Part shown: piece by piece, positions 1 to 64,000 of the stretch
Layout of the letters: each line of letters starts with the position of its first letter
How positions within the stretch are numbered: position 1 is the stretch's first letter
Translations under genes and position numbers: made by a program
NCBI GenBank assembly: GCA_002269645.1
Contig: NIVC01001620.1
Span: 1-64,000 of the forward strand
Reading direction: 5' to 3'
From: Macrostomum lignano
Lineage: Eukaryota
Length of the DNA stretch: 64,000 bases
The notes under the pieces: model-generated
What the model was told of the DNA's origin: nothing
The model's input: only the letters and a program-made list of their open reading frames with translations
Database searches by the model: none

Positions 1-656
1 TGAAGAATGGAGATGGCGACCGCTGCTAAGAAGCGAACGAATCTGTCTGGTAGCTTTTGCAATCCGACTGCGTGGCCAGTGGCTACTTTGTTTGAAAACA
101 CGAATTCGCACTGCACTTTTAGCTAAGATTTAGTGTGCTTAGATCGTCGCCACAAAATGCTATCGAGGCCTTAGGCTGGGTTGTCAATAATGAGGTTCCG
201 GTGCAGCTCCGATTCATCCAGTTCAGTTTTCGCTGAAGGTGTGGTTTGCTCTGGTACTAATTAAAATTAAAATTAAAATTCCGCTCTTTAAAAAACCGGA
301 AATAGCTCGTAAGCCGGACCTGAACGGATCGGAACCGGATGATCATGAATTAAACCTAAAATAAGTTTTTGAAACCTACTGTATAGTATAAGGCTCTGAA
401 AGGTGCTGTTTATACAGACATGACGAGTTGGAATCAAGCAAATTCTAAACTCGTCAGTCAAAATGTCAGACGTTGACAAGCGTTCTTTCAAGTGCCTAAA
501 ATAGCAGCATATAAGACTGTAGAGCGTTTTCGATGCACTTTGAAACTTTTTTCATACATTTCAACCGCTAGGGCTTCGTGTGGAGAGTTTGTTGTTTCAC
601 TTGGCCGTAAAAACAGAGACGAAACTAACCCTAAAACACTTATCTTTTATCCGCAG

Positions 657-2173
657 TGTCTGACGATGCTGGCCGATACCGAGTCCCGCCCCCCGGTCGA
701 GCCAGCACGCCAAACAGCCCGCTCGTGCGATCCTCAGTAGCGGGAGGTCGTCTGCAGCAACAGCAGCAGCAGCAACAGGTCCGACCAAGGGCTTATTCGG
801 TGCTCACTTCAGATGCCTCACCTGGAATCAGGAAGCGCCAGCAGGAAGAAAATTTGTTGATAGATTTTGTTGACGCGTCTTCTGAAAAGGATCACAAAAA
901 AGAATCTGGTACTCACCTGGCTAAGGCTCCTATTCTTAGCGATAGTAACTCTGAGGATGAGGCACGGACTAAAAAACAAGCATTTAAAGAGACACCTCAG
1001 ACCGATGCAATCGTTAAAAAACTTCGTCTGACGAGGCACCTCAAACATATAGAAAAGGTCAAAAACAATCTTCCGAAGAAACACCTCTGACCGACAGGAA
1101 AGACAACAAACCACCTTCTGAAGAGACACCTCAGACCGAAAGAAAGGATAAAAAATCTGCTTCGGACGAGACCCCTCAGACCGACTGGAAGGGTCACAAA
1201 CCAGCTACTGAAGAGATTCCTCGGACCGAGAGAAAAGGTCACAAACCACCTTCTAACGAGACATCTCAGACCGACAAGAAAGGTCACAAAACGGTTTCTG
1301 AAGAGGCACCTCAGATCGACAAAAAGGGTAAAAGAACAGCTTCGGACAAGACACCACAGAACGACAAGAAAAGTAACAAAACATATTCTGTCCAGACACT
1401 TCAGACCGAAAGAAAATATCATAAAATAAATTTCGGAGAGACATCCCAAACCGACAGAAAATGTCACAAGCTAGCCCCGGAAGAGACATTTGAGGCAGAC
1501 AGAAAATGTGAAAAACTATCTGAAGAGACACCACAGACCAACAAAAGAGCACAACAGCCAGCACCTAAAGAGATAAATCGGACTAAAGAAACGGCAGAGA
1601 GTATGTCATCAGAGGAAACGCAACAGTTCGGAAGCAAGGCACGACAATCAGCATCTAAAGATGCATGCCAGAGAAGCAGGGCAGATGAAGCATCGTTAGA
1701 GGTTCAAACTACCCTGATTTTAGAAAGAGTTACACAATCGGAACCTCAAGATAGGGCAAGCAAGTCAATGCTGCCCGAAGCAGCGCCGAGAATGCACAGA
1801 ACGCACAACCGAATATCCACAACGGACCTGTGACAAACTCGGTGGCGAATGAAAAACCATTAAAGCTGTCAGCCAAAAAATCGGCCGCACAGGACGGGAC
1901 TGAAGAAGTCGCAAACTAGCGACGAACAGCGGCGTAGCAGCAGCAGCAGTCGTCGGCGCCATCGGGACGGCGGCAGTCGCTGGACACAGACGGAACCACC
2001 CGCCCAGCTAGAGACCGCCGCCTGCCAGACGGAGGAGAATCAAACAATAGCGGACTCAGCCGTGCCGAATACTCGGAATTGCGATTTCCGGCGGCAATTG
2101 GCGGAGAGCTCCGATTACGGCGGATGTAACAGCGATTTCGATCGACAACAGCTGGATAGCGGATCTCGACAAG
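657..2173 (+). CDS. Large low-complexity coding exon, probably the 5' part of the PDZ gene; contains polyQ and a 15-aa repeat; apparently frameshifted
   Basis: Branch-like AACTAACC (about 624-631) and acceptor TTTTATCCGCAG at 656. A candidate first exon 7-49 (MEMATAAKKRTNLS-G, donor GTAGCT) is phase-compatible. The frame changes at the A6 run 1016-1021 and again around 1790-1863. Candidate donor AAG|GTTGGG at 2173/2174. The link to the PDZ exons is not proven. Confidence 0.5.
989..1560 (+). repeat. Degenerate 45-bp coding tandem repeat (about 12 units of ETPQTDxKGHKPPSE)
   Basis: Recurrent GAGACACCTCAGACCGA at about 45-bp spacing. Translation after the 1021 shift is open and periodic at 15 aa. 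Confidence 0.85.
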
Positions 2174-2911
2174 GTTGGGATTTTTTTTCGGATCATAAGT
2201 GTCATTGCTATACTAGTGTCAGGTTTCCTATGAAGATTTTCCTGAGGCATCCGGTGTCGCTTTCTAGTAAAGTATTAAGGGTCAGGATCCTGGCAGTGCC
2301 CAGAGTTGAAACTCCTAATTCTTACTTCATGTGTTGGGATAAAGTACTCGTAATTATGTTAGAACTGAATGAATTCAGTAATAACATCTGTAGCAGGGAA
2401 ATTCATTAGCATTGCACGAGCAGCTGCCAGTAGAAATTCCTCAAAAAGCATCAATCCTCTAAAATGCGTTCTAAAAAACGCCTGTTTCGCGAAGCTGTCC
2501 CGGTTTCAATCCATTAAAAAGTCAAACTGAATAAAACTGCGTCAAATGATTTTCAGCTTGAAATTACTTCATTAGTACCATCCTTTGCACACAACAGTCA
2601 TCAACAATAGCGCAGATATCGCGTCGCCACAGTAAACAGGGCTGTTAAAGCGCCATACGTGTCGTTTAATTTTTAGGTTCGGATTGAAACAAAGTAGCAA
2701 ATAGCTTTAGGGCTTCACGCTCGAGTTACTAATTCTTTCTACAGCCTGAAGCGGCATTACTTTTTGCACTTTTTAGTGATTCAACGCTTTTGAAAAAAAT
2801 CTGGCTCAAATCTGCAAAATGCTCTGGTCAGACAGCGTGCTAAGCGCTTTTCGGTTTCTTATCAACTGTCAGCCGTTCCACCTTCGCTTTATCACCTTGC
2901 AGACTCACTAG

Positions 2912-4198
2912 CTCAGGCTCGGCAGCAGCCTGCAGAGACGCAGACATCGCCAGACGCTGAGTCAGCAGCTACCGGCCTGCTTGCGTCATCGCGGTGCCGC
3001 CATCGGAGCGCAGAGCCTGAAGCCAGTTCGCCTGACGCATTTCGGGCCCCGTTCTGCGGCCAACACTCGCCACCTGGCTCCGGTAGTGTCACAAAGCGCC
3101 TCCATGCCAGCGGACCTGGTAATGCAGTGGCTGGCTGGCCACATGATGGCACAGGCAGCGGCGGCTGCCGCCGCGGCTACAGCGGCTGCGACTGCTGCCG
3201 CCCAAGAGCAGGTTCAGCAGAAGCGGCAGGAAAGTTGGCGCCGAGTGACGCTCAAGCGAAACAGCGACTGCCAAAAGCTCAGTCACCAGCAAAAGCAGTC
3301 GCAGCAGCAACACCTTTTTGGCGTCTCAGTAGCTCGTGGCTGGCCAAGGGCTGCGGCGGAATCAGCTCCGCCATCGTCTACAGTACTGGTCTCTTCCGTG
3401 GTGACTGGATCGCAAGCGCACCATCTGGTGAGAGGAAATGATTACTAGCAACGCACGAAAATTATGTAAAGTACATGTAAACTGAAAGCGAAATTGCTCT
3501 TCCAAAATAGATGCATACTCGTAAAGAGACTGGATAGGAAAACTTTTGTTCTTAGCAAGAGTACACATGAACAATGATCTCACCTACTATATCTTCTGGA
3601 TTCTCGACGAGCAGTGCAGCATGCGTTTGTATTGTATTGAAAAATAACTATCCGAGACCTACCAAAAGGCTATCTTTACATTAATTCCTGTTCTTCCCTA
3701 GCTCCCCTATGCTTTTTGCTCTGGGTGGGTTATTGGGGGCTGAGACCCCCGATCTTTGGTACCCCTAACGCAAGAGATTGCAATGTTTTAGAGTAAACCT
3801 GATTTCGGTAGTCGAGATGAAAAAGTTATTAATTAATAGTCGTTCGAAAAGTCTATCTACATTGGTAGCTACTCGTATAAATGCATTTAATAGCGAGATC
3901 GAGCCTTCAATGTGTTTCATAAAAATTTCAATAATTTTACGTGCTTAAGGCTAAGAATGTTTAACTATTCAATGAGACAGTCACTGTTTTTGTCAGTCAT
4001 CGTTCTTCATTTCCTGAAAATCTGATCTCTACCCAATCACAGGGCATTCAACCCGGAGACGAGATCCTTGAAGTGGACGGAGCGCCGGTGGACACGATGA
4101 CGCTGCAGCAGCTGGCCGAGGCAATCAGCCAGCAGGAAACTGTAAGCCTCATCGTCAGGAATAGAAGCCAAAACCAATCGGGTACAACAGAACACTGA
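2912..4198 (+). CDS. C-terminal PDZ domain split over two exons (about 2903/2912-3427 and 4043-4198)
   Basis: The spliced product reads RVTLKR...HLFGVSVARG...VLVSSVVTGSQAHHL|GIQPGDEILEVDGAPVDTMTLQQLAEAISQQETVSLIVR, a typical PDZ pattern. Donor GTGAGA at 3428, acceptor TCACAG at 4042, phase 0, stop TGA 4196-4198. Confidence 0.88.
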
Positions 4199-6479
4199 CC
4201 CGAACGCATTCTAAGACTGAATTATTTTTTACCCATTGGAGCGCTCTTTTGCTTGAGTTCCTCACTGCCATGCCATCCAATTTACTCGTAAAACCACGCC
4301 GAGCCACGGTGCGGTAGCTTTTTACTGTTTGAACAGTTAGAAAATCGAACGAAAAAGATTCAAAGCAACAGCCTGTTGGATTATTGCGTTAAGTTTTATT
4401 TAACTTGAGTTAAATATACGAGCGTACGAAGTACGAACCAAAACAAATCGTTTATTGAGTGCTGCTTCCAAGCAGACAAAAGTATTATAAAACAGAATAT
4501 TAATTAAGCAGTCTGAAAATTGAAATGGGCAATTTAGGGATTCTTGAAAGCAAAACGCAAAATTAAATTGAATACCTTGGCTATGCAAAACAACAGAATA
4601 AAATCTCCGTATTTGAAAAATTTTAACTAAAACAAAAATGAGGACTTGGCGTTTCTGCAAACTTTTAACAAAAAATACGATTAAAGGTGCTCAATTAGCA
4701 CGACTATTAACAACTTTAAGAGCTAAATATTATAATTATTTCGTATAATATTAAATTTACACGCTACATATTGATAGTGCTCAGCTGAGACTGAGAGTCT
4801 GAGAAACGCTCGCATTATAGAAAATTTATTCTGCACCAATAGTCCATAAAGTATGCACATTCGCTATACTGACTCGTTGAATTTAATTAATTAAATCATT
4901 TTATTATAATACCGCCCGGCTGACACAAAAAACTCACAACACTTAGGCAGTTCAGCTCTATTAAATACACCTATACTAAATCTCTAAAATCACATTTCTA
5001 ACAGAAAATCCTTCAATACTAAGTAGGCAACAGATCTGCTAGACTTGGGCGTTGGGCCAGGATCGGAAAGACGGTTGGTTGGATGGGGTGAGGTTGAAGT
5101 TAAATAAAATCGATAAACTACACCCCTCCGCCTCACACGCGTCCAGGCACGGTATGAGAGATAGGGGGGTTAGACTGGAGAGGGAGTTGAGGCGGCCAGA
5201 GAAAATCGATAAAATTTCACCCACCTCACGCTAAGCTCCCGCTAACCACCAGGGATCGACGTAAATAAAAATGAGGATAGGAAAAGGATGGCGTGGGGTG
5301 GGGCGCGCAAAGGGGCCGACCAGAAAATTAATTGATCTGCCTTCAGACTTTGGTTTTTTGATGGTCGGATAGACCCATACAGTAGCTAACTCGTACTTGA
5401 ACCGGATTTAAATTAAATGCTAATTACTTTCATTTTATTCTATCCAGTCTTAAAGTGGTCCGTTATTGTGATAACTCTCACCGTCAGTTCAGTTTAATGG
5501 GTCTTCTGAAGCCTAGCCGAGCGGTAATATATCTTCACCTAACTACTTACATTAGTAGTTTAGTTACAGATTATGATGCATACTTTAATTAAAATGGAAA
5601 ACAATATAAATGGGAAGAAGGACAAAGTGATAGGAGCCAGTATTGTTTGCTTTTCTGCCTATGCTAGTTAAACACATCGTCAAACAAAAATGACAACAAA
5701 TATAATAAATAACTGCGATGAGCAAATTGCTGCCTAGGAGTGAGCAAAGTATTGTTTTTTCATTGTTAATTCAAACACGGAACCATACTCAGGCCTTTAC
5801 TCGTTTTTTAGCTTTAAAAAGCAGAAACTTAATTTGATAAACAGTTGCTGAAAATAATATACAAAAAGATTGTAAAAAGAGTACTCTTCGACCCATCGAA
5901 AAAATAGATGCAAAAATCATCACACAGCAATAACTTGAGTTGCAGGCGGTGTTGACAAAACCGGATATACAATACATCTGTAATACCATAAACAACGGTA
6001 CACGTGTATGCCTACAAATTGTGAGCTAATAAAATCGCCAGATCAATGTTGGCGCGGATAATAGATATGATTGTTATTAATTAAAATAAAATAGTAGAAA
6101 ACCAAGAACTTCAGCTGCCATAAATGCTATACAAAATGTGTGCAAACGGAATATATAAATGAAATATATAATAGCCTAGTGATATAATTAGACTATACAG
6201 CAGCTGCAAGAAAATAAAAACAGCTTTTAAAATCCCTACTAGCTATTTTAAGTAGTTCGGCTAGCTATTATCGCGCCTAACCACTAATTCATGAATTTTT
6301 TTAAATTTCATCCCTGACTGAAAGCGTCCTACACATCATACCAGTGCGTATTTATAATTTACGCATGTCTAGAACTTAACAGAAAATGAAGTATTTGAAA
6401 TCCAATACAAATTACAACAAATACCACTAAAATTAATTTTAATTTATTAAAACTAAATCAAATATGTCATACAATTTTT

Positions 6480-6855
6480 CCCACCCTGCCTGTGATCCCC
6501 AGGTACTGCTCCACCCTGCCTGTGATCCCCAGGTACTGCTCCCACCCAGACCCTGTCTGTGATTCCCAGGTACTGCTCCCACCCTGCCTGTGATCCCCAG
6601 GTACTGCTCCCACCCTGCCTGTGATCCCCAGGTACTGCTCCCACCCTGCCTGTGATCCCCAGGTACTGCTCCCACCCTGCCTGTGATCCCCATATACTGC
6701 TCCCACCCTGCCTGTGATCCCCAGGTACTGCTCCCACCCTGCCTGTGATCCCCAGGTACTGCTCCCACCTAGACCCTGCCTGTGATCCCCAGATACTGTT
6801 CCCACCCTGCCTGTGATCCCCAGGTACTGCTCCCACCCTGCCTGTGATCCCCAGG
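6480..6855. repeat. 31-bp minisatellite (CCCACCCTGCCTGTGATCCCCAGGTACTGCT), about 12 copies
   Basis: Directly visible tandem units. Confidence 0.97.
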
Positions 6856-7789
6856 CCTCTTGTACGATCCTTCAAGACAACTGTCCCTATAAAATATTGA
6901 TCATTTCCATGGCAACCGAGCAAAAACAAAATCGCTTTGAATGAGTTACCAAAGTACTTTTCCTGCAGCTAAAAGAACTAAAAAACCTGCATAGAAAAAA
7001 CTGTCAAAAACTGAAACGCAGCACTATTTGAACAACAACAAATTGATACTTTTTTGGCAAAACCATTCGCGTAAACAACAACAGATAACCTGCAAGCATA
7101 GAACTACAGAGCAGCAAAATCCAATGCAATAGAAAATATAGACATTACTTTAATAACAAAATTAAGCATTGACAGCGAAGCAATCCTGGCGCCAAAGATT
7201 GGCTGATAATTGACTCGCGCAAGCCGAAAGCAGAAACCAGACAGACTTCAGACGGGCAAAAAACACAAACAACAAAAGCAGCAAATGTACGAGCAAGCAC
7301 ATTTCAAAGCAGCGTGGGGCACAACCAGGAGTGAAATAATTTTTAAAGAGAATTTAGTTTAAGAAATATTTTCAGAAACAAATAAAATTACAGTTTACGT
7401 AAGATAATAAACAAAAGTAGGTACAAAAACACGACAAAATCAAATATTGTTGAAATACAAAGCACACTACTAGCCGCCTGGCATTGAGCTAGTAGTAGTC
7501 GGAGAAATAGTAGTGGCAGCCGTGAATCACGTCCATCGAGGGACGGCAGTAGCAGCGAACCGGCGAATCGGACGTGTAGCCGCTGAAAATTTCAATTTTG
7601 TCAGGCATTAAATAGTGTGTACTCTTGATTTCACTTGATTACTCTTGATGGACTTTTGACTTCTTTTAAAGTAATCTAGGAGTTCAATGCTTAAGAGTAT
7701 ACAGAGATAATATCGAGGATAACTACAAGCTAATACAAGATATCGGGTTCTGCGAGTGTTAGTTACACAATTGAGGGATCTGAGAGTGT

Positions 7790-8570
7790 TGGGGACTCAA
7801 TCAGTGGGATCTGGGACTTTTGGGGGACTCAGTGGGATCTGAGACTTTTGGGGGACTCAGTGGGATCTGGGACTTATGGGGGACTCAGTAGGATCTGAAG
7901 ATGCTGGGGACTCAATCAGTGGGATCTGGATGTATTGGGGACTCAATCAGTGGGATCTGGATGCATTGGGGACTCAATCAGTGGGATCTGGATGTATTGG
8001 GGACTCAATTAGTGGGATCTGGATGTATTGGGGACTCAATTAGTGGGATCTGGATGTATTGGGGACTCAATTAGTGGGATCTGGATGTATTGGGGACTCA
8101 ATTAGTGGGATCTGGATGTATTGGGGACTCAATTAGTGGGATCTGGATGTATTGGGGACTCAATTAGTGGGATCTGGATGTATTGGGGACTCAATTAGTG
8201 GGATCTGGATGTATTGGGGACTCAATTAGTGGGATCTGGATGTATTGGGGACTCAATCAGTGGGATCTGGATGTATTGGGGACTCAATTAGTGGGATCTG
8301 GATGTATTGGGGACTCAATTAGTGGGATCTGGATGTATTGGGGACTCAATTAGTGGGATCTGGATGTATTGGGGACTCAATTAGTGGGATCTGGATGTAT
8401 TGGGGACTCAATTAGTGGGATCTGGATGTATTGGGGACTCAATTAGTGGGATCTGGATGTATTGGGGACTCAATTAGTGGGATCTGGATACATTGGGGAC
8501 TCAATCAGTGGGATCTGGGATCTAGGACTTTTGGGGACTCAATCAGTGGGATCTGAAAGTGCTTGGGACT
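7790..8570. repeat. 31-bp minisatellite (GGGGACTCAATTAGTGGGATCTGGATGTATT), about 25 copies with degenerate edges
   Basis: Directly visible tandem units, homogeneous in the centre. Confidence 0.97.
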
Positions 8571-8668
8571 CAATTGATCTGATGCGGGAGTGTCGCAGCC
8601 CAAGACGCGCATTAAACGCATACAGCAAGCTGAGAGGACAAACTTAGCATTGCGTATTAGATATGTTT

Positions 8669-9169
8669 TTACCCAGCAGTTGAGCTGGCAGTGCTAATAG
8701 CGCACATGCCAATGTCAGCGATGGAGGTTGTGCACCGATAGTCAGGTAAGGCGGCGGCGGCGGCTGGCTCAGCCTCATGCAGCTCCATCGGAGCATCGGC
8801 AGGTGCAGCAGCCAGGCCCAGCTCGCCGGCATGACCATTGTTATTATTGTTATTCTGGCACACATTCCATGCAGGAAATGCGCAGTTCTGCGGCTGCTGC
8901 TGTTGCTGCTGCTGGCAAGGCTGGAAGCAGCCAAATGGCAGCGGCTCGGCGTCGCCGCTGGCGCTGGTGGCGATGCAGAATCGCTTGGCCTCAACCGAGT
9001 GCTGTTAGTAGTATATGTAAAATGTAGGATATTAAAATATGCAGAGTGAAATGATTACTACTATATAATACTGCAGGGCAAAGCTGAGAAATCTCACCTC
9101 GTCAACTGTCATGCACTTGCGCTTGGCAGAAGAGAAGTTGTAGAACTGGTCATTGTTGTAGCCAGGCAT
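8669..9169 (-). CDS. Two-exon gene, 134-aa protein of unknown function (exons 9169-9098 and 9001-8669)
   Basis: MPGYNNDQFYNFSSAKRKCMTVDE|HSVEAKRFCIATS...QQQQQQQ...NNNNNN...STAG*. The 96-nt intron runs GTGAGA...TACTAACAG in phase 0. An upstream acceptor with a TACTAAC branch lies at 9185. Confidence 0.8.
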
Positions 9170-11629
9170 TTTGTTGGCAGTTGGCTGCAGTTTAGACACA
9201 GTTAGTATTGAATAAGAAATATGGAAATTAAACATTCGATTTTGAAAGGCTTATTGCAGTATCATAGTTTTAGGCATAGAATACCCAACAGAATCATGAT
9301 TGTCATGAAATCCATCGAGGGATGAGAATACAAACTGCATGAGAATACAAACAAAAAGGCAAAGCACAAATATCTGGATTTCCTATTGATATATAAGTAC
9401 AAGCTATGTACGCTTGTATATTTCATAGTCTAGGTCATGCTAAGCTCATGCCAGAAGAAAATTTCAGCTATTCCTAGATTTAAACCACTCATGCCAAATA
9501 AATAAATGTCACCAAAATTTTATACTAGATGCAATGTGAAAACAGAAAAATAACATAAAATAATTTAAAGCAAAATAGTTAATTAAAAATTAAAAATTAA
9601 AAACATGACTTTTGTTAAAAATAGTACTTTTGGACATGGCTGCCATATAGACTTATATACTTGGAAAAACAGCCAAGCCTAGCTAGGGCAATGTCAATAT
9701 CCAGCTTAGATCTGATCTGAATATTAAGTATGCATGGCCTTATTGTATTATTTGAACTTATAGAATATTGCAAAACTACTTATAACTTATAAAACTTTGA
9801 TTGTGAAACAACTATTGAGAATAGTGGCACCATAAAATTTAAAGACAATTTTGTTTTATTTAATTATTTCTGCATGCTATAACAGCACTAAAAAAGAAAA
9901 TTTCATTAATCTAGCAAAACAAGTTTATTAACAATTTAGTAGGCATAGAAGAAACCTGTCAGGAAATAATTGTCCCTTAACTATGTCAAATGGCACATGA
10001 AAAAGAAATCACAACTAACAGCACAAACCTGTTAGTTGTGATTGAGACCTGAATCTGTGCTATGCTGTGCTGGCTCAGACTGCCACAGGGTGGAGCTCAA
10101 GGTCACAAATGCAAATGTGAAGAACATATTGAAGGGTGTGCAACGAGGACTGTTACAGTGGGAGATAACATGCAAGTTTGATATCAGCCAAGCTTATTTT
10201 GGGAAAAAATCCTTCAGGAAAATTGCCAGAAAGCTTTTAAGAAGGAGAAGTACCAGAAGTTACTTATCAGCAATGAGAGAGATAGCAGGTGCATGTTGCC
10301 AGACTGTACCAAACCATCTTGGATAGACGTGGAGGCAACAGCTTCTATTATGCCACCGCACATAGTGATGCTCCTGTTGAGAAGTGCATTTCACCTCAGA
10401 AGAAGTTTGGCAACAAGATTGAGCATCATGGAATATATAAGTCAACAAGGAAGAGAGATTGACATATTAAAATTAAATGATTACAATAATGATATATTCT
10501 AAATTGATGCAATTATTGTTTATTGGTTTTTATATTTTTTTAGTTTATTAGTTAATTAGTTTACTTTAATCTACTTTAATCATGAGAACTTATTACTTTG
10601 TCAGTCAGGTACTTAGACCTTAAATTCTAAACAAACTTAGAAAACAAATTTATTCTTGCAATTTATGCAATTTCCTAAATTCTGTATTTCAAATATTTTT
10701 TTTTATTTAGCCTAGTAACTTGGAAACATTTTACTATATAACTAAATGACTTTCCAGATTTATATAGCTTGATTGCCCATTTGAAATTGTTATATGCTAT
10801 GACTGTTAAAAAGCTAGTTATAAATGCTCTTCTACCATATTGCCAAAGAAAGACATACTTCTTTCTGTTATGAATGATGCAATGGTTATGCTTAATCTTG
10901 GAGCAAATCCAAGTATCCAACAAAGGTTAAATGTCATCTAATAAAGACAACTAGAAAGGTGATAACTGGACAAGATTCCCAGAATCCTTGTTTACAGCTA
11001 AAGGACTTTAGACTCAATGACAATGACAGTCAGTTTAGATATTGTTTTTCAGTTTAGCAAAGTACTAGGTACGAAAAATTCTAATCAGTAGAATAAAAGG
11101 CAACATTTCAATGTACATCTAGAATTACTATCATTTGATATTAACAAAAGAAAATAAGTTAACAATTGCAGAATACCATTGTTTCTGACTATTATTATTT
11201 ATGGAAATGGAATTAGTCAAGTAGTTGCTATCATTCTAATAGCAAATAAATAGACAAATAAAGTTTGTAGATTTATTAATTAATTCAGATTTAGATTGTT
11301 AACAAAGACCCTTTAACAATTATAGTACTTTTTAAGGTTTTTCAAGTATTATGATTAAAAGAATTTAAATGCTATAAGGTCTTGCTTCTTGTTGTTTTAA
11401 CTTTAAAGTATATTATAGCTACCAATAGCTACCAATATCTCTAGACTCATGTCACATGGTTTTTATATGAAGAATATAATTATGCACCATGTCTGAGTAT
11501 AAATCTATTTAATATTAACCATAAAAGCACCATGCAGCCTTTATTGACATAGCTACTATCTTTAATGTGGTATGCATTCTAAATTGGCAATACCTAGCAT
11601 TAGCACTAAAACCTATTTTTAATAGCTAT

Positions 11630-12450
11630 GGATCTGGAAATTCCTTTGCAGGCACTTTGGAAGTTTGAATTTCTACTTTACCAGTGCTCACTACCCAAAA
11701 GTGAGAAAGAAAACATTTGCCAGCTTATTAAAACTTTGTTGGCAAAGCTTTTTGAAAATGGACAACTAGTCATAATGAAAGACTTGCAAAATTTGCAAGT
11801 TAATCTAGTATTAGCATTGGCTAGGATGATTTATCTAGAATTATTGAGCATCTTTCTAAAAAAGGAATTGTGTATCTTCTTGGTAATAGTGACAATAACA
11901 AAGTTAGATCATCCTATGGAAATCCTATCATCCTATCATTGATAGATCGTCAATGGAAATAGCAAGATGTTGATAGTCAAAACTTAGGTAATGAAATCTA
12001 AGAACTTTCCAACAGATAAAACCAAGGTCAAGTCAAAATAGGTCAAGTCAAATATTTTGTTAAACAAGAAGCCTTCTTAAAGTATTTTGAAGTCAAATGT
12101 ATCTTATATAGGTTTCATGTTTTTTAAACATTTAATTATAGTGAAAACCATTTTTTATATAGATCTATAAGTGATGAGGTTCTCAAAATCCTTAAAAATA
12201 TGATAGACACCAAGCAAGACAAACTATAAGCAAGGCATTTTTCTACTAATTTGGCCCTAAATAAGTACCAGTGTCAATGGGTCTAATGCTTTGTTTAAAA
12301 ACTTCATTCAATACATTATACAACTTATCATATAGAAAGCTTAAACCAGAAGTTAAAGCAAATAATCCACTGCAAAATTTTGATAGACTTTGTCAATAAG
12401 GAAGTTTTGTGGAAGCTAGAAGAACAAATATACTTGCAATCTAAAGGTTA
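11630..12450 (+). mobile_element. Possible heavily decayed Mutator/MULE-type transposase remnant
   Basis: Broken frames include TTYHIESLNQKLKQII (about 12320-12370), resembling the MULE TNNxxESxNxxLK motif. Many stops; AT-rich and CpG-poor. Confidence 0.3.
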
Positions 12451-12864
12451 AAGTATATGTGATGCAAAATATACCTGTTTATAGCTGACAATATAGATGA
12501 ATTTATGAAATTGCTAACTTTTTATAGCTCTTGGCTTGTAATTTATCAGCTGCTAATTGCTAATAGCATTGATAATAGGGATAAAGCTAGCCACTATAAG
12601 TATAGAATTAGTCATTGACTCTTAATTAGAAATATAGCTACTATTTCCTCTATAAGTTTTTGTATTATAGACAAAGCTACTATATCTAAATAGGCCTAGG
12701 CCTATAACATTTATAAAAGCAATAAAAGCCTTGTTTTTTTATTTAATTTCTCAATTATAAATTTTTTAAAAGATAAATATTGTATTTTGAAACTATTTTT
12801 ATAACTTGTATTGGCTGCATAGATTTTTCAAACTTATCCTAATAAGAGACAGTCTATAATAATA

Positions 12865-12975
12865 CATGCTTGGGCGCAACCTTGGGATTCACTTAGCCAT
12901 TTCTATTGGCAACACATACATGTATATTGCTATTGGACAGAATAGTAATCATGTGACTACTCTTAGCCAATAGTG
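12865..12975. mobile_element. Partial copy of the fold-back element at 26549-26715
   Basis: CATGCTTGGGCGCAACCTTGGGATTCACTTAGCCATTTCTATTGGCAACA... aligns to the left arm and centre of the 26.6-kb palindrome. Confidence 0.75.
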
Positions 12976-14490
12976 CAATTTTACAAAATTACAAATTACG
13001 AATTTTAAAAAATTCCCTCATATAACTTTGTCAGCTAAGTTTTATTAGTAGCCATAAGTGGCCACACTGTATCTCAATATATGCAGTTATAAATATAAAG
13101 ACTAAAGACATTATATCTCTATATATGTATATATATTTACTTACATATATTTGCCCTCCCCTTTTTACATGTTGAAAAAGTTGACATTGCATATATAGTC
13201 ATTAAGAAATATAAATGTATAAGAAAGGTTGCAATAAGGTCAATGCTCATTTAAATATATATTAAATTAAAACAAGTTGTCTTATGACTCTTACTATTAG
13301 TATTAACAAATACAATGAAATAAAAAGCACCATGCAAATATGCATCTATAAAATAAAATTACAACACTACACAAGCACTAATCTATGTAAAGCATGCATT
13401 TGGATGACAATTATACTTTTGTTATAGTGATAAGTTAAACCTTATTAATACCAGAAAAACAAATTTACTTGTTATTTATATAGTTCGGGCTAAAAATGCA
13501 AACTTCCGAAGGGCATAGCAATGACCCCAAAGAATACTTTTTTGGACTCTTTTCGTTTTTAAAAATAATCTCGTTTCTAAGAACTCTTTTCGTTTCGTTT
13601 TAACTGCAATCTTAACTTTATATTTTAATTTTTGCATAAACAATGAATACACAAATAACCATGGGTTTGTATAACCATGCATTCGCCTTCGTCTTTTTTA
13701 AATTTCATTATATTTTTTAGACTGCAATCTGCATGTATATTGGATAGGCCTACTCAGATAACCGAATTCGTCAACAGTGCCTATTAAGGTAGTTCGTCAA
13801 TTGTCAACTCGGTGGCACCCTATAGTTAGGCCTATACGTCAGACATTATTAGAAAGACATTACAACAATAAAGAACCCTTTCTTGCATCAAAAAACCGTT
13901 GGTTCGTTACTATAATGGCAAATATGATTATCTGATTGAGTGGTGCGAGCTAGTGGATGGTGAATCGGTGATGGCGCTTGAATGACTCCAAAGCTTAAAT
14001 TCCAATGAAATCTCTATGCGGTGCTATTATACGTATGCGTCTTAAAAAGAAAACCTTTGGCTTGAACGGGCCAGTACCTAGGGAACGTAACCAATCACGA
14101 GCGCGCAACCACACACTGCATTTAGGATTAGGCCTACTATACGATCGAGCTACCCGCGGCACAAAAAACCTTCCCTTTCACAGTTTGAATGAAATACATT
14201 TCTTACGGTAAGAAAAACAAAAAATAACGTAATTAGAAATAGTAAGAGAAAACTAAATTACCAGATATTACTGAGGATACCATTTCTTTAAATGAATTTC
14301 GATTTACATAAAAAACAAAGTTATTGACTACGCTGTAAACGACAACGTCACAACTGGCTCTGTGCCAGTCAGGAAGGTGTTCAGTGTATGCCAGTTAAGG
14401 CAAAATTTTAGAAAATGAAAGCTAAGAGATACAATTAGGCCTAATGCAGCTTTGAACTAGGTAGGCCCAGAGTAAACCTATTGCTTGATA

Positions 14491-14672
14491 CAGTGGTGCA
14501 ACCAAGGGTGTGGGCGGCGGGGGGGGGCGACGGCCCTTAGGCGGAGACCGGAAAAAAATCAAAGGGGGACCAAGCGAATTTTCGCCAAAAACAGAGTCAC
14601 TCGTCTGCCCCTCCTCCCGGGTCTTTCCCTCCAGAATCCGGCCCCCTCAAAAAATTTCTGGTTGCGCTATTA
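14491..14672. mobile_element. Degenerate hAT-like MITE
   Basis: CAGTGGTGCAACCA at the left and CTGGTTGCGCTATTA at the right form imperfect TIRs. No clear TSD. Confidence 0.45.
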
Positions 14673-14884
14673 ACTGGCTTATAGCTTTGTAAGCTGTATA
14701 ATAGCTGTATAGCTACCATGCCGCAATCAGAAATTTGGTGAGGTCGAGGGTGTATTCTGGAAGATGGTTAAGAGACAAGGATGCGGAGTGGCGGTCGGGA
14801 CTGCATTTTGGCGAAAATTGGCTTGGTCCACTAGCATTTTTTCTGGGTCTCCTCTGTTGAGGGCCTGATCGGGGGAACTTTGGG

Positions 14885-15209
14885 AGTGCCTGCGACGCCT
14901 AAAGGAAATTGCCTTCGGCGCTAAAACGAGTGACTGCGGCGCTAAAAGGAGTGACTGCGGCGCTAAAAGGAGTGCCTGCGGCGCTAAAAGGAATGCCTGC
15001 GGCGCCAAAGTGAGTGCCTGCTGCGCCAAAAAGTACCTGCGGCGCCAAAATGAGTGCCTGCGGCGCTAAAAGGAGTACCTGCGGCGCCAAAATGAGCGCT
15101 GAGAACACGATTATTAAAGTAACGAAAATGTAGGAATTTAGTCATGTATACATGTACATCTTGAATTCTTGGCTGTCCCCCCACCAAAAAATCCATGGCG
15201 ACGCCCCTT
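14885..15209 (-). mobile_element. hAT-like non-autonomous element (same family as 15929-16105, reverse orientation) with internal 20-21-bp repeats
   Basis: The reverse complement begins AGGGGCGTCGCCATGGATTTTTTGGTGGGGGGACA and matches the 15929 copy. Internal repeats are GAGTGCCTGCGGCGCTAAAAG. The other end is not resolved. Confidence 0.7.
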
Positions 15210-15928
15210 AAACGGGGTGCCGTGCAGTGACGCGATCAGCTCAGTCAAGGAGACCGCTGAGAATATATGATTCGGGTCCACAGGAGAGTTGCTCGGGCCA
15301 CCTAATTGGAGATCACGATGAGACTGCCTCACAAAGATGCCAGGCTCAAAGGATGGGTTGAATTGATATACCAGGTATTACCAGCAGGGTATACCATACC
15401 AGATCCACGGCTTCTCGGAGACCAGAACAAACTACCATCATCCGCCGGCACAAACTACCCATCAGGCAAGGGTCGAACATTCGTGGGCATGCCCAGCGGA
15501 CGTGCTGTCGTTTCCAGACTTGCGCTGACACTCACCACAGACAGCTAGATAATACATGTATGATTATGTATGATCGAGTTAAGGCGCTGAATCACACTCC
15601 AAAAGCCTATAGGATTCCCCGAATTCCCGTTGGGTCTGACTGGCAGGATACCTCTGGGGCTTATGCCTTATAGTTGGCCCTTGGATCTAGCTTTTGGGGC
15701 ACGAGGCCTGACCAGGTGCATGTCAACAACAAGTGGGCAGCTTTAGGCTAACTCAAGCTATGACTCTGCACTCTCTCCTCACCAGCCTACCATACAAGCT
15801 GGGCCAATCGCATGACGCAAATTGCATCACCCATAGTTAAGATGACAACCGCGGACTGGAATTTTAATTTGGGGCTGAGAAAGTTGATCACTGCATGGTT
15901 TCGGGGTGGAAACTACATGCATGTAACA

Positions 15929-16105
15929 CAGGGGCGTCGCCATATAGATTTTATGGTGGGGGGACAAAGCCATGTGAAGAATTCGACATGTACATGTACA
16001 TGCACATTAGTTTCAGAATCGGTGTTGTCAGCGCTCATTTGGCGCCCTCAGGCACTCATTTTGGCGCACATGTCTCCCCTGTCCCCTCCGGTGGCGACGC
16101 CCCTG
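15929..16105 (+). mobile_element. hAT-like MITE
   Basis: Perfect 14-bp TIR CAGGGGCGTCGCCA / TGGCGACGCCCCTG; imperfect 8-bp flanks ATGTAACA / AACTAACA. Confidence 0.85.
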
Positions 16106-16269
16106 AACTAACATATTGTTGATTGCAACTGTTGCTCGACAGTGAAGCCGCGATCATCACTTCTCAAATATTGTTTATTTTATTTACTAGATAATTGCTT
16201 GTTACAGTACAAAGCAACGTTATGAATTAAGTTCCTACATGTGACGAGCTACATCTGCACGAATAAACT

Positions 16270-16715
16270 ATGCAGACCATCAATAAGATATTCAACAATT
16301 CTGCCAGAAGATCGGATTTTTTTCGACCTTGTATTTAAAACACCCTGTGCGCCAATTAGTATTTGTGCCTCAGCCTTAACAAGCCTTCAAATTTCATCAG
16401 CACGTCCGACCCGTGTCTGCGACAGCTCTGAACCTCGTTGTTCACTGCATGGCCTTCACCCAGGCGGGACGAGCTTCTGGACCTTCAACATGTGGCACCA
16501 GGTGACTATGGACACCCTGTTTCTCTAGTTTCGCTTATCAAGCCTCGACAGTGGGCAAACCTCAACTGCTGGATATCCTCAGCTAGGGCTGGAGACGATC
16601 GATTCTTGTTTGAAAAGGTGCGCAGCAAAAAGTTGGGCCGTGTTCTTGAATTTTGTGTGGTCTGAATTGCATCTTTTCGGCGCAGCAAAAAAAATTCTGG
16701 GGTGGGCCGGAAACT
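16270..16715. mobile_element. Dispersed repeat, copy 1 of a family with a probable long TIR (copy 2 at 37920-38330)
   Basis: Shared blocks TTCTGCCAGAAG.TCGGATTTT, AAATTTCATCAGCACGT, GGCCTTCACCCAGG, CTGGACCTTCAACA, GACTATGGACAC. The 16605-16705 segment is the reverse complement of 37925-38030. Confidence 0.7.
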
Positions 16716-19254
16716 CCCCCCCTTAAGTAGTAGTTCTACTGATAGTATGGAGCCCTGATATAGCGCATTATTTTTAATAAGCAGCAGTGCCCTCCAAATA
16801 GTTCAAATTCGATAGCGCTGTGATGAATCGATGTATTTAAATTAGAGCATTCATAATACCTTGGTAGCGTATGGGGGGATAAGCCTTCAAACATTTCTAA
16901 GAAACGATTGTCGCAACCTACATGTATTTCGTGGGGGTGCGGATCCACTACTTCAATATGTTTAGTCCGTCAATACTCATTAGAAACCGCGCTGAGAAAC
17001 TCCATTTCTGATTAAATCAATGACAAAAAATCTATGCAGAAAGAACCAAAGCAAATTGCATTTGACGATAATAGAAATAATCTGTCAAGTAGTAACTGTA
17101 TATTTCAGAGACGAAAAAATGAACATCAAATAAAACGCAATTAACGCGGCTCTCTATAAAAGTAAACAACAGGTTCCGCAAAATCCTACTTTAAAGCTGC
17201 TAATGAGTTATGGACTTACATCGCAGAGCTATATGCTATTCGCCTGTAATAAACGAGGCAGGGACAATGGAAAATTCTACGATTTTGCTAGCACCTCCTA
17301 CAGTCGCTTCCGCTTGCCAAGTGCAGTTGGAGGAGTTGAATCTCATCGGTGCTCAACATTCTATTTGTCCGGTTAATAATTATATAGTATAACGGACGAA
17401 TCAGCGAGTGAAAGCGTTTCAACCCGACGAGATACAACTCTCTCCACTGGACCTGCAAGACTTGATGGTCTGGTGCTGCGCGAACTGGGATTGTATAAGG
17501 CGAATCGCCGAGCAGCATGGAACCAGGCCGGTTCCTCTTTCCTGCAGCGCTTAGCTATAGAAAGGAGGAGAGGCCACTCGAGTCCCCGTGCGCGGGGCTT
17601 TATTATTTCAGTCGATCCCTTATCTCTGCTGAGCTCTCTCCGAGCTTGGATAAGATAAAGGGCCCTTCGTTCCATTCGAATGGGCGGGTGAGGGCTCTGG
17701 ACACGCGCGCTGTGCCATTGTGCAGGCGCACGTTTCTGGCTTGTTGCTGCGGCTATCTACACGTAATACGCTATAGATTAGCTATGGACCCATGCGTTTA
17801 GGCGTGCAGTGTGTTCCCAGTCCCACACAGGCTTATAAAGTTAAATCTTATTGATTTTCCGACAATACGGTGTATCTCAGTCTCGGCCAGGGTCTCGGTC
17901 CACCCTTGAGAAACTTTATTATCGGACCTGCTATCGGTATAAGCCGCTGCCCCCCATGCTGTATCAATTGCCTCGAGCTTATTCGAGTTTACTCAGGCTC
18001 GGTTCAATATTATTCGATCCTGATAAAAAACAGGCCTCAAATATATGGCTTTAGCTGCAACTTGACTCTGTTTACAAGGCTTGGGTGGGGGTGGCTGTGC
18101 CATTGAATGCAGCAATTTGGTGTCAATAATAACGCCTGGAGATTGCGCACGACTTTGCAGAGGTCACCCATTAAGCCTGCTCATGCAGTCCAAAATATTC
18201 CTAATAAGGTGGAGGACTTTGACCCCCATCTGAGAAAAATGTGGATTCGATATTCATTCAGTTTGTTTTCAGGAAATTTTGAGCTCAGTTAATGCTAGAG
18301 TTTGAAAATGCCTGGACAATACTTCTGCGCTGCGATACGGCCAGAGCATTCATTTGACCACCTGACCCGCCAAAGTTTTACAATTGTATGATATTCCATA
18401 CTGTGCTGGAGTCTTAACTTGTTGGGCCTCGAACTACTGCCAAATATTCTGAAAAGTATTCTGTATTTCGCTTTCTGTAGATTAGACAATACAAGTGCAA
18501 TACAATGCATAACTCTGCTTCACTTCTTTCGGAGAAAATCTTCTCCCGGCGGGGAAAAAGGGTGCCCTGGCTGCTGCTAAATATCCGATCATGTAAACAG
18601 CCCGTGTGACTTCTTTTTAATCTAAATACAATTCTACAAAATGTAGAAAACAACTCAACAAAAACTACCATAACTGTGGTCGCTCCCGCTTTTAGCGTCT
18701 TCATGTTCTCTTAACTCTACTGCAAGTAATACATAAACTATGCTGTGACTGCAACATAACAATAGTTAATTGGATTGTGTTTATAAGTGTCTAAAGTTGC
18801 TATAAAAAAGCACCAGTACCGGTATTGAAGGAGTCTGACCTATACACTGTTATTCTTCATCATCTTCATTATCCCACCATTCGTCCTTCGTTGCACTTGA
18901 ATACGAGAAGCCAAGCGAGAAAAGTTGATAGAATGAATTAATATAAACTTTAAGCCCTTATTCTAAGGACGCTCGCAAGTTGCCATTTCCCCCGGCTATG
19001 ATAAATACAAGCATTTAGCTGCAAAACTTTCATGCGATAGAGTCTAGAGAGAAGAGGAGAGTAGAGGAGAGAGATTAGAGAGAAGGGAGCTGAGAAGACA
19101 CAAACCTTGAGCTGGCCGGATGCCAAGCCGATCCGTTATCGATACTTTACAGGCTTAGGCTACAGGCAACTGAGTGAGTGAGCACCGGTCCTTCATTCCT
19201 CTTTGGTAGCAGGAGTGGTATAAGAATTTTGCTGCCTTAAACCAACTGCCAAAC

Positions 19255-19964
19255 TTAACCCTAACCTAGACCCAACCTAAACCCTAACTCTAGCTCTAAC
19301 CTAGACCCAACCTAAACCCTAACTCTAGCTCTAACCTAAACCCAACCTAAACCCTAACTCTAGCTCTAACCTAGACCCAACCTAAACCCTAACTCTAGCT
19401 CTAATCTAGACCCAACCTAAACCCTAACTCTAGCTCTAACCTAGACCCAACCTAAACTCTAACTCTAGCTCTAACCTAGACCCAACCTAAACCCTAACTC
19501 TAGCTCTAACCTAGACCCAACCTAAACCCTAGCTCTAGCTCTAACCTAGACCCAACCTAAACCCTAACTCTAGCTCTAACCTAGACCCAACCTAATTACT
19601 AACTCTAGCTCTAACCTAGACCCAACCTAAACTCTAGCTCTAACCTAGACCCAACCTAAACCCTAGCTCTAGCTCTAACCTAGACCCAACCTAAACCCTA
19701 ACTCTAGCTCTAACCTAGACCCAACCTAAACCCTAACTCTAGCTCTAACCTAGACCCAACCTAAACCCTAACTCTAGCTCTAACCTAGACCCAACCTAAA
19801 CCCTAACTCTAGCTCTAACCTAGACCCAACCTAAACCCTAACTCTAGCTCTAACCTAGACCCAACCTAAACCCTAACTCTAGCTCTAACCTAGACCCAAC
19901 CTAAACCCTAACTCTAGCTCTAACCTAGACCCAACCTAAACCCTAACTCTCGCTCTAACCTAGA
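19255..19964. repeat. 35-bp minisatellite built from telomere-like hexamers (AACCTAGACCCAACCTAAACCCTAACTCTAGCTCT), about 20 copies
   Basis: Visible tandem units; each contains CCCTAA plus variants CTCTAG, CTCTAA and CCTAGA. Confidence 0.95.
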
Positions 19965-20087
19965 ACATCGGCAGTCAAATTGAGCCAACCGGATTCAGTA
20001 AGTCTACCGATCTAGCATTTACCAGTGTTGCCAAAAAGTGTGATTCGAACTAGCATGACCGGTTTCTGAGACGTATTAAAGCAGTTT

Positions 20088-20420
20088 CAAGGACTACTTA
20101 ACAACACAGGACGTTACACTTGCAAATAATGGCAGAATTCTTAAAGGAATAAATAATGACTTTGAATGTATTTCTGGTTCATCTGTTGGAGAAAATAAAA
20201 ATAATTAGTCGGAACACGTGCACATAAAAGGCTGTGTTCACTAGACTTTAATTTCTGTAATAATGATGTGTATAATACATTATTTCTGTAAATAATGTAT
20301 TATACACATTGCTTCACAAGCAAAAAGGCCACTAAAACCATAGACATACATTAAAAGCGGCCTTTTAGAATTCTGCCAATATTTTCAAGTGTAACGTTCT
20401 GTGCTGTTAAGTAGTCCTTG
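20088..20420. mobile_element. hAT-type MITE, largely palindromic
   Basis: About 60-bp TIR starting CAAGGACTACTTAACA; perfect 8-bp TSD AGCAGTTT (20080-20087 and 20421-20428); central 19-bp perfect hairpin TGTGTATAATACATTATTT / AAATAATGTATTATACACA. Confidence 0.92.
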
Positions 20421-21085
20421 AGCAGTTTCTTCAACTGCGACTGTTCTCCATCGTTTCTACCGATCTCGGTACACCTGGCCAACAACAAAAAGTCTCTACG
20501 TCAACCAAACTGACGCACAGAGTCTGCACTGCCTCGAGCGGGACAGTTGGACAACCTGAGCCTAGGCTCAGTAAAAAACTGTTTGCCTAAAATGTGAAAA
20601 AAGCAAGATAATTTTTAAGCCAAATCAAACTGGAATACATTTTATCCGACACAGTGCTGACAAAAAATAATAAACTGGTCACAGAACAGAGAAGGACGTG
20701 TATATATTCTGTTGGGATATTAATAGACACACACGCGGCTGTTTCACAAGTCAATTAACAGTAGACTTCCAATATTCAATGTCAGATATATCATATCCAA
20801 AGGTTTCAGTTACACAAAGCAACGAAACTATTATTGTTTGGTTAAAATCAATCAAGTTACTGATCGATCTTGCAACAATTGCTATTTTAACCAACTAAGG
20901 GGGCAAAAAAATAATAAAGAGATCCAGTAACACAGTGAAGGACTTAAGCAAAACAGTGTTAAGGGAGGGGGCGGCATCAGGAGTCCGACAATAAAGGTGC
21001 TTATCGTTACTCAACACACACGAGAAATGCATGCGTTAGTCATTGAAAACACACTTTAAAAACAAGAAACTGATAAGATCAGTAA

Positions 21086-24000
21086 TCACTTCATTCTGGC
21101 GTCGTTAGCCTTAGTAATCTCTTTAGTCAGCTCCTCCTTATAGGAGAAGATGTCGCCTTCCCACTTGGTCACTTTGCAATTGTTGCACTCCCAGATTTCC
21201 TCTGCCACCTGTTGAATGAGTCGGAAATCGTGACTGACCAACAGCAGGCCGCCCTGGAACTCGCAGATGGCCTCGGCCAGAGCGTCGATAGTCTCGATGT
21301 CCAAGTGGTTGGTCGGCTCGTCCAGCAGCAGCATGTGCGGCGATTTGTTGGCCAGCCAGGCAAAGATAATTCGGCATCGCTGTCCGTCGGACAGTGTCCG
21401 AATCGGGCACACCTGCTGGGCCCCAGTTAGTCCGTATCGGCCGAGTATTTTGCGCATCTCGTCCCGTTCCGTAATCTCGGGAAACTGGCGCATCATCCAA
21501 TCTAGCGAGGTCAGCGATATGTCCAGCATCTCGTGCAGGTGCTGATGATAGCGACCGATTCTAACGTGCGAGTGCCGCCTGATGAGGCCGTCAGTTGGCT
21601 GCAGCTCGCCGGCGATCAGCTTCAGCAGAGTGCTCTTGCCTGAATTGCAGCAGCGCGTTAAGTTTAAATATAATTTTTTAAGCTACTGTTAGTAGCTGAT
21701 TTGATTATTGCATTATTTAAATAGAGTATTATAGAGTTTGCTGGTAAAGGCATGTTCTTCGGGGAGTAGATTTCTGAGAATAGTAAACTTCAAATATGAG
21801 CTAACCTCTATGGATTGGATCTATGTCCATAGGGATTGATTTTTATAGGGATATAGATTTGTCCATAGGGATATAGATTTGGCTCTAGAGATATAGATTT
21901 GTCTTTGAGGATACAGCTTTCTCTCTAGGGGCATAAATGTGTTTCTATGGATATAAAGTTGTCTCTAGGGTCATAGACTTGTCTCTAGAGATATAGATTT
22001 ATCTCTAGAGATATACGAGGGGTGTCCAAAAAGTCGGTGCACTTTCTTCACCACAGCCTTTTTTGACCGATCAGAAATACTAAGTCTGTTGCAGTTGAAA
22101 AGAGAATTATCTGGCCGTTAAAATGACTTTCTGTTTATTTCTGCATCTGCTGGCATTCTTGAGATATGAGCACTTTTCTGCCCCACCCCCTGTGCTACTT
22201 TTACAAATTGCCATAGACCAAAGCTTACGTGATGCACGAAACAACGAAACATTCAACCGATCAAAAAAACATCCGCAACATGAAAGTTGAGGAAAGAACA
22301 GTCAAAAGTTAATCATCAACATTGTCCTGAGGCTTCTCCACATAGTCACCACTGCGCTGCACACTTCTGCCATCGGCTGTGCATGTCGACAACGCACGTC
22401 CCACATGGCCAAGAAAACGGAGGAGACGATCGAGCAGGCAAATTTTGTGCTGCACTCACTGCCACCCTACTCTCCGGATTTGTCAACAGCTGACTTTGCC
22501 TTCTTTCCAAAGAGGAAGAAGCTGCTGCATGGAAAAATCTTTGCTTGTCGTGGGAGCCTGGAAGCATTGACTCGCCAAGTTCTCCTTCATGAGATGCCGC
22601 GCTCAGATTTTGCTGATTGACGACATTGACGACATGCACAGCCGATGGCAGAAGTGTGCAGCGCAGTGGTGACTATGTGGAGAAGCCTCAGGACAATGTT
22701 GATGATTAACTTTTGACTGTTCTTTCCTCAACTTTCATGTTGCGGATGTTTTGTTGATTTATTGATTGTTTCGTTGTTTCGTGCATCAGGTACAAAGCTT
22801 TGGTCTATGGCAATTTGTAAAAGTAGCACAGGGGGTGGGGCAGAAAAGTGCTCATATCTCAAGAATGCCAGCAGATGCAGAAATAAACAGAAAGTCATTT
22901 TAACGGCCAGATAGTTCTCTTTTCCACTGCAACGGACTTAATATTTCTGATCGGCCAGAAAAGGCTGTTGTGAAGAAAGTGCACCGACTTTTGGGACACT
23001 CCTCTTAGATGTGTCTATATATGTCTATAGATATAGGGTTTTATCTCTAGGGATATAGATTAGTTTACGAGGATAGAGATCATACATAAGAGTCCAGACT
23101 CAATAACACGCATATTATTATAAAGCATAAAAAATCCGAATCAATAAAAAAGCACACTCACCAGCTCCATTTGGACCAACCAGAGCCACTCGGGTGTCCA
23201 GATCCACGCCAAAGTCCAGATCTTTATAGATAAAAGGCTTGCCAGGCGCGTACTGGAAGCTGACATTCTGAATCATAATCACTGGCGGCGGAATCTCGCC
23301 ACAGTCGGGAAAGTAGAACGTGACAGTTTTGTCGTGAGCAACCCGGTCTGTCAGGCCTTTGTCAACCATCTTAGCCAGGGTTTTCTCTTTGCTCTGGGCC
23401 TGCCTAGCCAGCTTAGCCGAGCCGTGGCCAAACCTGGCTATGTAATTGCGCATGTTGGATATCTGGCCCTGCTCCCATTTGAATCGCTTCATCTGGTTCT
23501 CCTCCATCTCCATGCGAGTCTGCATGTACTGATCAAAATTGCCGCCATAGTAGATCAGGCGCTTGTGCCGCATATGGATGATATTAGTGCAGACGCCGTT
23601 GAGAAAGTCCTGAGAATGGCTGATGATGACAAGGATTCGCTTGTACTGCTTCAGCTCCTCCTCAAGCCAGACGCAGGCGTTCAGATCCAGATGGTTGGTG
23701 GGCTCGTCCAGCATCAGCAGGTCTGGCTTCACGAACAGAGCCCTGGCCAGGGAGATGCGCATGCGCCAGCCGCCGCTGAAGTGCTTTACCTAGCAGGTTG
23801 GGGTGCAGAGCTCCGTGAACCCCAAACCGTGCAGAAGCTAATCATGCTACTAACAGTAGGGAAATGGCATACTATACAGATTATTTACCTGTTTGTTCTG
23901 CATCTCGGCCGTGAACCCCAGACCGTGCAGAAGCTAATCATGCTACTATCAGTAGGGAAATGGCATACTATACAGATTATTTACCTGCTTATTCTGCATC

Positions 24001-25508
24001 TCGGCCGTGCAGAAGCTAATCATGCTACTATCAGTAGGGAAATGGCATACTATACAGATTATTTACCTGCTTATTCTGCATCTCGGCCGTGCAGAAGCTA
24101 ATCATGCTACTATCAGTAGGGAAATGGCATACTATACAGATTATTTACCTGCTTATTCTGCATCTCGGCCGTGCAGAAGCTAATCATGCTACTAACAGTA
24201 GGGAAATGGCATACTATACAGATTATTTACCTGCTTATTCTGCATCTCGGCCGTGCAGAAGCTAATCATGCTACTAACAGTAGGGAAATGGCATACTATA
24301 CAGATTATTTACCTGCTTATTCTGCATCTCGGCCGTGCAGAAGCTAATCATGCTACTATCAGTAGGGAAATGGCATACTATACAGATTATTTACCTGCTT
24401 ATTCTGCATCTCGGCCGTGCAGAAGCTAATCATGCTACTATCAGTAGGGAAATGGCATACTATACAGATTATTTACCTGCTTATTCTGCATCTCGGCCGT
24501 GCAGAAGCTAATCATGCTACTATCAGTAGGGAAATGGCATACTATACAGATTATTTACCTGCTTATTCTGCATCTCGGCCGTGCAGAAGCTAATCATGCT
24601 ACTAACAGTAGGGAAATGGCATACTATACAGATTATTTACCTGCTTATTCTGCATCTCGGCCGTGCAGAAGCTAATCATACTACTATCAGTAGGGAAATG
24701 GCATACTATACAGATTATTTACCTGTTTGTTCTGCATCTCGGCCGTGAACCCCAGACCGTGCAGAAGCTCCGCAGCCCTGGTGGCGGCCTTGTCAGCGTC
24801 TAATTCTTCCAGCCGATCGTAGATGTCCATCAGGCGATCGTGAGATTCCTGATCTTCGTGCAGAGCCAGAGCCTCGGCCTCGGTCTCCAGCCTGACGCGC
24901 TCCTCGTCAACTTCCATGACGCACTGTATCGCAGTTTTGTCAGACGGCGGCATCTCGCGTTGCAACAGGAAAATGTCCACATGCGGCTGAATCTGCAGCT
25001 CCCGGTTGGCCAGCGCGGCCAGCAGGGTGCTCTTGCCGCAGCCGTTCAGGCCAATCAGGCCGTAGCGCCGGCCGCAGTTCAGCTCCAGCTTGGTGTCCTG
25101 CAGCAGCTCCTGGCCGTGGAAGGTGATGCTCAAATTAATTAGCTGAATATCGCGAGCGTCCGGGTGGCTGGCTAATACGCTGGTGCAGGCCCGATGCGCC
25201 ACCACCCGGTCAGACAGCAGGTTGAGAGTCTCAATCTCGCTGGCCAGAGCGCTTGGCATGTCGTCATCTGAGCCCATGAAATCTTCGTCCTTGTCGGCCG
25301 AGGCGGAGGCAGCGGCGGCGCCATTGTCCGAGGAGGCGCCAACAGTTTCAGTTCCGTTAGGCCCAGTCTCCGGCACTTCATCGCCTGCCGCGCTGCCAGC
25401 TTCATCTTCATTGTCGCGCTGCTGCTGTTGCAACGGTTTCTTAGCGTCCTTGCGCTTGGCGGCGTCCTTTTTAGCTTGGGCTCGCTTCTTCTTGTGATCG
25501 GATGGCAT
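21086..25508 (-). CDS. ABCF2: ABC-F family ATPase ABCF2, 655 aa (exons 25508-24723, 23789-23162, 21639-21086)
   Basis: [14 protein letters not shown] start; two NBDs (GLNGCGKST / FSGGWRMR / [12 protein letters not shown] and GPNGAGKST / LSDGQRCR / [11 protein letters not shown]). All junctions are GT-AG and in phase (1968 nt). Confidence 0.97.
22016..23005. mobile_element. Mariner-derived fold-back element in ABCF2 intron 2
   Basis: TA flanks at 22014-22015 and 23006-23007. Arms of about 375 bp (22016-22390 and about 22628-23005) are reverse complements. The centre encodes a mariner C-terminal fragment ([18 protein letters not shown]...RWQKC...GDYVEK). Confidence 0.92.
23805..24722 (-). repeat. 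82-bp minisatellite filling ABCF2 intron 1; each unit contains the exon-1 3' end plus the 5' splice site
   Basis: Units start at 23831, 23927, 24009, 24091 ... 24665. The minus-strand unit reads ACGGCCGAGATGCAGAATAAGCAG|GTAAATAATCTG... Confidence 0.97.
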
Positions 25509-25625
25509 GGCTGCTGATGCTGTTTCTATAGCAACGAGTATTATAGCATGCACAAATTCGGATTGAATTCCAATCTAAATTCATGCGAATTACAGTTGTC
25601 GCGAGGTAACTAAATACTTTACATA

Positions 25626-25932
25626 GGGGGCTGCAGCCTAGTGGTTAGAGCGTTGGAAGCACGATTTGAAGGCCCGAGGTTCGATTCCCAATCCCACTGC
25701 AACAGTTTGTGTCTCTGAGCAAGACACTCAACTCTGCTTTGCTTCAGTTCACCCAGCTGTAAAATGGGTGCCAGCATTAGCTGGGGTAATTGAGGCTGTG
25801 TGTGGCGACCCCCCCAGTCTTTGGACTGAACAGCCATGCACAGCCTTCAGATGTGCTACACAATAGCTGTGGCTAAGCTGTCGGTTGCACATCTACCCAT
25901 TAGGGTAGGCCTAATCAATTATTATTATTATT
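25626..25932 (+). mobile_element. tRNA-derived SINE with CORE-like central domain (CpG-decayed copy)
   Basis: A box TAGTGGTTAGAGC, B box GGTTCGATTCC, central GAGCAAGACACTCAAC...CACCCAGCTGTAAAATGGG, (ATT)n tail; homologous to 36672-36963. Confidence 0.85.
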
Positions 25933-26548
25933 AATATTATTATTATTTATACATGAGATAAAAAATTAAAAAGCCTTTAAATCAATTAATACTATATGTC
26001 TAATAAAGAATACATTGAATTCATAAATTTTTACCATAGTTTTATAGGCTATTTTAAAAGCAAAGTTGGTTTAAAGAAAAATATTATATTTAAAGCAAAC
26101 AACTTATATCCCCAAACTCAGAATTGCAAGATCTTTCCAGCAATATAAGTATCTCTCTCAAAGCTTATAACTCAGCACAATTAACAATTGATTCCTGATT
26201 TAAAGGATTGAAGCATCGAGTGTGTTGTGTATGTTCACTGCCTGCTACAGCAAGAGGCTCGCAATCTTATTCATTGAATTTCAGGGCTGCCTATTGAAAG
26301 GCGCTAATAATAAAACCAATTGAATCTCAACACAGTCCCAGCAATCTATAAGCCTCTGTTTACACTGTACATTGCTTTGTACACTCAGCTCAACCCCCTA
26401 TTCTGGGGGAATCATTAAAATTTAATTCCAGCCCAAACACAGCATGGCCTGGGGGGTTATTTGCATTGACGTAGAATATGTGTCACCCACCCCCTCCAAT
26501 ACACAAAGACCCACGGGTGGAGGTTGGGGTGGTTCATTTTACAAACAT

Positions 26549-26715
26549 GCTTGGGCACAACCTAGGGATTCACCTGGCTGTTTCTATTGGCAACACACAC
26601 ATGTAAGTCGCTATTGGACAGAATAGTAGTCACAAGACTGCTCTCAGCCAATAGCAACTTGCATGTATATGTTGCCAATAGAAATGGCCAAGTGATTCCC
26701 AAGGTTGCCCATGTA
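26549..26715. mobile_element. Fold-back (palindromic) non-autonomous element, about 75-bp arms
   Basis: The left arm GGGCACAACCTAGGGATTCACCTGGCTGTTTCTATTGGCAACA... pairs with the right arm ...TGTTGCCAATAGAAATGGCCAAGTGATTCCCAAGGTTGCCC. Confidence 0.8.
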
Positions 26716-27209
26716 TATTTACAAACATGCCACTAACTCCATTGGAGAAGCAAAGTGGCCAAAGAAGAAGGTTAAGAAAGGTGTTTTCTGCTTTTTTCAG
26801 ACTTAATTTCGAATTTTTCAACATTTAAATAGCCTATTTGTTGCATAGGAAAATTTTGCATTGATATATATAAGTCCCACATTTAAGTTGGCAGCTGTCA
26901 AGGAGGAGATTGTATTAAACCTGGCTGGTCAATCTAATGATTAATCAATTAATCCACTCAGCTTTAGATATAAGAGATACTTTTATTTAGGCTTTATTTG
27001 TGCTGATACAATATTATCCAATATTATCAAAACCAGTTGATGAATTAAAAATTGAAAAACTTTATAGCATTTTTATATTAATTTTTTATACTGTAACTCT
27101 AGTCTTATTAGACTTTATAAAAAGCTAACTTTATTTTAAGTTAAGTAACTTAAATGATTTAAAAATAATAGATCTTATAAGTAGAGTAGCTCACTTAATA
27201 AATAGGAAT

Positions 27210-28635
27210 AAAATGAATGAGAGAACAAACATTAACTTGTTTTTATTTACTTTAATTCAATTGCCAATGCATTTCAACCCTTGTAGGTCATTGTCAGGGC
27301 AGTAGTGAAATTGAAAATTCTAATAAACAGTTGAATAAATATACCTATGATAAGTTGAATACACAATATAAATTATTGTACGTAGCTTTCAATCAAAACA
27401 AGTTAACACACGGTGTAGTAGCGTACACTCCAAGCTAAAATACGCTGAGTTGGTGGCTGGCACCTCCCATAGCTAGCTGGCAGTTTAGGCTTGGGTTCTG
27501 ATCTTTGACGTACATAGCCTCTAAGATATTCAAAGCGTGCTCATGGCGGCAAGAATCGATAATCTTAAATAAATCAATTGGTTTGCTGTTACAGCATGAG
27601 TTGCATGTGAGAAGGTGCTCCTGTACAGCAGATCTTTTGGTCTAGTGCTCCTTGACCCTAGTGTACAAGTGTCGCTTAGTTTTTCCTATGTACGAAATAC
27701 TCTGGTCGCCAGAGCATTGAAATTTATAAATGACACCTGCATTGAGAGGCCGAGGGACATGGGACTTCAAGTTGCAGACATACTGGGACACCTTCTCTGT
27801 GCAGAATGTGATCCTAAGCTAAACATTGAGGCTTTTTTGAACAGTTTTTCAACTTTCTTCTTAAACTCAATAGAGCATAGGCCAAAAAATGGCAACACAA
27901 TTGTAGGGCTATTCGTTTCTCTAGCATTATACTCCTGAGTGCTCTGTTGATTAGTCAGCTTGTTATTTAAAAACTGGTTCACAATGCGAGACACATAGTT
28001 CCTAGGGTAACCATTCCCAATGAGATGGCCAGTAAGCTGTTCCACCTCATCATGAAACAGTTTCTAGGAGCTACAGATCAGAAAAGCTCTATGCAGAAAG
28101 CAGCGAATCAGGCCATTCTTTCATTGCCATGGGCAGAGGGCATCAAATCTCAGCATAAGGCCGGTGAAGCTGGGCTTCCTAAAGACTTTAGTTTTGATCA
28201 GGTCATTGCTGATATCAATCTCCATGTCAAGAAAAGGGAGTTTAGTTCCTCCACCTTTGGTCGTGAATTTGATGTTAGGATGGGTATGATTGATAGCATG
28301 GAAAAATTCTTCTTTTTCTTATCATTCTCAAAGATGGCAAAAGTGTCATCAACGTAGCATTTGTAAAACCGAGGCGAACACAGGAGGGCCATCCAGTCTT
28401 TTTCCCAATGGGCCATGCAAAGATTAGCCAGGGTGGGGGCAAGAGGGCTGCCCATGGCACAACCATCAATTTGCTTATAGTACCTATACCCGAACAGAAA
28501 GATACCAGAGGTGGCAAACCCGAGCATCTTTTTAAAGATGGTTTTCAGAAAAGGTAGATAATCATGGTCGAAATGCATTGGCAATTGAATTAAAGTAAAT
28601 AAAAATGAGTTAATGTTTGTTCTCTCATTCATTTT
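27210..28635 (-). mobile_element. Penelope-like retroelement A (5'-truncated RT + GIY-YIG, defective), bracketed by a 66-bp inverted pLTR segment
   Basis: RT motifs QIDGCAMGSPLAPTLAN and FYKCYVDDTF; endonuclease GVIYKFQC...YIGKTKRHLYTRVKEH ending at 27435. 27210-27275 is the reverse complement of 28570-28635. Confidence 0.93.
27263..27300 (-). ncRNA. Minimal type-I hammerhead ribozyme motif (CpG-decayed) in the PLE A pLTR
   Basis: The minus strand reads GCC CTGACAA T GACC TACAAG GGTT GAAA TGCATT GGC. Reverting CpG transitions gives GCC CTGACGA T GACC-loop-GGTC GAAA CGCGTC GGC, with stems I and II and a palindromic stem III. Confidence 0.75.
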
Positions 28636-29418
28636 AGATCTTATAAGTCTTTTACTTTTTATTGATTTTGTCAAAAAGCAAAAATTATCTATAGGGCCTA
28701 ATGTATTAATAATTGTCAAATAGTTATATACTTTGCAACTTGCCCTTGGTCTGCCATAATAATGATATATGTGCAATACCTACTTAGTTGACTTAGATGA
28801 TCTAGCTAGGTAACAGGATTACTAATACAAGTATGTTGCAAAACTAATCCACTAAGCACCAAAATTATTATGCATATACAAGACAAAAGCATTGAGAAAC
28901 AAAATAAACAAGAGAAAAAAGGACTTATGCTTATTATAAAAAGTGAATGCAAAATAAAAAATGGATATATTATAGTGACATTGTATAAGGGAATTGCAAA
29001 AAGATAAGAAAGAAATAGTTTCAATGAGAAAATAAATGATACACCTTAAAAAGGGTTGCTTAACATGGAATAAATTTTTAGGGCCTATAAACCCCATGGA
29101 TGTTCACCTCAACTATAATCAGCTTTTATAATATAGTTGTTAAGCCTATACTAAATATAAGAGATAGACCACTACACATACCATTCCACCAAGATTGCCA
29201 CACTTGGAAGTGCTAAGGGAGAAATTTGGCTTGATTTGTTATTAGATAGTGCTGGAAAGGAGATAAATGGATAGGAGAGCTAGCAGGACAAGGCTATGAG
29301 AAAGGAACCTATGAAAGGAATGGCAATGATAGAAGATTGGTAGCTCCCCCTCAATACTAGTAGCCAGTAGCTATGGGGGTATGGTGGTCTTAGTATAGGG
29401 GGGCCTATAGCAGTTTAT

Positions 29419-30007
29419 ACCCATAGTCAGGATCATGTCATGGTATACAACGGAATAAAAAGTCCCCTAAAAATCAAGCCACTTCATACTGAAATGTACG
29501 CCAAGGTCCTAGGAACTTACGCCAGGTTTTCTAGGCTTTGCGACAATAAATGACCTTTTTTGTGTGTTACACATTTTTAACAATAAAAATTTAACAAATG
29601 TGTGGTTTTCATTTAAAGTAAATTGGCTTACAGATAATGCCAACAAAAATCAATTTTTTGTTTAAGTTTTTTTAGAAAATTAACACGATTAGTTTGCGTG
29701 GAATTTTAAATTTTTATAAATCATGAATAGTTATAAACTTTCATCTTACAAGTTTTACAGTTTTTATGATTTTATAATAAGATTCTGAGGTTACGGCATT
29801 ATGCCAACAATTGTTAATATTAACTTTGGCATGAAGGTTGGAGTTGGTGTATGCTGCTTGGCGTATTTACGCCATGGCGTCACGCCAAAAGGTACACCAA
29901 ATATATTTTGCCTCATTTTTTTACGCCAATTGTACGCCAAAAAAAGTAAAATTTTCAATTGTACGCCAGAAATTTCCGGCGTAATGTACACCATCCTGAC
30001 TATGGGT
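29419..30007. mobile_element. Non-autonomous DNA transposon with 15-bp TIR
   Basis: ACCCATAGTCAGGAT / ATCCTGACTATGGGT, apparent 4-bp duplication TTAT on both sides, internal TACGCCA repeats. Superfamily not assigned. Confidence 0.8.
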
Positions 30008-30234
30008 TTATACCAATGTGTACCAATTGTCTTAAGCTTTAATATATTTATTATATTTAACCTGGATTAAAACTAGGCCTAGAATGAAACAAAAATTGTT
30101 ATTGTAAAATAACTTATAGCTATAGGTCTAGAAAAAATATAATATTCTTGATCAAATTATTTTATAATGAAAAAAATGCAAACAAAAACAAAAAGCTTAA
30201 CTTTTCTGGTAGAATAGCACACTTGATAATGAGA

Positions 30235-31586
30235 AGTAAAAGAAAGGAGATTGCGAGCATTTTCATTAGAATGACATGTTTCGCCTAACAACATTTGCCT
30301 CTCCAATTGGGAGAAGGAATGGCTAAGAAGCGACTGCACTCCTAAATTCTATCAGAGATATGTCGATGACACGCTTTTGATCTTTGACAAAAAAGCGGAC
30401 CATACCAAGTTCCTTGATTTGTTAAATAACACGCATCCTAACATCAAATTCACTGTTGAGGGAAGCGGAAAAACCATACCGTTCCTTGACATTGACATTA
30501 ACATTGAAGGTCAGCAGCTTTTGACCAAAGTTTATAGAAAACCAACCTTCACTGGCCTTCTGCTTAACTTTAATTCAATCTGCCTGAAGCAGTGGAAAAT
30601 TGGCCTGGTTTGCTGCATGCTCCACAAGGCTTTTGAAATTTCTAACAGCTGGAAGAATTTCCATGAAGAAGTGAGTAATCTCACTAAATATTTCTGTATG
30701 AATGATTACCCAGAATCTCTGATTAGCTAATCTTAAAAAGATTAGCTAACAAAATTAGCTAACCATTTTAAAAAGTTTCTCAACCAAAAATTACAATTGC
30801 AAAAATCCAATATGAATGAACAACAGCAAGATCAATCTCAGACCAAATATAGGCACCTTTCTATCCCCTACTATGGCAAGGCTTCGATCAGTTTTAAGAA
30901 AGCACTTCTCTGGACTGGTGCTTTAAACAGTTTTCTAATGATAATCTGAGAATCACCTTTTATTGCGATAAAGTTGGCCAGTATGTTTCTAAGCTTAAAA
31001 GCCGTGTGCCTCTGGCTCTGCAACTATGTGCAGGTGTCGTCTACCAATTCTACTGCTCTGTTGATCAAAGAGTTATCTACCTAGGTAGGCCTAAATCAAA
31101 ACGGCACTTGTATGTTAGGGACAGAGAACACTGGTTAAAGCCATCAGCAGTGCAAGACCATCTTATGGCCTGTAGTGAATGCGCCAACAGTGAACAAAAG
31201 GATAGGTTTACTATCATACACAGTTGCAATATTGATCATCGCCTTAAGATTATTGAAGCTATGTACATTAAAAACTGGCAACCAACTTTAAATAAGCAGT
31301 TGGGTTATTCTGGGGCCGGTGCTCTCCTGAGAGTGTTCTAATATACACCCATTACCCGGCTCTCTCTCTCTCTCTCTCTCTCTCTGTCTGTCCCGGTTTT
31401 GATCTGTTGACTCCCCCCATGTTTTGTTATTACAATTTTGTGCATCACTGACTATCTGCCACTGAAATGTATTTATACTCTATGTTTTGACTTAAATTAA
31501 ATAAATTCCAATCTGCCCGATGATGCCTTAAGTTAGGCGAAACATTTCGTTCTAATGAAAATGCTCGCAATCTCCTTTTTTTTACT
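30235..31586 (+). mobile_element. Penelope-like retroelement B (5'-truncated RT + GIY-YIG, defective) with a 55-bp inverted pLTR segment
   Basis: RT NICLSNWEKEW...PKFYQRYVDDTLLIF...IPFLD...VYRKPT; GIY-YIG GVVYQFYC...YLG...KRHLYVRDREH (31006-31341). 30235-30289 is the reverse complement of 31532-31586. Confidence 0.93.
31515..31552 (+). ncRNA. Degenerate hammerhead ribozyme motif in the PLE B pLTR
   Basis: GCCCGATGA T GCCT TAAGTT AGGC GAAA CATTTC. The inverted copy preserves the palindromic stem III GAAACATGTC. The core CTGA is altered. Confidence 0.55.
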
Positions 31587-32972
31587 TAACTTTTCTAGCA
31601 TATAGAAGTTTTTGTAAGACCAAAAAACAATTAATAGTTAAATTAATAATAAAAATCATACAATGAATATGTAGTTATCTAGGCCTATTTATTATCTGGA
31701 AAGATTTTTGTTGGAAAAAATAAGACAAGTAGGCCTTTTTTATAAATGACAAAACATGAAAAAAATGTATACAATGGTCGAATGACTTTTTCCTGAGTGC
31801 ATAGTGCTAGAATAGTTTTTTTCTGGTATATGTTATTATCAAATTCAGGAAGGTGACACAATATAGGTCTGAATTTTTTTAATAAAATAGTTGACTAGGC
31901 CTAATTTAAATTGGATGCGACTAAGCTGACTCGTTTACAAGTTAAAACATCGAGAAATTCGACTAAGTTCTATGTAGTAACACAACGCTTACATTAACTT
32001 TGACAATTTTAGGGTAGCATGAGGAATAGAATAGCTTAAAGTGAAAAAAATTACGATTAAAAAAATAACCTATGTGATCATCTACAAGTAGTAGTTTCTA
32101 TAAAAGCAAACTTTAAATGTATCAACAGGTTGCAAAATAAAAAAACAAATACAAGCTACCAAAACACTAGAAAGATTTTCTGATTAATAACTGTCTGATA
32201 TTTTAATTAAAAGATTTTGTTGCTCAAATAATTATTTCAAAGTTTAAGACTAGTTCTAGTTCCTAAAATATTCGAAGCCGGCGGTGATAAAAAGTTACTT
32301 GGCAAATTGGCTCGTAAAAAGGAACGTCTTTAGTACATTCATTTCTCCCACCTACCTCCTTGACCGAACATTCAGAATAAAGCTAAGGACTAATCATTAT
32401 CTTAATTTGTACGCACTGCAACATGGAATATGCAAACTGCAAAGCTTCTACTGTAATTAGCTAATCGTCCGAAAAATGCTTTTTTTAATATGATGTTTTT
32501 GTACTCCACGTGCCATTAGAGCATTTATAGTAACCACAGCAACTGTCGCCAACTAAAATATAAACTTACATGTACATGCATGTAAGAATACATGTACATT
32601 AAAATTCATGTACAGTTACATATACACATTTTCGTGTACGTACATGTGTAATGTCTTGGTACCCTACAATCGGACCTAACTCACAAGGATTCGATTTGAA
32701 AATAAAATCAAATGATAGAAACAAATATTTATGCGCACCTTGAAAACAAAATTAGAAAACTGTGATGTTGTTTAAATCACAGAATCGGGTTTGTGCGACG
32801 AACAAATAAATGTGCGGTTTATTTTTGATAGCCGCTTCTATAAAATGTTGATATCAAGCTTCAAATTAAAAATTGACATCATTTTGAAAAAAGGATGAAA
32901 ACAAGATGTTTTTGTTCTCAACTTTCTGGGAGGATTGACTCGTATGGTTCATCAAATCAATTTGCAACTCGA

Positions 32973-35369
32973 TCAGGGCAGCTTTGTTGGAACGTCCCTG
33001 CTCTCCTTTTCGTTCTGGCTGAGCGTCTTCGACTCGTCTAGCACAAGTTTGGGCCGGCCTACAGCGTAGCGGAAGCTCTGGCCAAACAAGCTGGAATACC
33101 GGAAGTCAATCTCTTGTCGAGTGTAGCGCTGAATGTGCAGCATCTCGTCCTGAGCCTTCTTAATTGTGTCCGATTTTCCAGTGTCCACAGCCTCCTCTTC
33201 GGCTTGGCTGACTTCGCACATCTTTTCATAGTCCCTGGCAAACATAATGATGGATCCGGCGCTGCCCATGGCGGATGTGCAAGACATGCCCTCACCACCC
33301 TCGCCAGCCATGATGCGCATAGACATGAGACGCTTGCGAGTCACCAGGAAGTCACCAACTTCATCCAGCGTGCTTGGTCGGTCGTCATTAGACGAGTCTC
33401 GCTTGCGCCAGAACGACATGCTAAACATGTCGGATATCTGCGGTATTGAGTAGAATTGAGTCAGCATTAAAGGTGCCTTCTTCATCACGCGCATCACGCT
33501 GGTGGACTGCAGGCCGGGCACGCAGTTGGACAGGCTGGTCAGGCCAAAGAATGTATCGTAGAAGCTGTAGCTCAGGAACGGTTCAATGAACTCGCTGCTG
33601 ATGAGGATGTCCAGCAGGATTTTGCAAATTCGGTCAATGATGATGGCTGGGAAGTTTTTCAACAGACAAGTCTGTAAGACGCCGAACAGCAGCGATATGC
33701 AGTTCATGATGTCGTATCGGTGGAACCAGCACAGCATGTGCGGCTTAGAAGCAATATCGGACCAATTCTGTTCCCTAAGCACCACCTTTTTCACTTTCTC
33801 AGACTCTGCATCTGCGTCTAAATCCTCGAGGCAGTGCAAATTGACAATTTCGTAGATTTGAAACAGCAGCGGGTCTTTATGCCACAGGGCTTCCGAACAG
33901 TGACGATCGCAGCAGAAGTAGCGATTCTTCTGGAAAACCTCGGTGACGGAAAGAATCTGGCTGAGAGTAGTCAGGTTCTCATAGTCATAGTAGTATGTGT
34001 AGGAAAGGAATCGCCTGGGTGCGGACACCGCATGCGGTATGACGGGCCTGGCCGGTTTGTGCTCAAACACCTTCACGTAGTCGCTGGGCATAGATGGCTC
34101 CTTGTCGTGCAGAAGCTTCCGCCCGGCGTACATGCCAAAGCTGTTCGGATCGTTGAAGTTTTCCGAGTTCAACTTCTTGAGCTCGAAGTATTCGAGCATT
34201 ACCTGGCCCATCTCTTTAAGATCGATGAGCTTGAATTGGGGCGACCGAGACTCGATCAGTTGCTGCGACACTTTCGATAATTGAAGGCTTGGCTTGCGCT
34301 TCAGCACATTGCGACAAACGTCAACCCAATCCAGGAATGGGGTGATGTATTGATAGTAGCGGCGTCTGAAGTGATTCGAAGGTTGAAGGTTAGGAAAAAG
34401 TCTTTAAACCTTTCTTTCACTATCAAGCTGACTAATGGGCTTGAGGGTAACTTACCTATAGACAAGCTTCGATGGATCGCCGGGCGCCCACCTGATAGCT
34501 AGCAAATGCGGAATAGCCCCGTAGGCCTCTCGCTTCAAGATGATGTAGTCATAGTGAAACAGCATGATGTCACCACAGGAAGTGTCATTGACAAACGAGG
34601 CATAGTTGTCCTGATTATAATAGATCATTGGTTTCCGAAACTTTTGCTGCTTGGAGAGCACCTTCAATGCGCCGTAGTAGCGCAGGTAGACGGCAATGCC
34701 GAAAGAGTTCATAAAGAGCACTGTCTTTGCTGAAAAAAATTTCATTGGGGTCGTTCTTTAAGAACTGCTGGAAATCCTACTGGAAAATTTTAGCCAACAT
34801 TTCACCCATGCTATGCAATTCTGTGTTATGAATAACTAAAAATTGTCAGCCAACTGCAACATCATCGTCTCATTTTCAATTATAATAAAAATAAAATCTT
34901 CAGATGTAGCTTGGTACTCACAGTTAAACATGGACCTCTCCAGCGCGTTTCCCTTCAAGTACAAGGACGGCTGGTCCAGCAGCTGATAGTACTTGTCTGT
35001 CTCGAACAGAATGCGGGTGCGCCCCTGCTTCAGCATCCGCAGCAGTCGACAGTCGCCACCGTCGCCCATTATGTTGAGCAGCCACTTGGTGTTGCAGTGG
35101 TTAGCACCGAAGAAGCCCTCTCCGACGCCAATCACGTACTTGTTATCCCAGCCATGGTGCATCGCCTTGGGCAAGTTCAGGAATATCTTTGGCTGCTCGT
35201 CGTGAGTACCCGAGTTGTCCGGCTCGAGGCTAACGATCGACTTGGCTACGTCCCACTGTTTGTCAAGGACGGCTTCCATCTGCGATTTGCGCATTTTGAC
35301 GGTCTGATTGTTGTGCTTCTTTCCGTTGTTGACAGAACCGCAGTCTTGCTTCTGCACCAATATGCTGCT
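32973..35369 (-). CDS. Three-exon gene, about 680-700-aa protein of unknown function (exons 35369-34922, 34729-34456, 34365-32973)
   Basis: Three separate track ORFs join in frame through GTGAGT...TTTTCAG (192 nt) and GTAAGT...CTTCAG (90 nt) introns, total 2115 nt. First ATG at 35294. No domain recognised. Confidence 0.85.
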
Positions 35370-36671
35370 CTGTTGAATCAGTTTATTAGATTAGGCACAT
35401 CGTGAGTTGCCCATTTTTTTCTAACTGTACCCCCTTTGGGCCATAGACAGCGCTTCTGCGCAGAAAATCCGATCAATATTTATTTAAAGATCTCTAATTT
35501 TTAGCTCTAATTTGGATTAAAAGAATATGATTTCCTTAGGTGATTGGTGATGCATATATAAGTAGATTCTGCACGCACACTACTACTTCGAATTCGATTT
35601 AAATTTCTAAACGTTTTTTACTGTGTGGCGACAGCTGTTAGTGCCATTTAAACAGCTATACAGTATGCTTTTAATGGTAAAAGAACAAAATAGGATATTA
35701 TACAGACCACAGACACATCTAGAACACAGACACAGACACATATTAGAAAGGAAAAGCTAATAGGTGAATAGCTATACGAGTGTATCATGTGAAGCTTTCG
35801 AATTTTGTCAAACAGGCCGCAACAGTCTCGCCCGACTGTGATCGTCGCTAATGTTCAGCGCTTCAACTTGTGCAACCTGAGCCCAGCCGGGGCCATCCAG
35901 TTCCTGCAGCTGTTGCCGACGCCCCCATTCTACTGGACGTTGGTTGCCGCTTTGCAGGGAATTTCTACTGAAAAAGTACACGAGCAGAGCCGTCACGGTG
36001 ATCAGCTCGGCGGCGATGAGGCAGAGCAGCAGTCTCAGGGAAGCCACTGTATTGCTCCAGTGAGTCGCTTTTATGGGCACTTTACCAAATTGCTCCAGCT
36101 CAGGGCGATATCAACTGAGTGGGGATAAATACAGTCCGGAAAGTGCCCTACAGCCTCCCAGGCTTCATCAGGCTTCAGCTATCTATACAGCCCATCCTTA
36201 TATCGTAATCTGACCGAGAGGCAGTTCATCAGACTAAAGCTGCACATGCCGGCCCAATCCCAGAGCTTGGCGAGCAAGCATTTCTGATGTACGCACTACA
36301 TGCAGCAGTAGTATAGCCGTATTTTGTAATGCATCAACTGCAACCAAGTTGATTGGCTGGGTAGAAGAAGATCAAATCAACAGCAATGTAGGGCCACGGG
36401 GGAATAGGCAAGTTCAGCCTACGGTTGAAGAGCTCGACACTGCACTTTTTATGAGTAGGTAGCAAAAGCAGCTCAAATAGAATATTAATGACACTGTACT
36501 TTAACAAATGACTAAAGCCTAAAGTTCCTGCCTACTGACTGCAGCAAAAAACCATGCTTCTCCTGATGAATTCAAATTGAGACATGAAGAGTATTATTGT
36601 AAAAGCTCGGTCCTGGTTGTTAGAAAACTACCAGTAATTATTTTACTTACTTGAACTATATACTGACGAGA

Positions 36672-36963
36672 GGGGGGTCGTAGCCAAGTGGTTAGAGCGG
36701 TGGACTCATGAATTGAAGGTCGGGGGTTCGATTCTCGACCTACTCGGAACAACATGTGTCTTTGATGATTGCTTCAGTGCACCCAGCTGTAAAATGGGTG
36801 CCAGCATTAGCTGGGGTAATTGAGGGTGTGTGTGGCGACCCCCCAGTCCTTGGACTGAACAGCCGTACGCAGCCTTCAGATGCGCCGCGCAATAGCTGCG
36901 GCTGAGCTGTCGGTTGCACATCTGTCCATTAGGGCAGATGTAATCAATTAATCAAAAATCAAA
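36672..36963 (+). mobile_element. tRNA-derived SINE (CpG-intact copy)
   Basis: A box AAGTGGTTAGAGC, B box GGTTCGATTCT, the same body as the 25626 copy; near-perfect 12-bp TSD ATACTGACG(A/G)GA at 36660-36671 and 36964-36975. Confidence 0.88.
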
Positions 36964-36975
36964 ATACTGACGGGA

Positions 36976-37260
36976 GGCAGAACGCCTCGATTAGGCTTTG
37001 AGGCTCCAGTATCTCAACCCGAAGCTAAAAACAGAACCAAGTGGCGTCCGCAGTCTTTGTCCTGCCGGAGTCCCACGGACGAACTCGCGTAGGTCACGGA
37101 TCCTCTCCCGGAGTGGTCAGCTCGTCCATCTTTTGCGCGTGGCCGAGTTGTTGCCTCCAGCTCGCTTTGTCGAAGTGTGCAGCGGGCAGGATGTGATGCA
37201 TGTTGTGCCGCTGTTTTCTCCTCTAAGGGCCAAATGGGGAGCAGTCACTATGTTGTGAGA
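36976..37260 (-). mobile_element. Possible 3' fragment of a non-LTR retrotransposon ORF2
   Basis: The minus frame GENSGTTCITSCPLH...LRERIRDLREFVRGT loosely resembles the C-terminal zinc-knuckle region of LINE ORF2. Weak. Confidence 0.3.
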
Positions 37261-37919
37261 TACACGTGTAAGTCATGGCCAGCAGTAATGACTATATGTA
37301 CGAGCGTACGCATATATCCCTGACCTCGGTGTTGACGTGGCAACTCTAACCTACGAGCGTAAAAAAACTCTTTGTGTAAAGTAAAAAAAGTGTTGCTCAT
37401 GTACAATCACTATTTTAGTATGTTAGAGACTAAGACAAACACCCACAATTAGCAGTTTCCGTACCTACATGTAACCGCTAGCTTTCCATTATGCAATAAA
37501 TTATTGGTCCTTAATATGAACTTTTAGATAGCTACTGTACATGTGCTGTGCCAAAACTGATTACTTAGAAGTTCCTTGTTTTTTTAGGATTTCTTCCTTA
37601 TATTTGGGAGACTAATGGAGTATAGTGACATTAATGTACTTGTAGTACCCTAAATGTGCATGTAAAATGTTGCTATCAATAAATAGTGAGAGCATTTGAG
37701 ACGGCTCTGTAAGTCTCTTGCTGCTACGAGTATCTCACTCTATACCCCTGTACTCTCTCGTCTCTCTAACCTCTCCGAATCTTTCCATATCTTCTAAGCC
37801 CACGGAAAATTTCGCTTGAGTTACCCTTCTCATTTAACCACTAACTACTTACGCTTCAAAGACGCGAAATGTTCCCGTAAGAATTACAGGCAAGTTTTGC
37901 GATTGCAAAAAAGCTAGGC

Positions 37920-38330
37920 TACCCCCCCCCAGACAATTGTTTTTGCTGCGCCGGAACGGTACTACACAGGCACAAAAAATTCAAGAACACGGGCAAACTT
38001 TTTGTTGCACCCTCTTAAACAAGAATCAAGTCGCTAGCCCTCTGGACCGTCGAGATATTCAAAGATTCTGCCAGAAGGTCGGATTTTCCCATAAGCGCTG
38101 TGTTTTCAATACACCACTGTGCGGCAATCAGCACTGCGTCTCAGTGCAGCCTTGCCAAGCCTCCAAATTTCATCAGCACGTCGACCACATGTGTCTGCAT
38201 CATCTCTGACTTCGTTGGTCACTGGGCCTTCACCCAGGAGCTTGGCTGGACCTTCAACAGGTGGCGGCCAGTTGACTATGGACACGCTGTTACGAATTTC
38301 TCTCTAGTTTCGCCAGTGAAAAAAAATACA
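37920..38330. mobile_element. Dispersed repeat, copy 2 of the 16270-16715 family
   Basis: Same conserved blocks; carries the terminal segment at its left end in inverted orientation. Confidence 0.7.
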
Positions 38331-38499
38331 AAAAAGTATCGATTTTTCTGTATGGACTGAAGATTAAGTGAAGGTTAGGAAAATTGCTAAAAAATAAAAA
38401 GTCTTCTCTTTTGGGTGTCCATTAGTACGTCATGTTTCGTCTTCTTGAAGGTGATGCCGACGGCGTCGGGGTGATGACTGAATGCTTGAGAGACGCAAT

Positions 38500-38760
38500 C
38501 TTTAGCAGAATCAGAATTTGGTCAGCCAGTTTTTTCTCTAGCATTCTTACAATGCATCTCAAGACGAAAAGTTTATTTGAGCTTTGCAAAAAAACATGTT
38601 TTTCGAATATTTAATCCCTTTAGCATTGAGCAATTTCTTAGCCACGACCCATGTACCGTCATGGAGAAATTTCTGGTTGAATGGTGCAAGTTTCAGAAAC
38701 AGCTGAAAATGTTCGGCAGCTGAGGTTTCCCCATTAGTGAAGCTTGATATTTAGAAATAT
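38500..38760 (-). mobile_element. Helitron/HINE-like non-autonomous repeat (reverse copy of 52684-52990)
   Basis: The reverse complement shares ATGCTAAAGG.ATTAAATATTCGAAAAAC and AATGCATTGTAAGAATGCTAGAG with 52.8-52.9 kb. Confidence 0.6.
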
Positions 38761-39443
38761 CTCCCCCTTGGTAGTTCGGCGGGCGGAAAAATGGCTTGGT
38801 ATATTCCTACTGGTACGTACGTGCACCACGCTTGGCTTCATCATAAAATTGGAGGTTTTCTCTGCAGTTTGAAAAAAAAGTGACATGGAAATTTCGGTCG
38901 TGTATATGTATTACTATACATGTTTATTCTCAAGCTCGTTTCAATTACGGGAGGGGGTCAAAGCAAGGACCACTGTATAGTAGACACTTGGGTCAGAAGA
39001 AAAAATTAGTTTATAAAGCGCCGTGTACAAAATCCATGTGAAAAAGCAAAAGTATGCAGCCGACAGTGGCGCATTCATTTTAGTTTTTGAATTTACTTGT
39101 CCGTGTAACTATATATGAAGGTCAGCTAAAGAGAATTTTACTTGGCAGGACAATTTGGATTGAAGGCTTAAACTATTTGAGACTGAGGACTTTTTATTAA
39201 AAAATTTTCATTGCACCATAATATTCATGGCTATTTTAATTACTTTTACTGAATTTAACAGCCAAGTACGCATTTTTTCATATCTTTATTTTGTTTAAAT
39301 CTTACGTTGCATTCCATTTGCGCCAACAACACCATTTTTAAATGAATTATAAAGCTTCTTTTTAAAACTTGTGATTTATTGTATCTGGTATTTACCATAG
39401 CTTTTATTTCTTCATTCATTTCTTTCCAAACGACATAAGTCAA

Positions 39444-40644
39444 ATGGACAGCAAACCGGCATTGGGACGTGACTCGACTATGGCTGCGACTGCCAAGGTT
39501 AGTTTCGGTTGGGTTTCTACCTTTGATCAAAGTACAGGTTATTTCTTAAGTTTATAATCATGTCAGTCATTTTTCATTTCTTGGGTTTACATAGCCTAAT
39601 TGTGCTGGCAATCAAATAAGTAGCTTAAGTGTTGGTAAAGACAGTGAGTAAAACTAAAAAAATTAATAAATAAAATCGCTATATAAAATTGTCATAAGGA
39701 ACAGTGGACACAAATAAAATAGTTAAAGGAGACTCTAGGGAAGTAAGAGCTTATGTGGTTTAAAATATAAAGTTAAAACTGATATACAAGTATTACTATC
39801 CTTAACATAAAGAGTGCATATCGTGTTGCAATATATTTTTTAACTTAAGGCATAGCATCATTCTGTTTTTTTAGCTTATTTAGTAACATTTATTATATTA
39901 TTGTCAGTTTGATACTGAATATTTTGTTAATATTAATAAGAATAGTATTAACAATTATAATTTAATGCTAATAATTTTACTAATAATAAAATTTTATTAA
40001 TAATAATGACTTATTAAAAATGGTCAAATCATTTTCCTTTCTAGGTAGCCAAGCAAATCCTTGGGAAGGAGGCAAACAAGCTTGGCGACACCAGGGCTAC
40101 TACAAACATAATCAAGAAGACCAAGCTGAAACGCGCCTCTACTGTACAGAAGGTAGCTGATGAAGCCAAAGCTTTTCTTGGCCAGGTGAGCTATTATACA
40201 ATTTCAACTTGAATTTTTAGTATCCTTTTTAGAAAAGTCAAAAACATATTTCAGACCAGGGCATTCCTAATATTGTACATTGTCAACGCTAAAATGTCAA
40301 AAATAGTGCATCAGCACCAACCAACACAACTTCATGTAGCATTCCAGTCAAGCCCACTCCAGTCAAGCCCACTGTTTAATGTACAATACATTCACAACAC
40401 CAAGCAGCCTCGCTAGTGTACATTCTCAAAGCCAATCAATCCTACCCCCACTAATGTACGAGCTACATCCCTCCAAACAAACCGACCCCCTCTCCCCCAG
40501 GAGGTGTCGGTGAACGCCGGTCGGAAGCTGCGCACCCGCAAGCCTCGCCCGGCTGCCCCCGCCAAGCCGACGCCGAAACGAGCGGGCACCATGAAGACCA
40601 CCGCTAAGGAGGGCAGGGCCTTCCTCAAGTCGGCCGCAAAGTGA
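39444..40644 (+). CDS. Three-exon gene for a 112-aa basic protein with a triplicated motif (exons 39444-39497, 40045-40185, 40501-40644)
   Basis: MDSKPALGRDSTMAATAK|VAKQILG...LKRASTVQKVADEAKAFLGQ|EVSVNAG...PKRAGTMKTTAKEGRAFLKSAAK*. Donors GTTAGT and GTGAGC, acceptors TTTCTAG and CCCCCAG, all phase 0. Absent from the ORF track. Confidence 0.85.
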
Positions 40645-41477
40645 TGCCCTCTTGGTCGGCTACTCAGCTTCAAATGCTCTGTTGAGCAGAACAAAACTCA
40701 TTTTGACAATATACGAGTAAAAACAAGTTAAGCGGGTATATTTCTTTTTCGCTTGCCCGAGCTTGAGTAATTCATCCTTTTGCTCCTTCATCTTCTTAGG
40801 CAGCAGCCATTTTTTCTCTCGAATAAAATTCACCATCTCGAATTTTTTTCAACGAATATCTCTCGATGTTATAATTGTGCCTTGTTATTGTTGCATAAGC
40901 CTAATAAGCTACTTTGTTGCTAACTAGCTATATTACTTAAAAGTAGGAATTTTCTAAATTTAGTTTCTTTTCGAAATTGTTGTGTTTTTTTGTTTATTTT
41001 CATTCCTTTATGATTTTAAAAGCATGCTTCACTTTGAATTATAAAAACAAAAAAATCAATTGTTGTTGCGTGATAGAATTATCAAATCTAGTTTTTTGTT
41101 GTTTCTTTGAAGTTTTTTGAAGCAAATCTTGTTGCTTTTCGTTTGATTATTTCTGCACTGAAGTTAATTGGAAATCATTCTGGCAACATATTCTAACTGT
41201 GCTTTTTCTTGCAGCTTAACTAAGAAAGGACTTTTCATTAATATTTAATCTTTACACGCTTTGAAGTGACTTAGTTTGACAGAAAAACTTGGCACCTATT
41301 TATTACTTATAATAAATTTCAATTCATATTTACCACGCATCTTTAGACTCGTAAATCAATAAGTTAATTTACAATTTATTAATTGCTTAGATTTTTTCCT
41401 TTAATGTAATTGAGGATGACGCTGTAATTTGAGAATGATGCCATGTGAGACAACTCGGAATGTCGCACAGCCCATTT

Positions 41478-42292
41478 TTGTATCCTGTGAGGACGATGCT
41501 GTGTCAGACAGACCTCGGTCTGGTATCCTGTGAGGACGATGCTGTGTCAGACAGACCTCGTCTGGTATCCTGTGAGGACGATGCTGTGTCAGACAGACCT
41601 CAGTCTGGTATCCTGTGAGGACGATGCTGTGTCAGACAGACCTCAGTCTGGTATCCTGTGAGGACGATGCTGTGTCAGACAGACCTCAGTCTGGTATCCT
41701 GTGAGGACGATGCTGTGTCAGACAGACCTCAGTCTGGTATCCTGTGAGGACGATGCTGTGTCAGACAGACCTCAGTCTGGTATCCTGTGAGGACGATGCT
41801 GTGTCAGACAGACCTCAGTCTGGTATCCTGTGAGGACGATGCTGTGTCAGACAGACCTCAGTCTGGTATCCTGTGAGGACGATGCTGTGTCAGACAGACC
41901 TCAGTCTGGTATCCTGTGAGGACGATGCTGTGTCAGACAGACCTCAGTCTGGTATCCTGTGAGGACGATGCTGTGTCAGACAGACCTCAGTCTGGTATCC
42001 TGTGAGGACGATGCTGTGTCAGACAGACCTCGGTCTGGTATCCTGTGAGGACGATGCTGTGTCAGACAGACCTCGGTCTGGTATCCTGTGAGGACGATGC
42101 TGTGTCAGACAGACCTCAGTCTGGTATCCTGTGAGGACGATGCTGTGTCAGACAGACCTCAGTCTGGTATCCTGTGAGGACGATGCTGTGTCAGACAGAC
42201 CTCAGTCTGGTATCCTGTGAGGACGATGCTGTGTCAGACAGACCTCAGTCTGGTATCCTGTGAGGACGATGCTGTGTCAGACAGAACTCAGT
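41478..42292. repeat. 43-bp minisatellite (TGGTATCCTGTGAGGACGATGCTGTGTCAGACAGACCTCAGTC), about 19 copies
   Basis: Directly visible tandem units. Confidence 0.97.
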
Positions 42293-42788
42293 TTGTGTCA
42301 CAGTATTTTGTGCTCAAAACGTAGGCCTTTCTAAAGCAGCTGCTGCACACTCGTAGATGCCACTGTAGACGAAACAGCTTAAACCCCGATTAAAATACGC
42401 GAATTTCATATGAATGACTTCGTGTCACGCAGAAAGAAAACAAATTAAGAACAAATTTTAATCTCTAGCAAGTGACTCGCTTGATAATTTCAACAACTAA
42501 AATGATTTTTCTTGGCTAGTTTCCATGACTCAGTTCGATGCAAACAGCCACTGCTGCGAAGAACAGAAACCCCCACTTTGCATATCTTTCTTCTTTCTCA
42601 GCTATAGTCGCGATAAAATTAGCGAGCTTGGTGCAAGCAACTCTTCGTTGGCAAACGTAGGCCACAAAAAGTGTCCTTTTTGAACTCTTAAGTTTATAAA
42701 GTCCTGAGAGAAGGCTGAAAAACAATTTCAGGCAAAATAGTTTCTCAACACGCTCTCAACAGTAAAGGTTTGTTTAGCAGTTTATTTG

Positions 42789-45700
42789 ATGTCGTCGAAG
42801 GGATTGATCTTTGGCCTGCTGCTCCAGCTGCTCCTTCTGTGCAGCAGCTGCTTCGGCGCAGGGCAGCAGCGGCAGACTCCTGAGCTGAACCAAGCAGCAA
42901 TTCGAGCTGTCCTCGAAGCCGCCATGCGCTGTCAGAACCTGCCGCAGGTGCACACAGCCGTGGTACACGCAGGCATTCACCTTTACAGCTTCCGGCTGCA
43001 GCTGCACTCGAACGGTTCGGTGACTGACATCCCGAGGACTCCGTGCTGCTGCCGCTGGCCTCAATCAGCAAGGGAATGTTCTCTACAGCGCTGCCCTTCG
43101 TTCAGAAACAGCTGCAGGCCGACAGGAACGATCCCAATTTTGAGTGAGTGTCGGCTTCATGAACTAATTAAAAGTTAATTAAAATTTGGATTTTTCTCGA
43201 CTACCTATTCTCTGACGCACCTACCGATAGCCAAGCTTCTCTCAGACACATCTACCGATAGCCAAACTTATCTCAGACACATCTACCGATAGCCAAACTT
43301 ATCTCAGACACATCTACCGATAGCCAAACTTATCTCAGACACATCTACCGATAGCCAAACTTATCTCAGACACATCTACCGATAGCCAAACTTATCTCAG
43401 ACACATCTACCGATAGCCAAACTTATCTCAGACACATCTACCGATAGCCAAACTTATCTCAGACACATCTACCGATAGCCAAACTTATCTCAGACACATC
43501 TACCGATAGCCAAACTTATCTCAGACACATCTACCGATAGCCAAACTTATCTCAGACACATCTACCGATAGCCAAGCTTCGCTAAGACAAACCTACTGTA
43601 AATATAGACCGATTGTAATATTACTCAACTTTAAATAAACTTAAATGAGAGTAAAGTATTCAAATCTATACATTCAATACTCCAAATTCGCAGTCTCCTG
43701 ACAACCCCCATCAAGCAGCTGCTTGGTGACAGCGACTTCTGGTTCTTAGATCACGTGCGCACCGACGAGGTGACAATCGAGGACCTGACCAGCCACACAA
43801 CGGGTCTAAGCAGGCACGACGCTCTGTCCCTCTGGTCCGGCATCAAGACAAAGGCGGAGCTCGCTGAACTCACCGGGCGGTTTAACGCTACGGGCACTTT
43901 CAGAGGCTCGTTCATCTACAATAACCTGGTGTGGACCATCGCGGATCTGACTGTTGAACGCCTCACTGGCATGAATTTCACGGCCTATATGCGCAAGTTT
44001 CTGTGGCAACCGCTGGGCATGAACGGCGCGGTTGGCAGCTCTGAGGTGGACGCGCGCGGCCTGGTCGCCAAGCTGTTCCGGTCGTCGAAGCACTTCGGCT
44101 CAGGACCGGTGCCATTTGAACGCACCGATTTGGAGAGGTTGGAGTCGATATTTTTACAACTTTCCGCTGTATTGTTGACAAACACGCTCAGAGGGGTTCA
44201 TTATGTATAACCCTGCACTTGGAATTAGACTGCTGATGACCTTAATTGTGCGTTTCAAACACCGTCTACCGAACAGTAGCAAGAAAAGAATGAAGTGAAT
44301 CCCTCATAGTGTTTAAAAAAATCGCACTGATAATGAAGTAGAAATTTTAACGTGTATCCACAAGGTTTGAAGACCAATTCACCCGGTCCATAATCTCGTT
44401 ATGCACGTTACGTCACAGTTTTACTGGCTGTTCTGTTTTTCCTTTCAGAACCTTGGACATTGTGGAGGCCGCAGGTGGCATCTACGCTCCACTAGGCGAC
44501 ATGGTGAAGTACATGCAGCACCACACCGCCGCAAACTATTCGAGTTTCCTGCCGCCGCCGCCGCCATTCAAGTCTGTCAACGGGTTCAATGCTGGACCAG
44601 CGTTCGATCCGCGGCTGCTGAACTACTCGAATGTCAGGCTGGCTGACCTGCCCGACATCGACACCGAGTCCTATGGGCACGGCTGGAGCCGCCAGTGGTA
44701 CAGGGGTGAGCACTGAGGCACTGCTTTTACAGATTCCAGCAGAAACAATTTCAGATGGATCCCTACAGTTCCCTTTCAGGTTCCTTTCAGGTTCCTTTCA
44801 GGTTCCTTTCAAATCCTTTCAAATCCTTTTAGATCCCTTCAGATTCCTTCAGATCCCTTCAGCTTCCTTTAGATTCTTTAGATCCCTTCAGATCCTTTCA
44901 GCTACCTTCAGCTCTCTTCAGTTCCCTTCAGCTCTCTTCAGCTCCCTTCAACTCCGTTCAGCTCCTTTCAACTTTCAGCTTTCAGCTTTCAGCTTTCAGC
45001 TTTCAGCTTTCAGCTTCCTTTAGCTCCCTTCAGATCCCTTCAAACCCCCTTCAGATCTCTTCGGATCCCTACAGATCCCTACAGCTTCCATCTCCCACCT
45101 GCACTGCAGACAGTCTGTCCTACGAGCACTCCGGCTCCGTGTTTGACGCCAACTGCCACCTGCGGGTACTACCGAAGCGCCGCCTCTCTGTGTTCGCCCA
45201 CACCAGCCTGGGCCGGTCCGACTCGCCCTCACAGTCCGCCTACGCCAACATTGTCAGCCAGTACATCACGGACCTGCTGTTGCAGAATTCCTCATATGTA
45301 ACCCAGGAGAATGTGTGCTCGCTGCTCAGAGATAACTCTGCCGAACCGCCAATTGTTGTACCGAGACGGTTGCTGAGCCAGGCTGATTTGCAGACCTGCG
45401 TTGGAAGGTGGGCTGTTAAATTTATTGGATCAGGTGTAGAATTGTTTAAAGCTTCTTGAGTTGACTTACAGGATTTGAAGCACCATGAATTGACCTACAG
45501 TATTTTGAGCATCATGAGTTGACTCACAGGACTTGAAGCATCATGAGCTGACTCACAGGACTTGAAGCATCATGAGTTGACTCACAGGACTTGAAGCATC
45601 ATGAGTTGACTTACAGGACTTGAAGCATCATGAGTTGACTTACAGGACTTGAAGCGTCATGAGTTGACTCACAGGACTTGAAGCGTCATGAGTTGACTCA

Positions 45701-48700
45701 CAGGACTTGAAGCATCATGAGTTGACTCACAGGACTTGAAGCATCATGAGTTGACTCACAGGACTTGAAGCATCATGAGTTGACTTACAGGACTTGAAGC
45801 GTCATGAGTTGACTCACAGGACTTGAAGCATCATGAGTTGACTCACAGGACTTGAAGCATCATGAGTTGACTTACAGGACTTGAAGCGTCATGAGTTGAC
45901 TCACAGGACTTGAAGCATCATGAGTTGACTTACAGGACTTGAAGCGTCATGAGTTGACTCACAGGACTTGAAGCGTCATGAGTTGACTCACAGGACTTGA
46001 AGCATCGTGAGTTGACTCACAGGACTTGAAACATCATGAGTTGACTTACAGGACTTGAAGCATCATGAGTTGACTTACAGGACTTGAAGCGTCATGAGTT
46101 GACTCACAGGACTTGAAGCACCATGAGTTGACTTACAGGACTTGAAGCGTCATGAGTTGATAAGTCTATAAACTTTCGAAACCATTTTGAGCTGAACGAA
46201 TCGCTGTAGCTGGAAATTATCTTTGTCCAGTTTTTGCTTTAAAAACAGAAAAAATGTGAATTTGTATTCTTCCAAGGTTTGCTTTCTCGGGAGGGGTGTA
46301 GCCCAGTGGTCTGGCGCGGCGCTCTGATGTACCAGCGGCCCAGGCTCGATTCCAAGTGCAAGTCACATTAATCTAAATATACTAAATCTCTAAGGTTTTC
46401 TAAATATACTAAATCTCTAAGGTTTGTATGTTTGAATGCTTGTCCATAACGCTCTAGAGACTGCAATTCTCGACCGATTTTGATCGCGTTTTCGCCAAAA
46501 GATTCGTAATCAGCCTGGGATTGTATGGTTAAAATTTCTTGTATCTGCTTCAATGCTAAAGGGATTAAATATTCGAAAAACGGTTTTAAATGGGCAAATT
46601 CAATGTATTTTTTATCAAACTGCTCGCAGCGATAGAATTCACAGCCAATTTTAATGATTGCGCCAGAGCCAACTGATCAGAAAACTCAGTGAGCCCCACT
46701 GCCCAGATAATTACTTTATTTAAATTGCGCAACCATACCAGGGGTCAAAAATAAAATTACTCTGAATGCTGGGCATATTCTAAAACTCTAATCTATGTCC
46801 ATGTAAAACGCTCTACAGACTGCAATTCTTGACCAATTTTGATCGCGTTTTCGCCAAAACATTCAAAATTGTCTGAAAAGAAGACAGTTAAAATTTCTTG
46901 TAGGTGCTTTAATGTTAAAGGTATTAAATATTCGAAAAACGAGCTTTTCGAATGCTTTTAATAAAAGGCCAAGCAAGGTTGAATTCTTGACTGGCTGAAT
47001 TTTCATTCTAATTATAATTGCGCCACAACTGCGTTCTGCATATTCTCGCTATAAACTGACTCTGAGCTTTTTAGGTGGACGCAGTGTGCCAAGAATTGCG
47101 CAAGCATTTAACTGCTCAGTGGCTGTGTGTGCATTCTTCTGACCCTGGCTGAATGGCTCCGTCAGAACCAAACCTGAGCACACTGAGCATGCCTAACACT
47201 GCTATGTATTTGACTGCAATGTCGAAGCATATATGGCTGATTTTTGCGCCCTTCCATCAGTAGGCGGAATAGCCGCAGTGTAGGCACTAGGACTAGGTTT
47301 AGGCTAGGCGTAAGGTCCCAGGTTCGAGTCCACCTACTCGGTGGATAATTAAAACAAATTAATTCATTCATTTGTAGCTTGTGACTCGACTGAATATAAC
47401 ATATTTTTTATTAATTTTAATTCCAACATTTTTTTATTAATGCAAATTAATTTTTGCTACTTGGCACAAGCCACTTACCAAATTTGATTTTAAAAAACTG
47501 CTTCGTGTATTACTGATCCCATCAATGAGTACTGCCTAGCTCCATGAAAGTATGAAATTGCTATTAAACTGCAGACTTTTCTGCTAAAATTGGTTATAAG
47601 TATTGCTAAATTTTGAGCTTTTTAAGAATGCCGATATGAATTGAAAATTGATTAGTGAGCCGTAAAATGCTGAGCACATTTTTATATTATTGGAGATGAG
47701 AACTGCAGATGCTGAGGGGAACTGCAGATTGTCGAAGCTATCATTCATGCACAGTGGATACTTGCAGGCTGCTAAGAGTATGACTGCAGTCTGTTTGCGG
47801 GATTAGAAGTGATAGCTAATTTCAGGTTGTTGTGGAGATAACTGCCGATTTCTGGGGGGAGGGGTTAACTTCAAACTGCTGAAGTTACTAAACCTCTTGA
47901 ATAGTATAAGGCTTTTAGTAGAAGGTCGGAAGCTCGAGTCTACATTGGAGCAGCGAATTTATCTTTGTGACAATAATCATTGTTTTTTATGAGGATTCAT
48001 GCCAATTTTTCACATTTTAATTTTGTAGATACTTTTGCTGGGGCTACGCTAAGCTTTAAGAGCAGCGCTAATCGGGGAGAGCAGTGCTAATCTGATGTAC
48101 AAAATAAAATAATAAATATGTAAGGGGATTACAAATCAACTTTAACCTGCAAGTTGCAAAAACATTTCCAATTGTTTCGATTATCCAGAAGAAACATGGC
48201 CATAGGCAAATATTAGTGCTGTGCTGGTGAAGCATTGCTGAAATGGTGGTGAACCATTGCTGAAATGCTGGTGAACCATTACTAAACTGCAGAAAGCTAT
48301 TGTGAATTGTATTATTTTAATACAAACTTCTTTTAGAAAGAAGAAAATGCAACGCAAGAAAAAGCGAACAAGAATCATCATGTTAATCATAAAAGAAGCG
48401 CTCTGTCGAATGTAAAAGTCTCATAGGCAATTGTGAAGACTGTTAAGATCGCTAAGACTATTGCTACGAGCACAATGCTGCTATGACAAATTGCTGTGAT
48501 ATCAAGACTCATGGGAGAATTTATAAGATCTCAAGACTCAAGGGGAATTGCTATAATTACGAGTGTATGTCATTCTGGAGAGAATTTCTTTGATTTCAAG
48601 GTTCATTTGTCAAACTTCTGGGGTATCAAGGCTCATTAAAAATGCTTTGCTGTCAAGGCCTATACGCTCGTAGAGATAACTACTGGAATGCTGTGGCTGT

Positions 48701-51700
48701 TTTCGGAATTGCCGACATTGTTAGGGTAAGAGTAAGGCGTAAACCATAAATGAATTGGCCTTTCAAACGTAAGACTCATCGAGGAATGTCATAGCTCATG
48801 GGGGATATCTGAATTATACTGTGGCTCAAGGAGCTCATGGGGGATATCTGAATTGTACTGTGGCTCAAGGAGCTCATGGGGGATATCTGAATTATACTGT
48901 GGCTCAAGGAGCTCATGGGGGATATCTGAATTATACTGTGGCTCAAGGAGCTCATGGGGGATATCTGAATTATACTGTGGCTCAAGGAGCTCATGGGGGA
49001 TATCTGAATTATACTGTGGCTCAAGGAGCTCATGGGGGATATCTGAATTATACTGTGGCTCAAGGAGCTCATGGGGGATATCTGAATTATACTGTGGCTC
49101 AAGGAGCTCATGGGGGATATCTGAATTATACTGTGGCTCAAGGAGCTCATGGGGGATATCTGAATTATACTGTGGCTCAAGGAGCTCATGGGGGATATCT
49201 GAATTATACTGTGGCTCAAGGAGCTCATGGGGGATATCTGAATTATACTGTGGCTCAAGGAGCTCATGGGGGATATCTGAATTATACTGTGGCTCAAGGA
49301 GCTCATGGGGGATATCTGAATTATACTGTGGCTCAAGGAGCTCATGGGGGATATCTGAATTATACTGTGGCTCAAGGAGCTCATGGGGGATATCTGAATT
49401 ATACTGTGGCTCAAGGAGCTCATGGGGGATATCTGAATTATACTGTGGCTCAAGGAGCTCATGGGGGATATCTGAATTATACTGTGGCTCAAGGAGCTCA
49501 TGGGGGATATCTGAATTATACTGTGGCTCAAGGAGCTCATGGGGGATATCTGAATTATACTGTGGCTCAAGGAGCTCATGGGGGATATCTGAATTATACT
49601 GTGGCTCAAGGAGCTCATGGGGGATATCTGAATTATACTGTGGCTCAAGGAGCTCATGGGGGATATCTGAATTATACTGTGGCTCAAGGAGCTCATGGGG
49701 GATATCTGAATTATACTGTGGCTCAAGGAGCTCATGGGGGATATCTGAATTATACTGTGGCTCAAGGAGCTCATGGGGGATATCTGAATTATACTGTGGC
49801 TCAAGGAGCTCATGGGGGATATCTGAATTATACTGTGGCTCAAGGAGCTCATGGGGGATATCTGAATTATACTGTGGCTCAAGGAGCTCATGGGGGATAT
49901 CTGAATTATACTGTGGCTCAAGGAGCTCATGGGGGATATCTGAATTATACTGTGGCTCAAGGAGCTCATGGGGGATATCTGAATTATACTGTGGCTCAAG
50001 GAGCTCATGGGGGATATCTGAATTATACTGTGGCTCAAGGAGCTCATGGGGGATATCTGAATTATACTGTGGCTCAAGGAGCTCATGGGGGATATCTGAA
50101 TTATACTGTGGCTCAAGGAGCTCATGGGGGATATCTGAATTATACTGTGGCTCAAGGAGCTCATGGGGGATATCTGAATTATACTGTGGCTCAAGGAGCT
50201 CATGGGGGATATCTGAATTATACTGTGGCTCAAGGAGCTCATGGGGGATATCTGAATTATACTGTGGCTCAAGGAGCTCATGGGGGATATCTGAATTATA
50301 CTGTGGCTCAAGGAGCTCATGGGGGATATCTGAATTATACTGTGGCTCAAGGAGCTCATGGGGGATATCTGAATTATACTGTGGCTCAAGGAGCTCATGG
50401 GGGATATCTGAATTATACTGTGGCTCAAGGAGCTCATGGGGGATATCTGAATTATACTGTGGCTCAAGGAGCTCATGGGGGATATCTGAATTATACTGTG
50501 GCTCAAGGAGCTCATGGGGGATATCTGAATTATACTGTGGCTCAAGGAGCTCATGGGGGATATCTGAATTATACTGTGGCTCAAGGAGCTCATGGGGGAT
50601 ATCTGAATTATACTGTGGCTCAAGGAGCTCATGGGGGATATCTGAATTATACTGTGGCTCAAGGAGCTCATGGGGGATATCTGAATTATACTGTGGCTCA
50701 AGGAGCTCATGGGGGATATCTGAATTATACTGTGGCTCAAGGCTCAACAGGAATTGCTGTGATCGCAATACATGTGAATGTGGCCAAAATTTATGGCTCA
50801 AATAGGAGTTTCTAAGATGTCAAAGCTTACGGTGGGATTCCTGTAATGCTTTAGGCTGTGACTCTGCTGAGATGCTAAGATTCACAGGGAAATGACCGGG
50901 ATTTCAAAGGCTTCTAAAGGAAATAGCTGAAATTCACTAAATGTCAAGGTTCATTAGGTAATTGCTAAAATGCAAGTGCCAAAATATCAAAAGGATAGTC
51001 GCTCAATTTTCAGGCTCATGGGGAAATTGCTAACATTTCCAAAGCTCATTGGGGAATTGCTGAAATCCGGCTGCAGGTTAAGGGTTATGGTTTTGGTTCA
51101 GTTATAGAGCGATCGTCGTGTCAATCATTAATGATTCATCGAGGAATTGCTAAGATTAAATGCTTTTGGGGCGAATTACTTAAATGCTTTGGCTCTACGA
51201 GGAGTTGCTGACAGGTCAAGGCTTTCGGTAAAATTCAGGTTACAAAGCTTATAACTGAGGAGGTTACCTTAATGCTGAGACTCAAGGCTCATGGTGGAAA
51301 TTGCTAACATGCCAAGACTTACTTCTGCGTTAGGGTTAGGGGCTTAGGTGAGTTTTGGTTCCATCTTAGATTAACGGCTGTCAACCATCAATTAAAGACT
51401 TGCTAAGATATCAAAGCTCATGGGGGAATCGCTGAGTTACAAGGCTCATAAAGAAACTGCTGAATTATCAAGGCTTATAAGGGGATTGCTGAATTCTTGG
51501 GAGAGGAGAGTCGGGTTGTTGGGATGTCAAGGCATACTGCGCTGGAAGACTTGCGTAGATGTCGAGGCTTGAGTTTAATTGCTGCGATGTCGAGGCTTAA
51601 TGAGGGAACTGCTGAGACACCAAGGCTTTCTGGAGGAATTCTGAGATTTCAAGGCTTACTGGGGAATTGCTGAATGGTTGAGATGTCAAGGCTTACTGGG

Positions 51701-54700
51701 GGGATTGCTGAGATATCAAGGCTTACTGAGGGAATTGCTGATATGTCGAGGCTTACGAGGGGAATTGCTGAGGTGTCAAGGCTTACTGGGGGGAATTGCT
51801 GAGATGTCAAGTCCTACTGGGAATGGCTAAGATTTCAATGCTTACTGGGGGAATTACTGAGATGTCAAAGCTTACACTGGGAATTGCTGAGATCTCAGAG
51901 CATACTGAGGGAATTTCTGAGATGTCAAGGCTTACTGGGGGAATTACTGAGATGTCAAAGCTTACTGGGGAATTGCTGAGATCTCAGAGCTTACGGGGCT
52001 AATTGCTGAGATCTCAAGGCTTTACTGGGGCAGTTGCTGAGATTTTAAGGCTTACTGGGGGAATTTCTGAGAGCTCAAGGCTTACTGGGGGAATTGCTGA
52101 GATCTCAGAGCTTACGGGGGAATTGCTGAGAAGTTAAGGCTTACTGGGGGAATGGCTGAGATGTCAAGGCTCATGGACGATGGCTGAATTGTTGGAGGGA
52201 GGGGGGTTAGTTTGTTAGGCGATTGTCAGATAGTCACGTTGTACAGCTCAAGTAGCTCATGTGTCATGTAATTCAGATAATGAAATAGTACACACAAGTG
52301 ATGCTGATTTCTGCTAATAGGATATACCAGTGCATTCATTAAAGCTTTGATTCTTTGATTTAGGCTAATATAGAGAGAGGGTCTAAGACCATCCAGGATT
52401 TGCATATTGAGCTCCTTCCAGTGACGATATTCAGTAATAGTTTGTGCTTGAAAGGATAAGCACTATTTGCTGATTTAGAAAGGGTTTTGGGCTGATGAAG
52501 GAAACTGTTTTGGCTGATGAAAGTTCTGATTCATGGATGTTTATTTTTGCCGAAATGAGAAAAGGTAATTTTTGATTTATGGAAAACAACATTTTGGATA
52601 CTTATAGTAAGGTTACTCTTGTGCCAAAATAAAAACCAATTGGTGTCATTTTCAAGGCTCCCCAGCGGGGGCTAAATGGCTAGTCCTATATACTAAAAAT
52701 GGTCTGTCTGTGTCTATCTATCTATCTATCTATCTATGTGATCGATTAGAGAAAAAATGGCTGGACCGATTTTGTTCGAACTTGCACTGTTCGATCAGAA
52801 ATTTTCCCGTGACGGTACATGCATCGTGGCTAAGAAATTGCTCGATGCTAAAGGCATTAAATATTCGAAAAACATGCTTTTTTGCAAAGGTCAAGCAAAC
52901 TTTTTGACTTGAAAAATGCATTGTAAGAATGCTAGAGAAAAAAATGACTGGTTGAATTCTGACTCTGAAATAGATTGCATCATAACTGAATTGTAACTCC
53001 GACTTGAATTGAAAATGCAGTGTGGAAGCGTAGCACCAGACTTGATTTAAATTGCGTAACCATATTGTTAACTGATACTGACTGACTGAGAAACTGATTA
53101 TGTCATAACTGCTTCGTGTGATTTACTCTATGCTTGGATTTAAAAGTGTTGAGTTATATAAGTGCAAAAGTTGATGTTATCAAAACGATGAGAGCTAGCC
53201 TAAAGGTGAACAAATTGAACTGCTAAATGCAGTGACGATGGTTTGAATTTTCATAGAGTATAATTTTTTTAATTAAAGCTTTTCAACGTCAGGAAAACTA
53301 AAAGACTTTTTAAAAAGAAGCGTCATGTAAAAATCATAGAAGCGTCATTTAAACAATCATAGAAGCGTCATGTAAAAATCATAGAAGCGTCATGTAAACA
53401 ATCATAGAAGCGTCATGTAAAAATCATAGAAGCGTCATGTAAACAATCATAGAAGCGTCATGTAAACAATCATAGAAGCGTCATGTAAACAATCATAGAA
53501 GCGTCATGTAAACAATCATAGAAGCGTCATGTAAACAATCATAGAAGCGTCATGTAAAAATCATAGAAGCGTCAAGAAAACAATCATAGAAGCGTCATGT
53601 AAAAATCATTGAAGCGTCATGTAAACAACCATAGAAGCGTCATATAAAACTCATAGAAGCGTCATGTAAAAAATCGTAGAAGCGTCATGTAAACAATCAT
53701 AGAAGCGTCATGTAAACAATCATAGAAGCGTCATGTAAACAAGCATAGAAGCGTCATGTAAAAATCATAGAAGCGTCATGTAAAAATCATAGAAGCGTCA
53801 AGAAAAAATCATAGAAGCCTCATTTAAAACTAATGAAAGTGTCATTTAAAAAATTAAGAAGCGTCACGGTAGAATAAAAGAAACGTCATGTCAGACATGA
53901 AGGGTTCATGTAAAAATTAAATGCAACTATAATGCTGTGCTGGGGAGAAAAACTGAGACGTCAAGGCTCACAGAGAATAACTGAGATTACGGGGGGGGGG
54001 GTTTCTGAGATGTCAAAGCAAAAGTCAGAAGCTACTTCAAAGTTCATGTACTTTACTCCATTTTTTATTGCATTCTTTGTTGGCTCGTCACGGGGGGGGG
54101 CGCTGATAGAAGAAAAGTCATGTAAAAAATAAAAGTAGCACTATGTATACATAAAGAAAAGTCATGTCGAAGTTAAAAGATTCATTTGGGAATCGCTACG
54201 ATGTCAAAGCTTGGTGGAAATCGTTATAGTGCTGTGATTCTTAAAGAAAGAATCACTAAAATGTCAAGGCTTAGGGGAGAAGAATTGCTGAGATTTCAAG
54301 GCTTTAGGTTGGGTTAAAGTTAGGTTTAGGTCAGGTGTGGGTTGAGGGTTATATTTTATCGGGTTTCAAGGTTAACAGGGGATTTTTTAGATTTCAAGGT
54401 TTATGGGGGCCATTGCTGACATGTCAAGGCTTACGGGGGGAATAGCTGAGATGTCAAGGCTCACGGGGGTATAAATGAGATATCAAGGCTAAAGTCAGAA
54501 GCTACATGTAGTTTATTGAAAACTTTTTATTACATTATTTGATGCCTCCTCAGGGGAGGGATCGCTGATAAAAAAGCGTAATGTAAAAAATAAAAGAAGC
54601 TTCATGTCGAAGTTAAGAGATTCATTTGGGAATCCCTACGATGTTGAGGCTTGCAAGGAATCGCTATAATGCTGCAGGGGCGTAGCCAGGAATTTTGTTT

Positions 54701-56132
54701 GGGGGGGGGCCTTGAGTTAGGGGCGCCAGCTTCTTATAGGGGGGGGCGCCAGTTTCTTGTAGGGGGGGCGCCAGTTTCTTTTAGGGGGGCGCCAGTTTCT
54801 TTTAGGGGGCGCCAGTTTCTTTTAGGGGGGCGCCAGTTTATTTTAGGGCGGGCGCCAGTTTCTTATAGGGGGCGCCAGTTTCTTTTAGGAGGGGGGGCGC
54901 CAGTTTCTTTAAGGGGGGCGCCAGTTTCTTTTAGGGGGGGGCGCCAAGGCCAGAGTTGGTGATTATGGGGGGGCCACGGCCCCCCTTGCCCCCCTCTGGT
55001 TACGCCCCTGTAATGCTGTAGTAGTGCTATAATGACTCTTAGAGAGAATTACTGAAATTTCAATGCTTTAGGGTTAGGGTTAGGGTTAGGGTTAGGCTAG
55101 GGTTAGGGTTAGAAGGTTGACAGATATTTTTAGATTTCCAAGGCTTATTGGGGGCATTGCTGAGATGTCAAGGGGGAAGTTAATATGTTAAAGCTTGTGA
55201 GGGGGATAACTGACATGTCAAGGCTTACAAGGTTTGACAGGAGATTTTTTAAGATTTTAAGGATACATGTAGCTTATTAAAAAAAACTTGTATTGCATTT
55301 CTTTGGCTCCCCAACGGGGGGCGTAGATTGCTAGTTTGGGGCTAAATTGGAATCTCGGCTTGGCTCTGCTCGTGCAATTAACGGCTATAGGACCAACCCC
55401 CCCCCCCAAGGCACAGTGAAGTGTACATGCCAAACGATAAAATAAAGTTAGGGCCACTGTACACTCCTGTGTGAGTGTGTGCCTGTGCGTATGACTGCGT
55501 ACGTATAGTACGTACGTACGTAGCAAAGAATTTTGGTCGCTTTGAGATTTTTAAGCTTTTGAAAGTTTGAGCTTATGAAACGTCCCTTTGTTACACCATT
55601 TGATCCTCTAAAAGATGAAGGCTGCTCCAACCCTGCCCCCCCCGCTCACAGCTTCGGCAACTACGGCTTCGGCACCGTGTCTGTGTCGGAGAACTCCACC
55701 AGCGGCTTGTTGAACGCCGCCTACGGCTCCGTGTTGTATGAACTGACCCCCGTGCGACTGGCTGGGGACACCGAGTCCCAGTACAGCTTCTTCCTCGCCA
55801 TCCTGCGGCCAGGCGGCTTCCCGCTGCCACCGCCGGTGCTCGGGTCCAATGCCAGTCACGTGACTCTCCAGCCAGGCAGCCTGAACCCCCAGCTGGGCCA
55901 GCCGCTGACTCCGCTGTTCCTGCGAATCTCCTCAGCTGGTCAGGGACAGCCGGTGGTGATCAACTCGCCGGCTTTCGAGGCCACGGCTCGATTGGAGAAG
56001 GGCCTGCAGCCCGACAGCTGGCGGCGGCCGGTTCTGTGCCCGGTGGAGCCCAAGGCTGCGGGGGCGGTCACCGGGACTCTGCTGGCGACGGCGGCGGCTG
56101 CGGTGGCGGCGACAGCGGCATTCAGCGGCTGA
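42789..56132 (+). CDS. Secreted serine beta-lactamase/PBP-fold hydrolase with C-terminal DUF3471-like domain and GPI-type tail, about 611 aa (exons 42789-43143, 43694-44137, 44449-44705, 45110-45407, 55652-56132)
   Basis: Signal peptide MSSKGLIFGLLLQLLLLCSSCFG; SxxK (LASISKG), IEDLTSHTTGL, YxN (FIYNNL), LWQPLGM, AAGGIY, HSG; hydrophobic C-terminus. Phases are compatible at all introns. One extra C is needed at 43031-43033. Confidence 0.9.
43220..43580. repeat. 31-bp minisatellite (CTACCGATAGCCAAACTTATCTCAGACACAT), about 11 copies, in lactamase intron 1
   Basis: Directly visible tandem units. Confidence 0.96.
44750..45090 (+). repeat. Pyrimidine-rich (Yn)CAG low-complexity array in lactamase intron 3
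   Basis: About 30 units such as CCTTTCAG, CCCTTCAG and TTTCAGC. Confidence 0.9.
45465..46160. repeat. 29-bp minisatellite (CATCATGAGTTGACTCACAGGACTTGAAG), about 24 copies
   Basis: Directly visible tandem units with two alternating variant positions. Confidence 0.97.
46293..46365 (+). mobile_element. tRNA-like SINE head fragment
   Basis: GGGGTGTAGCCCAGTGGT...GGCTCGATTCC resembles A and B boxes; no complete cloverleaf. Confidence 0.4.
46370..46945 (+). mobile_element. Two tandem Helitron/HINE-like repeat copies
   Basis: Duplicated block ACGCTCTA.AGACTGCAATTCT.GACC.ATTTTGATCGCGTTTTCGCCAAAA and the family motif AATG.TAAAGG.ATTAAATATTCGAAAAAC. Confidence 0.55.
48793..50745. repeat. 39-bp minisatellite (GAGCTCATGGGGGATATCTGAATTATACTGTGGCTCAAG), about 50 near-identical copies
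   Basis: Directly visible; only one variant unit seen (TGT for TAT near 48855). Confidence 0.99.
51000..52175. repeat. Degenerate 30-bp repeat (GGGGGAATTGCTGAGATGTCAAGGCTTACT); further scattered copies from 48400 to 55250
   Basis: Recurring GGGGAATTGCTGAGAT(G/C/T)TCAAGGCTTAC, best preserved at 51640-52170. Confidence 0.9.
52657..52990 (+). mobile_element. Helitron-like 3' end (hairpin + CTAG at 52680-52683) abutting the TC start of a second Helitron/HINE-like element
   Basis: GCTCCCCAGCGGGGGC-TAAATGG-CTAG|TC-CTATATACTAAAAATGGTCTGTCTG(TCTA)n...GGCTGGACCGATTTTG. Confidence 0.65.
53325..53830. repeat. 22/23-bp minisatellite (ATAGAAGCGTCATGTAAA(C)AATC), about 22 copies
   Basis: Directly visible tandem units. 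Confidence 0.95.
54675..55010. mobile_element. hAT-type MITE with internal 20-bp repeats
   Basis: TIR CAGGGGCGTAGCCAG / CTGGTTACGCCCCTG; perfect 8-bp TSD TAATGCTG (54667-54674 and 55011-55018); internal GGGGGGCGCCAGTTTCTTTTA repeats. Confidence 0.93.
55068..55112 (+). repeat. Short interstitial (TTAGGG)n tract
   Basis: About 7 TTAGGG units with one variant. Confidence 0.85.
55306..55334 (+). mobile_element. Helitron-like 3' terminus
   Basis: GCTCCCCAACGGGGGGC hairpin, 8 nt, then CTAG|T. Confidence 0.6.
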
Positions 56133-56154
56133 AGAAGCTGCTGAAGAAGCTGGA

Positions 56155-56420
56155 GATGAAGGATTAGAATCTGATAGCGATGGATTGGAATCTGAGGGTG
56201 GTGGATTGGAATCTGAGGGTGATGGATTGGAATCTGAGGGTGGTGGATTGGAATCTGAGGGTGATGGATTGGAAGCTGAGGATAGATGGATTGGAATCTG
56301 ATGCCGATGGATTGGAAGCTGAGGATAGATGGATTGGAATCTGATGCCGATGGATTGGAAGCTGAGGATAGATGGATTGGAATCTGATGCCGATGGATTG
56401 GAAGCTGAGGATAGATGGGT
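56155..56420. repeat. 21/43-bp minisatellite just after the lactamase stop codon (GATGGATTGGAA(T/G)CTGAGG...)
   Basis: Directly visible tandem units. Confidence 0.9.
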
Positions 56421-57149
56421 AGAAGTATTGAAATCTGGCTTGAACCAGAACTTAGACATGTAAAGTTATGAAAGTTTTTATATTTATTCTGAAAATTCCG
56501 CTAGTGGCAAATCGCGACAATCTTTATAGGCTACTCATAGTACTCTGATGATACTTTTAGTCAGTAATTTTTTGAAGCATTACAAAAAACGTTTTACAAT
56601 ATCAGTAGGGTCAAAATGTTGATACAAGTTAATTTATCAGAGTTCTGTTATTATTTTAGCAGTCGTTTAGTGAATATTTTGCTATTCACAATTATAAAAA
56701 TTATAAAAATCAACATTAACGCACCAATAAATTTATATTTATTCAAATCACATATTTGTTTAAGCGCAATAATTTTATACAGTGGCTTACAAGTCAAATA
56801 CACTTCATTATGTTAATGCTGCCTCCGAAGCATGCTAAAGTTTCATTAATTAATTGGCTTGCTACCAGTATAAAAGTACAGAGAGCATTAAAAAGTTAAG
56901 CTTTCAATAATTTCGAAATTCGAAAATTACTAACAAGTGAAAATCAAAATAGTAGCAATATGATTGCTTTAATAGTGTTTTAATAAAAGCAGTTGCTCCG
57001 AACAAAACTTCAACTTTGCAGGAGCTCGAAACTAAAAACCAAAAAACTTGTTCAAGTCATAAGTTAACAGCAAATATGTTGTCATAATGGTAAGATTGAT
57101 AATCAGAAACCCAGAATTTTCCTTAATTTATAGGACTGAATCTTAGTAG

Positions 57150-57697
57150 CAATAGTTCCCGCTGTCCCAGTGCATCAGAACACATATTAGCGATAGTTCC
57201 CGCTGTCCCAGTGCATCAGAACACATATTAGCAATAGTTCCCGCTGTCCCAGTGCATCAGAACACATAGTAGCGATAGTTCCCGCTGTCCCAGTGCATCA
57301 GAACACATAGTAGCAATAGTTCCCGCTGTCCCAGTGCATCAGAACACATAGTAGCGATAGTTCCCGCTGTCCCAGTGCATCAGAACACATAGTAGCGATA
57401 GTTCCCGCTGTCCCAGTGCATCAGAACACATAGTAGCGATAGTTCCCGCTGTCCCAGTGCATCAGAACACATAGTAGCGATAGTTCCCGCTGTCCCAGTG
57501 CATCAGAACACATAGTAGCGATAGTTCCCGCTGTCCCAGTGCATCAGAACACATAGTAGCGATAGTTCCCGCTGTCCCAGTGCATCAGAACACATAGTAG
57601 CGATAGTTCCCGCTGTCCCAGTGCATCAGAACACATAGTAGCGATAGTTCCCGCTGTCCCAGTGCATCAGAACACATAGTAGCGATAGTTCCCGCTG
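57150..57697 (-). repeat. 41-bp minisatellite containing the last codons and stop of the RING gene, about 13 copies
   Basis: The minus-strand unit GCGGGAACTATCGCTACTATGTGTTCTGATGCACTGGGACA equals the sequence encoding (S)GNYRYYVF* plus 12 nt. Confidence 0.97.
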
Positions 57698-58722
57698 CCG
57701 CCCGCCCCGGTGCCAGTGCTGGCGCTCTTGTGGTGCCGGCCAAGAGACTGCAGCCACAACTGCAAGGTGATCCGCTGGCTATCCGAGAACCAGTCGCTGG
57801 CGTTGGCCGTGGCAACCAGCATATGCACCTCGGCGAGGTACTCGGAACTCGGATTGCCTCTGGCGTAGTTGTCATAGCAACGCTTCACCGAGTTGAATGC
57901 CCGCTCGGCGCTGACGTAATGTGGCCGGCGGCGCAGGTGGCGGGCGATGAACTGCGACAGGCGGGCGATGGACTGCGGGGCAAAGCCGTATTCATAGTCC
58001 AGATCGAACTCCGCCTGCGGCGCTGCGCTGGAGGCGGCAGCGACAGCGGCGGCAGCGGCTGAGGCTGAATGTCGACGCTGCTGCTCGAGCTCCGAGCGAC
58101 TGATCTTCAGCTCCCGGTCGAGGGCCCGGGCTCGAGCTTCTGCTGCTGCTGCGTCCCGCCTAGCGACGGTCAGCTCCCACTGCAGGCGGGCAAGATCCGC
58201 CCGCAGGCTGGCCCGGCCACCTGACGCCATCATCGGGTGCGGCTGCTGCGAAGGTTGCTGCGACGCCTGCGGTGGTGGCGGCTCCTCCGTCTGGACGGCC
58301 CGCTCCATCGCAAGGGGCTGCTCGGCGCCAGTCACCGAATCCGTCGAATCAGAATTGTCGTCGACATCATCGTCGTCGTCGTCAGTCGACGCCGCGAACG
58401 AGCAGGCGGCTCGATGCTGCTCAAGGCCGTCCAGCCGGCCGGTGTGCTGGCAGCCGCGGGCGAAGTTCGGACAGCGGACCGGCAGGCCGCCGATGAGGCC
58501 GCAGAGGCAGAGGATCGGCCGGGCGTCGCCGGGCAGCACGAGAGAGCGGCAGTGCGGGCAGGAGGCGCTGCCAGTCAGCCAGGCGCTGAGGCAGGCCCGG
58601 CAGAAGGCGTGGCCGCAGGGTGTCAGCACTGGACAGTCGAGCACGGCGGCGCAGATGCTGCACAGCAGGTTGTCGTCCAAATCGGTGAGAAACAGCGACT
58701 GCTCAAATTCGGTAGAGTCCAT
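57667..58722 (-). CDS. Intronless RING-finger E3 ligase (RNF41/RNF151/PDZRN-like N-terminus: C3HC4 RING + TRAF/SIAH-type zinc finger + coiled coil), 351 aa
   Basis: MDSTEF...DDNLLCSICAAVLDCPVLTPCGHAFCRACLSAWL...CPHCR; CPNFARGC...LEQH...C. ATG at 58722 (the longer track ORF starts at a TTG and crosses a (CT)n tract). Confidence 0.92.
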   Translation of the reverse strand: MDSTEFEQSLFLTDLDDNLLCSICAAVLDCPVLTPCGHAFCRACLSAWLTGSASCPHCRSLVLPGDARPILCLCGLIGGLPVRCPNFARGCQHTGRLDGLEQHRAACSFAASTDDDDDDVDDNSDSTDSVTGAEQPLAMERAVQTEEPPPPQASQQPSQQPHPMMASGGRASLRADLARLQWELTVARRDAAAAEARARALDRELKISRSELEQQRRHSASAAAAAVAAASSAAPQAEFDLDYEYGFAPQSIARLSQFIARHLRRRPHYVSAERAFNSVKRCYDNYARGNPSSEYLAEVHMLVATANASDWFSDSQRITLQLWLQSLGRHHKSASTGTGAGGSGNYRYYVF

Positions 58723-58862
58723 GTTTCTTGTTCCGACAAAGTTTTTGTCCGATAACTTTTGCGGAGCGCTGATTCTAGAGTGAGCAATCGAGTGGGCGAG
58801 TGGGATACGAAACGTGACTTTCTTGTCAGAGCGAACAAGAGATACAACACAGTGCACTATTT

Positions 58863-58864
<2 letters not shown>

Positions 58865-58902
<38 letters not shown>
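58865..58902. repeat. (GA)n microsatellite upstream of the RING gene
   Basis: About 19 GA units. Confidence 0.95.
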
Positions 58903-58904
<2 letters not shown>

Positions 58905-60959
58905 CACAAGAGTCGGTGGGGGTGAAGCGGGTAGTGCGAGCGAGTGTGATTGACAAGACAAACTATAGGCTATTGTGGCTGCGTACAGTTGTTTAGAGTC
59001 ACTGCAGGCTGGTCTCACTGAGTAAAGAGTGGCGCCAAGACCCCCCCCCCCAGACCCAGTCTGGTCTGGCCAGAGTGCAGTTGAGGGAAAGGACTTATAC
59101 GGAGAGAAAGTGGTTCTCAGTTAGAGTTGCAAAATTGCTTGTCGCGTCGTAATGCCCTTTCTTTCTCTCGCTGGCTCACTCTTGAAGGATCGCCTGCAGC
59201 CTGCAAACGCCTTCTCAGCCTCTCTTGAGCCTCATCGGAGTTGCGAAGCGTGTTGCGAGTGCAGGGAAGAGAAATAGAAGTGACGACAAGAGAGAAGACA
59301 GGCCTCATTAAACTTTCACACCTAACTCCTTGTCACGGGCCCTGGCAAGGGGACTAATTAAGGTTTCTTTATAGGCTGCTTGCTTTACCAAATTATGGCA
59401 GTTTTACTAATTTAATGATTTTTAACAAGGTGGAAATTTCTGGCTTGTTTTATGAATAAAGATAAACAATATTATAGCGTAATGTAGTTTGAAGCTTTGC
59501 GCTTTTAGAGCGATGAAATCAATTAAAGTGACCCATTGATCTGGCTGGCTGGAGTCGCATAATAAACTGGAGGTTTTTTAAACAGAAAAATCTTAAGGCA
59601 GATGTGTTGTTAAATTTCTCGTTTTTTCTCAAAGTTCTAATTTTTTGTTATATTTCCTATTTTTATTTTATTTTGATAGATTTCTATTCTTTATTTTTAA
59701 AGAATTATTTTTATTTATATCAAGTTATATTTCTAGTTTTTAACAGAAAAAATGTTTTAAAAAAGTTAATTTTCTAGTCTTTATTTTTATTTTTTTATTT
59801 TCTATTTGCGGAAATTTATATTTCTTTAGTTAAAGACAAGTTACCCCCAGTTTTTATATCTGTTGATTTTTCGAAAAGTCATTTCGTCTGCCAGAAATTT
59901 GTTAAACTTCTAGTCTTGTAAAATTTATAGTAGTTCTGTTAGATTTCTATTGTACATGTACTTTGTGAAGCTTCATATTTTGTTAATTATATCTCTAGTT
60001 TTTTTATTTATAGTTAAGTATAAGGGTCTAATTTTTGTATTTGCTCCAAAATTTTTGTTTGAAATCATTTTCACAGATCACGTGATTTTATCTATTTTAT
60101 CCAAAAGTACAAACACCCATTGTTAACGAATCATTCTGCGCTGGAACTTCCGTCTCTTCCGTGTTTGAAAAGCAATGGTTGTTAATAAACAAATTCGTCA
60201 TTGTTTTTGTCCCGGCCGGATCCGCCGTTGAGATCCCCAGAAATAGAGACATTTTCCCTGCCACGAGTGTACAGCATAGCTGCCAGGCAGGAACAAAAGC
60301 ACTGCATTCAGAACGCTGCCAGCGGGTAAGAGAGGCCTGGAGGGGCCTCTCTTGTTGTGACTGTCTGCCTGAGCGCCTCTTTTGTTTGCTCCACTGCAGT
60401 CAGTCAAGTACAGAGTCAGACAGAGAGCTGTCAGCAAGGGCAAATAGCTAATCTGCACTCAGAGGAATTAAGCAATCGGATTATTACAAAGGCATTGCTT
60501 TCTAAGTAAACGACTCAATGGCTCACTCACCGAAGCAGTTCTGGAGCTGATTGCGACGACGCCAACAAGGACGATTGCTGCACGGCCACCAAATAGCAAT
60601 TATTATTCACTAGCAGAGCCGAAATGCCACTATACTCATAAGCTGAATTCTGTGCCTATTATAGACAGAGCGATGACTCCGCATGGCCCAAGCAATGCTG
60701 ATTGGGTGGCTGTAGGAAATTTTATTGCGAGATGGGACAGTCTGGCTGGGGAGGGACAGGGACAGCTCAAGGAGCTTTCTGACATGGACTGCTAAAATTT
60801 AGAAGGGCGAAGGACGGCTTTTGTGGAAATGTTCTGGATTAGATAGACGGAAAGTTTTCGCTTTCCAGAACGAGTTTCACTATAACTCACCTTCTATTCT
60901 ATAAATTCAACTTGCAACCTCGATTGTACATTTTCCAGCGCAAGTCAGCAGATCAGTCT

Positions 60960-63950
60960 TCACAGTCCCCAAGATTCACAGTCCCCAAGATTCACAGTCC
61001 CCAAGATTCACAATCCCCAAGATTCACAATCCACAAGATTCACAATCCCCAAGATTCACAATCCTCAAGATGAACCGTCCCTAAGACTCACAATCCCCAA
61101 GATTCACAATCCTCAAAATTCACAATCCCCAAGATTCGCAATCCCCAATCTTCACAATCCCCAAGATTCACAATCCCCAAGATTCACAATCCCCAAGATT
61201 CACAATCCCCAAGATTCACAATCCCCAAGATTCACAATCCCCAAGATTCACAATCCCCAAGACTCACAATCCCCAAGATTCACAATCCTCAAAATTCACA
61301 ATCCCCAAGATTCACAATCCCCAAGATTCACAATCCCCAAGATTCACAATCCCCAAGATTCACAATCCTCAAGATTCACAATCCCCAAGATTCACAATCC
61401 CCAAGACATACAATCCCCAAGATTCTCAATTCCCAAGATTCTCAATTCCCAAGATTCTCAATCCCCAAGATTCACAATCCCCAAGATTCTCAATTCCCAA
61501 GATTCAAAATCCCCAAGATTCAAAATCCCCAAGACATACAATTCCCAAGATTCTCAATTCCCAAGATTCTCAATTCCCAAGATTCTCAATCCCCAAGACA
61601 TACAATCCCCAAGATTCACAATCCCCAAGATTCACAATCCCCAAGATTCTCAATCCTCAAGATTCTCAATCCCCAAGATTCAAAATCCCCAGGACATACA
61701 ATCCCCAAGATTCTCAATTCCCAAGATTCTCAATCCCCAAGATTCTCAATCCTCAAGATTCTCAATCCCCAAGATTCAAAATCCCCAAGACATACAATCC
61801 CCAAGATTCTCAATTCCCAAGATTCTCAATTCCCAAGATTCAAAATCCCCAAGACATACAATCCCAACAACAAAACAACAACAACAAAATACGCGGCCCG
61901 CAAGCAAAGTCAGTTAGAGCAGGGCGCGTCAGATAGCGCGCCGCAGAGCCTGGGAGCGAACGAAATCCGCTCCGTTGGCAGTGTCGGGCGCCCAGCGTCG
62001 CACAGCAGGCAGTCCACGTATCGACGGGTTCGGGCCTGACCCCGCCTGAACGGGCTCTGCAAGGTGAGCAGCAGGACGTCCTGAACAGGTTGGGGGCAGT
62101 AGCCCTCGGCCCGGATCACGTGGCCCGCCAGTTGGAGTCGCCGTCGGCGCAGGATGGTGGACGGGCGCTGCAGCTTGGCCCGATCGTACAGGGCCTCGGT
62201 CCCGACGCTCTCGTCAGCTCGAAAGGCCGCACGGAGCAGCCCTGAGTGCGCCGAGTCCAGCTGCCGCTCCAACGTAGCCGTCAGCGTCCACGTCTCGGCG
62301 TTGTAGAGCAGGACGGTTTCGACCACCGCCTGCCACAGCCGAGCCCTCTGGCGGTCGGGCAGCGCTTCGGACTGGAGGACGGCTCGGATCGAACGAAAGG
62401 CCGCCCAGGCAAGTCCTCTGCGCCGCCGGAGGTCTTCTTCCACGTGGGGCACCAGACCGCCGAGGTAGGTGAACCGCTGGCAGCGTGCGAGCCTGGTCGT
62501 TTGCCCGTCTGCGCCGCGGCATGTCAGGTCTGCTGGGATGTCGGCCGGCACAGTCAGCACCTCGGTTCACAATCCCCAAGATTCTCAATTCCCAAGATTC
62601 TCAATCTCCAAGATTCAAAATCTCCAAGACATACAATCCCCAAGATTCTCAATTCCCAAGATTCTCAATTCCCAAGATTCTCAATTCCCAAGATTCTCAG
62701 TTCCCAAGATTCTCAATTCTCAAGATTCTCAATCCCCAAGATTCAAAATCCCCAAGACATACAATCCCCAAGATTCTCAATTCCCAAGATTCTCAATCCC
62801 CAAGACATACAATCCCCAAGATTCACAATCCCCAAGATTCTCAATTCCCAAGATTCTCAATTCCCAAGATTCTCAATCCCCAAGACATACAATCCCCAAG
62901 ATTCTCAATCCCCAAGATTCAAAATCCCCAAGACATACAATCCCCAAGATTCTCAATTCCCAAGATTCTCAATCCCCAAGACATACAATCCCCAAGATTC
63001 ACAATCCCCAAGATTCTCAATTCCCAAGATTCTCAATTCCCAAGATTCTCAATCCCCAAGACATACAATCCCGAAGATTCACAATCCCCAAGATTCACAA
63101 TCCCCAAGATTCTCAATCCTCAAGATTCTCAATCCCCAAGATTCAAAATCCCCAGGACATACAATCCCCAAGATTCTCAATTCCCAAGATTCTCAATCCC
63201 CAAGATTCTCAATCCCCAAGATTCAAAATCCCCAAGACATACAATCCCCAAGATTCTCAATTCCCAAGATTCTCAATTCCCAAGATTCTCAATCCCCAAG
63301 ATTAGCAATCCCCAAGATTAACAATCCCCAAGATTCACAATCCCCAAGATTCACAATCCCCAAGATTCACTAATCCCCAAGATTCACAATCCCCAAGATT
63401 CACAATCCCCAAGATTCACTAATCCCCAAGATTCACAATCCCCAAGATTCACAATCCCCAAGATTCACTAATCCCCAAGATTCTCAATCCCCAAGAAATT
63501 CAATCACCAAGATTCTCAATCCCCAAGATTCACTAATCCCCAATATTCTCAATCCCCAATATTCTCAATCCCCAAGATTCACAATCCCCAAGACATTCAA
63601 TCCCCAAGATTCACAATCCCCAAGATTCACAATCCCCAAGATTAAAAATCCCCAAGATTAAAAATCCCCAAGATTAAAAATCCCCAATATTCTCAATCCC
63701 CAATATTCTCAATCCCCAAGATTAGAAATCCCCAAGATTCACTAATCCCCAAGATTCACTAATCCCCAATATTCTCAATCCCCAAGATTCAAAATCCCCA
63801 AGATTCACAATCCCTAAGATTCACAATCCCCAAGATTCACAATCCCCAAGATTCACAATCCCCAAGACATTCAATCCCCAATATTCTCAATCCCCAAGAT
63901 TCACAATCCCCAAGATTCACAATCCCCAAGATTCTCAATCCCCAAGACTC
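60960..63950. repeat. 16-bp satellite (AATCCCCAAGATTCAC and variants), about 140 copies, interrupted by an RTE fragment
   Basis: Directly visible; the variants TTCTC, ATTCAAA and GACATAC form higher-order patterns. Confidence 0.98.
61865..62565 (-). mobile_element. 5'-truncated RTE-clade non-LTR retrotransposon
   Basis: CQRFTYLGG...RRRGLAWAAF...LWQAVVETVLLYNAETWTLT...LDSAHSGLLRAA is the RTE RT C-terminal region; (TTG)n 3' tail at 61865-61889. Confidence 0.9.
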
Positions 63951-64000
63951 TTAACTCACGAGCCCAAATTCTAAAACTGTCATGGCATCGTATCTGAGTC

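Follow-up and report, generated by a model that had tools for sequence, protein, structure and literature searches.

A minisatellite across the 5' splice site probably inflated an ancient ABCF2 intron in the flatworm Macrostomum lignano

The window analyzed here, a 64-kb stretch of the M. lignano assembly GCA_002269645.1, carries on its minus strand a gene of three coding exons whose spliced translation of 655 aa is identical to the M. lignano protein PAA65748.1. The original prediction had named this gene ABCF2, and the name is supported by several matches: apart from the 100% identity to PAA65748.1, the product is 65-75% identical to proteins named ABCF2, which are its closest relatives, and yeast Arb1 matches it over residues 126-640 (E=8.7e-168). 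Precomputed Pfam matches contain the domains of the ABCF2/Arb1 subfamily (PF00005 twice and PF12848), i.e. two ABC nucleotide-binding domains and an ABC_tran_Xtn linker with no membrane domain, which is the architecture of ABC-F ATPases. The locus name, Mlig024741, was not found mentioned in the literature. The gene is organized as follows (window coordinates; here and below a slash marks a splice junction):

24723..25508, minus strand: coding exon 1, with ATG at 25508 and the 3' end ...AAC AAA CAG (NKQ)
23790..24722, minus strand: intron 1, 933 nt, phase 0, GT...AG, between Q262 and V263
23162..23789, minus strand: coding exon 2, 628 nt, ending GPNGA-G
21640..23161, minus strand: intron 2, 1522 nt, phase 1, in a Gly codon of the second Walker A motif
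21086..21639, minus strand: coding exon 3, stop codon included

Intron 1 lies between ...AAC AAA CAG/ upstream and /GTA AAG CAC downstream. Intron 2 contains a large inverted repeat and a 20-bp minisatellite, and about 20 other tandem arrays are present in the window.

Nearly all of intron 1 is a tandem array, in which a 96-nt unit is followed by nine 82-nt units, another 96-nt unit and a partial unit of 25 nt. Tandem Repeats Finder reported a period of 82 bp, 10.1 copies and 99% matches over 23923-24747 (score 1608), and a separate repeat search found ten in-register copies at 82-bp spacing. Both searches and the layout of the units agree with the original prediction that the 933-nt intron is made almost wholly of junction-spanning units; a head-to-tail intronic array of units of about 10-100 bp, such as this one, is one of the features of junction-spanning minisatellites. 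It starts 45 nt within exon 1, ends 23 nt short of the acceptor, and it and the intron tail consist of the following parts:

23813..24767, minus strand: whole minisatellite array, 955 nt (96 + 9x82 + 96 + 25)
24672..24767, minus strand: unit 1, 96 nt, made of 45 nt of exon 1 and 51 nt of intron, with the authentic donor CAG/GTAAAT (G at 24722)
23934..24671, minus strand: units 2-10, nine 82-nt units, each equal to the 96-nt unit minus TCTGGGGTTCACGG and each with one decoy donor CAG/GTAAAT
23838..23933, minus strand: unit 11, 96 nt, full length; its decoy donor (G at 23888) precedes exon 2 by 99 nt
23813..23837, minus strand: terminal partial unit, 25 nt, CTTCTGCACGGTTTGGGGTTCACGG, a copy of exon 1 positions -45 to -21
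23790..23812, minus strand: unique 3' tail of the intron, 23 nt, AGCTCTGCACCCCAACCTGCTAG, a pyrimidine-rich tract and the acceptor AG at 23791-23790

The exon-derived portion of unit 1 is the last 45 nt of exon 1 (24767-24723). When a gap is allowed, the 82-nt unit is the 96-nt unit without 14 nt, lost between two CACGG repeats, and a unit is composed of 31 or 45 nt derived from the exon and 51 nt of intron; the earlier division into 24-38 plus 58 nt is valid as an ungapped reading. The exon-derived copies are 96-100% identical to exon 1, and neither the 51-nt part nor the 23-nt tail has any similarity to exons. In units 2-10 the exon-like part reads AATAAGCAG, replacing AACAAACAG. The inner-unit substitutions, AAT AAG versus AAC AAA, are both synonymous in the exon frame, and two are too few to interpret. 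Unit 11 shares 94/96 nt with unit 1 (positions -45 to +51, two mismatches). The sequence TTCAC inside the partial unit is a possible branch site. The 23-nt tail holds the only productive acceptor and is the same in all three copies of the gene described below. No known RNA family was found in the array (no Rfam match at E<=1). A transposon origin of the 51-nt core (an introner), for which one would expect the element dispersed at many sites with terminal repeats or target-site duplications, was also considered: in the 64-kb window and about 48 kb covering the three ABCF2 loci of M. lignano (L001-L003), the unit and its core occur in ABCF2 arrays only. A hairpin in the 3' part of the intron RNA (GGTTTGGGGT...ACCCCAACC around GAGCTC) appears in the minimum-energy fold of 3/3 copies, yet we rejected it: its stability does not exceed that of shuffled sequence (z = +0.5 to +1.4), and where the copies differ, the changes are non-compensatory.

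The first unit spans the exon-intron border, and the donor is reiterated exactly, as 11 copies of CAG/GTAAATAATCTG... with G at positions 24722, 24640, 24558, 24476, 24394, 24312, 24230, 24148, 24066, 23984 and 23888. The minus strand contains 11 mismatch-free copies of the 30-mer GTAAATAATCTGTATAGTATGCCATTTCCC, versus 0 expected from shuffles, and the decoy donors equal the authentic one from -3 to at least +30, so the predicted count of 11 CAG/GTAAAT copies is exact. Past donor 1 the frame reads GTA AAT AAT CTG TAT AGT ATG CCA TTT CCC TAC TGA, with TGA at 24689-24687. This is the in-frame stop that, according to the original prediction, any downstream donor would retain, and because of it an open frame does require the first of the 11 donors. 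A transcript spliced at a decoy would contain ...GATTAG-CTTCTG...CAG joined to GTAAAGCAC. In GenBank, 3/3 gene copies are annotated with donor 1 spliced to the acceptor, and M. lignano annotation is based on RNA-seq and a de novo transcriptome (PMC5730564); the exons of the gene copies are 99.3-99.8% identical, so the annotation of one copy may derive from transcripts of a different one. Neither the spliced 655-aa product nor the 273-aa read-through product (from ATG to the intron stop) gave a match in exact look-ups. From the RNA-based annotation and human precedents, the first donor is probably the one predominantly used.

Other ways of splicing the array were also considered. Removal of unit-wise 51-nt mini-introns (GT...TTAG) would retain 31-nt pieces reading CTT CTG CAC GGC CGA GAT GCA GAA TAA, which contain a stop and are non-productive. 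In the copy in this window only, two successive splices, from donor 1 to the AG that precedes unit 11 and from donor 11 to the acceptor, would give an in-frame duplication of 15 aa; such an isoform is possible on paper, and its internal acceptor is poor. Recursive (ratchet) splicing, or rescue splicing to the AG of CAG/GT with regeneration of the donor, is unlikely because the upstream sequence is purine-rich: the 20 nt preceding CAG/GTAAAT (CCGAGATGCAGAATAAGCAG) contain 6 pyrimidines and several AGs, which is not what is expected of ratchet sites.

The assembly contains three copies of ABCF2 on separate contigs, all of them with the array, which has 11 donors in the copy in this window (g1), 6 in g2 (L002) and 10 in g3 (L003). 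The array length is therefore variable, as had been supposed, between gene copies of one assembly. Unit 11 is missing from both g2 and g3. The inner units of g1 all have AATAAGCAG and those of g2 all have AACAAACAG, mostly also CCCAACTG; g3 is a mosaic. Judging by the unit variants, which are specific to each gene copy, this is concerted evolution. The reading frame is intact in 3/3 copies (655 aa each), and coding differences among them amount to 7-8 synonymous versus 1-2 non-synonymous codons. Codon comparison shows that the coding sequences of all three copies are selectively constrained, i.e. under purifying selection. Since the frames are intact and the differences mostly synonymous, the array is tolerated in functional genes.

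At the homologous boundary, which precedes the S of SGGW by four codons, a phase-0 intron is present in Schistosoma margrebowiei (KKE/VRH, 96 nt), and also in Dimorphilus gyrociliatus (DTK/VED, 90 nt) and Lingula anatina (HTA/VKN, 266 nt), that is, in a trematode, an annelid and a brachiopod. No intron was found at the homologous ABCF2 position in Amphiura (brittle star) and Anthonomus (beetle). By its position and phase, intron 1 is an ancient spiralian intron and not a newly born one. It is also the 1 ancient intron, of at least nine, that M. lignano ABCF2 retains. This sole retention and the presence of the array in all three copies are compatible with some function.

The explanation that we consider highly probable is that an ancient ABCF2 intron was inflated by a border-spanning minisatellite, with the decoys as a by-product, neither an adaptation nor the origin of the intron. 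Intron 1 would have started short, at about 74-99 nt, and its inflation would have been secondary, in the Macrostomum lineage. Slippage or unequal exchange may have doubled a 96-bp segment straddling the exon 1/intron 1 border, and a 14-bp deletion between the two CACGG repeats would have produced the 82-bp variant that was later amplified. As the border lies within the unit, the 5' splice site is reproduced exactly from copy to copy. The array would be spliced out as part of intron 1, and ABCF2 mRNA would arise only from the most upstream, authentic donor and the single acceptor. A stop codon with a further exon junction downstream is the usual trigger of nonsense-mediated decay. Use of a decoy would bring in a stop at codon 12 of the retained sequence, upstream of one more exon junction, and mis-spliced ABCF2 RNA would presumably be degraded. 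Copy number would drift through unequal exchange, and the units of any one gene copy would be homogenised. In M. lignano, 15% of the genome is tandem and simple repeats (PMC5730564).

A less probable alternative is that the decoys act as a rheostat, i.e. that the decoy-spliced fraction is lost to nonsense-mediated decay and the output of each gene copy varies with repeat number, either as an adaptation or as merely a measurable side effect. Decoys that match the authentic donor from -3 to at least +30, a unit 11 that equals unit 1 over 94/96 nt and donor numbers that vary by gene copy all speak for this alternative. With two identical strong 5' sites, mammalian in vitro substrates are spliced almost wholly at the intron-proximal one, the site nearest to the acceptor (Hodson et al. 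2012, PMC3413131), and the human CBS and 6-16 genes use the first two pseudo-sites besides the authentic donor (PMC1557585). Against it, the identical pseudo-sites of human F7 IVS7 are functional yet silent and, in several cell types, offer the upstream site no competition, and LMNB2 (100-bp unit) and PDGF (81-bp unit) use the authentic site only (PMC1557585). Purifying selection, moreover, persists on all three M. lignano copies. On balance we find it unlikely that the decoys are not silent and that, through transcript loss dependent on repeat number, the contributions of the copies with 6, 10 and 11 donors differ.

Far less probable is an origin of the intron within the Macrostomum lineage, through a tandem duplication that copied coding sequence across AG/GT and of which the array would be the trace. 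Both junctions do read AG/GTAAA, as the original prediction stated (CAG/GTAAAT and TAG/GTAAAG), a copy of exon 1 does lie near the 3' end of the intron and, other ancient introns having been lost in M. lignano, loss followed by re-gain at a regenerated AGGT is formally conceivable. Comparing the intron position across orthologues had been named as a check of this proposal. The distant orthologues of Schistosoma, Dimorphilus and Lingula have an intron at the identical position and in the identical phase, which refutes the intron-gain part, and the GT following the acceptor is merely a conserved Val codon (GTT, GTG or GTA in M. lignano and the three orthologues). Besides, the model expects a copy of exon 2 at the intron start and a copy of the end of exon 1 at the intron end, whereas the match to exon 2 at the intron start is limited to 5 nt (GTAAA), and the final 23 nt bear no relation to the 3' end of exon 1. 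Nor is the body of the intron duplicated exon, for its 51-nt core is non-exonic and does not resemble exon 2. Because each unit has these 51 nt of non-exonic intron sequence, the duplication copied a pre-existing junction, and the high identity of the exon-derived copies, next to 51-nt and 23-nt parts that resemble no exon, indicates that the intron arose in an event separate from the recent duplication. Least credible is that mis-assembly of noisy long reads multiplied a single unit: the PacBio/Canu assembly is of a very repeat-rich genome (PMC5730564) and the exact copy number could be one unit off, but three independent contigs have the array with differing copy numbers and internal variant patterns, the arrays (0.5-0.9 kb) are far shorter than long reads, and the units are 99% identical at a clean 82-bp spacing.

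The preferred reading, an old intron inflated by a repeat, corrects an attractive one: an intron probably lengthened five- to nine-fold by a repeat that includes its border, and not the birth of an intron caught in the act. The locus illustrates fast minisatellite turnover in the repeat-rich genome of M. lignano, and it is also a natural experiment, in which one animal has three near-identical functional copies with 6, 10 or 11 identical donors versus one acceptor. Two competing rules can be tested here, that the most upstream of identical donors wins, as in human F7, or that the one nearest to the acceptor wins, as in vitro. RNA-seq or transgenes could show whether the upstream-donor rule of F7 extends beyond vertebrates. 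If choice of the first of 11 donors over 0.9 kb is as strict in M. lignano as it is for F7 in mammals, 5'-to-3' "scanning" would be conserved across bilaterians, and such donor choice is testable by transgenes in M. lignano.

Repeat-borne splice signals are also a property of human tandem-array introns, reportedly described by Zhuo et al. in 2007, in which units bearing splice signals are said to provide many equivalent sites and to give rise to new alternatively spliced introns; in ABCF2, a pre-existing constitutive intron was apparently merely lengthened. Creation of introns by duplication across AGGT (the Rogers model) is exemplified by vertebrate ATP2A1 (Hellsten et al. 2011, PMC3265369) and potato RdRp (PMC4974935). 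These resemble ABCF2 in a tandem duplication that includes the splice junction motif and in AG/GT at both intron ends, but their introns are absent from outgroups and have a body of duplicated exon, whereas the ABCF2 intron has a non-exonic core and is shared with three other spiralian phyla. The model pre-mRNAs of Hodson et al. are like ABCF2 in having identical competing 5' sites and a single 3' site; their acceptor-nearest choice is the opposite of what productive ABCF2 splicing requires and would favor decoy 11.

The architecture itself is already known in several human genes (F7 IVS7, LMNB2, PDGF, CBS and 6-16), in which splicing is exclusively or predominantly from the most upstream donor (PMC1557585). 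The minisatellite of human F7 intron 7 is a 37-bp VNTR of 5-9 copies (Borensztajn et al. 2006, PMC1557585). As in ABCF2, its first unit lies across the exon-intron border and there is a single acceptor. Differences are the host (human versus flatworm), the unit length (37 nt versus 82/96 nt), the exon part of each unit (4 nt versus 31-45 nt) and the outcome of decoy use, as two F7 pseudo-sites are in frame whereas every ABCF2 decoy leads to a premature stop (PMC1557585). Copy number is polymorphic in F7, and in ABCF2 it varies between gene copies of one assembly. The closest in unit size and copy number to the ABCF2 array, with which they share the architecture, are LMNB2 (100 bp x 10-15) and PDGF intron 4 (81 bp x 16-18); CBS IVS13 has 15-20 repeats and intron 2 of the interferon-inducible 6-16 gene has 25 pseudo-sites, and in both, unlike in LMNB2 and PDGF, the two nearest pseudo-sites are also used constitutively (PMC1557585). 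In F7 the productive mRNA comes from the most upstream site, whose usage was measured, and, judging from its reading frame, productive ABCF2 mRNA would likewise require the most upstream site.

The minus-strand gene is, by sequence similarity, an orthologue of ABCF2. Its spliced product of 655 aa is 100% identical to PAA65748.1 (BOX15_Mlig024741g1; contig NIVC01001620.1, GCA_002269645.1), contains two ABC_tran domains and an ABC_tran_Xtn linker, and shares 65-75% identity with proteins named ABCF2 from molluscs, arthropods and flatworms, with E=8.7e-168 to yeast Arb1 and E=9.8e-130 to human ABCF1. The coding sequence comprises three exons and two introns:

25508..24723, minus strand, ABCF2 coding exon 1
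24722..23790, minus strand, ABCF2 intron 1 (933 nt, phase 0, NKQ|VKH)
23789..23162, minus strand, ABCF2 coding exon 2
21640-23161, minus strand, ABCF2 intron 2 (phase 1, interrupting the codon of the Gly that precedes Lys in the second-domain Walker A, GPNGA-G|KST)
21639..21086, minus strand, ABCF2 coding exon 3

UniRef A0A1I8FXA4 (M. lignano, 548 aa) is an older model of the same gene without several short stretches, for example GF in LLHGL--TAEMQ, just upstream of the array; these gaps look like errors of gene prediction on an error-prone assembly rather than an isoform.

Intron 1 is almost wholly a tandem array (82-bp period, 10.1 copies, 99% matches by TRF). Its units, delimited by cutting the minus-strand sequence at CTTCTGCACGG, follow one another on the minus strand in this order:

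unit 1, 96 nt: 45 nt from the end of exon 1, the donor, and 51 intronic nt
nine inner units of 82 nt each
a second 96-nt unit
a partial unit of 25 nt
a unique tail of 23 nt, with the acceptor at its end

The 82-nt unit equals the 96-nt unit minus TCTGGGGTTCACGG, the deleted stretch having lain between two copies of CACGG. There are 11 exact copies of the first 30 intron nucleotides, against none expected by chance, and 11 of 11 donors read CAG|GTAAAT, matching eight of the nine consensus positions. Read-through of donor 1, the authentic 5' splice site, reaches TGA after 11 codons, therefore use of any of the ten downstream copies (decoys) introduces a premature stop codon with another exon junction still downstream of it. 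The original prediction was thus correct in substance about the donor array, and its claim that decoy use brings in an in-frame stop is borne out. The inner units (23934-24671) have AAT AAG CAG where the exon (24723-24731) has AAC AAA CAG, two third-position substitutions that are both synonymous in the exon frame; this may be chance, or a variant that arose in a coding allele.

Besides the window copy (g1), the same assembly holds two ABCF2 copies on separate contigs, g2 (PAA48547.1) and g3 (PAA76684.1). In each of them the array sits at the matching position, with 6 donors in a 509-nt intron in g2 and 10 donors in an 837-nt intron in g3, so it is not an assembly artefact, and the proposed length variation holds between gene copies (11, 6 and 10 donors in g1, g2 and g3). 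The 3' tail and partial unit are conserved across all three, while the second 96-nt unit is found in g1 only. All inner units of g1 have AATAAGCAG, all those of g2 have AACAAACAG and most also CCCAACTG, and g3 is a mosaic of g1- and g2-type variants; such copy-specific variants are characteristic of unequal exchange and homogenisation. Exons are 99.3-99.8% identical among the copies, and in intron 2 g1 and g3 share 99.3% identity, with g2 largely different. Since the array is common to all three despite the divergent intron 2 of g2, it predates, including its 82-nt form, the split from g2. Reading frames are intact in all three copies and their differences are mostly synonymous (7-8 synonymous versus 1-2 non-synonymous codons), therefore all three look functional.

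It had also been proposed that intron 1 partly fits a birth by tandem duplication across an AG|GT site. To place introns, five orthologous proteins were mapped exactly onto their own genomic loci, the reference boundary lying directly before the Val four codons upstream of SGGW. A phase-0 intron is present at the homologous boundary in Schistosoma margrebowiei (KKE|VRH, 96 nt), Dimorphilus gyrociliatus (DTK|VED, 90 nt) and Lingula anatina (HTA|VKN, 266 nt), and by the same mapping is absent there from Amphiura filiformis and Anthonomus grandis. The intron therefore dates back at least to the ancestor shared by flatworms, annelids and brachiopods, and its gain in this way is refuted. The duplication model requires resemblance to exon 2 within the intron and to the end of exon 1 at its 3' end (PMC3265369). 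The 51-nt AT-rich intron part of each unit shows no resemblance to exon 2, nor do the final 23 intron nucleotides resemble the exon 1 end, which likewise speaks against that origin. Where the units derive from the exon, they still match it at 96-100% identity; so recent a duplication would leave the rest of a newborn intron recognisable as well, therefore the duplication copied an existing junction. In the AG|GT of the 3' junction, AG belongs to the acceptor and GT opens the conserved valine codon, and intron 1 collapsed to one unit would be 74-99 nt, like the introns of the orthologues.

Intron 2 is a better candidate than intron 1 for a lineage-specific gain, as judged from gene structures: none of the five orthologues has an intron at its position. 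In Lingula, Dimorphilus and Amphiura, the corresponding codon of the first-domain Walker A (GLNGC-G|KS) is interrupted by a phase-1 intron. Compared with the five orthologues, M. lignano ABCF2 (21086-25508) has lost eight positions common to Schistosoma and Lingula (after about aa 220, 344, 376, 446, 483, 504, 547 and 615, M. lignano numbering), seven of which also occur in the brittle star, and the array-bearing intron 1 is the sole ancient intron kept. Intron 2 contains a large inverted repeat (21985-23036; arms 21985-22392 and 22626-23036, 91-96% complementary, 233 nt apart) with a weak Tc1/mariner-type DDE_3 transposase remnant at its centre (E=6e-4, below Pfam's cut-off). The repeat appears to be absent from g2, whose intron 2 aligns with those of g1 and g3 over its last ~380 nt only, not covering it.

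Simple and tandem repeats account for 15% of the M. lignano genome, and in the DV1 line chromosomes are duplicated, 180 Mb of the assembly falling into blocks of 95% identity or more (PMC5730564). Some 20 other tandem arrays lie in the window (periods 16-45 bp, 10-86 copies, many 95-99% homogeneous), for example the minisatellites at:

7768-8575
19261-19964
41480-42292
45449-46160
48793-50742
53316-53891
57144-57697
60959-61865
62566-63947

An intronic minisatellite is therefore ordinary for this species, and the only unusual point of the ABCF2 array is that it straddles an exon border. One window array (39 bp x 50) is open in several reading frames. An ORF at 61910-62560, between two 16-bp arrays, has no Pfam match, and a minus-strand ORF at 28198-28776, upstream of ABCF2, matches reverse transcriptase (RVT_1, E=8.8e-6, YVDD motif) and is probably a retroelement remnant.

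From the anatomy of the three copies we infer that slippage or unequal exchange between short homologies would have duplicated a 96-bp stretch spanning the border (both array boundaries contain CGGAGCT and CTGCAC), that a 14-bp deletion would have given the 82-bp unit, later amplified, and that unequal exchange would shift copy number and homogenise each array. The spliceosome would take out the entire array from the first donor, which is supported indirectly. The assembly is based on long reads and its GenBank annotation on a genome-guided transcriptome (RNA-seq and de novo assembly; PMC5730564); this annotation, being RNA-based, and the constraint on the reading frames show that mRNA joining donor 1 to the acceptor is made. 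An exact-product look-up returned no transcript contigs for ABCF2 products. Transcripts spliced from decoys would be targeted for nonsense-mediated decay. A 3' RNA hairpin was dropped as a feature, its stability being no better than that of shuffled sequence. No Rfam matches were found within the array, no dispersed copies of the unit in the window and the three M. lignano ABCF2 loci, and no mention of the locus in the literature.

Exactly the same junction-spanning architecture is known from minisatellites of the human F7, LMNB2, PDGF, CBS and 6-16 genes. In F7 intron 7 the 37-bp unit is present in 5-9 copies, the first spanning the exon 7/IVS7 border, and the identical pseudo-sites are functional, yet several cell types splice from the most upstream site alone (Borensztajn et al. 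2006, PMC1557585). The authentic site alone is also used in LMNB2 (100 bp x 10-15) and PDGF (81 bp x 16-18), while in CBS and 6-16 the two nearest pseudo-sites are used too (PMC1557585). In vitro, by contrast, substrates with two identical strong 5' sites are spliced almost entirely at the one closest to the acceptor (PMC3413131). The interest of the ABCF2 locus is modest and lies chiefly in a natural test of choice among identical 5' splice sites: its array is an invertebrate junction-spanning intronic minisatellite, of a kind already known from human genes.
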